A DNA stretch of 64,000 nt from Promethearchaeota archaeon Loki_b32 (GCA_005223125.1 NJBH01000012.1:1-64000), one strand, 5' to 3'. Counted from the stretch's first letter, positions 1 to 64,000 are shown. Notes: generated by a model from the letters alone, not told the origin. Made by a program: numbers and translations.

Positions 1-365
1 TCCCTAACTTTTGATTCAATTTTACTCTTTTCCATTCTCCTAATCTTTAACGGGAAAGCAATATTTTTATATACTGTCATATGAGGATAGATTGCGTAAT
101 CTTGAAATACCATGGCTGCATCTCTATTTTGTGGTCTTGTAAATTCTCCACTTTCTGAGGAACTAAGTACTGTTCCTCCCAGTCGGACTTCTCCCTTATT
201 TGGTTTGATCAATCCTGCGATACACATAAGAGTAGTTGTCTTTCCACATCCAGATGGTCCAAGTAAGATAAAAAACTCTCCCTCTTTTATCTCAAGAGAT
301 ACGTCCATAAGAGCTACAGTTTTTCCATATTTTTTCATCAAATTTTTTATAATAACGTTTGTCAT
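1..365 (-). CDS. Sugar ABC transporter ATP-binding subunit (MalK-like), runs off window start
   Basis: Manual translation from ATG at 365: MTNVIIKNLMKKYG...LLGPSGCGKTT (Walker A)...MVFQDYAIYPHMTV; lies downstream of two permeases. Confidence 0.93.
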   Translation of the reverse strand, partial: MTNVIIKNLMKKYGKTVALMDVSLEIKEGEFFILLGPSGCGKTTTLMCIAGLIKPNKGEVRLGGTVLSSSESGEFTRPQNRDAAMVFQDYAIYPHMTVYKNIAFPLKIRRMEKSKIESKVR

Positions 366-377
366 TTCACATCACTT

Positions 378-1232
378 TTAACCTTTAATAGCTCCTGTCA
401 TGAAGCCTTTTATCAGATACTTTCCAAGTACTAAATATACAATTAATGATGGTATAGTGTACCATAAAGTTCCTGCCATTTGAACATTCCACGCAGTAAC
501 AAAACCTCCTTGTAAATTTAACAACGCTACCGAAGCTGGCTGTGATGCGCCTGCTCCTGTTAAAACCAAACCAAAGAGTAAATCATTCCAGATTTGAGTG
601 AATTGCAAAACTGCTGTGACCACGAATGGTGTAACTGAAAGTGGCAATACTACATGAAGATATGTATTCCCTATCCCAGCTCCATCTATTTTAGCTGCAT
701 TTATAAGGCTATCGGGGATACTATCATAGAAACTCTTGAAAAGGAGGGTACATATGGGTATTCCGTATGCAGTATGTGTTAGGATGAGACCAGATATCTC
801 GCCCCATAAACCAAGTTCAATTATAATCTGTACTAGGGGGATAAGTACTGCTTGATAGGGAATGAATATCCCAATGATAATAAAGAGAAATATAGTATTA
901 GCTCCCCTGAACTTGACTTTGGTCAATGCATAACCCGTCATGGAACCTAAAACACAAGATAGAAGCGTGGCAAGTATTGTAAACATAAGACTATTTAAGA
1001 TAGGTCTTCTCAATTCATTAAAAGCCGTTCCAAATGCGTCCAAGGACGGTTTTATAGGTGGTTGTATTGGATTTGAATAAATTAAAGCCTCCTGTGTTTT
1101 TAAAGCAGTCATGACGGCACTCCAAAGAGGAAGGAGAGTTAAAAATACAAAAAGTATGAGCAAAAAATAAAGGAATACTCGTTTAGGATTTGGTAATCTC
1201 TTTTTTTTTGAGCCAATTTTATTTGTTTTCAT
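378..1232 (-). CDS. Carbohydrate ABC transporter permease (MalG-like)
   Basis: EAA-type loop SLINAAKIDGAG, WNDLLFGL motif, multiple TM segments. Confidence 0.93.
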   Translation of the reverse strand: MKTNKIGSKKKRLPNPKRVFLYFLLILFVFLTLLPLWSAVMTALKTQEALIYSNPIQPPIKPSLDAFGTAFNELRRPILNSLMFTILATLLSCVLGSMTGYALTKVKFRGANTIFLFIIIGIFIPYQAVLIPLVQIIIELGLWGEISGLILTHTAYGIPICTLLFKSFYDSIPDSLINAAKIDGAGIGNTYLHVVLPLSVTPFVVTAVLQFTQIWNDLLFGLVLTGAGASQPASVALLNLQGGFVTAWNVQMAGTLWYTIPSLIVYLVLGKYLIKGFMTGAIKG

Positions 1233-2122
1233 TATTTTTCCCTCCTATAGGTCTTGTATAAATATGGTATAACAACTATCATTATAAGCAAGAATAGTAT
1301 AGTGGCGATAGCAGATCCATAGGAAAAATGTTTCTTGCGAAAAACTTCCTTGTACATTGTTAGTGGTAAAATCTCTGTGGTGTATCCAGGACCTCCACCA
1401 GTTAAAATAAATATTAAATCAAATGCTTTGAGAGCAAATACAAGGAGTAAAACAAATCCGGTAAAGATCGGAGCTTTTAATTGAGGGATTATAATACGAT
1501 AATACATCTGAAATCCTGACGCACCATCCACTGCTGCAGCCATAACCTGAGATTCGGGGATGGATCTTATCCCGGCTAGAAAGATTAACATCATATACCC
1601 TGAATATTGCCAAATAAGGACCACACAAACCCAAAACATAGCCCAATCTACATTTTGGATCCAGTCATTCCTAAAAAATCCAAGCCCTATTGACTCCAAT
1701 AAGGTGTTTAAAACTCCTACTCTAACATTATACATCCATCTCCATAAAAATCCGGTAACCACGAAAGAAAGGGTAAAAGGAAGTAGGTAAATAAGTTTAA
1801 AAACATTCTCCTTCCTTACTTTTTGATCGAGCAGTATTGCTAACAAAAGCCCCATAACAAGGCTACCTGGAACAAAAATTAATATTAATACAATGTTATT
1901 CCATAGGGATGTTAAAAATATCTCGTTAGTAAATAATTTTTGATATTGGCCAAACCCTTTAAAATCATAGCTTGGCCTCAAGCCATCCCAATCAGAAAAA
2001 GATACGACTACATTCCAGATGATGCATATATAGATAAAAATTATTACAAGCACTATAGGTATTATAAGAAATAGTATAGTGGATATCTTATCTCTCGTTA
2101 TGATTTTTTTAATAGACACCAT
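1232..2122 (-). CDS. Carbohydrate ABC transporter permease (MalF-like)
   Basis: EAA-type loop QVMAAAVDGAS, TGGGPG motif, 1-bp overlap with next gene. Confidence 0.93.
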   Translation of the reverse strand: MVSIKKIITRDKISTILFLIIPIVLVIIFIYICIIWNVVVSFSDWDGLRPSYDFKGFGQYQKLFTNEIFLTSLWNNIVLILIFVPGSLVMGLLLAILLDQKVRKENVFKLIYLLPFTLSFVVTGFLWRWMYNVRVGVLNTLLESIGLGFFRNDWIQNVDWAMFWVCVVLIWQYSGYMMLIFLAGIRSIPESQVMAAAVDGASGFQMYYRIIIPQLKAPIFTGFVLLLVFALKAFDLIFILTGGGPGYTTEILPLTMYKEVFRKKHFSYGSAIATILFLLIMIVVIPYLYKTYRREK

Positions 2123-2163
2123 TCTTTTAACCCAAATAAACTTTAGTGATATTTAAAGATACT

Positions 2164-2177
2164 AAAAAAAAAAAAAA
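2164..2177 (-). terminator. Oligo-T tract (T14 on minus strand) downstream of the solute-binding protein gene; possible intra-operon terminator
   Basis: A14 run on + strand about 40 nt after the SBP stop; archaeal terminators are U-rich. Confidence 0.4.
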
Positions 2178-2215
2178 TTTTAAATTTTATTAATTTTTTT
2201 CAATGAGGTTTACAT

Positions 2216-3538
2216 TCAGTCTAACGCCCAAACTGTAGTATAATCAGCTATGTTATCGGCTGCAAGGTTAGCTATTGCGGCAGCAGTTGTAGCTTTATTT
2301 GCAGCACCAGTACAAAATGCATTTATTACAGCATTTAATTCTGATGAGAAAGATTGAGGTGCGCCACTTCCATGAACTACGCTTGGGAACATATATGTTA
2401 CAGAAGCAAAGTCAGCACCAGTCCAATCATGATACGGCCCATATAAAGTAAGGTTGGAATCAGTACGCGCAGATATCGAACCTTTTAAAGGATTAAAGGC
2501 ATCTTGACCTTCTTTAGAAGCAACAACCTCTAACCATCTATCTGAATTTTCTGGATTAGCAACACCTGCAGGATGTTGAAAGGCATCAACAACAAGACCA
2601 TACATATTACCGGTTCCAGGCACTGCAATTGTTCCGTAATCATCGTCATACACTGAGTTAGCAACTAAGAACTCTCCATTGGCCCAATCACCCATAATAT
2701 TAAATACGCTATTATCTTGGATTAATAAATCGGTTGCTTCATCCCAACTTAGGCTATCAAAATCATCGTTGGTATAACTCATGAAAGTCGTCAAAATATC
2801 TAAAGCGGCTGAAATATCGGCGTCAGTTGTATTTGTAATTAATCCATTTATCCAATTTTCATAAACATCGATTCCTTGGCTTGCCAGGATTTGCTCGAAA
2901 AGATGTGCTTGTGTCCAAGCGTGTCCTAATGCTATAGCATCTTTACCTGGATTTGCGTCTTCGAATTCAAAACATGCATCAAAAAACGCGGTCCAATTAG
3001 TTAAAGTCTTGGGATCAACACCAACAGCTTCAAGTTCCTTTAAATTATACCATACTACATTAGACCTATGGATATTCACAGGCACCATGTAATAGTCCCC
3101 TTCGAACTGACACATGCTTTGCACTACATCAGGGATGACAGCTTCAAGGTTATTATCAGTCCATATATCATTTATATCTTCTAAAAGATCTGCCTCATAA
3201 TACGCGATACCCTCGTATCCAGCGTGCATCTGGAAAGCATCTGGGGCTTCCCCTGCAAGTACTAAAGCTGTAATAATTGGAATCATTGTTATCCCAGATC
3301 CACCAGATATTGCCCTTTGTTTAACTGTAGTACCAGGATATAAACCTTCAAAAACATCTACTAACGCCCCAATTGCAGCGGCTTCTCCACCTGATGTCCA
3401 CCAGTGGTATATTTCAAGGACATCTGCTTCTCCTTCTTCTGAAGGAGCCAAAATGGCATACATAACTCCTCCTACTATTCCTGCGGTAGCTATTACAGCA
3501 ATAAGGCCAATAATTATACTTTGTTTTTTAGGATCCAT
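2216..3538 (-). CDS. Sugar ABC transporter substrate-binding protein (glucose/mannose-binding family), N-terminal membrane anchor
   Basis: HWWTSGGEAAA, PVNIHRSN, MGDWA and FNPLKGSI motifs typical of glucose-binding SBPs. Confidence 0.9.
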   Translation of the reverse strand: MDPKKQSIIIGLIAVIATAGIVGGVMYAILAPSEEGEADVLEIYHWWTSGGEAAAIGALVDVFEGLYPGTTVKQRAISGGSGITMIPIITALVLAGEAPDAFQMHAGYEGIAYYEADLLEDINDIWTDNNLEAVIPDVVQSMCQFEGDYYMVPVNIHRSNVVWYNLKELEAVGVDPKTLTNWTAFFDACFEFEDANPGKDAIALGHAWTQAHLFEQILASQGIDVYENWINGLITNTTDADISAALDILTTFMSYTNDDFDSLSWDEATDLLIQDNSVFNIMGDWANGEFLVANSVYDDDYGTIAVPGTGNMYGLVVDAFQHPAGVANPENSDRWLEVVASKEGQDAFNPLKGSISARTDSNLTLYGPYHDWTGADFASVTYMFPSVVHGSGAPQSFSSELNAVINAFCTGAANKATTAAAIANLAADNIADYTTVWALD

Positions 3539-3868
3539 TTTTTTTCACTTCTCTTTTATTTATCTTAATAAATTATACAATTTTTTTATTAGATATTTAA
3601 AAATAGTATACACATTTATTAAAGAACATTGGTTTTTAGTCTTACATTTTTTACCAATATGTTAGAAGAATCATATTATACTTTTGGTTTTATTTTATCT
3701 TGCTGTTTGGGATTTTTGCTAATTTTTTTTGGGAACACAACATAACGCTGTCAAGCTTGTATTAGAGAGGGGATATGAAAAATATGTACCTAATAGACTC
3801 TTTAATATTACATATATAATCTTTTATTTATTATTTTTAACTTATTTATTTTTCTGGGGCTTTAAAAC

Positions 3869-4562
3869 GTGGTTAAGGAGTTTATAAAAAAATATTTCTC
3901 AATTATTCCATATCAGAATATTAAGAATAAAAACCAGCTAATGACATTATCATCTAAATATCATGAGTTGCCAAAACAGATTGAAAATAATTTTAAAAAT
4001 ATTTTTGAAAACGAAGATGAATATGAAAATGTTTTAAATGAATTAATAAAAACTCCATGTTCAAATCCTTCTGAATTTTTTGATCTCTATGATGAATTAA
4101 AACATGAAATTATTGAATTGGAATTTAAAGAGTCAAAGGAAGAAGAAAAAAAAATATATTTAGAATAATTGAAAATAGAATGAATATGAAGTAATTGTTT
4201 TAATCTCTTCAATAATTAATAATATCTCTTTTAATTAATAATGAAAATTTTATCAAATTAATTAAATTTTAAAAAGAACCAAAGAACCATATGGATTTTC
4301 AATATAAAATTTTTTTTCCATAAGATTTCAAAGCTGTAATTAAAATTTTAAAATGTTTGTCGGAAGATATCCATTATAGATTGGTGGCTTAACTGCATTA
4401 AAATTAAATTTTGTGATTAAGTCATTTGGCATCAAAGTAAAAACTATCATCTTTGATAAAGAGGATGAATTTAATCCTTCCAGTAATTATTATATGGATA
4501 ATTATATCTTGGATGTGTTATATTCCATTATATTTCCTATATTGGGAGTGTTAAAAAGATGA
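3869..4562 (+). pseudogene. Degraded coding remnant(s) of unknown function
   Basis: 99-aa acidic ORF 3869-4168 followed by stop-riddled coding-like sequence; frame 4353-4562 is open except for one TAG at 4377-4379. Confidence 0.35.
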
Positions 4563-4644
4563 AAGATAAGTAAATATTGATTATTTTTTAAATTTTTTCA
4601 TACAAATTATTAAATTCTTTTGTTTCAATTTTTAATTATTAAGA

Positions 4645-5052
4645 TTGTTTTTAGAGAAAATAATGAAGATTGAACATATTGCTATTTGGACAAGCAATAT
4701 AGAAGAACTTAAGTTATTTTATGAAAAATATTTTAACGCAAAATCCTCCCAAAAGTATATCAATAAAAACAAGCAATTTGAATCTTATTTTTTAAAATTT
4801 GATTCTGGAGCAAGACTTGAGTTGATGAGTATGAACTCAATTCCAGAAACCAAAAATGACGTGTTTGTCCAATTTACTGGTTTAATTCATATAGCCATCT
4901 CAACAGGCGCGAAAGAAAGAGTTGATGCATTGACACGGCAATTAAAAAATGATGGTTTTCAAATCTTAGATGCTCCCCGAATAACTGGAGATGGTTATTA
5001 TGAAAGTATCGTATTAGATCCAGATGGAAATAGAATTGAAATTACTGTTTAA
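4645..5052 (+). CDS. VOC/glyoxalase family protein
   Basis: IEHIAIW...LELM...HIAIS...YYESIVLDPDGNRIEI motifs; likely start at the ATG near 4663. Confidence 0.9.
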   Translation: MFLEKIMKIEHIAIWTSNIEELKLFYEKYFNAKSSQKYINKNKQFESYFLKFDSGARLELMSMNSIPETKNDVFVQFTGLIHIAISTGAKERVDALTRQLKNDGFQILDAPRITGDGYYESIVLDPDGNRIEITV

Positions 5053-5278
5053 AATACTCCCCTCTATAATTAAGGGTGGAGATTCTTTCTTCACAGAAAA
5101 TCGCCTAAAAAAGATTCGAGAATCTTGATAAATCTTACATCTTCTCCAAAAATTCAACTTCCCGTTGTTCCTAAGGTAATAATATCATTATTCCTAATGA
5201 TTGTGATATTTTTCTTTTTTTTTAAATTCTTATTCCTTCAAATACAAGATTAATCGAAGCATCCTCGTCCAAATCCGA

Positions 5279-5458
5279 TTAGTTAAAATACTGATAAATT
5301 AAATTAAGATCTAATCTTGAAACCCCGGGTAAATAATTTTTTAGATCCTCTAATTCTGTCAAAGTACTATTATCTTCCGGAACTAATCCTTAAAGAGAAG
5401 CGAGGAGCATCTCCCCTGAAATTCCAGAGTTATTCATATCAATATATAATATTCTCAT
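5279..5458 (-). pseudogene. larC: N-terminal remnant of LarC-like nickel insertion protein (DUF111)
   Basis: Manual translation MRILYIDMNNSGISGEMLLASL*GLVP matches the LarC N-terminal pattern (ILYxDxxxSGISGDMxLxAL); in-frame TAA at 5390-5392, second stop at 5279-5281. Confidence 0.7.
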
Positions 5459-5588
5459 TTTGTTATTTTGTATAGATTGGTATAATACTCGATAATTAAA
5501 GTGATAACAATTTTATAATTATATTATCTTTTTAATAATATTAAGAATTATTAAAAATAAATTATATTTTCAATTTTAGGGCACAGAT

Positions 5589-6323
5589 ATGTCAGAACTG
5601 CAAACGCTAAAATGTTACTTGAACCAATTACCCGCAACTCTGCTAAAATTATTAAATATTGAACCCCCCCATGGTACTATCCCTGAGGCAGTTCAACGAA
5701 TTTTAGATTTATATCAAGGAATCGAACGTATTAGTATAAATTTAATAGATAATTTCGGTCTATTTGAAATCACCTATCTTAAACCTCAATTTATGATTGC
5801 TAGCTCTGAAGTAATGTTATTGCTAAGTACTAAAAATCCTTACACATTAGGAGTACTACACCAATTAATCTATGGCGGTTTTGAAGTTGAACCAAATGGA
5901 TTTCACCTTTTGAAAGCTTTAAATAATGGTGGGAAGACATCTTGTTTTATTGGGAGGAAAAAAGATATTGAAAGATATGACGGTGGTACAAAATCTATTG
6001 CCAAGGACACTGATATGAGTACTTGGGTTGAATCTGCGAAAGTTATTAATACTCATGACCTTTCATGGATGCATTATTTGGATTTTGAGAATCTACATAA
6101 ACAACAACAACAATTACGACAAAGAACCCCGGAGGATTTGATTGAAAAATTAATAAATAGAACTGATAAATGGATTTTGGGTAATTACAAACAACTCAGA
6201 CCTAATTCATTAATGATTATTATTGGTGATCATGGTAGGGATAAACTTGATCTTACATATTCAGAAAAGCTCTCGCAATGGAGGCAAGCAAGTGTACCAA
6301 TTGCTATCTTTATAAAAAAATAA
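5589..6323 (+). CDS. Alkaline phosphatase/PglZ-superfamily metalloenzyme
   Basis: LIDNFG, YLDFENLH and IIGDHG metal-binding motifs. Confidence 0.65.
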   Translation: MSELQTLKCYLNQLPATLLKLLNIEPPHGTIPEAVQRILDLYQGIERISINLIDNFGLFEITYLKPQFMIASSEVMLLLSTKNPYTLGVLHQLIYGGFEVEPNGFHLLKALNNGGKTSCFIGRKKDIERYDGGTKSIAKDTDMSTWVESAKVINTHDLSWMHYLDFENLHKQQQQLRQRTPEDLIEKLINRTDKWILGNYKQLRPNSLMIIIGDHGRDKLDLTYSEKLSQWRQASVPIAIFIKK

Positions 6324-6367
6324 TTTTTTTATTATACTTTAATTTTATAATTTTCTAGTTGCTTAAA

Positions 6368-6874
6368 ATGGAGGAATATAAACGCTTTACGATTTCTCTT
6401 CCTCAAGAACTATACGAAAAATTTGAGGAATTTAGAAATAAGATAGGAATATCAAGATCTGACGCCATTAGAAAAGCTATGCATCTTTTTATGATTCAAG
6501 AAGAAAATATTTCTGTGGTATCGGAAAATGTCGTTGGTTGTATAACTATAATGATGACTCATGGACATGTCGATCTAAATCATGAGCATTTTCATAGTGA
6601 TTTACATGATTCTGATCATGACCATGATTATAGCTCAAAACCTATATATGCAAATGTTCAACAAACAGATGAAATCTTAAAAAATGATATTCAACATCAT
6701 TTTCATGATATTATTATTTCTACGATGCACGTTCACTTAGAATATGAAAAGTGTCTTGAAATAATAGCTGTATCAGGGTCATATGAACGTGTGAAAAAAT
6801 TAAAAGACGATCTTCAGAGATTAAAAAGTGTGTTATCAATGGGGTTTTTTCTAATTGATAAAGATATCTCTTAA
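6368..6874 (+). CDS. nikR: Nickel-responsive regulator NikR with His-rich insertion
   Basis: RHH N-terminus (RFTISLP...SRSDAIRKA); Ni ligands in QHHFHD...HVHL...CLE. Confidence 0.88.
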   Translation: MEEYKRFTISLPQELYEKFEEFRNKIGISRSDAIRKAMHLFMIQEENISVVSENVVGCITIMMTHGHVDLNHEHFHSDLHDSDHDHDYSSKPIYANVQQTDEILKNDIQHHFHDIIISTMHVHLEYEKCLEIIAVSGSYERVKKLKDDLQRLKSVLSMGFFLIDKDIS

Positions 6875-7105
6875 AAAATAAAATTGATTTTTTTAGAAAG
6901 GAGTAAAAATAAGAATAAAATATTCCATTCCTATTAGAAAGAGTATAAGGTATAAGGCGATTTGGTTAGGAATTTTTATTCTTTATTTATTATTTGTGGG
7001 TTGTGTGTGTAATTAGAAAATCATAATTCAGAAATTAAAAGATCTATAGAGTATAAAATTATTAATTTACATTAAACAATTGTCTAACTAAAAAATGAAT
7101 AAAAC

Positions 7106-7119
7106 AAAAAAAAAAAAAA
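7106..7119 (-). terminator. Oligo-T terminator downstream of the histone gene
   Basis: T14 on minus strand, 18 nt after the stop. Confidence 0.5.
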
Positions 7120-7136
7120 TTAAACTTTAATTGAGA

Positions 7137-7334
7137 TTATAAATCTTTCTCTTGAACAGTTTTCCTATTATTTGCTTTAGCCCTTGCAATTGCTTTGTCA
7201 AGAACATCAATAATAACATTGTTAAGTGCTGGACCATCAATCAAGTCCCCACTTGTGTTGCATTCCTTACCTTTGATATATTCTCGAACCTTACTCTTTA
7301 CAAAAAGGGCATCAAAAGCTGCTTTTTTAGCCAT
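7137..7334 (-). CDS. Short histone-fold protein (alpha3/face-to-face or Bd0055-like type)
   Basis: LFVKSKVREYIK...NTS...LDKAIARAKANNRKTVQEKDL: histone-fold RKTV..D signature with truncated alpha3; GGAGG SD at 7344-7348. Confidence 0.85.
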   Translation of the reverse strand: MAKKAAFDALFVKSKVREYIKGKECNTSGDLIDGPALNNVIIDVLDKAIARAKANNRKTVQEKDL

Positions 7335-7405
7335 TTTTTTATTCCTCCTTTAATGATTTAAGAATGTTTTAAATAAATTATTTAATTTATATTCCGTCTT
7401 CCTTA

Positions 7406-7420
7406 TTTTTAAACTTTAAG
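7406..7420 (-). promoter_or_regulatory. Putative BRE/TATA box for the histone gene
   Basis: Minus strand CTTAAAG-TTTAAAAA about 70 nt upstream of the ATG. Confidence 0.35.
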
Positions 7421-7584
7421 GTTAGATCATCTTAAACGATGAATAACAACCTTCTAAATGCAATTTTTATTCCTCCAAAATTGTGTAAAAATTGAAGCAG
7501 ATTTTAAAATTAATGATAAATTTAGTAAGATATAGCATATTCCATATTGGAAATGATTGAATTGATTAAAAAATTAGGGATTTT

Positions 7585-7911
7585 TTGATGGAACCTGTTT
7601 CTCTTAATGGAAAATGGAAATGTAAATCTGATGTTGATAATTTAGGAATTGAAAACAAGTGGTACATCCCAGAAAATTTCAATAAAAGTGATAATAGAAA
7701 AGGTATAGTAAGTGGAGAGAATAACGAGAAGAAGCTTATATATTACAGAATCCCCAAGATATTAAATGAAAAAAGGAATGTCTTAAATATAAAGACAATA
7801 GGCATTATTCTTTGGATTGTTTTATTTCCATTTACATTCTTTATTTTCACTCGCTTGATTGACTATTTTCTTAAATATTTTGAGCTCAGACCAGATTACT
7901 TAAATCAATAA
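7585..7911 (+). pseudogene. GH2 (beta-glucuronidase-like) gene with nearly all internal sequence deleted
   Basis: GH2 N-terminus (SLNGKWK..D..G....WY) joined directly to a C-terminal NRKGIVS...K motif and a TM helix. Confidence 0.6.
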
Positions 7912-7959
7912 AATCTTATCACTAATATAGTAACTAGAATAATTTTTATCCAATGTGAT

Positions 7960-8985
7960 ATGTCTTTGAGTAATATTATTTTTTCAAGAGCCCCAGTTCG
8001 AATATGTGACATTGGTGGTTGGACAGATACTTGGTTTTATCCAAAGGGCGCTGTTTTTAATATTTGTATTGATCTCTTTAGTCATGTCAGGATTGTTCCC
8101 ATTAATACAGATAATATTAAAATTATTTCAGAGAATCTTAATTTACGAGTAGAAATCCAAGATATTCGCGAAATAGAGTACAATGGAAATCTTGATTTGT
8201 TGAAAGCGGCAGTAAAAAGGATGGGTATAAAAAGGGGGATAAATATCTATATTAATGCAGATGTTCCTCCCGGTTGTGGAACAGGTACTAGTGCTAGCGT
8301 ATCAGTGGCCTTAATTGCAGCACTAGCTCGTTTTTCTTCTAAGAACCTAACTCCAAGTGAAATAGCACAATTAGCTCATGAGCTTGAAATTGATGAATTA
8401 AACCTGGAAAGTGGTGTCCAAGATCAATATGCGGCTGCTTTTGGTGGAATAAATTTAATGGAAATCGATTACCCCTCAGTTAAAGTTTCTCAAATAAAAC
8501 TTGACGACGATATGGTGAGTCAACTTGAAAAACAAATAATTCTTGTTTATTTGAGTTCAAGAAGTTCAAATGAAATGCATAAGGGAGTAATTCAAAATTA
8601 TCAAAATAAAGATAATTCAACAATAAAATCTCTAGAAATCATAAAAAATTGTGCATTTGAAATGACTACTGCGATTAAATCGAAAAATCTTGATTTAATG
8701 GGGAAGATTATGAATAAGAATTGGGAAGCTCAAAAAAAATTGCATCCATCTATGATTAATCCTCTTATTAAAAAAGCTGAATATACAGCTAAGAAACATG
8801 GAGCAATTGGTTTCAAATTGAATGGTGCGGGAGGGGGTGGTTCAGCAACAATATTGGCGGACATTGGAGCTGAATATAAATTAAAAAGAAAATTAATTGA
8901 GGAAGGGTTTCAAATTCATTCTATCAAATTAAACTTGCATGGTGTTCAAACTTGGATGGATGAAAGTAATAACAATTTTAGTTAA
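7960..8985 (+). CDS. GHMP kinase, HddA-like (heptose-7-phosphate/sugar kinase)
   Basis: RAPVRI..GGWTD, PPGCGTGTS, GVQDQY, GAGGGG motifs. Confidence 0.88.
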   Translation: MSLSNIIFSRAPVRICDIGGWTDTWFYPKGAVFNICIDLFSHVRIVPINTDNIKIISENLNLRVEIQDIREIEYNGNLDLLKAAVKRMGIKRGINIYINADVPPGCGTGTSASVSVALIAALARFSSKNLTPSEIAQLAHELEIDELNLESGVQDQYAAAFGGINLMEIDYPSVKVSQIKLDDDMVSQLEKQIILVYLSSRSSNEMHKGVIQNYQNKDNSTIKSLEIIKNCAFEMTTAIKSKNLDLMGKIMNKNWEAQKKLHPSMINPLIKKAEYTAKKHGAIGFKLNGAGGGGSATILADIGAEYKLKRKLIEEGFQIHSIKLNLHGVQTWMDESNNNFS

Positions 8986-9032
8986 ATCGGTTAAAAATTG
9001 AAAAGTTTGTGATTTTTATAGTTCTTTTTTAA

Positions 9033-9845
9033 TTGTATATCATGGGTATAAAAGATCAATCCCCTATCCGTTCAAAGATCAGAAGATCCTTTGATAATAC
9101 GGTAATTCACAACTTATTTATATTTAATAAATCTGGGATATGTTTTTATGGTAAGAATTTTACAAATTACTTTAATGTTGAAAAAAATTTAGTTTCACCC
9201 TTTATAACCGCCCTAATGTCTTTTTCCAAAGAAATGATTGGAAAAAAGTTTAAAACAATAGAAATGGGAGATGTAAAATTCGTAATTTTTGAAAAAGGAC
9301 CTATAATCTATAACATTTTGTGCGATTCAATTGAAAATGAAGCATTTTTAGAAGATATCGTTTTAAAGGTTAATAACCGACTTCGAGCATATATCAACAA
9401 AAATAAAATTAACATAGACGCAGAAATTGTATACGACAGTAAATTAAATGAAATACTTGATAATATCATAGATGATTCATTAAGTAGTGAATTCGATTTA
9501 AAAGTAGAACAAGAAATTATTGAATATATGAAAGAGATTACCTTAATAGAAGAACTTGACGGAATAATCCTTTTAACAAATAGAGGAAAAGTTATATATT
9601 CATCTTACAATAAATTAGATTTAAAAAATTTTCTAAAGGAAGTTGAATTTCGAGTTAAAATCTATAATAATTCGATATTAAAACTCTTTTATACATTTAA
9701 AGATAAACGATTTATTTTTTCAGAGTATGTTCAGAATAAATATTTTATAATTCTAGTTTTTGATTCTCATGTAAAATTTGGGATGGCTGAACATTATCTA
9801 ACCCGAATTGTACATTCTGTTAAAAAAATGCTTTCAAATTTATAA
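9033..9845 (+). CDS. Longin-like plus roadblock-like domain protein
   Basis: N-half LFIFNKSGICFY...FITALMSFSKEM; C-half GIILLTNRGKVIYS...FIILVF...FGM. Confidence 0.6.
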   Translation: MYIMGIKDQSPIRSKIRRSFDNTVIHNLFIFNKSGICFYGKNFTNYFNVEKNLVSPFITALMSFSKEMIGKKFKTIEMGDVKFVIFEKGPIIYNILCDSIENEAFLEDIVLKVNNRLRAYINKNKINIDAEIVYDSKLNEILDNIIDDSLSSEFDLKVEQEIIEYMKEITLIEELDGIILLTNRGKVIYSSYNKLDLKNFLKEVEFRVKIYNNSILKLFYTFKDKRFIFSEYVQNKYFIILVFDSHVKFGMAEHYLTRIVHSVKKMLSNL

Positions 9846-10017
9846 ATGATTAATTTTGTTCTTGGTCTAATACCAATAGTTAAAATTTTTAAATGTTAAA
9901 ATCTTGATTAAATCTTACAGATTCCGAAATTTCAATTAACAATTATGTTTTATAAAAATCAAATTAAAAAATCTCCAAATATAATTAAAAAATAAATTTG
10001 ATGTTAGTGTAAGTATT

Positions 10018-10521
10018 ATGTCAAAAACAGAAGAAAATTTAAAAGTTGCATTTGCCGGAGAATCCCAAGCAAATCGCAAATATTTAGCATTTTCGGATAA
10101 AGCTGAGAAGGAAGGACTTCCACAGATAGCAAAAATCTTTAGAGCTGCTGCTGCAGCTGAAACTGTCCATGCCCATAATCATCTTAGAGTTCTTGGTGGA
10201 ATTAAAAGTACGAAGGAAAATATAAAAGCAGCGGTAGAAGGTGAACACTATGAATTTACAAAAATGTATCCTGAGTTCCTTGAAGATGCTAAAAACGAAG
10301 GCAATAAAGATGCTGAACGATCGTTTCATTTAGCAAATGAAGTAGAAAAAGTGCACCATAAACTGTATGAGGCTGCTCTTGAAGCCGTTGAGAATGGTAA
10401 AGATTTAGAAAAAAATGATGTATTTATATGTCCCGTTTGCGGATACACACATGAAGGAGAACCCCCCGAATTATGTCCCGTTTGTGGTGCAGCAAAAAAA
10501 GCCTTTAAAAAAATAACTTAA
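10018..10521 (+). CDS. rbr: Rubrerythrin
   Basis: AFAGESQA, ETVHA, EKVHH di-iron motifs; CPVCG...CPVCG rubredoxin domain. Confidence 0.95.
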   Translation: MSKTEENLKVAFAGESQANRKYLAFSDKAEKEGLPQIAKIFRAAAAAETVHAHNHLRVLGGIKSTKENIKAAVEGEHYEFTKMYPEFLEDAKNEGNKDAERSFHLANEVEKVHHKLYEAALEAVENGKDLEKNDVFICPVCGYTHEGEPPELCPVCGAAKKAFKKIT

Positions 10522-10539
10522 TTCTTTTTTTATTTTTAT

Positions 10540-12129
10540 TTAGATCGTCCAAGGACTATAACAATCTTTAAGTTTTAACAAGTATTCATTCAGATTGAAA
10601 TTTATTTCTTTCTCAGCTCTTTTTAGGGCTCCAAAAGTAGCTCCATTATTATAGTAGTTCAAAAGTAAATCTGAAACTGCTTGATTTCCTAAAGAAATCA
10701 TTGCTTGGAGTCTAGCATTCTTTATAATCAATTTTAAATTTTTAAATTTTATTTTTATAGAAGCTAATTCCTTTAGTTCTCTGACCAGTTTTTGATATTT
10801 TTTTGTTAATTCCTGTATATTATCTTTTAAATAGAAAGTGATCTCTTTTTCATAAGGAGTATTAAGTTTTGGAATAAAAGGATTAACATTAACTCTTAAT
10901 GAATTTCTAGTAAAACCAAGTTGATCTGCAATTTTTAATAGTCTAATTATATCATCAATGTTTTCTTCACTTTCACCTGGTAGCCCAATTAAAAAGTAAA
11001 ATTTTACATTTTTAATTTGAGATTCTCTAATTTGAGTTAAAACTGATATTATTTTTTCATTAGATATTTTTTTTCCAAGTTCAAATCTCAAACTTTCTGA
11101 ACCTGCTTCTGGTGCAATTGTAACTGTTTTAATGGCAGCTTTCTCTATTAATTGAATTACATCTGATGTTAAATGCTCAATTCGAATTGAGGGAATTGTT
11201 AATCTTATTCCATTATTAATTATTAGCTCACAAATTTGCTTAAATTGCGGATGAGATGAAACACAAGAACCAATCAAACTTATTGTATCGAAATTAGAAT
11301 AATTTATACCGTCCTCAATAACTTTCTTAATATTTTCATAACTTCTATTTCTGAATGGAGAATTATGAAAAGACGAGATACAGAATTTACATTTATAAGG
11401 ACATCCTCTGTTTATCTCAACAAAAAAATTATTTTGAAAAATTAACTTTTCTTTGGGATCATTGGAACTTAATTGAAATATTGGATTTGGTGAATCATCA
11501 AGATTCTTAAGAATTGCTCTTTTAACTTTATTATTTAGAGAAGGAATAAAGATTCCTTCTATTTGACTTATTTTATCTAAAAATTCTCTGTAATTTATTT
11601 TCTCATTTTTGTATTTCTTAAAGATTTGAAAAAATAATTTCAAATTACATTCTGAATCACCGATAAATAAAACATCAAAAATTTTACTAAAAGACATTGG
11701 ATTCGAGGTAACTACTGGACCCCCTCCTATTATAAGTGGTAATTTATGTTTTTCTAAGTCATTTCTTTTTTGACGCTCTTTAAAGCTCAACGGAATCTCT
11801 ACTTTATCTAAAATCCATAATATGTTTTTTAAATCATTTTCAAAATGAAATGAAAACCCCAATATATCAAATTCATTTGGTAACACCTTGTTTTCAATTG
11901 ATCGTAGCTGGTTTTTTGGAGAATAATCTTTAGAAGCAGGAAATTTTAACTTTACGCCCTCAGGTAAAAATATACGTTCACAAGCAATATCTTTAAAAGA
12001 ATTTATTAAAAAATAAAGAAGTCTAATAGAATATGAAGACATTCCAAGACTATAAACATTCGGATAAACAAGACCAAATGAAATATCAATTTTTCGCCAA
12101 TCTTTTATTATTATATTCTCAAAAATCAT
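10540..12129 (-). CDS. B12-binding-type radical SAM protein
   Basis: YPNVYSLGMS N-terminus, RGCPYKCKFC cluster motif, APEAGS, YFLIGLP. Confidence 0.88.
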   Translation of the reverse strand: MIFENIIIKDWRKIDISFGLVYPNVYSLGMSSYSIRLLYFLINSFKDIACERIFLPEGVKLKFPASKDYSPKNQLRSIENKVLPNEFDILGFSFHFENDLKNILWILDKVEIPLSFKERQKRNDLEKHKLPLIIGGGPVVTSNPMSFSKIFDVLFIGDSECNLKLFFQIFKKYKNEKINYREFLDKISQIEGIFIPSLNNKVKRAILKNLDDSPNPIFQLSSNDPKEKLIFQNNFFVEINRGCPYKCKFCISSFHNSPFRNRSYENIKKVIEDGINYSNFDTISLIGSCVSSHPQFKQICELIINNGIRLTIPSIRIEHLTSDVIQLIEKAAIKTVTIAPEAGSESLRFELGKKISNEKIISVLTQIRESQIKNVKFYFLIGLPGESEENIDDIIRLLKIADQLGFTRNSLRVNVNPFIPKLNTPYEKEITFYLKDNIQELTKKYQKLVRELKELASIKIKFKNLKLIIKNARLQAMISLGNQAVSDLLLNYYNNGATFGALKRAEKEINFNLNEYLLKLKDCYSPWTI

Positions 12130-12172
12130 ATGAAGAATAATGTTAAGATTAATTAGATAAAATAATATAACG

Positions 12173-12991
12173 CTAAGTATTCAAATCTCGATTTGCCTGA
12201 ATTTTTTTAATTTGTTCTACAATTAAAGGTAAAATAGTTCCCGTTTTATTATTAATAACAATTTCAGCTCGTTCATCTAAATATGTTGGCTCATCATTTA
12301 TGATTATTAATTTTCTTCCTTCACTTACAGTATATAAAGGTAAGTCACAGACAGGTGCAACCGAAAGAGAAGATCCGGCTATTAGCATGACATCTGTTTT
12401 TTTTGCTAAATCTATTGACATATATTTTTCAAAATTAGGTAAACTTTCTCCAAATAATACCACTGAAGGTTTTAAGGGTGTGGCACAGAAATCACATAAG
12501 GGAGGTAATTTTTTTTCCTTTTTCATTTTGCGTAGAAGTTGCTGTTTATTATAACTCGCACGACATCCTAAACAAGAAAACCTATTGATGTTCCCATGCA
12601 CTTCATATACTATAATAGACCCTGCTTTTTGATGTAGTTCATCAACATTTTGTGTTATGATCGCTTTAACAATATTCATTTTTTCAAGTGCAGCGATAGC
12701 ATAATGACCCGCATTTGGTTCGGCATTAAATAAAGTTGGGGCAATATCTTCAGCCATCTTCCAAAATTTGGAAGGATCATTTAGGAAAGATTGAATACTT
12801 CCATAAATTTCTGGTTTATATTTCGCCCATATTCCACTTTCACCTCTAAAGTCGGGAATTCCTGATTCTGTTGATATCCCTGCTCCGGTTAACACTACTG
12901 CATTTTTAGAATTTATGAGTAATTCAGCAGCTTTATTAATACTTTCTTTTTCTACTGGTTCTAATATCTCCATTTTTAATTTAAATGTCAA
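12173..12991 (-). CDS. cobB: NAD-dependent protein deacylase (Sir2/CobB)
   Basis: GAGISTESGIPDFR, TQNVD, HG, two CxxC pairs. Confidence 0.93.
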   Translation of the reverse strand: MTFKLKMEILEPVEKESINKAAELLINSKNAVVLTGAGISTESGIPDFRGESGIWAKYKPEIYGSIQSFLNDPSKFWKMAEDIAPTLFNAEPNAGHYAIAALEKMNIVKAIITQNVDELHQKAGSIIVYEVHGNINRFSCLGCRASYNKQQLLRKMKKEKKLPPLCDFCATPLKPSVVLFGESLPNFEKYMSIDLAKKTDVMLIAGSSLSVAPVCDLPLYTVSEGRKLIIINDEPTYLDERAEIVINNKTGTILPLIVEQIKKIQANRDLNT

Positions 12992-13171
12992 TGTTTAAGA
13001 TGTTAATGTATTTAATTTTAATAAAATTTATACTTATAGACTTAATCATTAAAAACTTCAAGGATCAATACATTTTCTTTGATATGAAATCAAAAAAAAT
13101 TAATATGTTCAATAATTCTATCAATCATAAAAGCTAATTATTTAACTTTTTACCTCCTACAAGGCTTTTCT

Positions 13172-14059
13172 ATGATCTCTGGTTTTACTGTTATTTTAGA
13201 AGATGACATTCTATATTGTTCTGATGAAAATAAATACAATTCGTTTGAAATTGTGTTATTTGTCGAAAAGCTAATGAAATTTTTTAAGTGGCGATTAAGA
13301 AACATCTGCTTTAAAAGTAAAAAAGTAGGCAAAGAAAGGATTATTGTTGAACATGTTATTACAAATGCTGGTCAGAATTTATTCTTCTGTGTCGTAGGCA
13401 GTTTTAGTGCAGGATCACAAGAAGCTTTTAAAATGTTAAAAGAATTCCGCAAGCAAGTTAATAACCAATACAAGGATCTTGCTCGATTAAAATTTGCTTC
13501 AGAGGAACCAACCTTTAATCAAGTGATTAATTTAATAGTAGAATATTTACAAGACAAATATTTAGAACCATTAGAAGAAGAAATAATCTATGAAAAACCA
13601 AACGATAATGGGCAAAATACAATATTATATGCAGGAATATCTGCTCAAGGATTACCTATAATCTCTAAATTATATGATAAAAATCTTTTAATGACTTTAG
13701 AAAAAGATAAAACAAGCGAAAATATTGAATTATTCACCTCAGATCTATCTGCTAAACTAGCAACCATTTCAATGAACACTTTAATCCGAACAAAAACAAA
13801 AATAAAAGAAATTCATTTAGATGATACTGTTAATAATAATAGTAAAAAAGTAATATTATTTGGAAATATTAATGGCTATTCAATAGATTTCATAGCTAAT
13901 GGTAATTTTTATAAAATAAAATCGATTTTTAAAAAACTAAAATCGAAAATGGTGTTAGATTCCGCTTTTCAAAATGATTTTTCGGGAGATTTAAGACCAT
14001 TTAAACATTTAAAATATTATCTTGATGAAGTTGTAAAAGAATTTGACCAAATATATTAA
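13172..14059 (+). CDS. Hypothetical protein, possibly two longin-like domains
   Basis: Two repeats of a bb-a-bbb-a-like hydrophobic pattern; second unit ILYAGISAQGLPIIS. Confidence 0.45.
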   Translation: MISGFTVILEDDILYCSDENKYNSFEIVLFVEKLMKFFKWRLRNICFKSKKVGKERIIVEHVITNAGQNLFFCVVGSFSAGSQEAFKMLKEFRKQVNNQYKDLARLKFASEEPTFNQVINLIVEYLQDKYLEPLEEEIIYEKPNDNGQNTILYAGISAQGLPIISKLYDKNLLMTLEKDKTSENIELFTSDLSAKLATISMNTLIRTKTKIKEIHLDDTVNNNSKKVILFGNINGYSIDFIANGNFYKIKSIFKKLKSKMVLDSAFQNDFSGDLRPFKHLKYYLDEVVKEFDQIY

Positions 14060-14080
14060 TTATATTTTTGAATTATTTTT

Positions 14081-15373
14081 ATGAAAGCTGTAATATTAGC
14101 GGCAGGAGAAGGAAAAAGACTTAGACCCATTACATCCTCCAGACCGAAACCAATGATACCTCTATTAGGAAAACCTCTCTTAGAACATACTATATTAGGA
14201 TTGCAAAATAATGGAATAAATCATATTTTACTAGTTGTTGGGTATAAACAAGAGATAATTAAGGAATATTTTGAAAAAATTGCCTTAGAGCTCAATATAA
14301 AAATTGAATATATCACTCAAAAAGAATATTTAGGTACTGCCCACGCGGCAAATTATGCCAAAAACTTCATCAAAAATGAACCCTTTTTGATAATGTATGG
14401 GGATCTGTTTGTTGATCCTGAAATTTTTAAAATTATTTTAAAGAAATATAGAGAAAATAAGTTTGAAGGGTTAATTACTTTATTAGAAGTAAATAATCCA
14501 CAAGATTATGGAATAATAACATTAAATTCTAAAGATTTAGTAAAAAAGATAATTGAAAAACCAACCCCTGACCAACATGCTGGAAATTTAGCTAATGCGG
14601 GGATTTATATATTTAATCAACTAATATTTTATGCTATTGAACAAACTCAAAAATCAATAAGAAATGAGTATGAATTTACGGATTCTATGGAAATACTTAT
14701 CAATAATTTTAATGGTAAAATTGTTGGTTGTACAATTAAGAACTATTTTTGGAATGATATTGGATTACCATGGCAATTGTTTGACGCTAACAAATTTCTT
14801 TTAGATAGGATGGAGAGTCAAATTATTGGTACAATAGAAGAGAATGTGAAGACTCAAGGGAATATATATTTAGGTGAGGGTTCTATTGTCAAATCCGGTT
14901 CATATCTTCAAGGACCATGTTATATAGGAGAAAATAACATTATAGGTCCAAATGCATTTATACGACCTTATACTTCAATTGAAAATAATTGTCATATAGG
15001 AATGTGTGAAATAAAAAATTCCTTAATCTTCTCTAACACTGCTATTCCACACTTTAATTATATTGGCGATAGCATAATTGGTCCAGATGTAAATTTGGGT
15101 GCTGGAACCAAAATATCAAACTTAAGATTTGATAATAAAAATATAAGAATGAAAATTAATGATAAGCTAGTTGATTCTGGCCGAAGAAAACTGGGGGCAA
15201 TCATGGGTCCTAATTCTCAAACAGGCATTAATGCAAGTATAATGTGTGGAAAAAAAATAGGCGAAAATTCAATTATAGGCGCTCATACGATAGTTAATGA
15301 AGATGTACCCCCTAATACACTATATTATCAAGATTCAAGTGGTAAGGTTCTAAAAAAAGTTAATCCATTTTAA
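14081..15373 (+). CDS. glmU: Bifunctional sugar-1-phosphate nucleotidyltransferase/acetyltransferase (archaeal GlmU)
   Basis: VILAAGEGKRLRP, LGTAHA, hexapeptide LbH repeats, GRRKLG. Confidence 0.92.
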   Translation: MKAVILAAGEGKRLRPITSSRPKPMIPLLGKPLLEHTILGLQNNGINHILLVVGYKQEIIKEYFEKIALELNIKIEYITQKEYLGTAHAANYAKNFIKNEPFLIMYGDLFVDPEIFKIILKKYRENKFEGLITLLEVNNPQDYGIITLNSKDLVKKIIEKPTPDQHAGNLANAGIYIFNQLIFYAIEQTQKSIRNEYEFTDSMEILINNFNGKIVGCTIKNYFWNDIGLPWQLFDANKFLLDRMESQIIGTIEENVKTQGNIYLGEGSIVKSGSYLQGPCYIGENNIIGPNAFIRPYTSIENNCHIGMCEIKNSLIFSNTAIPHFNYIGDSIIGPDVNLGAGTKISNLRFDNKNIRMKINDKLVDSGRRKLGAIMGPNSQTGINASIMCGKKIGENSIIGAHTIVNEDVPPNTLYYQDSSGKVLKKVNPF

Positions 15374-15398
15374 TTTCATAATTCACTATCGTTTTAAT

Positions 15399-17159
15399 TC
15401 ATTGAATTACCATTTCAACATGTGGTTTTGCAGATTTTCTTTTTTTAAATTCACGTAATAATTTTGAAAATTTGAGTTGTTTATCTTGATAATTAAGTTC
15501 TTGGAATGCTTGTTCTTGGTAAGCAATAAATATTTTATTTGAAAATTCTTCCCAATCTCGACAAATTGCTAAGGTTTTTTCATCATTTCTGAGAAGACTG
15601 TCATGAGACATTAACCGGAGGAATTCTGATGAATATTCTTCAATTAGATCGGAATCTGCTCCTTTAAGTAAGTCACTACAAAATTGATCAGCAGGATACC
15701 AATCTTTAACTCTAGAAAAATCTCTATGGATCTGAGTGAGGAGTACGTTTCTTGGACCTTCCCATAATTCCATAATCAAAGAATCACGATGCAATCGAGG
15801 AAAAGATAAGAAATCTTCCATTATACCATGACCTCCAAAAAAGGAAATTGCTTTACGTATCATTGCTGGAGCTTCATCGGCTACTACTATTTTTTGCAGC
15901 ATTACTAACTCACGTAATCTGAAACGACGCTTACGTTCCTCAATATTATCAATTTTTTCTAATTCTCTAATTCCACTGATAAGTTTTTCATCAAAATGAA
16001 TGTATTCTGAATATACTTTAAATGTTCCAGCAGCGGTCCTCTTAGTGAAATGATCTAAATCATTTATCTGGTTAATCATTAATGGAAATGACGATATGGG
16101 AACTCCAAAAGCGGTTCTAAATTGTGAAAACAATACCGCTTCTCTTGCAACCCGTAAAGCACCAGCCGCCATTCCAAAAGCTACATGGAGCCTAGACAAT
16201 GACAAAACAATTCCAATAATATTAGCTAGTCCTTTTTCAAGAGGACCTATTGGATATGCTACTGCACCATTATATGTAATTTCAGCTGTTGGTAATTCTG
16301 CAGTTCCTAATTTTTGTTTAAGCCTATCAATAGTGAAAGAGTTCCTTATTTCCTTTTCTTTATTACCAGGAAGCCAGGAAGGAACGATAAATGCTGCAAC
16401 TCTAGTTGACGATTGCACTCCTATTGGTTTCGCTGTAACAATCCCATAATCAGCGTGCATTGCAGAACAGAAAAACTTTTGTCCATATATCCTCCAACAA
16501 TTTGAATATCCATCTGAGCCTTCTTCATTTTGAAAAACAGCTTCAACAAGATTAGCAGGAACATCACTCCCACCTTGAATCTCACTTACAAATTGTGCAC
16601 CTCTAGCATATTCACCTCTCTTTCCATCTCTAATATTATTGAGAATTTCTTTCGCTTCAAAGCTCAACGAATCCTCAAATTTTTGCATAAGCTCAACTGC
16701 TCCATGAGTACATGCTACAGGACACATGACTCCTGCTTCTCCATTCTCATATAACAAAAATATTTTAATAAATCTACTCCATGCTGTATTTCTTGTTGGA
16801 TCGAAAAGTCCAAGGCTAAATATTTCACGTTCTAAGATTTCAGTTTCTAAACATCTTTCTATACGATCAATTCGATGATTATGTGCATCGTAATGCTTGA
16901 CTTTTGTGACTTTTATTCTATTTTCAAGTTCATTAGCTTTATCAGCAAGATTGCGAAATCTAAAAGAGACATAATCTGACAAAGCACGTAGGTCTCTGTC
17001 TATTTTTTCAAATTCTTCTTGAGGGACATATTTTTTTACAAGTACTTGTAAAAACTCATCATCTCTATAGTAATTTAAATGATTTCTGACAAATAAAAAA
17101 TCATCAAAATTATATGGGTTATTTCGATTTCCTTCTTGAGCTGACATATTGTTCACCAT
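15399..17159 (-). CDS. Acyl-CoA dehydrogenase, AidB-like
   Basis: SEIQGGSD, KFFCSA, RLKQKLGT, GGHG, WEGPRN motifs. Confidence 0.88.
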   Translation of the reverse strand: MVNNMSAQEGNRNNPYNFDDFLFVRNHLNYYRDDEFLQVLVKKYVPQEEFEKIDRDLRALSDYVSFRFRNLADKANELENRIKVTKVKHYDAHNHRIDRIERCLETEILEREIFSLGLFDPTRNTAWSRFIKIFLLYENGEAGVMCPVACTHGAVELMQKFEDSLSFEAKEILNNIRDGKRGEYARGAQFVSEIQGGSDVPANLVEAVFQNEEGSDGYSNCWRIYGQKFFCSAMHADYGIVTAKPIGVQSSTRVAAFIVPSWLPGNKEKEIRNSFTIDRLKQKLGTAELPTAEITYNGAVAYPIGPLEKGLANIIGIVLSLSRLHVAFGMAAGALRVAREAVLFSQFRTAFGVPISSFPLMINQINDLDHFTKRTAAGTFKVYSEYIHFDEKLISGIRELEKIDNIEERKRRFRLRELVMLQKIVVADEAPAMIRKAISFFGGHGIMEDFLSFPRLHRDSLIMELWEGPRNVLLTQIHRDFSRVKDWYPADQFCSDLLKGADSDLIEEYSSEFLRLMSHDSLLRNDEKTLAICRDWEEFSNKIFIAYQEQAFQELNYQDKQLKFSKLLREFKKRKSAKPHVEMVIQ

Positions 17160-17267
17160 AAATCCTAATGTAAAAATAGTAAATAAATAGAATTGTAAAA
17201 TAATACTGATGTCTATTTAAATATAAGTTATGTAAATAAATAACTTATTTTCTTTCGCTAGAAATTT

Positions 17268-18080
17268 TTATTCAGTATTTGATTCATCTGATTCTTCAGA
17301 AGGTTCTTCTTTCAAATCTGGTTTTTCTACTGTTTTAGCAGGTTGAGGTCTGGTTTTGGGGTGCCAAAGTTTTTTTACGTTAATTCTTTCAGTTCTTTTT
17401 ATCTCTGATTTTCTAGATCTTTTTACATCAACTTCTACTATATCAAATTCATCATCAGGGACCTCTTTGTCCTCTCCACCCTCAGGAATTGATACTAGCT
17501 TACTCTTACTTATCACTGAATTTGATAAAGGATATATGGTTTTAGCGACACGTTGAATTTGGTGATCGATTTCTTTTGAAATCATTGCTTTAATAAATTT
17601 CTCATGATTATATAATAAGGCAAATTCACGTATCACTTCATCCATAATTTTTCGAATTAAATCAATCTGAGAACTTCTTGCTCGTTTAATTGTAGTACAA
17701 ATCCCAGTTATGCGAAAAAGATAACCATCTTTCGTTATTATATTTTTGATTGTCTGGATTTTAGAGTTTCCTCGACCAATTAACGATCTGATGAAGTCAT
17801 TTGTATATTGATGGCCAAAAAAGATAGTTTCAGCTCTATGATTTTCAGAATTCACACTAACAACTTTAAATTGAAGTTTTAAACTTATATCTGAGTATTT
17901 CTCTGTAAAATCATAGAGAATATTTTCCATGATTCTTCCAACAATATTTTCTTCTAAACCTATTATTTCTCCTATCTCCTTATAATTAAAGATTTTAGGA
18001 CTTTGTACAATCCACCAATCTTTATCTTTGAATGATACTTTCTTAACCTTAAGCTTTTTTTTTTTCGCTCTTGAGCTCAA
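17268..18080 (-). CDS. rps3ae: 30S ribosomal protein eS1 (S3Ae) with C-terminal extension
   Basis: KDKDWW...P..F, DFIRSL, KTIYPL motifs; follows uS15; TTG start with GGGGG SD. Confidence 0.88.
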   Translation of the reverse strand: MSSRAKKKKLKVKKVSFKDKDWWIVQSPKIFNYKEIGEIIGLEENIVGRIMENILYDFTEKYSDISLKLQFKVVSVNSENHRAETIFFGHQYTNDFIRSLIGRGNSKIQTIKNIITKDGYLFRITGICTTIKRARSSQIDLIRKIMDEVIREFALLYNHEKFIKAMISKEIDHQIQRVAKTIYPLSNSVISKSKLVSIPEGGEDKEVPDDEFDIVEVDVKRSRKSEIKRTERINVKKLWHPKTRPQPAKTVEKPDLKEEPSEESDESNTE

Positions 18081-18094
18081 TTAAAATACCCCCT

Positions 18095-18553
18095 TTATCT
18101 CGCTACTAATGTTCTTATCTTTTCTGGATCATATTTAAAATCAGGTGCTAACTTTTTCTTCTTTTTATAATATTTTATTAGACGATAGATTTTTGACTCT
18201 ACGCGTCCTAATCCCTTACGAGCTTCAAGGTCTTTATGGTTTTCCTCAAGATGCTTTCGAATACTTAAAGCCTTTTTCACTAAATTACCGAGTTCTTCTG
18301 GTAAAGGTGCTTTAATATCATTCTCTTTGAGAATTTGGCTTATTTTTTTACCAACTACAACCTTAACAAGTGGTACACCCCGAGAATCTCTCATGATAGT
18401 GCCTATCATTGATTTTGAGAGACCTTTTCTTGCTAATTTAACTACTTCATTTTCAACTTCTTCGGGGGATAACTCTATCCAAACTGGTTTTTCCAATCTA
18501 GCAGGTCTAGTTGAACCACTTTTCCCTTTCTTTCTTGAGTGCATTCTAGCCAT
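18095..18553 (-). CDS. rps15: 30S ribosomal protein uS15 (S15/S13e)
   Basis: MARMHSRKKGKSGS, PEEL, HKD, ESKIYRL motifs. Confidence 0.96.
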   Translation of the reverse strand: MARMHSRKKGKSGSTRPARLEKPVWIELSPEEVENEVVKLARKGLSKSMIGTIMRDSRGVPLVKVVVGKKISQILKENDIKAPLPEELGNLVKKALSIRKHLEENHKDLEARKGLGRVESKIYRLIKYYKKKKKLAPDFKYDPEKIRTLVAR

Positions 18554-18701
18554 AAAAAACAAATCTTTCTTACTTGAATATTATTTTAAATGAACTCTCA
18601 AAAATAAAATTTTTGGATTTTAATGCTATAAAAGTGAAATTCTATAAAATTTAATTGGATCAATTAGTTTTGATTATTAATTATTTATAATTATAGCAAT
18701 T

Positions 18702-19289
18702 ATGGAAAAAGAAGATCCTAATATCTATTTTGTAACTGGAAATATTCATAAATTTAACGAGATATTTAATCTTTTTTCAAAAGAGAATATGAAATATAAT
18801 TTAAAACGAAAAGATCTCGAAACAATAGAAATTCAGACAACAGATTTAAAAAAAGTAGCTTTATTTAAATTGAATAGCATTAAAGGTCAAATTAATGGCT
18901 CATATTTTATAGAAGATGCGGGATTTTTTGTAGATACTCCTTTAAATGGTTTTCCGGGAGTATATTCTTCATATGTTATGGAAACCATTGGTAATAGGGG
19001 AATATTAAGATTAATAGACGATTTTAATATGACAAAAGCTCATTTCACTTCAGTAATAGCACTTTACTTTAAACCTCTTGATAAAAATTTATTTTTTGAA
19101 GGAACTGTACAGGGAAAGCTCTCCAAAGCTATGATCGGTTCAAGGGGTTTTGGATTTGATCCTATTTTTCTTTCTAACGAAATTCCAAACAAAACTTTTG
19201 CTGAATTGACTATAGAGGAAAAAAATAAAATTTCTCATAGAGGTAGAGCTTGGAGTAAATTTATTGAGTTTTTAAGAAAAAATTCATAA
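18702..19289 (+). CDS. rdgB: Non-canonical purine NTP pyrophosphatase (RdgB/HAM1)
   Basis: TGNIHK, EDAG, GFPGVYS, FGFDPIF, KNKISHRG. Confidence 0.95.
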   Translation: MEKEDPNIYFVTGNIHKFNEIFNLFSKENMKYNLKRKDLETIEIQTTDLKKVALFKLNSIKGQINGSYFIEDAGFFVDTPLNGFPGVYSSYVMETIGNRGILRLIDDFNMTKAHFTSVIALYFKPLDKNLFFEGTVQGKLSKAMIGSRGFGFDPIFLSNEIPNKTFAELTIEEKNKISHRGRAWSKFIEFLRKNS

Positions 19290-19318
19290 TTAGAAAACTG
19301 ATATTTAGAAGTGGATTT

Positions 19319-22294
19319 TTAAAAAGTTTGCCGAAATATATCCATTATCGTTTTCTTATAAAAGAATTTTACCAAAATTATGTAGGTTCCAAGGAATGCA
19401 AAAGCAATTGATAAAATAAATACTCTCAATAATGTATCAATTGGTATAGTAAACACTACAGGCATTTCGGTCATTAGACTCATATTAGTTTCCATTAAAT
19501 ATGCTGTATATGTTCCAATTATCGTTCCCATAATACCTGCAGAAAGCAAAACTATCATACTTTCAACTAAAAACATATTCCTAACATTACGAGCTTTCAT
19601 ACCCATAGATCGAAGTATCCCTATCTCAAATTTTCTCTCCATAATAATTGCATACATACTACTAACTAAACCAAAAATGCTAATGATTATCGTGAACATT
19701 AAAATTAATTCCATTAAAAAAGCTTGTCTTTCGGTCATTGCCTCCATGAAATTTATTTTAGATATTGCATCATCGATGACAATATCTTTTTCTTGATACA
19801 TAGCTCGAATATCATCTTTTGTCTCTTTAATATTTTCTTCAGATTTTTCTATTAAATTTAAGAAAACTTTATCTACAATCATATTACTTTCTCCAGGGTT
19901 ATTAATTTTCATCAAACGCATATAATTCTCCAATGAAACCATTACTCCTCCTCCGGGTGCAGACATTTCATTAGTTCGGAAGTTGTAAAATCCTGGTATC
20001 CCTCCTGAAATTCCTACAACTCTAAATAAGGTAACATTGCCTGGATCACTTTCTACTAAGGGATCATAGAAAGTTATTCGTACATACTCCCCAACTTTAC
20101 TAATACCAAGTAGACTAGCGATTGATTTTGCTATAATACAAGTATTATTGTGAGTAAATAATTCATTAAAGGAATAATCAGTACTACTACCGTCACTCTT
20201 CCAGATTAATAAACCTTTATCAATTAAATCAACGAAATCCTCATTGATCCCTATAAATCCCGCATTAACGACATCAAAATCCATCATATCTCCTATTGTT
20301 GTTCTGAGTTTAGCTTCTTCTTGAGCTGAATAAAATTGAAATAAGTTCATCATCAATTCTTCTGTAGATTCACTCGAAAAACCTACTTGTCCCTCACTAA
20401 CCTCAAAAAGTGCTGCTAAAGTAGCAGTTAAATCGAAAGTATTATGAAGTGAAATAGCTAATTTATCAACACCAGCTAAAGTTTTCAATTCATCAACAAT
20501 TTCAAGAGTAAGTGCATCTTCAGGATTATATAAATCTTGGTTCATTAAGACTAAATCAGATCCATATTGAAATTTTAAATTTAAAGCTGTATTTTCTGAT
20601 TCCATTTCAGTTACGCTTGTTATGAAAAAAATAAATGAGAAACTAATGGCAAACATAACTACTGTACTGGTATTACGTCTTCTATACCGTTTTAACGAAA
20701 TACTAATTATGCTACTATATTTTCTTATACTTGGTGAAATTAATCCTAATAAGATTTTTTGAATTAATGGAATGACTCCCACTGATGCAAAAACCAAGCC
20801 AATTACAATTGCCGCAAGTAAACCAATAAATAATAATGAAGTTAACATGAAATCTCCAGTAACAAAAATATTTGGTAATAAGATAAAAACTATCATGCCA
20901 ATAACAGCAATCGAAATTCCAGTAAGAAAGCTTTTTACATTCATACTCCCTTCTTTTTTTACTTCCCATCCTTCTTCCTTAGTTTGAAATGGTGTAATTG
21001 ATTTTATGATATCAAGTTTGGCAGTTTTAAGAGCAGGTAATAAAGCTACTCCTAGAGATACCAAAGTTCCTATAGCAAATGACATTATTAGTGTATCGGG
21101 GTGAATAACCCATTCTACTTCCGAGAACTCAAATTGAAACCCATAGAGAGGGAATAAATTACTAGCAATTGGCCTTATTAAGGTAACACCCAATATCATT
21201 CCAATTATTGAGCCAAAAAGCCCTAACATTAAACCCTCAAAAAGAACCATTTTTACAGGATATATTTTTTTACCCCCCACTACTCTAACTATTCCGAATT
21301 CTCTCACTCTTTCCTCAACTGAAGTAGATAAGATACTATTTATTAGAATAGCAGTTATAAGCGTGGAAAGGATTGTAACAAACCAAAATATAATTGTTAC
21401 TGTCATTAATAAGAATTCACCACCTTCGAGTTCCTCTAATTTTGGGAGACTTACAGAAAATTCGTTAAGATCCAATCTTTCTTGTATTCTTGATCCGATC
21501 ACTCTAAGTCTCCGAGTTGTTTTTTCTAAATCACTAGCATCATATACAGATTTAGGATTAGTAATAGTTCCAAAAATAAAGTTTATTTGACCCTCTCTTT
21601 GCAGGAAAGTTTGGGCTTGCTGCAAATTAACAAGAATTAAGGAAGACTCAAATTGCATGAATCTAAGATCTTGAATACAGATTTCAACCACTGTTAAATT
21701 TAACTCATAAGTTTGATATTCAATATTAATCTTATCACCTTTACTAACATTAAGGATCTCTGCAACATTCCAAAGTATAACACATTCGCCATTATTTGGC
21801 TCTCTATCATAGATTTCATTCGTTTCTTCACCTTCATCATCCACAATGACTAAATCTCCCATATTTCCATTATTATCTTCTTTAATAAAATCAATTCCAT
21901 ATAATTGTAAAAAACCGCTTGTGTTTATTTTATCTGAAGTTGTTTTTACTAGCATTGAAATACGTGGAAATAATTCATCAATTCCATCAATATCCGTCAA
22001 TTCATTATTAATGATATCCTCATCATAGAATGGATTAAATGTTAAATCTGTTTGGAGGGATCGAGTTATCATTATATCACTCTTACCCGTAATCGAGGTA
22101 ACATACAATAAGTAGTTATAGTTTACCGTATCATTTAACATTCCAATTGTTGTTAATAGGAATAATGAAATTGCGATACCAGATATCCCAAAAATAGCTT
22201 TCGCTTTATCACGTTTAAGGTCAAGCCAAGAGTGCTTAAAAAATTGCAGGTCTATTCTTTTTTTTAATTTATATATAAATCCTCTCAATTCCAT
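19319..22294 (-). CDS. FtsX/MacB-family ABC permease (two FtsX units)
   Basis: ERVREFGIVRVVG and ERKFEIGILRSMG motifs, large extracellular domains. Confidence 0.92.
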   Translation of the reverse strand: MELRGFIYKLKKRIDLQFFKHSWLDLKRDKAKAIFGISGIAISLFLLTTIGMLNDTVNYNYLLYVTSITGKSDIMITRSLQTDLTFNPFYDEDIINNELTDIDGIDELFPRISMLVKTTSDKINTSGFLQLYGIDFIKEDNNGNMGDLVIVDDEGEETNEIYDREPNNGECVILWNVAEILNVSKGDKINIEYQTYELNLTVVEICIQDLRFMQFESSLILVNLQQAQTFLQREGQINFIFGTITNPKSVYDASDLEKTTRRLRVIGSRIQERLDLNEFSVSLPKLEELEGGEFLLMTVTIIFWFVTILSTLITAILINSILSTSVEERVREFGIVRVVGGKKIYPVKMVLFEGLMLGLFGSIIGMILGVTLIRPIASNLFPLYGFQFEFSEVEWVIHPDTLIMSFAIGTLVSLGVALLPALKTAKLDIIKSITPFQTKEEGWEVKKEGSMNVKSFLTGISIAVIGMIVFILLPNIFVTGDFMLTSLLFIGLLAAIVIGLVFASVGVIPLIQKILLGLISPSIRKYSSIISISLKRYRRRNTSTVVMFAISFSFIFFITSVTEMESENTALNLKFQYGSDLVLMNQDLYNPEDALTLEIVDELKTLAGVDKLAISLHNTFDLTATLAALFEVSEGQVGFSSESTEELMMNLFQFYSAQEEAKLRTTIGDMMDFDVVNAGFIGINEDFVDLIDKGLLIWKSDGSSTDYSFNELFTHNNTCIIAKSIASLLGISKVGEYVRITFYDPLVESDPGNVTLFRVVGISGGIPGFYNFRTNEMSAPGGGVMVSLENYMRLMKINNPGESNMIVDKVFLNLIEKSEENIKETKDDIRAMYQEKDIVIDDAISKINFMEAMTERQAFLMELILMFTIIISIFGLVSSMYAIIMERKFEIGILRSMGMKARNVRNMFLVESMIVLLSAGIMGTIIGTYTAYLMETNMSLMTEMPVVFTIPIDTLLRVFILSIAFAFLGTYIILVKFFYKKTIMDIFRQTF

Positions 22295-22324
22295 ATTCTT
22301 TATTCTTCAATTTTTTATTTTTCT

Positions 22325-25300
22325 TTATAGATCTAAAATACTAAATTTTTCTTTCCGTCTTTTAAATTTTCTCAGAATTTTTCCTTCTTTAGCTAAAATT
22401 TCTTGAATATCTTCTTTTTCACGTCTAATTAACCTCACTCCTTCACAATTTTTGTTTTTACAATGATAATTTTCTCCTGGTTCATCGAAATATTGAAATT
22501 TTCCACAGTTTGTACAGTTATATGCAGCATAAATTTGATCATGCTCACATTCAGGACAAATAATATTAAATTTCGTAGATACAAACCAGGATCTGCATGA
22601 TTTGCAATATAGAGTTAAAGGTCTATTTAATTCTTCTTCATGTTCAATTAATTCTATCCTTTTAATTACTTGATCTTTATCAATATCTTTAAGTCGTACT
22701 TTTTCAGCACGAGTGTCTTTTAAATTCTCAACCCATCCTTTTCCCTTTTTTTCAGCTATAATGTATAATATCACCCCTAAGGCAACTGCTATAAAAATTA
22801 TCGTGATATATGGACCCCATGTACGCCACCATCTCATATTATCGACCTTTAATACAATAAACACTTCTGCTTTATTTCCTTCTTTATCATAAGCTACTAC
22901 TCTTACTTCATATATACCATCGCTATATTGAACAGTATCCCAATTAAATTCTAGAATACTAGTATTACTATTGAAAATGAGTTCATTTCTATCAACACTC
23001 TTATTATTAAGAAGAATGTATATTCTAGACTCATCTAATTCGACATTATCAAATATATGCGCTTTAATCTTAATCAATGATTTAGCAATTATATCTGGTT
23101 CAGGTGCGATAATCTCTATTTCGGGAGCTACAAAATCCGTTGATTTATCATATCCTATATAAATATTAGATAAAAGCCAACCATATCCTAATCCAATTAC
23201 ATTATTATTTGAATGTAGTGTGAACATTATCATTATATCTTCATTTGAATATTGTGTAATATCAAATCGTTTACTTCCAGAAAGATCTTCATCGTCATAT
23301 GCAAATTCCCGAAGAATTGTCCAAGTTTCTCCAAAATCTTTTGAAACTGATATAATACATTTATCTACTTGATCCTCAGGTACAAAGAATTCATTCTGTA
23401 AAGAAATATCATAATCAAATTCAAGATAAATACTATATTCACCCCCCAAATGTAAAGGGCGAGTTATTAATTTTGAGTCCCAATTTGGATCATATCCTTG
23501 TTCTAGACTTCCATAACTTTGTCCTATCCCTCCATATAGAAGAGAATTTCCAAGTCGGATTATTGGATGCCAGGTATTATCTCCCCCAAACCATGCTGTC
23601 ATTTCTTTTGGTGTTGGTGTTCCTGTAATATAATAATCTGATAAACTTGAATTTGAAAAATTATATCCAATATATTTGTTATCCTTATAAACATTAAATT
23701 GCAAAGGACTTGGATTTATAAATTTAAATAAGGAATTATTTTTATTATATAATCGGGTTGTAATCATATATTTCCCATCTGAAACGTGAAACCTAAATGA
23801 TTGATTAGAAATTTCTTCTAAAACGAGAGATTTAACAAAATGAATCCCATTATCTCCAAACATATTCGAGTTAGAATCCCAATCTCCATAGAGATTACAC
23901 ATTGTAAAATTCGTATCATCCATTTCTAAATATATAAATTCAGGATAATTATTATCAATATCAAAGATCTCACATGAAAATGTAAATTTCTGATATTTTG
24001 AGCCTTGAGTTGAGGAGATATCATTATTTAAATCAAATATAATTGAGGGGAGATTTATATTCGTATAATTCTCAATAGCAAAATAATCCAAAATAAATCC
24101 TTTATAATTTACGGTATCAAAAGTATCATCTAGAGATGTTTCGAATCTAAATTGGATAAAGTTTCCAATATAATGAGTTAAATTAATCTCTTGCATAAAC
24201 CATTCTTGCTCTATATTAGTATAGGTTCGTAAAGTTATCCATCCGGTCCAATTTAGATTAATTTGAAAATATAGGAAATCTCCAGCATTGAAGCTAATTC
24301 GAAAACCGAATTTTACAAATGGTTGTGTAGTTTTTTCATTAAGGTTTGTTAAATTAAATAATGGACTGTATAAAGTTCCATTTGGATATGGATCTTCAGT
24401 TATTCTAATAGGTTGATATGTATAATTTTGTGGATAATCATGATAGGTACCAAAATATAAAGAATTCCATGAATTCTGATAGATTCTTGATCTATTATCA
24501 TTTATATTCGTTTGCTGTAACACATTCCACCCTGTCCCTGAAGATGTCCAATTTCCAAATCCATTATCAAAATCTTGATGATTTGGGAATTGTATACTAT
24601 CCGTTGGAAATTCAATTGTGATATTAAGTTGTTTAGTATCAGGATATCTTGTTGTAAACGTACCATCACTGGCAATAAAAAAGTAGTGATATATACCTGG
24701 TCTTGGAAATTGAATGTAATCACTCATGAATAATGCCCCATCTGTATAATTATTATCTATTGGATTGAATTGAGTTAAAGTAAAGTTTTCCATTGTTTCT
24801 ACTATAGAAACATATACTTCTTGGGGTGGTACATTTGAAGTATCATTATCAAAATACTCAATATAAAATCTATAACTATCAATACTATAATTTTTCTTAG
24901 GCTTATAACCCATAAATTCTTGGAAACTCATGATTGTTGTATTTTTAGAACCACCTAAATAAAGAATTTCAGGAATTTTTAATTCTGGCTTAAAACTATT
25001 CTTAATGGTTGAAATATTCAAAGTAAAATCACTATTCCCATCGATTGCTTTTACGATAATAACACAATTGGTTTGGTTTTTTTTAGGAGTAAAATAAAAA
25101 TAATCAAAATCACCATACCATTTTCTAGAAGATTCTAAAAGGATTGGTTCACCATATTGATTTGATTCATTAGAAAAAAGATACATGTCAAAATTAGTAT
25201 TTATATCAGCTATTGATAAATTAAATGAATACTGTATGTCTTCTTCAAGTGTGATTTGTCGAGCAAACACGTGTGTTCCAAGAGGATTTTCTTGAGAACT

Positions 25301-27100
25301 TATTAAATTTCCAATAATAGAACTATTGACATCCATAAATTTGGTTAAAGCATCAATTGCAGCCTCAATGTTTAATCTTCCATATCCTTCATGAATGTCC
25401 TTTAAGCCACTTGTCATTGGAGCTACTGATAAAGAAGGTGAATGTTCACTCTCATCACTACTAGTAGATGGATCATCTTCTCTTTCCAGATTCGTTTCTG
25501 AAGCAGTCATCAATAAATAAGCCTTAATATACTTTACCCATTTTGTTAAATTTAAATTGCTCCATTGATTCCAATTATTCCATTTTGCTTCTATTAATAT
25601 ATTTAAAGCAGCTGAGACTATAGCTGTAGCAATTGATGTACCATAAGCCGCTGTAACTTTGTCGAATTCTTCATTAGCACCTATAACTGAACGATGACCT
25701 GGTAGTTTGCTCCCTCCAGGCGCAACGATGTCTGGTTTGGTAATATTATCGATTTCTTTACCCATACTGCTATAAGAGGTAACTTGATCCTTATCATTTA
25801 TTGCACCGACAATAATTGCATTTTTATTTTGAGCTAATCTATTTAATGAATCTGAAACTTCTACACCTTTATTTCCGGCAGTAATTACTACTAATGTACC
25901 ATTTTCTATTACCTCATCTATTGCAGCATTCACAGCTACTACATCTTCTCCGAATGTACCAACACTTAAACAAACACTAACAATATGATGCTTACTTTTA
26001 TTTTGTATTACACTTGCTAATGCTGATATCAAATTTGAGGAAAATCCTATTCCAGAATGATTTAAAATCTTATATGATACGATTTTTGTAGCATTTGCAA
26101 TTCCAGTAAAATGATTTCTATCACTAGTAAACACTTCGGGAAAATAAGATACTGTAGTATTAAATGAAAAAATTGGATTAGTTTGGAAATCTCTCTTATA
26201 TTTTAGATATAAATCATAAATTCCTAATTTGTCTTGGGTAATCGTTTGATCTATCATGTAATAATCATTAGGGTTTTCGTTATATGAATAATTCACTAAA
26301 GTATTATTATAATGTAATTCAAACCAAAAATTTAGTATTCCATCAGCTTTTCGAGTCCATGAAGAATTAATTAGTATACTTGAATCCACTTTAGACGCAT
26401 TAAAAGAAAATAATTTTAGAGTGAAATTTTGTAAAGCAGAACCTCCCCCAAATAACTCTCTATGTGAATAATTTCCATGGATCTTAACAATTGAGGGAGT
26501 ATTTGAGTCATATGGATCGATACCTGTTCCTGAAATAATAGAAGTAATTAAGGTTCCATGTCCATTATCATCAGATATAGGTTGCATATCTACAAAATTT
26601 TCCCAACCGATTATATCTCCAATCAAAAAATCGTGGTTTGGATTAACTCCAGTATCCAATACAGCTATGGAAGAATTCGTATCCCCTTTTAACCCGTTTA
26701 AATACCACGTAGAATTTATAGCTCCAGATTGAATAGAAGCATAATTCATTTGAGCTTCTAGTACCTCATTATTTTCAATTATAGCATCCGGAAAATCATT
26801 TTGAAATGCTGTTTTATTCGTTTCAAGAGGCATAATACCAGCAAATCCAGAAAATGAACTAAATTGATTATTCCATTCTCTTTCAATAGTTCCACTATAG
26901 AATTCAAACCGTGATGTAACGGAGCTATTATAAGAGGGTTTTCTAAAAAAGACAATAATATTTTTATAATAATTACTTGAGATTTCGGGATCTGTTTCAT
27001 TTTGATTTTCTATTTCATTAAAATCTAGGATAATCAAATTATCAAGAAAAAAGCTTACAAATGAAAAAGTCAGAAACAAAATAATAAGACCAGAATACAT
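22325..27100 (-). CDS. Membrane-anchored multidomain S8 subtilase with cytoplasmic zinc-ribbon tail
   Basis: VLDTG, DNGHGT, AGN, GTS catalytic motifs; Ig-like domain; C-terminal TM helix, then four Cys pairs. Confidence 0.9.
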   Translation of the reverse strand: MYSGLIILFLTFSFVSFFLDNLIILDFNEIENQNETDPEISSNYYKNIIVFFRKPSYNSSVTSRFEFYSGTIEREWNNQFSSFSGFAGIMPLETNKTAFQNDFPDAIIENNEVLEAQMNYASIQSGAINSTWYLNGLKGDTNSSIAVLDTGVNPNHDFLIGDIIGWENFVDMQPISDDNGHGTLITSIISGTGIDPYDSNTPSIVKIHGNYSHRELFGGGSALQNFTLKLFSFNASKVDSSILINSSWTRKADGILNFWFELHYNNTLVNYSYNENPNDYYMIDQTITQDKLGIYDLYLKYKRDFQTNPIFSFNTTVSYFPEVFTSDRNHFTGIANATKIVSYKILNHSGIGFSSNLISALASVIQNKSKHHIVSVCLSVGTFGEDVVAVNAAIDEVIENGTLVVITAGNKGVEVSDSLNRLAQNKNAIIVGAINDKDQVTSYSSMGKEIDNITKPDIVAPGGSKLPGHRSVIGANEEFDKVTAAYGTSIATAIVSAALNILIEAKWNNWNQWSNLNLTKWVKYIKAYLLMTASETNLEREDDPSTSSDESEHSPSLSVAPMTSGLKDIHEGYGRLNIEAAIDALTKFMDVNSSIIGNLISSQENPLGTHVFARQITLEEDIQYSFNLSIADINTNFDMYLFSNESNQYGEPILLESSRKWYGDFDYFYFTPKKNQTNCVIIVKAIDGNSDFTLNISTIKNSFKPELKIPEILYLGGSKNTTIMSFQEFMGYKPKKNYSIDSYRFYIEYFDNDTSNVPPQEVYVSIVETMENFTLTQFNPIDNNYTDGALFMSDYIQFPRPGIYHYFFIASDGTFTTRYPDTKQLNITIEFPTDSIQFPNHQDFDNGFGNWTSSGTGWNVLQQTNINDNRSRIYQNSWNSLYFGTYHDYPQNYTYQPIRITEDPYPNGTLYSPLFNLTNLNEKTTQPFVKFGFRISFNAGDFLYFQINLNWTGWITLRTYTNIEQEWFMQEINLTHYIGNFIQFRFETSLDDTFDTVNYKGFILDYFAIENYTNINLPSIIFDLNNDISSTQGSKYQKFTFSCEIFDIDNNYPEFIYLEMDDTNFTMCNLYGDWDSNSNMFGDNGIHFVKSLVLEEISNQSFRFHVSDGKYMITTRLYNKNNSLFKFINPSPLQFNVYKDNKYIGYNFSNSSLSDYYITGTPTPKEMTAWFGGDNTWHPIIRLGNSLLYGGIGQSYGSLEQGYDPNWDSKLITRPLHLGGEYSIYLEFDYDISLQNEFFVPEDQVDKCIISVSKDFGETWTILREFAYDDEDLSGSKRFDITQYSNEDIMIMFTLHSNNNVIGLGYGWLLSNIYIGYDKSTDFVAPEIEIIAPEPDIIAKSLIKIKAHIFDNVELDESRIYILLNNKSVDRNELIFNSNTSILEFNWDTVQYSDGIYEVRVVAYDKEGNKAEVFIVLKVDNMRWWRTWGPYITIIFIAVALGVILYIIAEKKGKGWVENLKDTRAEKVRLKDIDKDQVIKRIELIEHEEELNRPLTLYCKSCRSWFVSTKFNIICPECEHDQIYAAYNCTNCGKFQYFDEPGENYHCKNKNCEGVRLIRREKEDIQEILAKEGKILRKFKRRKEKFSILDL

Positions 27101-27127
27101 TTTTTTTTTTTTTATTTCAGATCCCCT

Positions 27128-30100
27128 CTATTCTGTAGTATTTTCAAATTTAATTGTTGATTTATCTTTATTAATATCAAAATTGTGTTCAATATCTTTC
27201 CTCGATATTATACTTAATCTCTCTCTTAAAGTATGATCGATTTTGAAAATTGTTTCTCTTGAGCTAAGATGGAAAATTTCCGTTTCAGATCTTTCAAATT
27301 CACTTTTTTTCTTTTTATATTTTTTAGTTTGCCAAATATATACAGTCGAAATTACAAACACAATTAAAATTGGCAAACATATATAATATAATTGCCTGGT
27401 TTTCGGTGTAATTACTTTAATGGAAACAATATTTGATGATTCTTTATTTTCTAGCAAATAATAAAATTTTATACTAGCAGGCTTTAAACTTACAAGAGCT
27501 TGCCTTTTCGATTTAAGTGTGTAATTAATAGAAATTTTTTCATTAGGTTCTAATGAAATAATTAAATTAACTAGCTTACCTGTTAATAAGGAAAAATCTG
27601 ATTGAGAATAACTTATCATGTCATTTACTCTAAAATTATTAATAGCTATTGTTCCTGTATTTTCTACCTCAATGTTTACAATTACTACATCTCCAATTTC
27701 AATTTGATCCTTATTCACGGATTTCACTATTGAAAAGTTTATTTCCCCTAATATTTTAAATGAAGAATCAGAGATTTGGATTGTTCTGCTTTCTGAACTT
27801 TTAATAAAATTTATTGAGGGATAAAAATATCCTTTCCATCCAATCTTTTGTAGAGTTATATTAAAAGCAATTCTTTCATTATAGGTTATATTTTCAAAAT
27901 AAAGTAGCTCATCATCAAATCTCCTTAAATCACCAAACTGATCATTCATTATTACACTAATATCAGGTATTTGAAACCCTATAGGCCCAATATTTTTGAG
28001 ATTTACTGTTAGATTAAAAATGTCACCTATACCAGGTGCTTCATTAATAGGGTTTGAATTACTATTGTTATAATAAATTTCAATGGTTCTTGTAAATGGG
28101 GAACGATCCTCATAGTCAACAGGTGCAGAAACATAAACCTCATTAGTAAAACTAACTATTTTAGAAGAATTTCCTCCTTGGATCTTTTCTGGATTATAAT
28201 AAACTATTGAGGTTTTACTAATTGAAATTGAATTAGGTACATAGAAGGTAAAATTTAATGTTTTTTCTTCAAAAGGAACTAGTTTTTCTATATAATAGGA
28301 TAAATTGCTATTTTGAAGAGTGAAATTTCTAAATTTATCCATGATACCTGGTATTAACAATGAAATACTTAGGTTTTCAGCAATATTAGAACCAATGTTC
28401 TTAAAATTAATAGTGTATGTATTTAATTCTCCAGGATTAGAATAATTCTTTGCGAGGTATGAATAAGCTACTATTGAAGCTGCATTAAAAGTGCTTAATG
28501 GAATAGAATTAGATCGCTTTTCAAATTGAACGTAACTAGTCGAGGAGGCATATAAAACTCTAGAACCAGAATCATCATTAAAATTAATATCTCTAGTGGA
28601 AAATTCGATATCTAAATCATTGATTGAAATATTAAACTGTTCAGAATCGATACATATGATTTTGAATAGAACCGTATAGTTATTATTATCGAGGGGATAA
28701 AAAAGCCAGTTTAAACTCTCATTATTATTAACAAATGAAAATGTCCAAGTATTGTTTATAATGGAATCTAAATACGGACTCATATCTCTAAATTCTTCAG
28801 CATCAAAATCAAAAATTTCAAAATCTAAAGAGTCTAAGTTATCCGGTGAGGTTATATTAATAATAATAGAGGCTCTTTCTAATGTGTTATTAGTAAAATC
28901 GATATTAGTATTATTCTTAAAAATAAACTCAAGTTCAATTCTCTGTTCCAAAAATTGTTCAATTGATCCAATTATCCAACTCTCATTATCGGTTGACAAT
29001 GCCATTTCTGGTGAAGTTCCGACTAATTGTGTCCCATATATAATTTCTGGTGTTTTAGGTGCGGATTCAATAGTGAAATTATTCAAATAGAAAGGAGAAA
29101 ATGAATCTAAATTAGCAATCGAATAGTTATTAATTTGATAAGATAACATTTCTCCAGGTTCCAATTTCCAATTATCGTCATTATAAATACTGTATTTATT
29201 TGAAAAAATGTCCGTAAGTTCTCCTGGTGTAAGACCTAAAATTGCTAATGCTGAAATTAATTGAGGATATCCTGTGACCATTTTATCAATTACATTATCA
29301 ATATCTTCATTATATGGTGATAGATTCGTCAAATTGAGTATATTTGGGAAAAAAGTATCATAAATTCCTGTACCAAATGAATCAAAATAAAAAATACGAG
29401 GATCCTCATCAAAATTGAAAAAATCTTCTAATGATTCATATTGATTTGGATATTCAATACGCACTACTTCCCATAAGGTATTTTGAAACTCATCTGCTAT
29501 ATCTTGATTTCCTAATGTAAGAAGGAGAAAATAATCATTAAGTTCAATCGGAATGGGGGTAGGTATGCCCCATGCGGTGATCTCCCCCACATTTTCTGCT
29601 GATATATAATATGAAAAGTCTCTAAATGCCCCATAGGATGCATTTCCTTCAATTAACTCCTTTTTAATGTAAAGATTAGGTTCGGTATCAGAAACATTAT
29701 AAGTAACAGATAGTTCATTGAACGGATTTACAATACCTGTGGGAATAGAAGAAAAACCTTGAAATCCTAAATATTGCAGCATATTTACAATATCTGATGG
29801 GTTATTTAAATTAACTGGTTTAACATAAGAATGCTTAATGCCCCCATCATTTACCCAAAATAATTCAAATGAGTAATCTTCAAGTTCTTGAACATCAAAT
29901 TCTGTGCCTGCAAGATAAAATATTAGAGCTATTTGCTCTAAAAGGTAATCATAAAACTCAAAATTTATTGGAATTGCATCAATGATATCAGTACATAAAA
30001 TATTTATTTCAATTTCACTCATAAAAGCACCAACTAATGCAATATATATTTTCTCACTTGGTGCTAAAGGTTCTCCTTCATAGCCTAATGCTTTCCACAA

Positions 30101-31084
30101 ATTAAATTTGTATTGGTTGGTTCCAACTTCTTGTATTCCTTCATCTAGGCCTTCATATTGAATAGATATACTAGTATAATGCGTGTCATTTTTAAGTGTG
30201 AATGAGCCAAAAATATCAGTAAATTGTTCAAATTCATCTTCTGAAATCGTAACGTTGATCAAGTCACCATAGTTTTCAGTTAGAGCATCGAATTGATCAA
30301 TAATGTTTTCCATTTCTAAATTTTCAATAAAAGATAAATCAATAGAATCTATATTAAAATTTACCTGATCCATAGATAAATCATAATCTCCCTCAAAAAA
30401 GTCTAAAGAATTTAGAAGCATAAAAGTAGAAGAAATATGATAATCCTCCAAATACATTTGGCTTGTTAAACGATTTAGGTCCATTGCCTTCCAATATCCG
30501 TCCATAGGAAAGTTGGTTGTAAGCTCTTGAAAAAAGCAATCCCAATTTGGGGGATGGCCAACAAAGGGGAAAAGATTTGGTTCTGATACATTTACCATTA
30601 TAAGGTCAATCGAAAATTTTTGTCTGATTATCTCCAGTGCTCTTTCAGCTCTCGATTTAGCATCTTCTGTATCTAAATCCTTATCATAATAAAGAAATCC
30701 CACAAAATTATTAAATCCCATTATATATTGAGATGGGATCTCACTTTCAGTCAATATTGTTGGAAAAATTTCTGGATTGACTCCATTTGAAGCACTTATA
30801 ATTATATTACATTTAGAAAAAGCTGGATCATTTGAGTCAAATTGGGACAGAATATTAGTATCATTTGTAAAAAGCGATTGTTTTATTATGGATTTATTTC
30901 CTACTACAAAAGCCTTAATACTTTCGGCATATAGATCTGATCCAGCAATATCTGAAGATTTCAAATCTTTTTTTTCTGTTTCTATTAAATTATCTTCTTT
31001 ATTTTGAAATAAAACATGATCTAAGGGAAGTAGAAAAATCATTGAGAAAAGTATGAATATAATAATTAGTTTGTTTTTCTTCAA
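27128..31084 (-). CDS. Large secreted, membrane-anchored surface glycoprotein with DUF11/BatD/COG1361-like Ig repeats
   Basis: Signal peptide, repeated NxG motifs (ENVG, KNIG, KNIG, ENTG), many N-x-S/T sequons, C-terminal TM followed by KKYKKKK. Confidence 0.75.
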   Translation of the reverse strand: MKKNKLIIIFILFSMIFLLPLDHVLFQNKEDNLIETEKKDLKSSDIAGSDLYAESIKAFVVGNKSIIKQSLFTNDTNILSQFDSNDPAFSKCNIIISASNGVNPEIFPTILTESEIPSQYIMGFNNFVGFLYYDKDLDTEDAKSRAERALEIIRQKFSIDLIMVNVSEPNLFPFVGHPPNWDCFFQELTTNFPMDGYWKAMDLNRLTSQMYLEDYHISSTFMLLNSLDFFEGDYDLSMDQVNFNIDSIDLSFIENLEMENIIDQFDALTENYGDLINVTISEDEFEQFTDIFGSFTLKNDTHYTSISIQYEGLDEGIQEVGTNQYKFNLWKALGYEGEPLAPSEKIYIALVGAFMSEIEINILCTDIIDAIPINFEFYDYLLEQIALIFYLAGTEFDVQELEDYSFELFWVNDGGIKHSYVKPVNLNNPSDIVNMLQYLGFQGFSSIPTGIVNPFNELSVTYNVSDTEPNLYIKKELIEGNASYGAFRDFSYYISAENVGEITAWGIPTPIPIELNDYFLLLTLGNQDIADEFQNTLWEVVRIEYPNQYESLEDFFNFDEDPRIFYFDSFGTGIYDTFFPNILNLTNLSPYNEDIDNVIDKMVTGYPQLISALAILGLTPGELTDIFSNKYSIYNDDNWKLEPGEMLSYQINNYSIANLDSFSPFYLNNFTIESAPKTPEIIYGTQLVGTSPEMALSTDNESWIIGSIEQFLEQRIELEFIFKNNTNIDFTNNTLERASIIINITSPDNLDSLDFEIFDFDAEEFRDMSPYLDSIINNTWTFSFVNNNESLNWLFYPLDNNNYTVLFKIICIDSEQFNISINDLDIEFSTRDINFNDDSGSRVLYASSTSYVQFEKRSNSIPLSTFNAASIVAYSYLAKNYSNPGELNTYTINFKNIGSNIAENLSISLLIPGIMDKFRNFTLQNSNLSYYIEKLVPFEEKTLNFTFYVPNSISISKTSIVYYNPEKIQGGNSSKIVSFTNEVYVSAPVDYEDRSPFTRTIEIYYNNSNSNPINEAPGIGDIFNLTVNLKNIGPIGFQIPDISVIMNDQFGDLRRFDDELLYFENITYNERIAFNITLQKIGWKGYFYPSINFIKSSESRTIQISDSSFKILGEINFSIVKSVNKDQIEIGDVVIVNIEVENTGTIAINNFRVNDMISYSQSDFSLLTGKLVNLIISLEPNEKISINYTLKSKRQALVSLKPASIKFYYLLENKESSNIVSIKVITPKTRQLYYICLPILIVFVISTVYIWQTKKYKKKKSEFERSETEIFHLSSRETIFKIDHTLRERLSIISRKDIEHNFDINKDKSTIKFENTTE

Positions 31085-31099
31085 GGTTTTTTGATCCTC

Positions 31100-34000
31100 C
31101 TAAAATGTTTCCCTATAAATTTCAACAATTTTCTTTTTTCTGGCTTTTCGTAACAGCAGCTTCATTCCAAGATATATCATGGTTATGGAGAGGAAATAAA
31201 TTAATCCAATATTAAACCATGGTACATATAGTATCTCAACTGAGCCTGATAATACACTTAAATTTGAGGTTACCAACCATGCTGTAAACCAACCTACAAG
31301 AATCCCTATAGTTCCACTACTAATCATTATGATTAAGGATTCAATTATAAATAAACGATTTATATCTTTACCTTTTAATCCTAATGTTCTAACTATTCCA
31401 ATCTCTTTCTTTCTTTCGATAATAGTTGAATAAGATGATGAAAGTAAGCCAAAAATACATATAAATACTGTTGTTAGAGAAATAAGTGTAAATAGAGTAT
31501 CTAATACAAAAAATGCAGACTCTTGCTGTGCAACCATCCGTGCTAAATTAAATATATCATAATTATAATCCGATTGATATAAATCATCAATCATTTCCTC
31601 AATATAATAAGCTTCTGATAATTTATCTTCTCGAAGTTTAATAAAAACTCTGTCTAAATAAGCGACTGGAGGAATATCCATAATTTCAATATATGTCTCT
31701 TGGGAGATTAAAACTCCACCTCTTTGTGCACTCATTGGTGATGATCCAAACTCCATTGAGAATCCAGGCATGCTTTTAGCGGTTCCAACAATTTTAAAAG
31801 GATATACTTCCAACTCATCTCCTCGGTGAATAACGATCCTAACATTATCACCAACCAGTAAGGACATTGCTATTGAAATCGCTTCAGAGATAATGCATGT
31901 ATACAATAGATTATCATAGAATAGACTATTAAAGGCATTATTTATATTACCAGAAGTCATTTCTATAAATTCATTTCTCACGGTAAAAGTATATTCTTCA
32001 TCAATTCCAATTAGGGTTATTTCTTGTGTGGTTAAACCAGCATAATCACCAATTTCAGCAATAAATTCCTTATTTTCTTCCGCATAGATTTGAGTTAATT
32101 GGTAAGGCTGTGCCAATACAGATGATACTTTCTCAACGCCATCAATTGCTAATAATTCTACTTCAAATTCAGTAGTCAAGATTCTATTGGGATTTATAGA
32201 ACTATCTAAGGTTTTTAAGGTCTGTAATTCTAAAAGTTCATTGGCAGAAATCCCATCACTGGCCATCAAACCAATTCCCCCTCCCCCTCCAAATCCTCCT
32301 TGGAAAATGTCCTCTTGTTCTTCCCAACCAGTAGTCTTTATAACTAGATCTGATCCAAAGCTTAATTGTGTCATAGCAGTTTCTTGTGCTGATAAAGTGT
32401 TAATAAGAGTAGAAGTAAAAATAACAAATGAAAAAGATAATGCAAAAATCATGACTGTACTCGAATTCCTTCTTTGGTATCGAAATATAAAAATTTTGAT
32501 AACATTGTGGAGACGTCTAGTTATTGGGCGAAATAAATGAATTACTAACCTCAAAACTACGGGAACTAATCCTAGTCCCGCAAGAGTTAATCCAATATTA
32601 AATATTAGTAAAATCGCTATCAATACTCCTGCGAATAAACTCATGTCACTTGAAACCATAATTCTTGGAATAACATAAAATACAAATCCTCCATTAAATG
32701 CCAGAATTACACCTACTAAAATTAATTTATAATTAACTGAAGCTTTCTTTTGTAAGCGATATAATGTATCTTCGTGGCGATATGGATGAATAGATTCGAT
32801 TAATTGAAGTTTCATGACTTTCAAAGCAGGAGCGATACTAACTATCATTCCTACACTAAGTCCCATAACATATGATATTATAATAGACCACCAAGTAAAG
32901 GAGAAAGGTATTTGACTAAATCCTAACGCACTCTGGGAAACTACGGTATTAGCAAAAGGTATTATAACAAATCGAGAAAGAATAAATGCTGTTATAATTC
33001 CTGAAATGGCACCAAAATTACACAATAAAAAACCTTGCATCAAGACTATTGATAAACTATATTTTTTATTTGCCCCTAAAGTTCTAAATATCCCAAATTC
33101 TCTGATTCTTTCCTCTATAGAAGTTTTTAAAATACCATTAATTAGAACCCCCGAAATGAGCATTGCTACAATCGAAACGAAAACAAAAATAATTACTATA
33201 AATACGCTTAAAAGCTCGGACCATCCTAAAATTCTTAATTTGGGTAAATCAATATTATATTCATTTATACCTATCGCTATTTGAATATCTGTTACTAGGT
33301 TCTTCACAAGGGTTTTAGAACCTTCAAGATCTCTAATATCATATAAACTATTACTTTGTTTGAAAGTAAGTATTAAATCACTGCATTTCCCGTTAAATTC
33401 ACTAAAACCAAAATATTGATAAAGCGTGTTAATATCCACTATAATTAAATTATCATTACGGTACTCTACTGGCCATTTTAAATTGTAATCAAAAATTTTA
33501 TCAATTGTTAAATTTACGGTACGAGAGAGGTTTATATTTCCATGAGTTAATTGCATGTTTATTTCAATTATATCATTTTCAGAATATTTAATAATATCAT
33601 TAAATCCATGATATATTGCACAGTGATTTAAAGGTAATTCATTTAGATCAAGTAAGTCATTATACACTGGATCAATAAAGCGCCCAAAATTAATACTATT
33701 TTCCAAAGAAAAATTAATTGCTGAGATCTTGCACCAAATCTTTTCATTTGTTAGATCAGTAGTATGAAAACCTTCAGAAATATTCACATCTCCATAAATC
33801 TCCATTCTTGGTATATAATGTTCAATTGCATTAGTTGTTTCTTGTATTGTTTGAATAACTGGATCATAATTGAAATATGAGGATCTATTATCAGGTTCTC
33901 CATTATAATGTCTTATTGAGATAACAGCGTCTTGATTTCCTGAATCTATAGATAAATAATTAATGTAACCTACAGATATAGAATCTGATAATAATAATAC

Positions 34001-34114
34001 AACTGTAAGAAGGCCTATAGAAATAAGCATTCCAATTATAGCTAATAATGTCCGTATTTTTTGCTTTTTTAAGTCTAAAAAAGCATATTTGAAAATAAGT
34101 TTAAGATTAGTCAT
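31100..34114 (-). CDS. FtsX/MacB-family ABC permease (paralog of 19319-22294)
   Basis: ERIREFGIFRTLG and ERKKEIGIVRTLG motifs. Confidence 0.92.
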   Translation of the reverse strand: MTNLKLIFKYAFLDLKKQKIRTLLAIIGMLISIGLLTVVLLLSDSISVGYINYLSIDSGNQDAVISIRHYNGEPDNRSSYFNYDPVIQTIQETTNAIEHYIPRMEIYGDVNISEGFHTTDLTNEKIWCKISAINFSLENSINFGRFIDPVYNDLLDLNELPLNHCAIYHGFNDIIKYSENDIIEINMQLTHGNINLSRTVNLTIDKIFDYNLKWPVEYRNDNLIIVDINTLYQYFGFSEFNGKCSDLILTFKQSNSLYDIRDLEGSKTLVKNLVTDIQIAIGINEYNIDLPKLRILGWSELLSVFIVIIFVFVSIVAMLISGVLINGILKTSIEERIREFGIFRTLGANKKYSLSIVLMQGFLLCNFGAISGIITAFILSRFVIIPFANTVVSQSALGFSQIPFSFTWWSIIISYVMGLSVGMIVSIAPALKVMKLQLIESIHPYRHEDTLYRLQKKASVNYKLILVGVILAFNGGFVFYVIPRIMVSSDMSLFAGVLIAILLIFNIGLTLAGLGLVPVVLRLVIHLFRPITRRLHNVIKIFIFRYQRRNSSTVMIFALSFSFVIFTSTLINTLSAQETAMTQLSFGSDLVIKTTGWEEQEDIFQGGFGGGGGIGLMASDGISANELLELQTLKTLDSSINPNRILTTEFEVELLAIDGVEKVSSVLAQPYQLTQIYAEENKEFIAEIGDYAGLTTQEITLIGIDEEYTFTVRNEFIEMTSGNINNAFNSLFYDNLLYTCIISEAISIAMSLLVGDNVRIVIHRGDELEVYPFKIVGTAKSMPGFSMEFGSSPMSAQRGGVLISQETYIEIMDIPPVAYLDRVFIKLREDKLSEAYYIEEMIDDLYQSDYNYDIFNLARMVAQQESAFFVLDTLFTLISLTTVFICIFGLLSSSYSTIIERKKEIGIVRTLGLKGKDINRLFIIESLIIMISSGTIGILVGWFTAWLVTSNLSVLSGSVEILYVPWFNIGLIYFLSITMIYLGMKLLLRKARKKKIVEIYRETF

Positions 34115-34123
34115 ATGGCTAAA

Positions 34124-35302
34124 TTAGTTTAAAATTAATATTTCTCCTTCAATCCTCCCAAAAAAATTGTTTTCTTCAATTAACTCCTGCAATATATCAT
34201 TAAAATGTTCTGGTAAATTCATAACAATAGAATTTGGAATACTATTTTTAATTTCACTTACCGGAATTTCTACTCTCCCTTGATTTGCAAATAAATATTG
34301 AAAAATTTTACACTTACATTTCTCTTTATTTATTTCAGTTTCTTGTCTTCTTTTCAGTTGCATTATTTCAGTTTCCTTTAAACCTCCAATTTTACCTTCA
34401 TGAGTTAGTTTTCCGTCTCTCATATGAAAAACCCTAGTAGCAAATTCTGATACAGCAGCATCGTGGCTTACCGCAATGAATGTTGCTCCTCTTTTATTTA
34501 AATCTCTGAGAAGGTTTAAAACCATAACTCCTGTTTTTGAATCTAAATCACCCGTAGGTTCATCTAATACACAAATCGCAGGATCATTTGCAAAAGCTCT
34601 GGCTATAGCAACTCTTTGCTGTTCACCTCCACTCAATTCTGAAGGTGTATGATGGGCTCTTTCATCTAGTCCTACTAATCTTAGAAGGTCCAGCGCTTTT
34701 TTTCTTTTACCCCGACGACTTAACTTCCCTGAAAAGTGTAAAGGGACCATTACATTTTCCATGGCTGTCATTTGAGGGAGTAAATTATAAAATTGAAACA
34801 CAAATCCTATTCTTTCTCTCCTAATCTCAGCTAAGGAATTATCGGATAACATACTAATATTTCTGCCTTCCAGAAATATTTTTCCCCTTGTAGGCGCGTC
34901 AAGTCCTCCAATTAAATTGAGGAGAGTAGTTTTTCCCGAACCTGAAGGACCCATTATATCGATGAAATCTCCCGTATCTATGGTTAAATCAACACCACGT
35001 AGCGCTGCCACAGCTGTGGTTCCTAATAAATAAGTCTTATGCAGATTTTCAACAACTATTAAATGATCATAGTCTTTATCAGCAACTTTATCTTCCCTAA
35101 TTTCTCTTTTCATCTTTTTCTTTTCAATCTTCGACTGAGTAAGCAATTCTACTTTTTGTTGCTTTATATCTTCTTGTTTTTTCTTTTTTTTCCATTTTTT
35201 AAAGTTCTTTGAAACTTCGCCTTTCCAAATTGCTAAATTACCCGTTTCTTGTTCATATTGCTCCATAAGAGGAGTCTTTTTAATTAGTGTTGATTTGGGC
35301 AT
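34124..35302 (-). CDS. LolD/MacB-type ABC ATPase with N- and C-terminal extensions
   Basis: GPSGSGKT, GFVFQFYNL, LSGGEQQRVAIARA, DEPTGDLD, SHD. Confidence 0.95.
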   Translation of the reverse strand: MPKSTLIKKTPLMEQYEQETGNLAIWKGEVSKNFKKWKKKKKQEDIKQQKVELLTQSKIEKKKMKREIREDKVADKDYDHLIVVENLHKTYLLGTTAVAALRGVDLTIDTGDFIDIMGPSGSGKTTLLNLIGGLDAPTRGKIFLEGRNISMLSDNSLAEIRRERIGFVFQFYNLLPQMTAMENVMVPLHFSGKLSRRGKRKKALDLLRLVGLDERAHHTPSELSGGEQQRVAIARAFANDPAICVLDEPTGDLDSKTGVMVLNLLRDLNKRGATFIAVSHDAAVSEFATRVFHMRDGKLTHEGKIGGLKETEIMQLKRRQETEINKEKCKCKIFQYLFANQGRVEIPVSEIKNSIPNSIVMNLPEHFNDILQELIEENNFFGRIEGEILILN

Positions 35303-35548
35303 TTTAAGTTCTCTTTACTTTAATTTATGCTTTTTACAGAAAAATCTTCTTTTTCGTATTAATATAATTTTTCACTTTATTAATATCACAATGCTAAAAT
35401 AAACTTTTTCAGAATACTAAACTTGTACAGATATGAAAAGTGTGAAAATCTTTTAAAAATTGAGGTTCTAATTAAATAGAACATTTAAAATCCTTTATGG
35501 AATCAAAAAATCCAACATTGTTTTACAACGGTGTAATAATAAAAAGAG

Positions 35549-36280
35549 TTATTTATTTTTAGTTTTTAGATATTCTAAGATTTTAGCATAGATATCTTTT
35601 TCAGCATCTTTTTTGTTTCTAAATTCGTCCGATTTTAATTTTTTTGTTATTTCTATTAATTCTATTTGTTTAGTTTTTTCTAAGATCCTTGGATTCTTCG
35701 CTATCCAGATCAAGTCGTGATCTTCCCCGCTTTTTTGATATTCAAGTTCGATAACAATAGAAGTCTTAAATTTTACCTGTAAAAATTCTAATAATTCATT
35801 TTTACTAGAAATTATCGGATTTTGAGCCTTAATATTCAAATCTGTGATAAAGGGATTTATAATTGTTTGTTCAACTATATTTAAATTATGTTCAGAATCA
35901 AGAAATATTGCACCACATATAGCCTCAAATACATCAGCTAAAATCCTCGTCCCTATAATAGGTTGGTTTTCAGTTTTAAATATAAATTCATGCAAATTCA
36001 TTGAATCTGCTACTCTTTTTAAATTTTTATCGCTTTCTAAAGCTGCTTTTATTTTAGTTATTTCACTTGGAGTATTTATACCCTCTTGATATAATTTTAA
36101 AATAAAAATAATTTTGATTACTGAGTCTCCTAGTGTTTCCAGAAATTCATAACTAGGTTTGCCTATGATATTCGCCATTTGTGGAGTAGTTAAAGCTTGC
36201 TCTAAAAGTTCTTCGTTTTTAAACTTATAATCTAAAAACTCTTGAAATTTGCGTAATTTATATTTCTCGATCGTAAACAT
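35549..36280 (-). CDS. rnc: Ribonuclease III family protein with dsRBD-like C-terminus
   Basis: EFLETLGDS and ADVFEAICGAIFLD catalytic motifs; K.ELLE.LQ...G.DH...KKDAE tail. Confidence 0.85.
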   Translation of the reverse strand: MFTIEKYKLRKFQEFLDYKFKNEELLEQALTTPQMANIIGKPSYEFLETLGDSVIKIIFILKLYQEGINTPSEITKIKAALESDKNLKRVADSMNLHEFIFKTENQPIIGTRILADVFEAICGAIFLDSEHNLNIVEQTIINPFITDLNIKAQNPIISSKNELLEFLQVKFKTSIVIELEYQKSGEDHDLIWIAKNPRILEKTKQIELIEITKKLKSDEFRNKKDAEKDIYAKILEYLKTKNK

Positions 36281-36340
36281 AATTTAATTAACTATTATTT
36301 TCAGTTAAATTTAAAAATTTAGACGAAACTTTAATATAAT

Positions 36341-36772
36341 ATGGAAAGAGGAAATAAGGAAAAAATTATAGAAATGATTAAAGCAATTGAAAATAAGAAT
36401 TCAGAAATGGAAGAGTACATCTCAAATTTATCTATATTATCAAGAAATGATATGTTAAAAAAAATTACTCAGGATATTATTAATAATAATTCACTATTAC
36501 AAGAACTTTTAGGAACCGAAATGTATATTATCTCAAGTGAAGAAACTGAGAAGAACTCTTCAAGTTATATAATTGAAGGGTATATTAATAAAATCCAAAA
36601 AGATCCTTACAAGAAAATTATTTTTCTAAGAGAGTTCCTTGGATTATTCCAAGAACGAATATCCGAAATGGATAAAGAGGTAATACTGAAATCCTTGAAA
36701 GATGAAAAAAATGAAGAAAAATTAAGAGAGGAAATGATATCCTTAGCGAATACATTCAACCTTAACTCATAA
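36341..36772 (+). CDS. Hypothetical helical protein
   Basis: 143-aa ORF with ATG; no motif recognised. Confidence 0.6.
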   Translation: MERGNKEKIIEMIKAIENKNSEMEEYISNLSILSRNDMLKKITQDIINNNSLLQELLGTEMYIISSEETEKNSSSYIIEGYINKIQKDPYKKIIFLREFLGLFQERISEMDKEVILKSLKDEKNEEKLREEMISLANTFNLNS

Positions 36773-37159
36773 ATCAAATAATTGAAGCAATACTAATATG
36801 TGTTTTATTCCCCTAATTTTTATTTTTCCTGTTAAAATCTTTCTGACAACCTTACCTGTCGAAACATTGTCCCCACCAAGAAGTTCTAGGAATGAAGCTG
36901 TTGTAGTTTGTAATAAACCGTCCCAACCAGCATTTTTCTTTTTTATGCCTTCTTTTGGATTATTTTTAATGCCTTCTACATATATTTTGCCTTTATCTAT
37001 TATCAACAATGCCGCCCATTTTCCATCCTTTGCATTTAAAAGAACCTTCACTTCAGTATCTTTAAATTTTTGTTTGAATTTTTCCATTTCATTTAAGGGC
37101 TCAACTTGTTTGGCTACAATTCCAGCAAATCCACGCAGTTTTTTTTCCTCTTCTGTCAT
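36767..37159 (-). CDS. SCP2 sterol/lipid-binding domain protein
   Basis: FLELLGG...ILTGKIKIRG C-terminal SCP2 pattern. Confidence 0.7.
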   Translation of the reverse strand: MTEEEKKLRGFAGIVAKQVEPLNEMEKFKQKFKDTEVKVLLNAKDGKWAALLIIDKGKIYVEGIKNNPKEGIKKKNAGWDGLLQTTTASFLELLGGDNVSTGKVVRKILTGKIKIRGIKHILVLLQLFDL

Positions 37160-37326
37160 ATGAATCAAAATTTAGTAATGTTATATGTTGAAATTTTTTT
37201 TCTAATTATAATTTAATTACTTCTTAAATAATTTAAAGGTTTAAACAATGATATTAGGAATTTTTTATTTTAGCTAAACTAAGGAAGAATAAGTGATTTA
37301 ACCCTAACATTCACAAGAAGGCAATA

Positions 37327-37581
37327 TTAATACGCGTCTCCGTCGACTATATCGAATAGATCTTCATAAGCTTTACGGTCATCTCCAGAAATTCTGTCTC
37401 CCCTTAAACTCTCCTTTACTACAATTGGAGCACTTTCTTTTTCATCATGTTTAATTGATTTTTTTATTGTATAATCTTCTGTTTTTGAAGTATCTAAATC
37501 GAATTCTTCTTCACATGCCTTACAGTGTAGTTTTCCGTTTTTTGGGACTAGCATATTTCCGCAATTGTCGCAAAATTTCAT
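37327..37581 (-). CDS. RpoM/TFS (RPA12/RPB9/RPC11-family) protein, N-terminal zinc ribbon only
   Basis: MKFCDNCGNMLVP...CKAC; no C-terminal ribbon or ADE motif. Confidence 0.8.
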   Translation of the reverse strand: MKFCDNCGNMLVPKNGKLHCKACEEEFDLDTSKTEDYTIKKSIKHDEKESAPIVVKESLRGDRISGDDRKAYEDLFDIVDGDAY

Positions 37582-37956
37582 AATTTTTAAGATCACCTGT
37601 GATATCTTTTAACTCAAATATTTAAACTTATCGGTTTATTAGGTCATTTCCTATGTTTTTTTACTTTATCAGAAGTATAAAAAAAATTATAGCTTTATAA
37701 ATTTAACTTTTTCTTTGTATTATGTGTTGCCATTTCACACATATAAATCTGATGTTTTAACGTCAATAAAATTTTAACAGAGTAGATGATCCTATCGATC
37801 AAATAAACCCATAGAATTTGTGATCAAATGTTTATTTGAACAAAAGGTAGTGCTAAATCTGGAAAATAAAAAAATTCAAAAAAAGATAATTAATTATTTA
37901 ATTCTTAGTCTTATCAATAAAATTTAATTAGGGAATATTAAAAATCATAGAATAAA

Positions 37957-38688
37957 ATGAATAGCAAAGAGAAAGTTTTAATATTTGCTCATAGAGGAGT
38001 CAGCAATTTAGCACCTGAGAATACTTTAAAAGCATTTAAAAAAGCAATTGAATTAAAAGCTGACTATATTGAATTTGACGTTCATCGATCTAAAGATGGG
38101 GAAATTGTAATTATGCACGATGCTAATACATTCAGAATGACTGGTCATTTTAGATTAATAAAAGAAATGACCCTTGAAGAGTTAAAACAACTCGATTGCG
38201 GAGATGGTGAAAAAATACCAACCTTGCGAGAACTAGTTAGATTAGCAAAGGGTAAGATTTGCTTGAATTGTGAGGTAAAAGTTAGAGGTATTGCTGAACA
38301 AATTGTAAAGATTTTCAATGAAGAAGATAGTTTTGAAACAACGATAATTAGTTCATTTAAACACGATGTTCTATTGAAAATTCAGAAATTAGAACCACGA
38401 ATTAAATTGGCATCTTTAGAACCCACTCGAACTGGATGGATAAAAAGTTGGTTATCAAGGAAAAAATTAATTAGGCTAGCAATTAATAATAAGTTTTATG
38501 CTATTAATCCTTTCTTTAAACTTGTAAACAAAAATTTTATAGATAAAGCTCATAATAATAACCTCAAAATTTTTCCTTGGACTGTGAATTCTTATTCTGC
38601 CATAAAGAAACTGATTAATAATGGCGCTGATGGAATTATTACCAATGAAGTCAAAAAAGTTAGAGAGTTATTGAATCGAATAAATTAA
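37957..38688 (+). CDS. Glycerophosphodiester phosphodiesterase
   Basis: AHRG, PENT, EFDV, HD, IPTL, WTVN, DGIITN. Confidence 0.94.
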   Translation: MNSKEKVLIFAHRGVSNLAPENTLKAFKKAIELKADYIEFDVHRSKDGEIVIMHDANTFRMTGHFRLIKEMTLEELKQLDCGDGEKIPTLRELVRLAKGKICLNCEVKVRGIAEQIVKIFNEEDSFETTIISSFKHDVLLKIQKLEPRIKLASLEPTRTGWIKSWLSRKKLIRLAINNKFYAINPFFKLVNKNFIDKAHNNNLKIFPWTVNSYSAIKKLINNGADGIITNEVKKVRELLNRIN

Positions 38689-38721
38689 ATCTCTCTTTAT
38701 AATAAAACAAATGAAATAATT

Positions 38722-39030
38722 ATGAATGAAAGTAAAAGTCAACCTTTAATTATTGGCCATAGAGGGGCTTATGATGAGGCTCCTGAAAACACATTAAAAG
38801 GATTTAAAAAAGCAATTGAATTAGGGGCTGATTATCTCGAATTTGATGTACACCAATCTAAAGATGGAGCACTTGTAGTAATTCATGACATTGATATCCT
38901 CAGAAGAATGGGGATTGATAACTCTATAGTGCAATTGACATTAAGAGAATTACAAGAATTAGATCTTGGAGAAGGTGAAAGAGTTCCTGAATTATGGGAA
39001 GTTTTGGAACTCCCTTTTGATATTTTTTGA
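38722..39030 (+). pseudogene. Truncated second glycerophosphodiester phosphodiesterase
   Basis: GHRG, PENT, EFDV present; homology to the upstream paralog ends at VLEL (about aa 97). Confidence 0.82.
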
Positions 39031-39228
39031 ACCAAGGTTTATTATCATCAACATACCATTTAAGTCCATTCATAAAAATTCCACTTATATATTTTATTTT
39101 CCAGATTTACATCAATTTAAAATTATTCGCTAAAATTATTAATAAATGTTTGTCCATTTCAATAAATTATTGCCATCTGGATTCAACTTTAGAGCTTCAT
39201 CAATATATCCAAGTTCCAAACAAATATC

Positions 39229-40008
39229 TTAATATTTGTCTTTTACTTCAATTGGACGCCCGGGACTACCTTGGTAATATAATTTTTCCGGTTTACCTCT
39301 CCAATTTTTATGTAGAACAGTGTTTGGATATATTACATTGTTATCTGTACTCAATGCTCCACAACCCATTATTGTTCCTGGATAAAATGTATTGTTTTTA
39401 CCCACTTTAATTTCCATCATTGTTATTTTTCCAAAAATTGTATTTACTGCATGACTTGAAAACCCGCTTGTAGGATATACAAAAGTGTTATCACCCAAAT
39501 CAGTAAATTCTAAACCAACATATGAATCATAATAAATTACATTCTTGCCAATTTTATTATGACTGATTTTACGAAGTGTACGATTAATAAGCCAAGGGAA
39601 TGGTGATTTAGATGTTAACCATATCGGAAATTTTATTATAAACCCTCGTTTGTGGTAATATTTCATCATTTTTCCTTCCTCACTGTTTGCATCATCCAGA
39701 ACTCGCCTGAATACTCCTTGTTTAGGAGGAGATTTTTTATTCCAGCTCCGAGCCCAAAATGCCGTAAACTCAATCAAAACAACAAGGTATATATAGTAAA
39801 GGATTAATAACAAAACTGGTAATGTAAATAAATGGATAATTGGAGGTATTGAGAGTAGATTAATAAAACCATATTCAAATAATAAGAAAAGACCTAAACA
39901 TACGTAAAGAGGTACTAAGAAGCTAATAAAATTAATTTTAAAGAAGTCTAAAGCAGGAAGTTCTACAGTTTTTTCCAACTTTTCTTCAAAACTTGAATCA
40001 GCTTCCAT
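39229..40008 (-). CDS. Membrane protein with left-handed beta-helix (acyltransferase-like) domain
   Basis: Two N-terminal TM segments; KIGKNV, LGDNT, VGKNN hexapeptide-like repeats; GSPGR terminus. Confidence 0.65.
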   Translation of the reverse strand: MEADSSFEEKLEKTVELPALDFFKINFISFLVPLYVCLGLFLLFEYGFINLLSIPPIIHLFTLPVLLLILYYIYLVVLIEFTAFWARSWNKKSPPKQGVFRRVLDDANSEEGKMMKYYHKRGFIIKFPIWLTSKSPFPWLINRTLRKISHNKIGKNVIYYDSYVGLEFTDLGDNTFVYPTSGFSSHAVNTIFGKITMMEIKVGKNNTFYPGTIMGCGALSTDNNVIYPNTVLHKNWRGKPEKLYYQGSPGRPIEVKDKY

Positions 40009-40073
40009 ATTATAATATTTACTGAGGAATTATAAAAAATTAATTATTTCTCATTAAAGTCATTCGACAATTA

Positions 40074-41354
40074 TTACGCTGTATGTTCCAAATCTTTAAA
40101 TTGTACTTTTTCTCTATATATTACAATCTGTTTGAAAGACATCATTAACGCTACAAATGCGAGTATTCCCATAACTGATCCAAACAATAATGGATCATTA
40201 GGCATAAATAATGTTCCTATAATGGGTCCAAAAATCTGAGCAAGACTATCCAATGTTGATGTATAACCATTTATTTTTCCTACTTCTTTTGGAGAGACAG
40301 TTTCAGTAACTTTACTCATCAAAAGACCTCTAGCACATGATACACCATAACTCGCAACAACCATTAATACTATAAATATCCACCATTCTTGATAAAAGGC
40401 ACCAAAAATCCCTACAAGAATAAATGTTATTACTAAAATAGACAATCCTAATATTTTCATCTTTTTTTCGCCCAGTAATCTCAAAGTAGTTTTAAATACT
40501 GTAAAGCGAACGATTGCTCGTGATATACCCGATATTGTTAATAATAAACTAACACCTAAAGTATCTAATCCTAAGATTAAAGCGATAAAAATGGCTAAAG
40601 TGGATACATACATAATGAAAGAGAAAGTATGAAACGCAAACTGGGTTAATAAGTATACAGCATCCTTATTATTCCATAACTTTAATTTTATTTTAATTTC
40701 TTTGTCTACTTTTTGTCTTTTAGATTTTGGCCATGATTCTTTTATAAAGAAGAATGTGATAATAATAGTTGAAAAAGAAAGACAAGCTGCAACTAAACCT
40801 GGAAGAGCAAGTGGAAAATCAGGACCAAAGATTAGAAAAACCGATAAAAACCCTCCTAATCCTGGAGCTACTAACCCTGCTAAGGTATGAGCAACTCCAA
40901 GATTTGTCATTTGAAGTCCTCTATCTCTTGGAGGAACACTGTCAGTAATGATGGCTTTTGTAATAGGGTAATTACCACCGAAAATACCATCAACAATCCG
41001 TGCTACAAAAAGCAAATTAAGAGAGTTTGAGAATGCTAAAATTAGAAAAGCTGAACATGTTCCAGCTTCAGCAATTAGAAGCATAGGTCTTCTGCCAAAT
41101 TTATCACTTAATCTTCCCCATATAGGGGCAGAAAAAAGTGTAAATACAGCATTTGTAGCAAGAAGCAATCCAATAACTAAAGGTGTAGTATTGTAAGTTT
41201 TTATCAGGGAGGGTAAATAAGGGATGATTATATAAAAACCTAAAATATCAATGAAAAGCCCAAACCATAAAGCGCTTAATTCAGGGTATTTTTTTTTAGC
41301 TGATCTACCAGAATTTTCTTTACTCTTTAAAATGTCATTAGCTTTTTGTTTCAT
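40074..41354 (-). CDS. MFS transporter (TetA/DHA1-like)
   Basis: GRLSDKFGRRP motif A, about 12 TM segments. Confidence 0.93.
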   Translation of the reverse strand: MKQKANDILKSKENSGRSAKKKYPELSALWFGLFIDILGFYIIIPYLPSLIKTYNTTPLVIGLLLATNAVFTLFSAPIWGRLSDKFGRRPMLLIAEAGTCSAFLILAFSNSLNLLFVARIVDGIFGGNYPITKAIITDSVPPRDRGLQMTNLGVAHTLAGLVAPGLGGFLSVFLIFGPDFPLALPGLVAACLSFSTIIITFFFIKESWPKSKRQKVDKEIKIKLKLWNNKDAVYLLTQFAFHTFSFIMYVSTLAIFIALILGLDTLGVSLLLTISGISRAIVRFTVFKTTLRLLGEKKMKILGLSILVITFILVGIFGAFYQEWWIFIVLMVVASYGVSCARGLLMSKVTETVSPKEVGKINGYTSTLDSLAQIFGPIIGTLFMPNDPLLFGSVMGILAFVALMMSFKQIVIYREKVQFKDLEHTA

Positions 41355-41444
41355 ATTGATGTTTAAAAAAGAATCTATATTAACTGTAAATCGGAAAATA
41401 TCGAATCCTTTTTAAAATTATTATTAATAAAAAAAAATATTGAA

Positions 41445-42293
41445 CTAGATTTTTCTTCCTTTTAAAAAATCTATCATCATTTGGTTAATTTCTGGAGCTT
41501 TTTCTTGAGGAGAAGCATGCCCTACTCCTTCAAGTACAATAAATTTGCTATTTGAAATACCTTCATGAATTTTCAGATTTACTAATTTTGGCATTTGTCG
41601 ATCTTTTTCTGCACAGATAATTAGCGTTTCAGAATTTATTAAATGTAGCCTCTCTAAGACATTATGTGTACCGAGTGCATGAGTTTGATTTCTAATATCT
41701 TGTGGAGTTGCTGGATTAGTTGTACTTTTTTTAATTAAATCTTCTGCTGAAAATAATCCGTGGAACTTCTTCTTAGGGTCTTCCTTCATTAATTTTAAAA
41801 AATTACGTGAAAATCCCATTTTTGCGGCATCAAAGAAAGTTTTAACCGGATCTTTTAATCTTGCTTCATATCTAGCAATTTGTCCATTTTTATAGAGTTC
41901 TAATCCAGATTTTTCTTCAGGCCAAGCAGCTGTAGTGTTTATTAAAATTAATTTATTAACCCTTTCAGGATATTTAATCGCAAAATGTTGAGCAATCATG
42001 CCACCCACAGACCATCCTATGATGTGCGCTTTCTCAATTTTTAAAAAGTCCATCAATCCTCTAGTATCATCAGCAAATAGTTCCATAGTGTATGGTGTAT
42101 TAGGTCTATCAGATTTTCCTGATCCTCGATTATCGAATCTTACTACTCTGAAATATTGAGATAATGGTTCAAATTGACAAATCCATTCCTCTTTAGTAAC
42201 CCCAAATCCATGGATTAAGGCAACTGGATCGCCCTCTCCTTGAACTTCATAACAAATTTTTATTCCATTAACGTCGGCAAAGAATTCAGTCAT
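41445..42293 (-). CDS. Alpha/beta hydrolase
   Basis: HGFG, DNRGSG, GWSVGG nucleophile elbow, D...GH. Confidence 0.92.
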   Translation of the reverse strand: MTEFFADVNGIKICYEVQGEGDPVALIHGFGVTKEEWICQFEPLSQYFRVVRFDNRGSGKSDRPNTPYTMELFADDTRGLMDFLKIEKAHIIGWSVGGMIAQHFAIKYPERVNKLILINTTAAWPEEKSGLELYKNGQIARYEARLKDPVKTFFDAAKMGFSRNFLKLMKEDPKKKFHGLFSAEDLIKKSTTNPATPQDIRNQTHALGTHNVLERLHLINSETLIICAEKDRQMPKLVNLKIHEGISNSKFIVLEGVGHASPQEKAPEINQMMIDFLKGRKI

Positions 42294-42399
42294 AACTATT
42301 AAAAATATGGAATGAAAATAAGTATTATCATAAATTAATTTTAAGAATTATAATGTCTTTAATTAAATACTTGAAATAAATAGAACATAGGGAAAGCTT

Positions 42400-43164
42400 A
42401 TGATAGAAAATAAAGTATTAATTCAAAGTACTACCAGAAGTGATCTTCATGGGATTCTATATATGCACAGTATAGATGCAAAAAAAACCTCAATTCTAAT
42501 AATGTGTCATGGTTTTCTGGGGGATAAATATGAATGGGGGCATTTTCCAGAATTAGCTAAAGCTTGTAATAAAGAGGGAATCGATGGACTTATTTTTGAT
42601 TTTACGGGTTCTGGAGAAAATGAAAGAGTACCTATAACATTATCCAAACAAATTGAGGATTTAGAATCAGTATATAAATGGGGGCAAAATGAAGGCTATG
42701 GCAATATTGCTGTATTGGGATTATCATTGGGAGGTCTTACAGTACTAGGAGCTAATCTACCAGGGATTAAAACATATATTTTTTGGGCACCAGTTTTATT
42801 TCTTCATACTACTGATGATCAAGCCGACTGGTTCAAGGATTTAAACAAAGGTCCAGTAGAAATTCCATCAACTATAGAGGGAAGACCTGTGATCATCGAT
42901 ATGAGTTATATGACAGATTTTGCAAAATTTCGAGTAAAAAATCATTTAAAGAAGTTGGATTACCCCGTATTAATTATACAAGGAACTTCCGATGAAACAG
43001 TACCATATGAATTAACAAGAAAAGCTTTTAATTTCATACCAAATAAGGATAAAAACAAGCTTTTAGAAATTGAAAATGCGACTCACGACATCGAAGGGGA
43101 ACATCTAAAAGAATTTATAAAGCATACAATCAATTGGTTGAAATTCTATTTAGGCGGAAATTGA
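42400..43164 (+). CDS. Alpha/beta hydrolase
   Basis: HGF, GLSLGG, QGTSD, ATH. Confidence 0.9.
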   Translation: MIENKVLIQSTTRSDLHGILYMHSIDAKKTSILIMCHGFLGDKYEWGHFPELAKACNKEGIDGLIFDFTGSGENERVPITLSKQIEDLESVYKWGQNEGYGNIAVLGLSLGGLTVLGANLPGIKTYIFWAPVLFLHTTDDQADWFKDLNKGPVEIPSTIEGRPVIIDMSYMTDFAKFRVKNHLKKLDYPVLIIQGTSDETVPYELTRKAFNFIPNKDKNKLLEIENATHDIEGEHLKEFIKHTINWLKFYLGGN

Positions 43165-44001
43165 TTTCTCTAAAAAATCTATAATTGCTTCATTAACATT
43201 GGGAGCATTTTCTAAAGGAAACCAGTGGCTTCCACTAAACATCTTCAATTTACTATTCTGTATTATCTCTTTCATTTGATTGGCTATCGATTTTGGCGTA
43301 AATCTATCTTTTTCCCCACACATTATTAAGGTTTCATTTTTAATTTCCTTTAATCGATCCAAAGTATCATGTTGTCCCATAGCATTAGCCATATTTATAA
43401 TATCTGTAGTTTTCATAGGATCAACTTTTCCCCTTTCTATAAGTTCTTCAGTAGATATGATTCCATGAAGTTTATTTTTAGGATCTTCTCTCATTGAATT
43501 CAAGAATTTACGTGTAAGCCTAAGCTTCATTTTGCTATAGAATGTTTCTATAGGATTTTTTAACATTGCTTCATATAATTCAATCTGATTCTTTTTCCAA
43601 AGCTCTAATCCACTGAGATCTCTAGACCAACTTGGTAAAGTTGCCATTAGAATTAATTTATCTACATAATCGGGGTATTTTAAACAGAAATTCATTGAAA
43701 TCATTCCACCAAAAGAATGACCTACTAAATATGCTTTTTTAATATTTAAAACATCCATTAATCCTCTGAGGTCTTCTACATACATTTCCATAGTATAGAG
43801 GTGATTAGGGCGATCGGATTTTCCAACCCCTCTTAGGTCGAAATAGATAATTTGATATCTCTTTGCTAATTCTTGAATTTGACCAATCCAAAATTCTTTA
43901 CTAGTGCCAAATCCATGAACTAAAAATACTGGTTTTCCTTTCCCATGCAATTTATAGCAGATTTTTAATCCATTAACATTTGTAAATAAATTTTCACTCA
44001 T
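43150..44001 (-). CDS. Alpha/beta hydrolase (paralog of 41445-42293)
   Basis: HGFG, DLRGVG, GHSFGG, GEKD, SH. Confidence 0.92.
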   Translation of the reverse strand: MSENLFTNVNGLKICYKLHGKGKPVFLVHGFGTSKEFWIGQIQELAKRYQIIYFDLRGVGKSDRPNHLYTMEMYVEDLRGLMDVLNIKKAYLVGHSFGGMISMNFCLKYPDYVDKLILMATLPSWSRDLSGLELWKKNQIELYEAMLKNPIETFYSKMKLRLTRKFLNSMREDPKNKLHGIISTEELIERGKVDPMKTTDIINMANAMGQHDTLDRLKEIKNETLIMCGEKDRFTPKSIANQMKEIIQNSKLKMFSGSHWFPLENAPNVNEAIIDFLEKSISA

Positions 44002-44076
44002 ATTAGTAATTCAATACTTGAAGAATTTTAAAACTACATCTTAATTGAATTTGTGAAAAAAATTCATGAAAAAAAA

Positions 44077-45120
44077 TTAAATGATACAAATTGGAAATCC
44101 ACAAAACTTACAATTTCCGTCAGAATCTAAATAAGACTCTTTAATACCTAAAATTTTTCTTTTTATGACTAATTTAGAGCATTTGGGGCAATAGGTATTA
44201 TCATAATCTGTAGTAGGTAAATTCCCAAGATATACATATTTCAATCCAACGTCCTTTGCGATATCATAAGCATTATATAGAAGTTCTAAGGGTGTTGGGT
44301 CAGAAAGTCCGTAATTTTGTGATTTATAATGAGGAAAGAATCGACTTATATGATATGGTGTAAATTCACCTAATTCATTAAAAATCCGTTTAGAGCGTTT
44401 CCTAATGATTTCATCCTCAGAATTAAATCCTTGGATTAATAATGTTGTAATCTCTACATGAACACCTAATATTTTTGCTAACTTCGCATTTCTCCATACT
44501 TTTTCTACATCAATGCCACAATATTTCTCAACCATATCAGAATCTCCTTTTATATCTATATTCATTGCATCGAGACCAGCATCTACTAAGTCTTTTAAAA
44601 CTTCTTCTGTCATATAGCCATTTGTAACATATGTATTGTATAAGCCATTCTCTTTTGCTAGTTTAAAAACTTCTAATGAATATTCAAACAATAATGTAGG
44701 TTCATTAAAAGAAATTGAGGTTCCATCACACTTTCTGTTTAGAGCAATCTCAATAAGTTTCTTAGGAGAAAGAAATTCGTCAGAGGTCGCAAACTGGCTA
44801 GCTCTAAAAGCATTTGTTTTTGAAAGATGGTGATTTTGACACCAAAAACATGCAAAATTACAGCCATAAGTCCCTGCTGTTATTGCAGTACTTCCAGGAT
44901 GAAAATGATATAGTGGTTTCTTCTCTATAGGGTTAAATGATAAAGCAGGTATCAATCCATAAACAACAGAATATATTTCTCCCTCTTTATTAGTTCGTGA
45001 TTGGCAAAATCCAGACTTTCTATTTGAAATTTTGCATTTCCTCTCACAAATGAGACATTGTGAGAAATTCTCATCAATTTTTCGCTGATGTTTAGCTCTT
45101 ATTGTGAAGTCTGAATTCAT
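44077..45120 (-). CDS. amrS: AmmeMemoRadiSam system radical SAM enzyme
   Basis: C..C.R.C N-terminus, PIEKKPLYHF, GCNFACFWCQN, C-terminal CPKC..CKFC. Confidence 0.9.
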   Translation of the reverse strand: MNSDFTIRAKHQRKIDENFSQCLICERKCKISNRKSGFCQSRTNKEGEIYSVVYGLIPALSFNPIEKKPLYHFHPGSTAITAGTYGCNFACFWCQNHHLSKTNAFRASQFATSDEFLSPKKLIEIALNRKCDGTSISFNEPTLLFEYSLEVFKLAKENGLYNTYVTNGYMTEEVLKDLVDAGLDAMNIDIKGDSDMVEKYCGIDVEKVWRNAKLAKILGVHVEITTLLIQGFNSEDEIIRKRSKRIFNELGEFTPYHISRFFPHYKSQNYGLSDPTPLELLYNAYDIAKDVGLKYVYLGNLPTTDYDNTYCPKCSKLVIKRKILGIKESYLDSDGNCKFCGFPICII

Positions 45121-45186
45121 ATGGACTCATTATTAATTTTGGCAATATCTTTTATGATTTTATTATTTTGAATTATCTACTCTTTA

Positions 45187-46548
45187 TTAACGTGTTTTCA
45201 TAAGAGGTATAATTAATCGAAAAAACCAAGAGTAAAACTTTCTAATAAATGAAATATTAAATAAAATCCTCATAAATTTTAAGAGAATTTGTCTTTTAGG
45301 TTTGAAAGTACTGAAATTCTTATCATATTTTAGATCTTTAATAAAGAAATTTTTCTTAAAAATAGAAAGCAATAGAGAATAAGATATGATTGCTATAATA
45401 TCCCAAGCACGTTTTATGTGATCTTTTGGGTAATTAAGTTTTTCTCCCATTGATAGTCTTACAACTTCAATAATATGGAAGATATCAATTTTACTTCCTA
45501 AAAGTTCCCGAGTAGCCCATAAAAAATAAATACATCCACTACAATACGAAATTAATGCTTGAGCACCGGTTTCTTCAGCTTCTCTAAACTTTTTCACTCC
45601 TTCTGAGATAATATCAAAAGGTAAAGCTATATTTTTAACCCAAGACGCTCCAGCGCCAAATCCACAGCATAAGGCGTCTTTTTTAATATGCCGCATTTCA
45701 ATAATATTGCATCCACATTTGTTTAATATCTTTCTTGGTTTGTCCCAATATTTTCCGCCTAAAACTTTAGAAAAACAATTATCATGTATAGTTACATTCA
45801 TATTAAGCTGATTAGGTAGATTTATTTCACCTGAATCGATATTTTCAATTAGCCAATCATGGAAATTTATAAGATCGCGGTTATGTTCGACTCCCATTTC
45901 TTTGGGATGAACATTGTTGAACATATATTCAACAGTATCTAATAAAGCAACAATCCTTTTTACATTCCAACCATCAAAATCTTTTTTTGTTTGATTAGCA
46001 ATTTCTTTTACAACGTCTAAATAGCCTCCTTGATATAAATAAGCTCCTCCTTCCCAGTGATCAATCAAATCTATGGGCTTAAAATATTCCAATAATTTAC
46101 TTCCTCCTATAATAAATGGAAATAAATGAGTATAACTCCCAATCAACAAAACTGTATCTTCCTGTTTAGGGACATTATACATCCATTTATGGATCCATTT
46201 TTTTTCTGTATTGGAAAGAAATAAATTGAGGAGTTGCCAGAGATTTGGTTCTTCAGTAGGGCACACAAACCTATAAAGAGGTGGTGCTCCTCTTTTTTTA
46301 TATATTTTATTCCATCTTTCAAGAATTAATTGGTAGGGATTAGCTTGATTTGGACAATATAAATTACATGAAAAACATGTATTACATTTATTTAGCACGT
46401 ACTTACTTTCTTTCCCTTTAATTAAATTTATGATTTCCTGTTTTGCTTTTTCTAAAGGTAAATGTAGAACAGGGCATAAATGAAAACATAATCCACATGA
46501 ATCGCATAAATCTTCTTTAAAAAAACGATATTTAGTATTTTGAAACAA
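45187..46548 (-). CDS. Fe-S oxidoreductase with CCG domain (HdrD/GlpC-like)
   Basis: Two CxxCxxCxxxCP motifs; HDNC, CCG, YCSGC. Confidence 0.85.
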   Translation of the reverse strand: MFQNTKYRFFKEDLCDSCGLCFHLCPVLHLPLEKAKQEIINLIKGKESKYVLNKCNTCFSCNLYCPNQANPYQLILERWNKIYKKRGAPPLYRFVCPTEEPNLWQLLNLFLSNTEKKWIHKWMYNVPKQEDTVLLIGSYTHLFPFIIGGSKLLEYFKPIDLIDHWEGGAYLYQGGYLDVVKEIANQTKKDFDGWNVKRIVALLDTVEYMFNNVHPKEMGVEHNRDLINFHDWLIENIDSGEINLPNQLNMNVTIHDNCFSKVLGGKYWDKPRKILNKCGCNIIEMRHIKKDALCCGFGAGASWVKNIALPFDIISEGVKKFREAEETGAQALISYCSGCIYFLWATRELLGSKIDIFHIIEVVRLSMGEKLNYPKDHIKRAWDIIAIISYSLLLSIFKKNFFIKDLKYDKNFSTFKPKRQILLKFMRILFNISFIRKFYSWFFRLIIPLMKTR

Positions 46549-46739
46549 AATTGTTTACCCTAGAGTTTAGTCAATCTTTATTCAGTTTTTAGTTTAATTT
46601 GTAAATTATACTACTATTTTGCTTTTTATATTCTTAAATATTATTATATTTTGAAAATTGATTGGTGATTAAATTTAAATAATTTTATCACCTTCTTTTT
46701 AACAGTTTAAAATAATAACTTAAAAATTTGCGAAATTAA

Positions 46740-47066
46740 ATGCAAGACACAGTTGGAATAATAAAAATACTAAAAGAATTTAAAGTTAGACTTCAAAATT
46801 TATATGGAGATAAATTTTCGAGCCTAATATTATATGGTTCTTATGCAAGAGGAGAATTTATTGAAGATTCAGATATAGATTTGGCAATAATTCTAAAAGG
46901 AGAGATATCTCCCTTCAAAGAAATCGATAGAATGAGTGAAATCACGTATGATCTCGTTTTAAAATATGATATTTTAATATCAATTCACCCCGTATCAGAG
47001 GAACGCTATTTATTGATGAAAACTCCATTTTTAATGAATATAAGAGAAGAAGGTATTCAAATATGA
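46740..47066 (+). CDS. MNT (minimal nucleotidyltransferase) antitoxin
   Basis: LYGSYARG....SDID motif. Confidence 0.9.
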   Translation: MQDTVGIIKILKEFKVRLQNLYGDKFSSLILYGSYARGEFIEDSDIDLAIILKGEISPFKEIDRMSEITYDLVLKYDILISIHPVSEERYLLMKTPFLMNIREEGIQI

Positions 47067-47455
47067 GTGAAATTAATATTAAACCATTAATTGAAAAAGC
47101 AAAGAAATTTATGAAAAGTGCTAAACTATTGCTCGATGTTGATGATTTTGATAGTTCGGCTTCAAGGATTTATTATGCAATGCATTACATGGTTGAAGCA
47201 TTGTTATTAACTAAAAATCTGAGAATAAAAAGCCACAGAGGATTGATTTCTATCTTCGGAAGGGAGTTTATTAAAACCAAAATTTTGCCTAAAGAAGTAG
47301 GTAGACAACTTAAAGATGCATTTGATAAAAGGCAAATTGGCGATTATGAAATATCTGTGAAGATTAATAAAAAAGATATTGAAGAACTACTAAAAATTGG
47401 ACAAAGATTCATTGAAAAACTAATGGATTATTTAGTAGAAAATAATTTCCTTTAA
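47063..47455 (+). CDS. HEPN domain protein (toxin partner)
   Basis: SRIYYAM, KSHRGL, RQIGDY; 4-bp ATGA overlap with MNT. Confidence 0.9.
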   Translation: MSEINIKPLIEKAKKFMKSAKLLLDVDDFDSSASRIYYAMHYMVEALLLTKNLRIKSHRGLISIFGREFIKTKILPKEVGRQLKDAFDKRQIGDYEISVKINKKDIEELLKIGQRFIEKLMDYLVENNFL

Positions 47456-47551
47456 ACATCATATCACCGCATTTTATTATTTCAGTATCTATAATCTAAT
47501 TCTTTTAAGAGTGAAAAATATTGGGAATTTTCCTTTTAGTTATCTGGAAAA

Positions 47552-48367
47552 TTAAGGGGCAATAATTAGAATTATAATATAAACAAGCATTAAATTACCC
47601 AAGATAATTCCAATGTCTTTTAAAGATGTCTTTCCATATAAATTAGTCCTAGGTTTTCTGTAGATATACATAATTCCCAATGGAAAAAAAACTATCGGTA
47701 TAAATATCCAATACGGCGTAATAATAAAGGAAAGTATTGCTATAAGTAATGAAACTATACACGCAATCCAAATTACTAATTGAGATGTTTTAGGTTTTAA
47801 TTTTGCTAGAGAATCTCCATCAATCATTTCATGAACCATTTGCCCTGTAAATGCTACTGCTATTATAGTTGCTAATATTAATGACTCATACAACTCCATA
47901 TAGGGAAAGATATTCATGAAATTATCCCTCGCTTTTATTTTAACCATAAAATATGGTAGAATTATATGAGAGACTCCTAAAATAATATGATTAATAATGA
48001 CAAGCTTTTTGAACATACAATAGAAAACAACCATAAATACAATTATTGCTAGGTAGAATCCTAGAATCGGATTCACTAATATATCATTCATGAAACACAT
48101 AGTTCCTAGCATAAAACTTGCGATGGCAAGAACGGCAATTTCCTTTCTGCCATATCCTTTCACTCTTTCCAGAGTTTCTTTTTCATTCGGATCTTTCATG
48201 TCAATGACATCATTGAGAGTGTTTCCCGTTATTGCATAAAAAGCAAAACCCGCTAATATCCAAATGTGAGATACTATATCATATCCGTTCAAATATATAC
48301 ATAATAAGCAAGGGATTATTACAGAAAAAATATATTCAACCCGAAGAAGTTTAAATCCCTTACTCAT
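47552..48367 (-). CDS. UbiA-family prenyltransferase
   Basis: NTLNDVIDMKD Asp-rich motif, multi-TM. Confidence 0.75.
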   Translation of the reverse strand: MSKGFKLLRVEYIFSVIIPCLLCIYLNGYDIVSHIWILAGFAFYAITGNTLNDVIDMKDPNEKETLERVKGYGRKEIAVLAIASFMLGTMCFMNDILVNPILGFYLAIIVFMVVFYCMFKKLVIINHIILGVSHIILPYFMVKIKARDNFMNIFPYMELYESLILATIIAVAFTGQMVHEMIDGDSLAKLKPKTSQLVIWIACIVSLLIAILSFIITPYWIFIPIVFFPLGIMYIYRKPRTNLYGKTSLKDIGIILGNLMLVYIIILIIAP

Positions 48368-48527
48368 GAAAATATTACCTTAAAATATTGTATTCAAAGA
48401 TATTTTTAATTATCCTTAAAATGATTTAAAATTTTAGAGAGAAAACCATAATATTATTTTGATTTATTGAATCATAAAGTAATGAAAGTTTATGGTTATT
48501 TTTTAAAGTTTAAATTCATATAATATC

Positions 48528-48935
48528 ATGCGAAAAATTATGTTTGATTATGACGAATACAATAGATGGATGAATGAAGCAGAAAATACATTCAAGTCTG
48601 CAATTGTGGATAAGGAAAATGGATTTTATAATTGGTGTTGTTTTAAGTGCCATCAAGCTTCTGAATTCGCATTAAAAGGATTACTATATGGTTTAGGATT
48701 AACTCCTTTTGGCCATTCATTGACTAAAATGACCAATGATTTAAAAGACCAAAAAATAGATATTGCATTAATATTAACTTCTTGTAAAAAACTTGATTTA
48801 CATTACATTCCTTCACGATATCCCAATGCACATCCTACAGGGTCTCCATTTGAATATCATGATAAAAATATTGCTGAAGAAGCCATAACAAATGCTAAAA
48901 AAATAATGGATCTCGTTAAAGGTATTAAAAAATGA
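48528..48935 (+). CDS. HEPN domain protein
   Basis: CFKCHQASEFALK, GHSL, YIPSRYP. Confidence 0.9.
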   Translation: MRKIMFDYDEYNRWMNEAENTFKSAIVDKENGFYNWCCFKCHQASEFALKGLLYGLGLTPFGHSLTKMTNDLKDQKIDIALILTSCKKLDLHYIPSRYPNAHPTGSPFEYHDKNIAEEAITNAKKIMDLVKGIKK

Positions 48936-49357
48936 AGAAAAACTTAAAATCCATTAATAAGGGTATTAAAAAATTTTGTCAGAATATTATTAAAGTAATG
49001 CAACCGAACTGTATAATACTCTATGGATCCTTAGCTAGGGGGGATTTTAACGAGCGAAGTGATGTTGATGTAATAGTAATATCATCAAAACTTCCTAAAA
49101 ATTATTATAAAAGAGCAGAATTGCTTTTTAATATGGTTGAGACATTAGATCCTATCGAACCTCTTGGTTTTACTCCTGATGAATTTATTAACATGATAAA
49201 AAATAGACATTGTACAAGTTTATTTGCGATGAAAGAAGGTAAAGCTTTGTATGGTAAGAAATATTTCTTATTTTTAAAGGGAATTCATGAAAAAATTATA
49301 AATCAATATAAAATAATCAAGGGACATTCATCTTGGATTCCTGAATCAATAAAATAA
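48932..49357 (+). CDS. MNT nucleotidyltransferase
   Basis: LYGSLARGD....SDVD, TPDEF; 4-bp overlap with HEPN. Confidence 0.9.
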   Translation: MKKNLKSINKGIKKFCQNIIKVMQPNCIILYGSLARGDFNERSDVDVIVISSKLPKNYYKRAELLFNMVETLDPIEPLGFTPDEFINMIKNRHCTSLFAMKEGKALYGKKYFLFLKGIHEKIINQYKIIKGHSSWIPESIK

Positions 49358-49489
49358 TAAATATTTGGTTTCCTGCAATACTGAATATAGAGACATTATC
49401 TTGTACTTTGGATAAATTGCACTTCTTTCTTTTTTTTTTCTCAACAATAAGATGTAAAATAACTACATTATGGTTTCTTTAGCAATTTT

Positions 49490-50596
49490 TCACTTTCTAA
49501 TTACCCAAATACTATTACCACCCTCTTTTATAAATTCTGCTCTCGTAAAGGGTGTTGAGTCAATGAATTCTTTAAAACTTTTTTCATTATAAAAATTTGC
49601 AAAACGCGCTTCAAGAAATTTGTGTAATACATCGAAAAGCAATAATTTTTGTCTTGGTGCAAAAGTGTCTGGAATCATACTCTCTCCAACGAGCAAAATT
49701 CCATCGTCTTTTAATAAAGAATATAGGCTATTAAAGATGCTTGATCGGTAATTTACATCATGATCCATCTCATGAAGGACTTGATTTAGTGTTATCAAAT
49801 CAAATTTTTTTATGCTAATTTTTGCATATTCATTAATCGGGATTTCATGAATTTCAATCCTATCATCCCAGTTATTTTCCTTTACCATTTTTTTCGCAAA
49901 ATCTATAGCAATAGGATCGATATCAATCCCAACAAATTGTACTTTTTCATATTTCTTTGCCCATACTTGAAGGTTGTATCCATATCCACAGCCTGCCTCT
50001 AGTACTGTACCTCCATTTTGTAGTTTTTCACAAAATTCTTTATAATTTGTTGAGAATAATCTCTCTATTAATGTACCAAATCTTGCACTCATCCGATTTA
50101 TATCATGAATCACCTCATCAGTAAATTCAAAATTGGGTACAACTCCATCTTGTTTAAAAGCATCAAGAATTAATTCTTGGTATGGTGCGAGATAATAAAA
50201 AGCCCCTAACGGATCCCCAATATAAGCCGGTTGATTACGATTGATTAATAACTCATATACATATGGTGCAGTTCTTAAACATCTTTCACAAGAATCATCG
50301 ATTTCCAATAAACCACACTCAAGAGCAGTGTGTGCCCACGCATCTACATAATTTCGTTCTAGGTTTAATTTTTCAGAAACTTCATTAATTGTAAAAGTAA
50401 CTGAAGATATCTTTTCAGTATTAGACTTACTTTTAGCTTTTTCTTGAAGATAATCTAAAATTCCTACTCTTCTTCCTAAACCAAATATAAGAACAGTTAG
50501 AAAGCCATAAAGGCTTTTTATCAGAAATTTTTTCATCTGATCTTTCATTGTAATTTCATCATTATTATTTTTTTTTTCTGAAATTGCTTTCACCAA
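49490..50596 (-). CDS. Class I SAM-dependent methyltransferase with N-terminal wHTH
   Basis: VLEAGCGYG, GIDID, FDLI...LHE, LKDDG. Confidence 0.88.
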   Translation of the reverse strand: MVKAISEKKNNNDEITMKDQMKKFLIKSLYGFLTVLIFGLGRRVGILDYLQEKAKSKSNTEKISSVTFTINEVSEKLNLERNYVDAWAHTALECGLLEIDDSCERCLRTAPYVYELLINRNQPAYIGDPLGAFYYLAPYQELILDAFKQDGVVPNFEFTDEVIHDINRMSARFGTLIERLFSTNYKEFCEKLQNGGTVLEAGCGYGYNLQVWAKKYEKVQFVGIDIDPIAIDFAKKMVKENNWDDRIEIHEIPINEYAKISIKKFDLITLNQVLHEMDHDVNYRSSIFNSLYSLLKDDGILLVGESMIPDTFAPRQKLLLFDVLHKFLEARFANFYNEKSFKEFIDSTPFTRAEFIKEGGNSIWVIRK

Positions 50597-50660
50597 TATA
50601 TTCTCTTTTTGGATAAAATAACAGATATGAATAATAAGAGATTTGAAAAAGTTATGGTAT

Positions 50661-50891
50661 TTAACTTTCTCTAAGAGTTATAACCTCATCCGGTAAAAAT
50701 GAATTCAAGATATCACTTATTATCCTATTATCTTCTATTGGAATGCCTCTAATCACAAATTCAGATTTCTTAAGAGGATCCACTTTCCAATCGAATTCAG
50801 TTAGAAGATAACGTTTGATATCGATAAATTTATCTTCTGGTTCTATCATAAAATCATCCATTAGTTTCTCGAGGTCTTTGACTTTTACCAT
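50661..50891 (-). CDS. Ubiquitin-like (beta-grasp) small protein lacking C-terminal GG
   Basis: 76 aa; manual alignment to ubiquitin (VKDL, IEPEDKFIDIK, GIPIEDNRIISD); GGAG SD upstream. Confidence 0.55.
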   Translation of the reverse strand: MVKVKDLEKLMDDFMIEPEDKFIDIKRYLLTEFDWKVDPLKKSEFVIRGIPIEDNRIISDILNSFLPDEVITLRES

Positions 50892-50997
50892 TTTCTTTCT
50901 CCAAATTTATTTTTTAATTTGAATGAGATAAGAATTTTTAATGTGTATTCAATAAAAATTTAAGTTTCAAAATTTATAAAGTTTTAAAAATCATTAC

Positions 50998-51792
50998 CTA
51001 AAAATACATTCTAATTGCTAAGCCCATCAACACAGCTGCGACTAAAAATTGTAAATAACTTCTAGGAATTTTTCCAGAAATTTTTGCCCCAAAAATGGAG
51101 CCTGAAATCGCCCCTACTCCAATTAAAATTCCAAATAAATAGTTTATTTGACCTATAATACTTTTAGCTATAGTATTATATATTGCTGTGAAGAATATTA
51201 TCCCTGTAGATATTGCTGTGGCATTATGAATGGGATATAAAAGAATAATATGAAGAGAAGGAGTATTGATAATACCCCCTCCAATTCCTAATAAATTAGC
51301 GGTAAACCCTGCCAAAAAAAATAAGGGTATTGACTTTCTGAGATTAGTTTGATAGTCATGATTATGCAGCATAAAATTATTTTCAAATTCTTCTTGAGAT
51401 AGATTAATCCTTCTAGATTTAAGTGCTTTATATGCCATGTTTGTTCCAGCTATTAGTAATGTTGTAGCAAATATCATTTTTAAAATATTTTCATCTAAAT
51501 CAACGAAAGTGAATAATACCGTACTCACAAAGCTTCCTAAAATCGAAAATGAAGAAAAAATAGCAACTTGTTTAATATGCAGTCTTTCTTCTTTGAAATA
51601 AATTAAAAATCCTGCCCCAGAAGAAATTAATATTATGAAAACAGAAGTATCTACAGCGACGTTTATTGGAATAAAAAAAAGAAGAACTAATGTGCTTACA
51701 AAAAAAACTCCACCCCCTATACCAACAATAGAGCTTATGGTTCCGAAAAGAAATCCTGCTATTAATAGGATAATAACTACGACAGTATCCAT
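50998..51792 (-). CDS. TSUP (TauE/SafE) family permease
   Basis: Duplicated GIGGG motifs, about 8 TM segments. Confidence 0.92.
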   Translation of the reverse strand: MDTVVVIILLIAGFLFGTISSIVGIGGGVFFVSTLVLLFFIPINVAVDTSVFIILISSGAGFLIYFKEERLHIKQVAIFSSFSILGSFVSTVLFTFVDLDENILKMIFATTLLIAGTNMAYKALKSRRINLSQEEFENNFMLHNHDYQTNLRKSIPLFFLAGFTANLLGIGGGIINTPSLHIILLYPIHNATAISTGIIFFTAIYNTIAKSIIGQINYLFGILIGVGAISGSIFGAKISGKIPRSYLQFLVAAVLMGLAIRMYF

Positions 51793-52092
51793 ATAATGTG
51801 AAATACCTTAAGCTATTATTAGTTTTCTAAAAATTAAGGCCTAATTGATGAAAAATTTAGTCTCATGTTAATCATCATTCCCTAACTTCAACTTATTGAA
51901 ATGATGATGATTAATAACATTTAATTTTATAAAAAATTAAAATTATCTATTTATCTTTATTATAAGAGACTTCTTAAATTATAATTGCTTCTTAAGAAAT
52001 CTAACTTCTAAATAGAATAATAATATATTATTAAGACAAGATTAAAATTATAGATAAATTATTATAAAATAAAATTCACTTCTCTCCTAAAT

Positions 52093-52482
52093 ATGCCCGA
52101 TTCTGACAACGATAAATTTGTTTTAAAGCTTGTACCGTGTTCTCGTTGTGGAAACCCTTTTATGATTAAAAATAATCAAAAAAATTCGGGCGAAATATTT
52201 TGTGATAATTGTATAAAATTAGAACAAAGAAAAAAGCAATTAGCTTCCTCTGTACTTGAATCTCAGAAAGAAATTAAAACTTCTATTAAAGAATATGAAA
52301 ATAAATTAGAATCAGCAGATTCACCAGATACAAAAAAAGCTTATTATGAAAAAATCAAAAAACAGTCTGAAATTTTGACTAAATCGGTTGAGCTCCTCAA
52401 AAAAATTGAAGAAACTAATAATGAGAAATATATCGAAGAATACAAACGACTATTCGAAAAAATGAAAAAGGAAAGTTCATAA
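52093..52482 (+). CDS. Zinc-ribbon plus coiled-coil hypothetical protein
   Basis: CSRC...CDNC followed by a charged helical region. Confidence 0.65.
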   Translation: MPDSDNDKFVLKLVPCSRCGNPFMIKNNQKNSGEIFCDNCIKLEQRKKQLASSVLESQKEIKTSIKEYENKLESADSPDTKKAYYEKIKKQSEILTKSVELLKKIEETNNEKYIEEYKRLFEKMKKESS

Positions 52483-52501
52483 AAGATCCTTGTAATAACC
52501 A

Positions 52502-53263
52502 TTATTTCTTTATAAAAATTAAACCTATATTTCGGATTCTATTTGTAGAATTATATTTAGCATCTAATTTCATGAACTTAGAAAGAATATTGACAATAAC
52601 ATTCCAAAACTTTCGGAACACAATATTGGATTCATATTTATTTCTCAAGTTTATAAGATTCTGTTCTATTTTTTTTGGATTCGTGGATTGAATGTCTGCA
52701 ATCATCATCAATCTACCATATACACCAAAAGTTTTGAGATTAATTAGATTGAATTTATTGAAACTGTTAATAATTTGGCTTATTTCATAACGTCTGTAAT
52801 GACCTATTATTATATCTTGTGTTGTGTAATATTTCATTCTGTGAGGTACTGTTATTACAGCTATCCCATTTTTCTTCAGAATCCTGCTTATTTCTGATAC
52901 AGCTAATTTATCATCTCTAATATGTTCTAACACATCAAGAACACTTACAAAATCAAAAGTCTCTTCTCTATAGGGTAATTTTACTAGATCGCCGCACATA
53001 GGATGCCATGTTTTTCCATCTGTATATTGCGTTAAAGGAAGGCTGGCAATATCAAAAAAAGATTTGTGTTTAATATTATCTAAAAAAGAGAGAATAGAAT
53101 TTCCAGATGAACCAAGGTCAATACCACATAAGAATTTTCTTTTTGTGTTAATATTATCTTTCAAAAGATCAAATTTACATCTTATTCCAGGAGATAAATA
53201 ATATTCTGATAATGTTCTAAAAGAAAAATTCTTATGCTCATCGTAAAAATCCTTGATTCTCAA
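52502..53263 (-). CDS. Class I SAM-dependent methyltransferase (Methyltransf_11)
   Basis: DLGSSG, LPY..ETFD....DVLEH, ILKKNG, GHYRRY. Confidence 0.88.
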   Translation of the reverse strand: MRIKDFYDEHKNFSFRTLSEYYLSPGIRCKFDLLKDNINTKRKFLCGIDLGSSGNSILSFLDNIKHKSFFDIASLPLTQYTDGKTWHPMCGDLVKLPYREETFDFVSVLDVLEHIRDDKLAVSEISRILKKNGIAVITVPHRMKYYTTQDIIIGHYRRYEISQIINSFNKFNLINLKTFGVYGRLMMIADIQSTNPKKIEQNLINLRNKYESNIVFRKFWNVIVNILSKFMKLDAKYNSTNRIRNIGLIFIKK

Positions 53264-53353
53264 AATAGTGTGGTCATTAAATTTATTACTATATTTAAAA
53301 AAAGTGTAATATTAAAATTAAACATCGATTAACTTAAAAAAATTATTTTAAAA

Positions 53354-53761
53354 ATGATTCAGCTTAGTGTATATTTGGAAGATAGACCAGGCGAACTTGC
53401 TAATTTTATTAAACTTTTAATGGATAATAAAATTTTTATACGAGCTCTAACTGTGGCAAAAACAAGTGAATATGGGTTAATATTAATTTTGGTCGATAAT
53501 CCTGAAAAATGTATTAATCTTTTGGAAGACAGAGATTTCCTCTTATCTACTACTGATGTAATTGCTGTTAGATTAAATGATCGTCCTTATGCTTTATACG
53601 AAATTCCAAAGACATTAGGCGAAAATGATATCAATATTGATTACTTTTATTCTACTTTAATAAAAGATGAATCTATGCTTATTTTACGTGTTGAAGATAC
53701 GATAATAGAAGAAGCTATAAATCTCCTTGAGAAAACGGGATTTCCTATAGTTGAAAAATAG
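53354..53761 (+). CDS. ACT domain pair protein (COG4747-like)
   Basis: QLSVYLEDRPGEL...NI.Y.Y tandem ACT pattern. Confidence 0.88.
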   Translation: MIQLSVYLEDRPGELANFIKLLMDNKIFIRALTVAKTSEYGLILILVDNPEKCINLLEDRDFLLSTTDVIAVRLNDRPYALYEIPKTLGENDINIDYFYSTLIKDESMLILRVEDTIIEEAINLLEKTGFPIVEK

Positions 53762-53898
53762 AAATTAATTTAAGATTCTTAAGTATTTTCTCCCATTTTA
53801 TTCCCAATTAAATTGATATTTTAATTGAATAATAAAACTTAAGAATTTTACGTAATTTAAAGGTATACAGTTAAATTAGTAACAATAAGGTAAGAAAC

Positions 53899-55083
53899 AT
53901 GAGTATTAAGTTTACTGAAGAACAAGAGATGATCCGTGAATCGGTAAGAGAATTTGCGCAAAGTAAAATTGCGCCAATAGCTCTTCAAATGGAAGAGACT
54001 AAGGAAATTCCGAGAGATGTCGTCAAAGGAATGGCAGAATTAGGACTTATGACGTGTACTGCAGATGAAAAGTATGGTGGCGCTGGATTAGATGCTGTAA
54101 GTGCTGGTGTTATCGCAGAAGAATTAGCAAAAGCAGATTGTACTGGTTCTACATGTGTATATTACTTGGTTCCCGCATCATGGGGTTTTCTTTTGAATAA
54201 ATACGGAACAGAAGAAGCAAAACAAGAGATATTCCCTAAAACTGTCTCGGGAGAGTGGTTTCTTGGAATAGCTACAACTGAAAGTGATGCTGGTTCTGAT
54301 GTAGGAGCTACTAAGACAACAATAAAACCAGATGGAGATGGATTTGTTGTGAACGGTGAAAAAATGTATATTAGTGGAGTAAGAGAGGCAGTTACGCATG
54401 GGGGGGGACATATCACAATTGCCCATCAAACTCCTGAGCGTGGGACAAGGGGTATGACTACATTTTATTTACCATTAACAGCTGAAGGAATTACTCCTAC
54501 TTATATAGACGACTTAGGTAGAGAGGGGATTTCATGTGGTGGTTTCAGTATAGATAATGTAAAAATCCCTAAACATTATATATTAGGAGAAGAAAACAAA
54601 GGATTCTATATACTCCATGAAGGATATGAATATGCAAGGGCATTAATTTCTGTTATTTGCGCATCCGCCGGTTTAAAATCGTTAGAAAACGGAATGAATT
54701 ATATTAAAGAACGAAAATCCTTTGGAAAACCTTTAGCACAATACCAAGAAATTAACTTTAGATTAGCTGAACATTATACAAAATTGAATATGCTAAGGGA
54801 TTTGGGTTATAAAGCTTTAAAAACTATTGATTTAGAACAAGCAGGCAAGGTAGGTAGATTCGAAACAAGCAATATTGTGGCTCAAGCGAAAATGTTCTGC
54901 TCAGATTGGGCTTGCGAAGCAATAAATGATGTCATGCAGTGGCAGGGTGCTTTTGGATATTCACGAGAATGCCCTGATCAAGCTGCATGGAGAGCTGTTA
55001 GATCATTCTCACTTGCAGAAGGAACCAAAGAAATAATGAAGATGATTGTAGCAAGAGAACTACTTGGTAAGAAACAATATTAA
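53899..55083 (+). CDS. Acyl-CoA dehydrogenase
   Basis: TESDAGSD, NGEKMYIS, R.SFGKPL..YQ, GAFGY, AEGT (catalytic Glu). Confidence 0.94.
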   Translation: MSIKFTEEQEMIRESVREFAQSKIAPIALQMEETKEIPRDVVKGMAELGLMTCTADEKYGGAGLDAVSAGVIAEELAKADCTGSTCVYYLVPASWGFLLNKYGTEEAKQEIFPKTVSGEWFLGIATTESDAGSDVGATKTTIKPDGDGFVVNGEKMYISGVREAVTHGGGHITIAHQTPERGTRGMTTFYLPLTAEGITPTYIDDLGREGISCGGFSIDNVKIPKHYILGEENKGFYILHEGYEYARALISVICASAGLKSLENGMNYIKERKSFGKPLAQYQEINFRLAEHYTKLNMLRDLGYKALKTIDLEQAGKVGRFETSNIVAQAKMFCSDWACEAINDVMQWQGAFGYSRECPDQAAWRAVRSFSLAEGTKEIMKMIVARELLGKKQY

Positions 55084-55172
55084 TTAACTTTTTTTTATAT
55101 TTTTAATATTACTATTTAACTCTTATAAGATTGAGATTGATTTTATTATCATAATTTAATTTTGATGAAACT

Positions 55173-55961
55173 ATGAGATTTATCGTATGTGTAAAACAAG
55201 TTCCTGACACAACTGAAGTTAAGATAGATCCTGAGACTAACACCTTGATAAGAGAGGGTGTACCCAGCATTTTAAATCCTTTTGATCAGTTTGCTCTTGA
55301 AGAGGCAATTAAAATTAAACAAGAAGGTGATGAGATTATCGTGATTTCTATGGGTCCACCTCAAGCTAAAAAAGCTTTATTGAAGTGTCTCGCATTAGGA
55401 GCAGATAAAGCAATCTTGCTTAGTGATAGAATATTTGCTGGAGCTGATACTTGGGCGACTTCCTATACTCTTACTCGGTGTATCAAAAAAATTGGTGATT
55501 TTAATATTATATTTTGTGGTTTACAAGCCATTGATGGAGATACCGCCCAAGTAGGTCCCGAAATTGCAGCTCAATTAGGGATTCCACAGATAACATATTG
55601 TGAAAGTGTTGAAAAATTAGAAGGTAAAAAATTAACAGCAAAAGTTCAAACAGATGATGGGTACAAAATTGTAGAAACAAGACTTCCTATACTTATAACT
55701 GGAATTACTCCATCTTCATTTGAGCCAACAAACCCCCCCATGATGAGTATAATGAAAGCAAATAAAAAACCATTTTCTACATGGGATGCTAATGAGCTTG
55801 GGGGTAGTAAGGATAATTATGGATTGAATGGTTCATTAACTGAAGTTATTAAAGTTTATTCCCCACCGGCACGACAGCAGGGTGTTGTTATTGATGAGGA
55901 AACTGCTGAAACAGCGGTTCAAAAATTAATCGATTTATTATCTAAAGATAAGGTGATTTAG
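55173..55961 (+). CDS. etfB: Electron transfer flavoprotein beta subunit
   Basis: CVKQVPD, NPFD, GADTWAT, DGDTAQVGP. Confidence 0.95.
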   Translation: MRFIVCVKQVPDTTEVKIDPETNTLIREGVPSILNPFDQFALEEAIKIKQEGDEIIVISMGPPQAKKALLKCLALGADKAILLSDRIFAGADTWATSYTLTRCIKKIGDFNIIFCGLQAIDGDTAQVGPEIAAQLGIPQITYCESVEKLEGKKLTAKVQTDDGYKIVETRLPILITGITPSSFEPTNPPMMSIMKANKKPFSTWDANELGGSKDNYGLNGSLTEVIKVYSPPARQQGVVIDEETAETAVQKLIDLLSKDKVI

Positions 55962-55962
55962 T

Positions 55963-57156
55963 TTGATAAATGTAGATAAGGAAAAGTGTACTGGATGTGA
56001 ATTATGTGAAAAAGCATGTCCATTTGGAGCAATAACAATTGTAGAAAAAATTGCAGTAATCGGAGATGAATGCACTCTTTGTGGTGCTTGTGTCGATCAA
56101 TGTAATGTGGGGGCAATTACAATTCAACGGAAAAAAATTGAAGATATTGACTTATCGCGGTATCAAGATATATGGATCGTTGCTGAGATAAAAGACGACA
56201 AGGTTAGAAATGTATCTTTTGAGTTGTTAGGTAAGGCAAAAGAACTTGCAGATGAATTAAAACAAAAAGTTTGTGTCTTACTTTTAGGAGATAATGTAAA
56301 AAAATTCGCTCAAGATTTTTCAAACCGAGGGGCTAACAGAATATATATAGCTGAACATGAAGCTCTTAAAGATTATTATACTGAAACTTATTCTTCTGTG
56401 GTTACTGGTATAATCTCAAAATACAAACCAAATATTGTTCTATATCCCGCAACTATAAATGGAAGGGATTTAGCGCCAAGAGTGGCTGCTACTCTTGAGT
56501 TAGGGCTTACTGCCGACTGTACTGGGTTATCTATACACGATGGCTTATTATTACAAACAAGACCTGCGTTTGGTGGAAACATAATGGCAGATATTATTTG
56601 TCCTGCTACACGCCCACAAATGGCAACAGTTAGACCTAATGTTATGGAAATGGCATCAATCCAAGACAGTAATAATGCAGAAATCATTGATATACCTGTA
56701 AATATAGATCTTCAAGGAGTGAAGGTAAAAACTAAAGAAGTAATCAGTGAAACTGCTTCTGAGTGTGGTATTCCCGTTTGCGAAGCAGATACTATTGTAT
56801 CTGGAGGAAGAGGGGTAGGTAGTAAGGAGAATTTTAAATTAATTGAGGATTTAGCTAAAGTTTTAAATGCAGCTGTGGGAGCAAGTAGAGCTGCAGTGGA
56901 CTTGGGATGGATTCCAAAATCACAACAAGTAGGACAAAGTGGAACCACAGTCTCTCCAAAGATTTACATCGCATGTGGAATATCAGGGACAATCCAACAT
57001 TTAGTTGGAATGAAAAGTAGTGATATAATTATTGCGATAAATAAAGATCCTGAAGCTACGATATTTAACGTAGCAAATTATGGAATTGTAGGCGATTTGT
57101 GCGAAGTTGTACCATTATTAACGAAAGCTTTAAAGAAAAAATTATGTGAAGATTAA
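55963..57156 (+). CDS. etfA: Electron transfer flavoprotein alpha subunit with N-terminal 2x[4Fe-4S] ferredoxin
   Basis: Two CxxCxxCxxxC motifs; GLTADCT, RPAFGGN, QVGQSG, GISG.IQH. Confidence 0.95.
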   Translation: MINVDKEKCTGCELCEKACPFGAITIVEKIAVIGDECTLCGACVDQCNVGAITIQRKKIEDIDLSRYQDIWIVAEIKDDKVRNVSFELLGKAKELADELKQKVCVLLLGDNVKKFAQDFSNRGANRIYIAEHEALKDYYTETYSSVVTGIISKYKPNIVLYPATINGRDLAPRVAATLELGLTADCTGLSIHDGLLLQTRPAFGGNIMADIICPATRPQMATVRPNVMEMASIQDSNNAEIIDIPVNIDLQGVKVKTKEVISETASECGIPVCEADTIVSGGRGVGSKENFKLIEDLAKVLNAAVGASRAAVDLGWIPKSQQVGQSGTTVSPKIYIACGISGTIQHLVGMKSSDIIIAINKDPEATIFNVANYGIVGDLCEVVPLLTKALKKKLCED

Positions 57157-57217
57157 TAAAAAATTTTTTTATCAAGTCTTTTTTAAATTAAGTTTTTTTC
57201 GAATCTGAATGTAATTT

Positions 57218-57421
57218 GTGTTGGTGAAAGCCCATTTTACAGAAGCTATTAATAAGCTTGAAAAATACATGTCTAGAGAAGAAGCCGAAAAGTTTTGGCA
57301 AATTATGAATGAGTGGGCGAAATGGGTGAAAATTACTCTTAACCCAGAACGAATGGCATCGTGTGATTATGATAAAGATGATAAATGGCAAGAACTGCTA
57401 AATAAAATGGGATGGGAGTGA
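57218..57421 (+). CDS. Small hypothetical protein or gene remnant
   Basis: Protein-like 67-aa ORF filling the gap between convergent operons; weak start. Confidence 0.35.
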   Translation: MLVKAHFTEAINKLEKYMSREEAEKFWQIMNEWAKWVKITLNPERMASCDYDKDDKWQELLNKMGWE

Positions 57422-57422
57422 A

Positions 57423-59966
57423 TTAAAAAAGATCATCATCAAGATCCTCATTACCTTCTGGGAATCTTCCGAATTCTAGCATGAATTGTTGAAGTAATTC
57501 ACTCTCTCTTTTTGTGTACATCGGATCTTCATCATAATCAAAATAACAAGCTTTCGAATTTGTTAACAATTGTTCTTCCAATCCTAAACGTAAATTAGGG
57601 GTTCCTTGTATTAAGATTATTTCTTGATTCTCATTTAAGATTTGAATAGCACCCTCAGTTTCGGGTACATTTTGTATATTTTCAGAAGTTAGTTCTATCC
57701 ATTTTTGAGGCGGGAGTTCTACAGCTGAGATTTCAAAACGTAAATCACATCTTAAACATCTATTAGCTTCTTCTAGAGCTAAATTTTCATCAAAACCCAG
57801 TTCAATTTCACTAAAACTACTTTGGCGTTCTTTTAGTGATAAGAGTGGCATTTGTACACGTGGTTTATCATAAAAACTTTCATCACGTCCCAACCAAGGG
57901 TTTGGAGTATCAGGTTCAACAAATAAATCTTCTATTTCGCAATTTCCTCCTAAATATCTATCAATTGAAGAAGCAGCCTTTCGTCCCATTTCAATTGCAT
58001 CTACTATAGAACTAGGACTACTTGTAACTTCACCACCAGCAAATATACCCGGAATATTCGTCTCTAATGTTCTCTCTTTTGTTTGAATTAATCCTCCGGT
58101 GGAAATTTTGATTTGACTTTCACTTCCTAAAAGAGATAAATCAGGGATTTGCCCTATAGCCATTATTACCATTTCGGTTTTAATAGATTTTGTATTGGTT
58201 TCGTCAAATATGGGACTAAATAAGTTATTAACATCAAATACCGAATCACAATGGATAAGTTCAATTTCAGAGACCTCACCATTCGAGTCAATAACCCTTT
58301 TCGGTCCCCATGAACAATTAAGCGTGATGCCTTCGTCTATCGCTTTCTGAATCTCCCATTCATGTGCTGGCATGTCTTCTCTGCACTCTAGGCAAGCCAA
58401 TTGTACCTCTTTAGCTCCTAATCTTTTAGCTGTTAAAGCTACATCAACAGCTACATTACCTCCACCGATCACAATGACATTATCGGTTACCTTAACTTCT
58501 TCACCAAGATTAACTTTTTTAAGAAAATCTAGACCCCAGAGGATATTTTGTAAATTGGAACCCTCTACATTAAGCTTTTTAGTATTTTGAGCACCAATCG
58601 CCAAAAAAGTAGCATCAAAACCCTTTTCAACTAAATCATCAAGTGTTAAGTGTTCTCCTATAACCTTATCTGTTTGAATATCAATTCCCAGGCTTAATAT
58701 ATAGTCAAGATCTTTTTGAAGGACGGTTCTTGGTAATCGATATTCAGGAATTCCTACTCTTAACATACCTCCTATATAGGAATTAGTTTCAAAAACAGTA
58801 ACCAAATGTCCAAGTCTTCTCAAATAATATGCTACTGTGAGACCTGAAGGACCAGAGCCTACTACAGCTATCTTTTTCCCTGTTGAAGAACCTATTTTTA
58901 ATTTAGGTTTCCATAATTCATTATCATAATCCATTGCAAAACGTTTTAGTGCACAGATAGCAATAGGATCATTAAGTTGGTTTCGACGGCATTCAAGTTC
59001 ACAATCATGAAAACAAACTCTTCCTAGAACTGAAGGAAATGGCGTTTTTTCTCGGACGACTGCTGCTGCTTCAGCATACTTTTTCTCTGAAATGAATCGA
59101 ATATATCGTGGTACATTAATGCCTAATGGACATGCTTCTCTACAAGGAACAAGCAGTTTTTCACGTTCAGCCCAAAGGATATCTTTATCTGTAAGTGCTC
59201 CTGTTGGACAAACTTCAATACAAGCTCCACAAAATTTACAACCCGATTCCTTGAGTGAAGGTGCAAGACTCCCTACTATGGTTTCTCCATTTGAATAAAC
59301 AAATCCTAACGCTTCGATACCACGAACATCTTTACAAACTCTAACGCATCTAGTACATCCGATACATAACTCGTAATTTCGGATAAAAAGTGGTTCATCT
59401 TCAATAATCACACGTCCTTGGGGTTTATAACGTGAAGTATCTTCTCGAATTCCAATATATTCTGCAACTTTTTGTAATTCGCATCGTCCTATTATTGGAC
59501 AACATCTTTCATCTACGGGAACATTAGGTGAACATGGCTCACGAGGGCAACCTTCGCGTTGCGCACAAATTAAACATGCATGAGGATGCTTTGAAAGTAT
59601 AGTCACCAACTTTTCTCGACGTAAGGCTTGAATCTCTGGTGAATCAGTTGAAATTTTCATCCCTTCTTCTATAATCGTACTACAAGATGTCTGTAATCCT
59701 TCATTTCCTTCTATTTTTACAACACATAGTTGACATCCCTGATGTTCTTGGGGTGAATTACCTGATTTATCATTTTCGAATTTATTTTTTCCTTGGAAAA
59801 CATGATCAGTCGGCTTCAATCCTACCAGAGTCGGTAAATCGGGGTGAGCACAAAGACTAGGGATATAAACTCCTGCTTTTAAAGACGCTTCTAAAATTGT
59901 ACTCCCTTTCTTAGCTTCAACTTTTGTTCCATCAATTGTGATTGTATTTGTTTCCATATTAAACAC
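57423..59966 (-). CDS. bzdV: BzdV-like NAD(P)H:ferredoxin oxidoreductase (2Fe-2S, 4Fe-4S and GltD-like FAD domain)
   Basis: NuoG-like N-terminus, ferredoxin motifs, GSGPSG and GGGNVA Rossmann motifs, EANRCLRC, C-terminal RESELLQQ...DDDLF domain; bzd context. Confidence 0.75.
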   Translation of the reverse strand: MFNMETNTITIDGTKVEAKKGSTILEASLKAGVYIPSLCAHPDLPTLVGLKPTDHVFQGKNKFENDKSGNSPQEHQGCQLCVVKIEGNEGLQTSCSTIIEEGMKISTDSPEIQALRREKLVTILSKHPHACLICAQREGCPREPCSPNVPVDERCCPIIGRCELQKVAEYIGIREDTSRYKPQGRVIIEDEPLFIRNYELCIGCTRCVRVCKDVRGIEALGFVYSNGETIVGSLAPSLKESGCKFCGACIEVCPTGALTDKDILWAEREKLLVPCREACPLGINVPRYIRFISEKKYAEAAAVVREKTPFPSVLGRVCFHDCELECRRNQLNDPIAICALKRFAMDYDNELWKPKLKIGSSTGKKIAVVGSGPSGLTVAYYLRRLGHLVTVFETNSYIGGMLRVGIPEYRLPRTVLQKDLDYILSLGIDIQTDKVIGEHLTLDDLVEKGFDATFLAIGAQNTKKLNVEGSNLQNILWGLDFLKKVNLGEEVKVTDNVIVIGGGNVAVDVALTAKRLGAKEVQLACLECREDMPAHEWEIQKAIDEGITLNCSWGPKRVIDSNGEVSEIELIHCDSVFDVNNLFSPIFDETNTKSIKTEMVIMAIGQIPDLSLLGSESQIKISTGGLIQTKERTLETNIPGIFAGGEVTSSPSSIVDAIEMGRKAASSIDRYLGGNCEIEDLFVEPDTPNPWLGRDESFYDKPRVQMPLLSLKERQSSFSEIELGFDENLALEEANRCLRCDLRFEISAVELPPQKWIELTSENIQNVPETEGAIQILNENQEIILIQGTPNLRLGLEEQLLTNSKACYFDYDEDPMYTKRESELLQQFMLEFGRFPEGNEDLDDDLF

Positions 59967-60200
59967 TCTCTAAATATAATTAACCATAAAATTAATTACT
60001 TTTTTTCCCCATAATATTAATTTTTAATTGTTTCATTTCGTTTCTCGAAAGAACTTCAGTATATAAGGATCAATTTTTACTATTTGATAAGAATTTCGAG
60101 AAAAAAAAGATGAATATTTTCATAAAGAATTATAAGAGTGTAAACACGATTTTATAATAAAACCATACAATCAACTTAATAAATAATGTGAGCTAAACTA

Positions 60201-61604
60201 ATGAACAGATTTTTAGATGAGAATTTTCTTTTACAAACAGAAACGGCAAGGAAACTTTATCACGAGTACGCAGAAAGGATGCCTATTTTTGATTATCATT
60301 GTCATCTACCTGTGAAAGATATTGCTAATGATATCTGTTTTGATAACCTAAGTCAAGCATGGCTAGCTGGAGATCATTATAAATGGCGTTTGATGCGCAG
60401 TAATGGCATAGCTGAGAAATTCTGTACTGGTGATGCTACCGATTATGAAAAATTTGAAAAATGGGCAGAAACAGTTCCATTAGCAATCCGCAATCCATTG
60501 TATCACTGGACTCATTTGGAACTTCAAAGATATTTTAATATAAGTGATTTATTAAGCCCAAAGACATGTAAAAATATTTACGATCATTGTTCAAGGATGC
60601 TTCAATCGCCAGAATTCTCAGTTCGGAATTTACTACTTAAAATGAATGTAAAACTTATCTGTACAACAGATGATCCAATTGATTCTTTGGATTATCATAA
60701 AAAAATTAAGGATGATGGCTTTAGGGTTAAAGTTCTTCCTACTTTCAGACCAGACAAGGCTATGGCTGTAAATAACAGTGCTGGATATAACAATTATATT
60801 TCCAAATTAAGAGGAATCTCTGGAATTGATATAAAAAATTTTACAAGTTTGATGGAAGCATTAGAAATTCGTCATAAATATTTTCATGATAGGGGTTGTC
60901 GAGTTGCCGACCATGGAATCTTGTCTTTCTATGCTGAAAGTTATACAGATGTGGAAATAGAAAAAATAACTAATAAGGTTCTTTTAGGGAGAGAACTATC
61001 TGAGATGGAAATTTCTAAATTTAAATCTGCATTTCTCTATGAAATTGCTAGATTAAATCATAAACGTGGGTGGGTACAACAGTTTCATGTTGGAGCACTT
61101 CGTAATATTAACACTCGATTATTCAACGAACTTGGACCTGATATTGGATGTGATTCGATAGGTGATCGCAACTATGGAGAAGAAATGGCTAGATTTTTAG
61201 ATAAACTTGATCAATCACAAGAGCTTACAAAAACTATACTGTATAATTTGAATCCTCGAGACAATGAATTAATTGCAGCTATGACTGGTAATTTTCAAGA
61301 TGGATCTTTTCCCGGCAAAATGCAATTTGGTCCCAGTTGGTGGTTTTTAGATCAAATTGATGGGATGACCAAACAAATTAATAATCTCTCTAATTTTGGA
61401 TTGTTGGGGCGTTTTATTGGCATGACTACGGATTCTCGAAGCTTTTTATCATTTCCAAGGCATGAATATTTTCGTAGAATATTATGCAATTTGATCGGAG
61501 CGGATGTTGAAAATGGAGAAATTCCCTCTGATATGAACTTAATTGGAGATGTAATTGAAAATATATGTTATAATAATGCGGTTAATTATTTTAAATTATT
61601 GTAG
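60201..61604 (+). CDS. uxaC: Glucuronate (uronate) isomerase
   Basis: DYHCHL, GDHYKWR, NPLYHW, CTTDDP, WWF.D, GMTTDSRSFLS..RHEYFRR. Confidence 0.96.
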   Translation: MNRFLDENFLLQTETARKLYHEYAERMPIFDYHCHLPVKDIANDICFDNLSQAWLAGDHYKWRLMRSNGIAEKFCTGDATDYEKFEKWAETVPLAIRNPLYHWTHLELQRYFNISDLLSPKTCKNIYDHCSRMLQSPEFSVRNLLLKMNVKLICTTDDPIDSLDYHKKIKDDGFRVKVLPTFRPDKAMAVNNSAGYNNYISKLRGISGIDIKNFTSLMEALEIRHKYFHDRGCRVADHGILSFYAESYTDVEIEKITNKVLLGRELSEMEISKFKSAFLYEIARLNHKRGWVQQFHVGALRNINTRLFNELGPDIGCDSIGDRNYGEEMARFLDKLDQSQELTKTILYNLNPRDNELIAAMTGNFQDGSFPGKMQFGPSWWFLDQIDGMTKQINNLSNFGLLGRFIGMTTDSRSFLSFPRHEYFRRILCNLIGADVENGEIPSDMNLIGDVIENICYNNAVNYFKLL

Positions 61605-61649
61605 TTATATCGAATTTAAAAAATAAGTAAAAAAGAAAGGATCTTTATC

Positions 61650-61940
61650 TTACCAAGAATGAGTTATTGCTCCAAGTTCACAGACTTTTACACATGGTAA
61701 TTCTTTTTCTTCACCACTAGGTTTACAAGGAGCACATGAGTACTTTATCTTCTTGCGGTGTTCATCAGAAACGGTTGCAATAATTTCATCACCTAAAGGA
61801 TCTAATTCATCTTCTGCCATTTCAAGAACTCCAGCGGGGCATACTTCTACACATTTACCACATGAATTACATAAATCCGTATCAATAGTAATAAAATATT
61901 CTCCTGAACCATCCTTATAACCATAGTTTGCCTTTGCCAT
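61650..61940 (-). CDS. Ferredoxin associated with benzoyl-CoA reductase (BzdM-like)
   Basis: YGYKDGSG N-terminus, CNSCGKCVEVCP, CAPC...PCVKVC; adjacent to bzdQ. Confidence 0.85.
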   Translation of the reverse strand: MAKANYGYKDGSGEYFITIDTDLCNSCGKCVEVCPAGVLEMAEDELDPLGDEIIATVSDEHRKKIKYSCAPCKPSGEEKELPCVKVCELGAITHSW

Positions 61941-61978
61941 TTATTTCCCTTTATTTTTAATTAATTATTAAAATAAAT

Positions 61979-62866
61979 CTAAGATTTTTTACGTTCTTTT
62001 TCAACAAGAGCTTTAGCAAACAAAGCGGCGCCAATTGCTCCTGCAAGTTGGGGGTCAATACTAGGTTCTGGAGCTTTGAGTTTCAACTCATCTTCGATTC
62101 TCTTTACAACTCCAATATTTTTAGCGATACCTCCAGTTATGGCAAACTTCTCTTCTATTCCAAGTCGTAATAACAGTGTTACAACACGATGTGCCATAGC
62201 TGAACAATATGCTGCTAAGACTTTTTCTTTTGGCCAACCTTTTCTAAGCAATCCAACGGCTTCTGATTTGGCAAATACTACACAAGTACTACTAACTGGT
62301 TCAGGTTCTTCTTCAACCTCTAAGGACATTTTTCCTACATCATTAATGTGTACTTGAAGCAAATCTGCAAAAACTTCCATCCCTCTACCTGTTCCTGCTG
62401 CACATTTGTCATTCATGAGGAAAGCAGTTACTTTACCGCGTTGATCACAGCGTATTGCTTTACAATCTTGACCACCCATATCTAACACAGTCCTTATCTC
62501 AGGACCGTAAATAAAGTTTGCACCTCGTGCATGACAAGCTATTTCTGTAATTGCTCGTTTTGCGAACGAAACATTAACTCTTCCATATCCTGTTCCAACA
62601 ATATATTGAATTTTATCTAAAGATAATCCCGTTCCATCAAGTGCCCAATCCATAGCATTATTAGCGCTATCTGGACTATCACTACCAGTTCGCATACTTG
62701 AATAACAATAAATTTTCCCATCAACCATTATTACTGCTTGGGTACTGACTGAGCCAACGTCTACGCCAGCCGATATAATATCAACATCTTTCCAATTAAG
62801 ATCGGGGTTAGTATAACGTGATTCGGTCCATCTCCAATATTCTTTATTTGATTCTGCATTTGACAT
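61979..62866 (-). CDS. bzdQ: Benzoyl-CoA reductase, bzd-type subunit Q (ASKHA ATPase)
   Basis: EYWRW N-terminus, GVDVGSVS, TGYGR, EIACHARG, DMGGQDCK, NDKCAAGTGR; ATG at 62866 with GGAGG SD. Confidence 0.85.
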   Translation of the reverse strand: MSNAESNKEYWRWTESRYTNPDLNWKDVDIISAGVDVGSVSTQAVIMVDGKIYCYSSMRTGSDSPDSANNAMDWALDGTGLSLDKIQYIVGTGYGRVNVSFAKRAITEIACHARGANFIYGPEIRTVLDMGGQDCKAIRCDQRGKVTAFLMNDKCAAGTGRGMEVFADLLQVHINDVGKMSLEVEEEPEPVSSTCVVFAKSEAVGLLRKGWPKEKVLAAYCSAMAHRVVTLLLRLGIEEKFAITGGIAKNIGVVKRIEDELKLKAPEPSIDPQLAGAIGAALFAKALVEKERKKS

Positions 62867-62867
62867 A

Positions 62868-63656
62868 TTAATAACCTCCAATTTTATCTTGCGCTACAAG
62901 CGCAGCTCCTAAAGCACTCACATATTCTGGAGCTACCCCATCTTTTGGTACTAAGAGCCCAAAACCTAAGTTTCTGTTCATTGAATCAACAAATCCAATA
63001 TTATTCGCAACTCCGCCTATCAATGCGACATCTTTCTCAATACCTATTTGACGTACCATACTCGTGTTTCTATCCGCAATTGCGTCATGAACAGCTCGAA
63101 TAATGTCTTCTTTAAGAGTTTTTTGGTGAATTAAGGACACTACCTCTGATTCTGCAAAAATTGTACATTGTGCGTTTATAGGAATTTGTTTTGCTGATTT
63201 TAAAGATAATTCTCCCATATTTTCGATATCTACTTCTAATGCTCTTGACATAGCTTCTATAAATGCACCTGCTCCCGCCGCACATTTTTCATTTATTCCA
63301 AAATCTTTAACTTTTCCTTTATCATCGATTTTTATTACTAATCCTTCTTCTGCTCCGATATCAATTATAGTACGAGCTGAAGGGAAGATAGAATAAGTAC
63401 CCCGAGCATCTGCCGTTATCGTAGTGATTGTATTATGGGAAAACTTAATTGCTTCCATCCCTGCTCCTGTAGCAGTAATATGTTCAATTTCTTCACGTTT
63501 AATTCCTGCTTTTTCTAGAGCACTCTTTAATGCTTGTTCTGCTGATTCTTCTTGGTCAAAACCACTTAATACAGAAGCTGTTGATAAAACAACACCTTCT
63601 TTTACAATACATACTTTTGTATTTTTTGAGCCACAATCAATTCCAGCTGTTATCAT
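62868..63656 (-). CDS. bzdP: Benzoyl-CoA reductase, bzd-type subunit P (ASKHA ATPase)
   Basis: MITAGIDCGS, ATGAG, DIGAEEG, NEKCAAGAG, QCTIFAESE. Confidence 0.82.
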   Translation of the reverse strand: MITAGIDCGSKNTKVCIVKEGVVLSTASVLSGFDQEESAEQALKSALEKAGIKREEIEHITATGAGMEAIKFSHNTITTITADARGTYSIFPSARTIIDIGAEEGLVIKIDDKGKVKDFGINEKCAAGAGAFIEAMSRALEVDIENMGELSLKSAKQIPINAQCTIFAESEVVSLIHQKTLKEDIIRAVHDAIADRNTSMVRQIGIEKDVALIGGVANNIGFVDSMNRNLGFGLLVPKDGVAPEYVSALGAALVAQDKIGGY

Positions 63657-63703
63657 ATTAAACCATTTTTCATTTTTTGTTTTAAATCATTATTTTTTTA
63701 AAT

Positions 63704-64000
63704 TTAATTATTAACATCATTGAATTTTAATCGATTTAGCAAGAGGACTAATATTAAATCGAAAATCATTAAAATTGGGATAGGAAAGATTATAACAAAT
63801 AAATTATCTCCATCTGAATTCCTAATAAATATTCTAGGTATAGATAATACTAAAGGAACTATCTCACTAATAATACCAATTAAAAAAAATTGTATTTTAT
63901 TATATTTACCAACAATTAGTAGTAAAACATATATTACAAAGACAAGTCTAAAAAAAACAAATTCAAAATAATAAAGAAATGCACTGAAAAATCTTACTGA
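63704..64000 (-). CDS. Membrane protein, C-terminal part (gene starts beyond the window)
   Basis: Open hydrophobic frame from the window edge (SVRFFSAFLYY...IFPIPILMIFDLILVLLLNRLKFNDVNN*) to TAA at 63704-63706. Confidence 0.65.
   Translation of the reverse strand, partial: SVRFFSAFLYYFEFVFFRLVFVIYVLLLIVGKYNKIQFFLIGIISEIVPLVLSIPRIFIRNSDGDNLFVIIFPIPILMIFDLILVLLLNRLKFNDVNN

Follow-up and report, generated by a model that had tools for sequence, protein, structure and literature searches.

Organization of the locus

The genes described here lie in a 64,000-nucleotide stretch of DNA from Promethearchaeota archaeon Loki_b32 (GCA_005223125.1, NJBH01000012.1:1-64000), which was analysed as a whole and is referred to below as the window. 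Five co-oriented genes encode, in this order, an ABC ATPase, a permease (A), a 1318-aa surface protein, a 1591-aa S8 protease and a second permease (B) (Table 1). The ORF listing bears out this order and the gaps of 9, 15, 27 and 30 nt, both already given in a preliminary description of the locus. As these internal gaps are so short, the AT-rich region upstream of the ATPase gene is the only one of promoter size. At the opposite end, the 3' end of the permease B gene converges on a Ham1 gene. ORF listing and annotation show no gene for an adaptor, a sensor kinase, a peptide precursor or a solute-binding protein within the five-gene unit, and no Sec or TRAP genes near the operon. In keeping with the preliminary description, both large proteins combine a hydrophobic N-terminus, a large ectodomain and a single C-terminal TM helix.

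Table 1. Genes and features of the five-gene unit, in the direction of transcription
Feature	Position	Strand	Size or residues	Basis and remarks
AT-rich intergenic region upstream of the ATPase gene	35303..35548	(-)	246 nt	only gap long enough for a promoter
ABC ATPase, LolD/MacB/FtsE type	34124..35302	(-)	392 aa	ORF listing, Pfam ABC_tran, NCBIfam
Lys-rich N-terminal extension of ATPase	35060..35302	(-)	1-81	alignment
C-terminal extension of ATPase	34127..34384	(-)	307-392	AF2, weak Pfam matches
Permease A, two FtsX domains and MacB_PCD, 10 predicted TM helices	31100..34114	(-)	1004 aa	ORF listing, Pfam, NCBIfam, hydropathy, PDB sequence matches
Single-pass surface protein, read as scaffold	27128..31084	(-)	1318 aa, TTG start	ORF listing, Pfam, model; orthologue of MK-D1 DSAG12_01731
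PIGT-like region	27746..30943	(-)	about 48-1113	N-terminal mixed alpha/beta, then beta-sandwiches
TRAP-beta-like membrane-proximal beta-sandwich	27413..27748	(-)	about 1113-1224	
TM helix and poorly conserved cytoplasmic tail of scaffold	27131..27391	(-)	TM 1232-1250	
Single-pass S8 subtilase	22325..27100	(-)	1591 aa	ORF listing, Pfam Peptidase_S8 and Big_7
TM helix and cytoplasmic tail of subtilase with double zinc ribbon	22328..22810	(-)	TM 1431-1449	alignments, weak Pfam matches
Permease B, paralogue of A, same 10-TM, two-ectodomain build	19319..22294	(-)	991 aa	ORF listing, Pfam, NCBIfam, hydropathy, hhalign

Conservation across Promethearchaeales

The identical five-gene order and strand are found in three families of Promethearchaeales (f1, f2 and f3), with protein identities of 25-40% and different flanks. 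Gene order is retained in all 17 loci inspected in these families, a count that includes contig-truncated loci holding the expected subset of genes in unchanged order. Since the order is kept throughout while the flanks change, the clustering is not due to chance, and the five genes are confirmed as one conserved operon. The preliminary description had named loss of this neighbourhood in related genomes as a result that would speak against it; the neighbourhood proved strongly conserved, which supports the claim that an Asgard archaeon carries a conserved operon for a type VII (MacB/FtsX/LolCE-like) ABC system and two single-pass surface proteins. It had also presented the arrangement as one not known to have been described, and the literature searched contained no description of the operon, of a COG1361-ABC link or of the corresponding locus tags.

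Both cultured model species possess the module, as DSAG12_01729-01733 in P. syntrophicum MK-D1 and NEF87_004156-004160 in Ca. Lokiarchaeum ossiferum, so that its direct study is possible. Genes within the operon overlap by 4 nt in MK-D1 and in other lineages. Read-through from the scaffold stop codon into the subtilase gene was considered and rejected: the in-frame 27-nt gap is seen only in the Loki_b32 window, and the two MK-D1 genes overlap by 4 nt in different frames.

A fourth family, f4, labelled 'Sigynarchaeota', has a four-gene version with the ATPase, both permeases and the scaffold, the S8 gene being absent. Scaffold and permease A are jointly absent from near-complete genomes (e.g. 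G012, G204, genera g12, g16). The nearest outgroup relatives, in other Asgard families, are plain two-gene operons composed of one fused permease and an ATPase devoid of the C-terminal extension, with no large proteins.

The ATPase and the two permeases

The ATPase is a nucleotide-binding subunit of the LolD/MacB/FtsE type, as in the type VII ABC superfamily, and all its ABC motifs (Walker A at residue 118, signature motif at 223, Walker B at 245) are invariant across 14 aligned orthologues. Among known ATPases, the nearest to its nucleotide-binding domain (NBD) are LolD, DarD, MacB and those of bacteriocin exporters, with LolD and MacB as best NCBIfam matches, and the subunit scores under the cut-offs of the equivalog models of FtsE (205 bits, cut-off 265) and LolD (235 bits, cut-off 308). 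The N-terminal extension is present in seven aligned same-genus orthologues and absent in f2 and f3. The C-terminal extension starts with an invariant GLKET linker and is predicted to continue with a long helix and a winged helix of PCI-like appearance (AF2 pLDDT 85-88 over residues 320-392); its weak Pfam matches are F-93_WHD in the window protein and PCI (E 3e-4) in the f4 orthologue. A fold search with the ATPase model, the core of which is poor (pLDDT 60.6, 14 sequences), returned ABC cores. Co-variation of this tail with the zinc-ribbon tail of the subtilase was examined and rejected, as f4 has the PCI-like tail and no subtilase gene.

In each permease, Pfam detects FtsX, the 4-TM domain of type VII systems, twice (E 6e-31 and 3.5e-29), and MacB_PCD matches permease A at 554-831. 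The 10 predicted TM helices of each protein are arranged as 4+2+4, and a hydropathy scan places ectodomains of ~260 and ~300 aa in the two halves of both permeases (about residues 42-301 and 572-872 in A), so that each 4-TM unit bears the large extracytoplasmic domain between TM1 and TM2 expected of this superfamily. The best PDB sequence matches are a MacAB-like permease, YtrF, MacB and LolF, and ADOP is among the top NCBIfam matches; scores against FtsX_Gneg and FtsX_Gpos (21-38 bits, cut-offs 225-255) and against the lolCE models (36-66 bits, cut-off 362) are low.

That the permeases are clear paralogs, as proposed from motifs located at residues 545 (A) and 536 (B), is borne out by an identity of 33% from end to end and an hhalign E-value of 1e-160. 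The proposal that they form a heterodimer driven by one ATPase fares less well. Internal duplication makes each permease a 10-TM unit that is already a complete pseudo-dimer with two FtsX domains, so that two transporters sharing one ATPase are more likely. A similar build is seen in the lone fused permease that the plain two-gene operons of other Asgard families encode. A division of labour assigning permease A to the scaffold and permease B to the subtilase was rejected, since f4 retains permease B without the subtilase.

A PIGT-like and TRAP-beta-like surface protein

The predicted model of the 1318-aa protein (pLDDT 82.9, pTM 0.75) has an ectodomain with tandem beta-sandwiches, and Pfam places DUF11/TRAP_beta/BatD near its C-terminus. 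Judged from this model, its closest structural matches appear to be two eukaryotic ER proteins, PIGT and TRAP-beta. The likeness to PIGT resides in the predicted fold only, at 6-9% identity: as in PIGT/Gpi16, the modelled lumenal part has two lobes and leads into a TM helix at the C-terminus, and the profile PF04113 matched none of 29 scaffold orthologues and nothing in five genomes at E up to 10.

The TRAP-beta signal extends to the sequence. PF05753 scores 25.5 bits in the window protein, over the Pfam gathering score of 22.4, and matches all 29 orthologues (best E 1.8e-15), while the model adopts the lumenal-domain fold of TRAP-beta. The window scaffold is the best PF05753 match in its genome, as is DSAG12_01731 in that of MK-D1. 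This orthologue (1324 aa), annotated 'TRAP-beta' and carrying the TRAP-beta part as its last domain, is taken to be the MK-D1 protein cited in the literature as an Asgard "TRAP-beta homologue". As PF05753 finds a match in Methanosarcina acetivorans of the control set too, the domain is not Asgard-specific.

Other searches were less specific. Foldseek against the PDB yielded only generic tandem-Ig matches (alpha-2-macroglobulin, C3, integrin) with TM-scores near 0.1, and the ESM Atlas only DUF11/CARDB leads, below 0.9. Homology between scaffold and subtilase was rejected (hhalign probability 6%).

The protein had initially been described as an Ig-repeat coat glycoprotein. The beta-sandwich repeats are there, but the model suggests more than repeats, the protein being mostly PIGT-like with a TRAP-beta-like last domain, and on this basis a scaffold seems to fit it better than a cargo. 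As for glycosylation, the two large ectodomains hold more N-X-S/T sequons than composition-matched shuffles do (31 vs 17.2 +/- 3.6; 44 vs 20.8 +/- 3.8), an excess not seen in the permeases, which makes both surface proteins putative glycoproteins on sequence grounds.

An accessory subtilase

The protease of the window is an S8 enzyme (Peptidase_S8, 110 bits) with the triad D149/H181/S489, the oxyanion residue N410 and ~135 aa inserted between the His and Asn regions. Mycosin is its best NCBIfam match, at 62.7 bits for a cut-off of 278.75, and its best PDB sequence match is the unnamed subtilisin-like serine protease 3afg, which we take to be Tk-SP of Thermococcus kodakarensis. The cytoplasmic tail carries CxxC motifs at 1499, 1515 and 1529 and CxxxxC at 1547, with weak Pfam double-zinc-ribbon matches (DZR, Zn_ribbon_6). 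These eight cysteines are invariant in 17 aligned module copies; in a second alignment they occur in all 17 same-genus rows, and the last Cys of L. ossiferum is one column off at CxxxxC.

The triad is intact in the window, in 16 full-length same-genus aligned copies, in MK-D1 and in L. ossiferum. Genera g5 and g10 (genomes G030, G034 and G037) retain all five genes, but their intact S8 ORF has Gly for Asp, Leu or Gln for His and Asp for Asn. With catalytic residues lost in these three genomes and the gene missing from f4, proteolysis is not a universal output of the module, and the protease cannot be the constant core that it was first thought to be. The subtilase is an accessory part.

A working model and its alternatives

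Our preferred interpretation, which we hold tentatively, is that the ATPase, the two type VII permeases, the PIGT/TRAP-beta-like scaffold and, usually, the subtilase make up one membrane machine, an ATP-driven platform for surface-protein processing. The conserved operon, domain identities, topologies, intact ATPase motifs and fold matches provide its foundation; from them we infer the physical association of the parts, mechanotransmission and the substrate. The single ATPase, with its predicted module-specific winged-helix tail, would power both permeases. The scaffold would be their constant extracytoplasmic partner, as supported by f4, which keeps it with both permeases in the absence of the subtilase, and might dock on their ectodomains and TM helices. 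For most lineages we picture it as keeping the single-pass subtilase in one place over the membrane, much as PIGT does with single-pass PIGK; there, the scaffold sets a protease with a C-terminal anchor at a height of about 22 Å above the membrane (PMC9098846). ATP-driven movements of the ectodomains could then gate or drive the cleavage, release or re-anchoring of membrane-anchored surface proteins. Such mechanotransmission to an extracytoplasmic partner would be the best working model.

The original proposal, in which a permease A/B heterodimer with one ATPase controls a tethered subtilase in the manner of FtsEX, the protease maturing or shedding the 1318-aa coat glycoprotein, now seems unlikely. 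The shared operon and the triad, intact in the copies listed above, agree with it, but it is hard to reconcile with permeases that are already fused pseudo-dimers, with a scaffold-like 1318-aa protein, and with lineages that keep the permeases and this protein beside no subtilase (f4) or a dead one (g5, g10).

The dead-triad lineages would agree with a subtilase retained as a structural protein. The two large proteins would then be adhesin- or coat-type 'complex surface densities', no substrate would be processed, and the only task of the ABC units would lie in the insertion, quality control or turnover of these proteins. Sequon-rich ectodomains and tandem beta-sandwiches are in keeping with this idea, as are the complex surface proteins, without S-layer, revealed by cryo-ET of L. 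ossiferum (PMC9834061). We consider it rather improbable, as most lineages show a strongly conserved triad and the invariant cytoplasmic zinc ribbons and the ATPase tail suggest regulated activity over a passive coat.

The affinities of the NBD and the permeases, listed above, could point to export or resistance of the MacB/BceAB kind, with permeases that drive out or release a small molecule, a peptide or a lipid-linked compound and large proteins that serve as accessory binders or degraders; the fused 10-TM build is reminiscent of BceB. Such a role appears distinctly unlikely for a unit without genes for an adaptor, a sensor kinase or a peptide precursor, and it leaves the strict co-inheritance with a 1300-aa PIGT/TRAP-beta-like protein unexplained. 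Finally, digestion of external protein by an anchored, catalytically intact subtilase would suit peptide-fermenting Lokiarchaeia, the cultured relatives of which ferment amino acids and peptides, but it is very improbable given that type VII ABC systems are not importers, that the unit has no solute-binding protein and that some lineages with the module have no subtilase or a dead one.

The surface-processing platform that we favour can be carried further, to a version that we find hard to credit at present. The module would be the archaeal plasma-membrane counterpart, or the evolutionary source, of eukaryotic ER-lumenal processing platforms: the scaffold would bring the anchored protease to surface proteins that are held by a C-terminal anchor, the hydrophobic anchor or a lipid acceptor would be handled by the LolCDE-like ABC units, and an ATP-driven, GPI-transamidase-like or sortase-like reaction would cleave and re-anchor the substrate, PIGT and TRAP-beta having descended from parts of the scaffold. 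Exosortase and archaeosortase profiles had no match in five genomes of the order, so that no known enzyme visibly takes the re-anchoring role.

Independently of the mechanism, the Lokiarchaeia envelope is devoid of an S-layer and displays "complex surface proteins", and the operon provides it with a conserved ATP-driven surface module. That the TRAP-beta of DSAG12_01731 is the last domain of an ABC-operon protein alters the reading of this eukaryotic signature protein. As the best structural match for PIGT, the Asgard scaffold is a concrete candidate, open to testing, for a prokaryotic ancestor or functional counterpart of the scaffold in the GPI transamidase. A 2026 study gave the transamidase complex an Asgard origin and described no such locus (PMC12872458).

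Comparison with known systems

Compared with PIGT/PIGK of the GPI transamidase, the Asgard protease is a serine S8 subtilase and not a cysteine C13 enzyme, and the scaffold is 2.5 times longer, with extra domains and no Gpi16 sequence signal. The usual partners of PIGT/Gpi16 were not recovered together: in the five genomes of the order, PIG-U had no match, a weak result as the control set also gave nothing; the sole Gaa1 match, in the window genome, is sub-threshold (16.9 bits, cut-off 28.6); and the Peptidase_C13 matches are partial and confined to MK-D1 and L. ossiferum, the window genome having none. TRAP-beta (SSR2) is a small one-domain subunit of about 183 aa in the Sec61-associated TRAP complex, next to TRAP-alpha/gamma, whereas here it corresponds to the last tenth of a 1318-aa protein encoded in an ABC operon.

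The subtilase shares its S8 catalytic domain with mycosin, the type VII secretion subtilase, and with Tk-SP-like archaeal subtilases, and differs by ~900 aa of extra ectodomain and by the cytoplasmic double zinc ribbon. Mycosin likewise bears a C-terminal TM anchor.

Among ABC systems, BceAB and YbbAP/ADOP have the same two FtsX domains and 10 predicted TM helices on one polypeptide; the Asgard permeases score far under these family cut-offs, possess two large ectodomains instead of the one of BceB and are not accompanied by BceRS-like two-component genes. LolCDE and MacB provide the best NBD matches and the MacB_PCD of permease A, and the Asgard system could, like them, act on membrane-embedded anchors. 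It is set apart by lolCE scores far below cut-off, by the winged-helix tail of its ATPase and by the absence of a lipoprotein pathway, an adaptor and an outer membrane. FtsEX, with its EnvC, PcsB, RipC and CwlO activators, differs in permease and partner. The Asgard operon encodes two paralogous permeases, each a fused 10-TM duplicate scoring far under the cut-offs of the FtsX equivalog models, and their putative partner, beside which a subtilase may or may not occur, is a PIGT/TRAP-beta-like single-pass protein in place of a coiled-coil activator of wall hydrolases, in an organism group without peptidoglycan. Both systems nonetheless join a type VII ATPase to an FtsX-domain permease with a large ectodomain, and both presumably work on an extracytoplasmic partner instead of moving a solute across the membrane.

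Gene order and conservation

Five co-oriented genes separated by gaps of 9, 15, 27 and 30 nt, as already read in the preliminary description and borne out by the ORF listing of the window, form the operon. An AT-rich spacer of 246 nt lies upstream of it, and a Ham1 gene is convergent with its 3' end.

Genes of the ABC operon in the Loki_b32 window
Gene	Position	Strand	Product
ATPase	34124-35302	-	392 aa ORF
Permease A	31100-34114	-	1004 aa ORF
Scaffold (surface protein)	27128-31084	-	1318 aa ORF, TTG start
S8 subtilase	22325-27100	-	1591 aa ORF
Permease B	19319-22294	-	991 aa ORF

A complete RNase III-domain gene (35549-36280, minus strand) adjoins the operon upstream and is conserved at this place within the genus alone. 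The TAG stop of the scaffold and the ATG of the subtilase are separated by 27 in-frame nt (27101-27127). Programmed read-through between the two is unlikely because this in-frame gap is not conserved: in Promethearchaeum syntrophicum MK-D1 the genes overlap by 4 nt in a different frame.

Most of the same-genus genomes searched contain a full-length orthologue of the subtilase, and others with 32-36% identity come from further families of the order. We compared about 20 kb around this gene in 16 genomes, together with a 17th locus around a partial relative in family f4. In the loci of families f1, f2 and f3 all five genes keep their order and strand while the flanks change, with RNase III, Ham1 and S15 kept only within the genus and other flanks in f2. 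The five genes thus travel together, and the neighbourhood conservation on which the preliminary description depended is found. None of the other module genes is present at the 17th locus. Between families the ATPase is about 60% identical, against 25-40% for the permeases and the two large proteins, and in several lineages module genes overlap by 4 nt.

Across a sample of the phylum, Promethearchaeales, the order of the module-bearing genomes, was the only one to yield full-length scaffold relatives; a count inside the order gave 98/131 in f1, 13/14 in f2, 1/1 in f3 and 3/4 in f4. Permease A is likewise missing from the near-complete genomes that have no scaffold gene (G012, G204, all four sampled from genus g12 and most of genus g16, namely G174, G180 and G237): the module is either there as a whole or missing altogether. 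By exact-sequence match, two genomes of the set are MK-D1 (G038) and Ca. Harpocratesius repetitus (G032); a third, G328, is Ca. Lokiarchaeum ossiferum B-35. The MK-D1 module proteins are QEE15902-15906, with DSAG12_01731 as scaffold and tags 01729-01733 deduced for the five genes from consecutive accessions. In L. ossiferum, permease B is NEF87_004156 and the scaffold NEF87_004158, tags 004157-004160 being deduced likewise for the rest.

Three f4 MAGs carry a four-gene version (ATPase with a PCI-like tail, permease A, scaffold, permease B) with no subtilase gene between scaffold and permease B; the constant core thus consists of the ABC system and the 1318-aa protein. A permease from one f4 genome (G027) carries the deposited label 'Candidatus Sigynarchaeota'. 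Two f4 loci (L062:4774-6057, L063:4842-6191) encode, next to permease B on its downstream side, a cytoplasmic VWA protein with a C-terminal RING-like zinc finger and Ssl1/Tfb4-like matches, a mere candidate to stand in for the zinc-ribbon tail of the subtilase.

On other aspects, the module ATPase of f2 (Promethearchaeaceae) is directly preceded, on the same strand and at 90-340 nt, by a gene for a ~500-aa protein whose N-terminal domain is a Gtr1/RagA/Arf-like small GTPase. This gene is found in at least four genera with 29-43% identity between them (L028:17311-18780 in MK-D1, L061:17371-18912 in L. ossiferum, L029, L030, L032, L034); in the window genome the module has no such neighbour. In a few MAGs, otherwise full-length subtilase or scaffold orthologues contain a single in-frame TAA (G009:C106:32477-37294, G018:C2:59344-63267, G298:C9:26745-30620); these copies may be early pseudogenes or assembly errors.

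The ABC transporter

The permeases are paralogous over their full length (33% identity, hhalign E 1e-160), in agreement with the preliminary description. Each carries two FtsX domains and also matches the ADOP 'duplicated permease' and lolCE models. A hydropathy scan gives each 10 TM helices arranged as 4+2+4, with ectodomains of ~260 and ~300 aa after TM1 and TM7, which makes either permease a fused pseudo-dimer. Since orthologues of permease A without exception score closer to A than to B, the duplication is older than the divergence of the four families compared.

Outside the order, the closest relatives come from three further Asgard families and are plain two-gene operons set among unrelated neighbours. 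Each pairs a single fused permease with an ATPase of 236-285 aa, so that a fused permease with an ATPase dimer is a self-sufficient unit. To judge from these sequence comparisons, the five-gene module, with one ATPase for two paralogous permeases, is a derived elaboration. The first rival explanation, a protease-centred model in which permeases A and B form a heterodimer on one ATPase and the subtilase matures or sheds the 1318-aa protein, is less likely: each permease is already a pseudo-dimer, like the single one of the outgroup, and two transporters on one ATPase are more parsimonious than a heterodimer. One outgroup Asgard family has, at L055 (G080:C4:829000-848900), two pairs of ATPase and fused permease that stand 7 kb apart with four small genes between them, an arrangement that may be an intermediate toward the two-permease system.

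The ATPase is closest to LolD, DarD, MacB and FtsE, and its ABC motifs are invariant across the orthologues aligned. Module ATPases alone have a C-terminal extension, in which an invariant GLKET linker is followed by a long helix and then a winged helix (AF2 pLDDT 85-88); the f4 orthologue has a weak Pfam PCI match. At the N-terminus, the aligned same-genus orthologues have a Lys-rich extension that f2 and f3 lack.

The surface proteins

Both large proteins have a hydrophobic N-terminus, where the preliminary description reads a signal peptide, and the single C-terminal TM helix initially ascribed to them. The 1318-aa protein, named a glycoprotein there, is a putative one: N-X-S/T sequons are enriched over shuffles in both ectodomains (31 vs 17.2 +/- 3.6 in the 1318-aa protein, 44 vs 20.8 +/- 3.8 in the 1591-aa protein) and not in the permeases.

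The scaffold matches the Pfam families DUF11, TRAP_beta and BatD at residues 1118-1224. Its AF2 model (residues 25-1224, built with 29 orthologues; mean pLDDT 82.9, pTM 0.75) predicts ~620 aa of mixed alpha/beta and ~580 aa of beta-sandwiches. With Foldseek, the best 50 rows by E-value were generic tandem-Ig proteins. VIA-align against 48,161 PDB representatives placed the predicted model first with chain T of human GPI transamidase, its scaffold PIGT (7w72_T, 17.0, rmsd 5.5 Å over 373/527 residues), then with 7wld_T (16.4) and 9ub7_E (12.7), all remaining rows lying at or below 11.4. On this predicted model, the scaffold would be PIGT-like in fold. The likeness is absent at the sequence level, the PIGT family profile Gpi16 giving no match at E up to 10 in 29 scaffold orthologues or five genomes. 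The resemblance to TRAP-beta, by contrast, is visible in the sequence too: Pfam TRAP-beta is above cut-off in 29/29 orthologues (best E 1.8e-15), and the orthologue profile retrieves only TRAP-beta chains from PDB sequences at E < 0.01 (best E 8e-4).

The subtilase combines a Peptidase_S8 domain with one Ig domain. D149, H181, N410 and S489 are kept in the window, the 16 full-length same-genus copies aligned, MK-D1 and L. ossiferum. Three genomes, G030 and G034 of genus g5 and G037 of genus g10, have an intact ORF in which Gly stands in place of Asp, Leu or Gln in place of His, and Asp in place of Asn; the ~70-aa N-terminal region preceding the catalytic domain is missing as well. All five module genes are retained despite these replacements. 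In the cytoplasmic tail, four Cys pairs form a double zinc ribbon and are invariant in 17/17 module copies aligned. Paralogous giant subtilases (ORFs of 1400-2200 aa) share only the first ~700 aa with the operon enzyme and lie elsewhere, among them G038:C1:3753040-3755082, G005:C13:54319-56310 and G027:C153:3048-5276, the last examined and without ABC genes; none occurs in the window genome.

A tentative model

Conservation, identities, topologies, intact motifs and fold matches are directly established for the module, and from them we infer its physical contacts, mechanotransmission and substrates. We tentatively favour a single machine, a reading to which we give a little less than an even chance. 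Two fused type VII ABC units would be powered by one winged-helix-tagged ATPase, their ectodomains acting on a PIGT/TRAP-beta-like scaffold, which in most lineages would position the subtilase for the processing of membrane-anchored surface proteins. A passive surface complex would have to be set beside the conserved triad, the invariant zinc ribbons and the ATPase tail domain, and an export or resistance system, for which the kinship of the ATPase might speak, beside the scaffold of the constant core. A nutritional protease sits worst with the f4 version and with the retained modules whose catalytic residues are replaced.

Comparison with TRAP-beta and GPI transamidase

DSAG12_01731 is deposited as 'Translocon-associated protein beta' and cited as the TRAP-beta homologue in the MK-D1 glycoproteome paper (PMC11284389). 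The best match to PF05753 (TRAP-beta) is the scaffold in the window genome and its orthologue in MK-D1; the 'TRAP-beta' eukaryotic signature call therefore rests here on one domain of a 1300-aa ABC-operon protein. In the control set, PF05753 has a match in Methanosarcina acetivorans too. A second class of ORFs, of ~450 aa with a TRAP_beta-like domain (G032:C1:3261619-3261924, G038:C1:1639015-1639173, G000:C11:4087-4302), reaches 34 bits in Harpocratesius and stays below cut-off in MK-D1 and the window genome; it is perhaps these that other studies call TRAP-beta.

A literature search found no published description of the five-gene operon, and a 2026 study deriving the GPI transamidase complex from Asgard archaea names no locus (PMC12872458). 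Profile searches in five genomes of the order found neither PIG-U nor Gaa1, nor any exosortase/archaeosortase match. We consider it improbable that the module anchors proteins in the manner of GPI transamidase or a sortase and shares ancestry with PIGT and TRAP-beta. In GPI transamidase, the scaffold PIGT is described as having two lobes and a C-terminal TM helix; it holds PIGK, a protease likewise anchored at the C-terminus, ~22 Å above the membrane (PMC9098846). In parallel, the module encodes a PIGT-like single-pass protein beside a single-pass protease, although one of another class.
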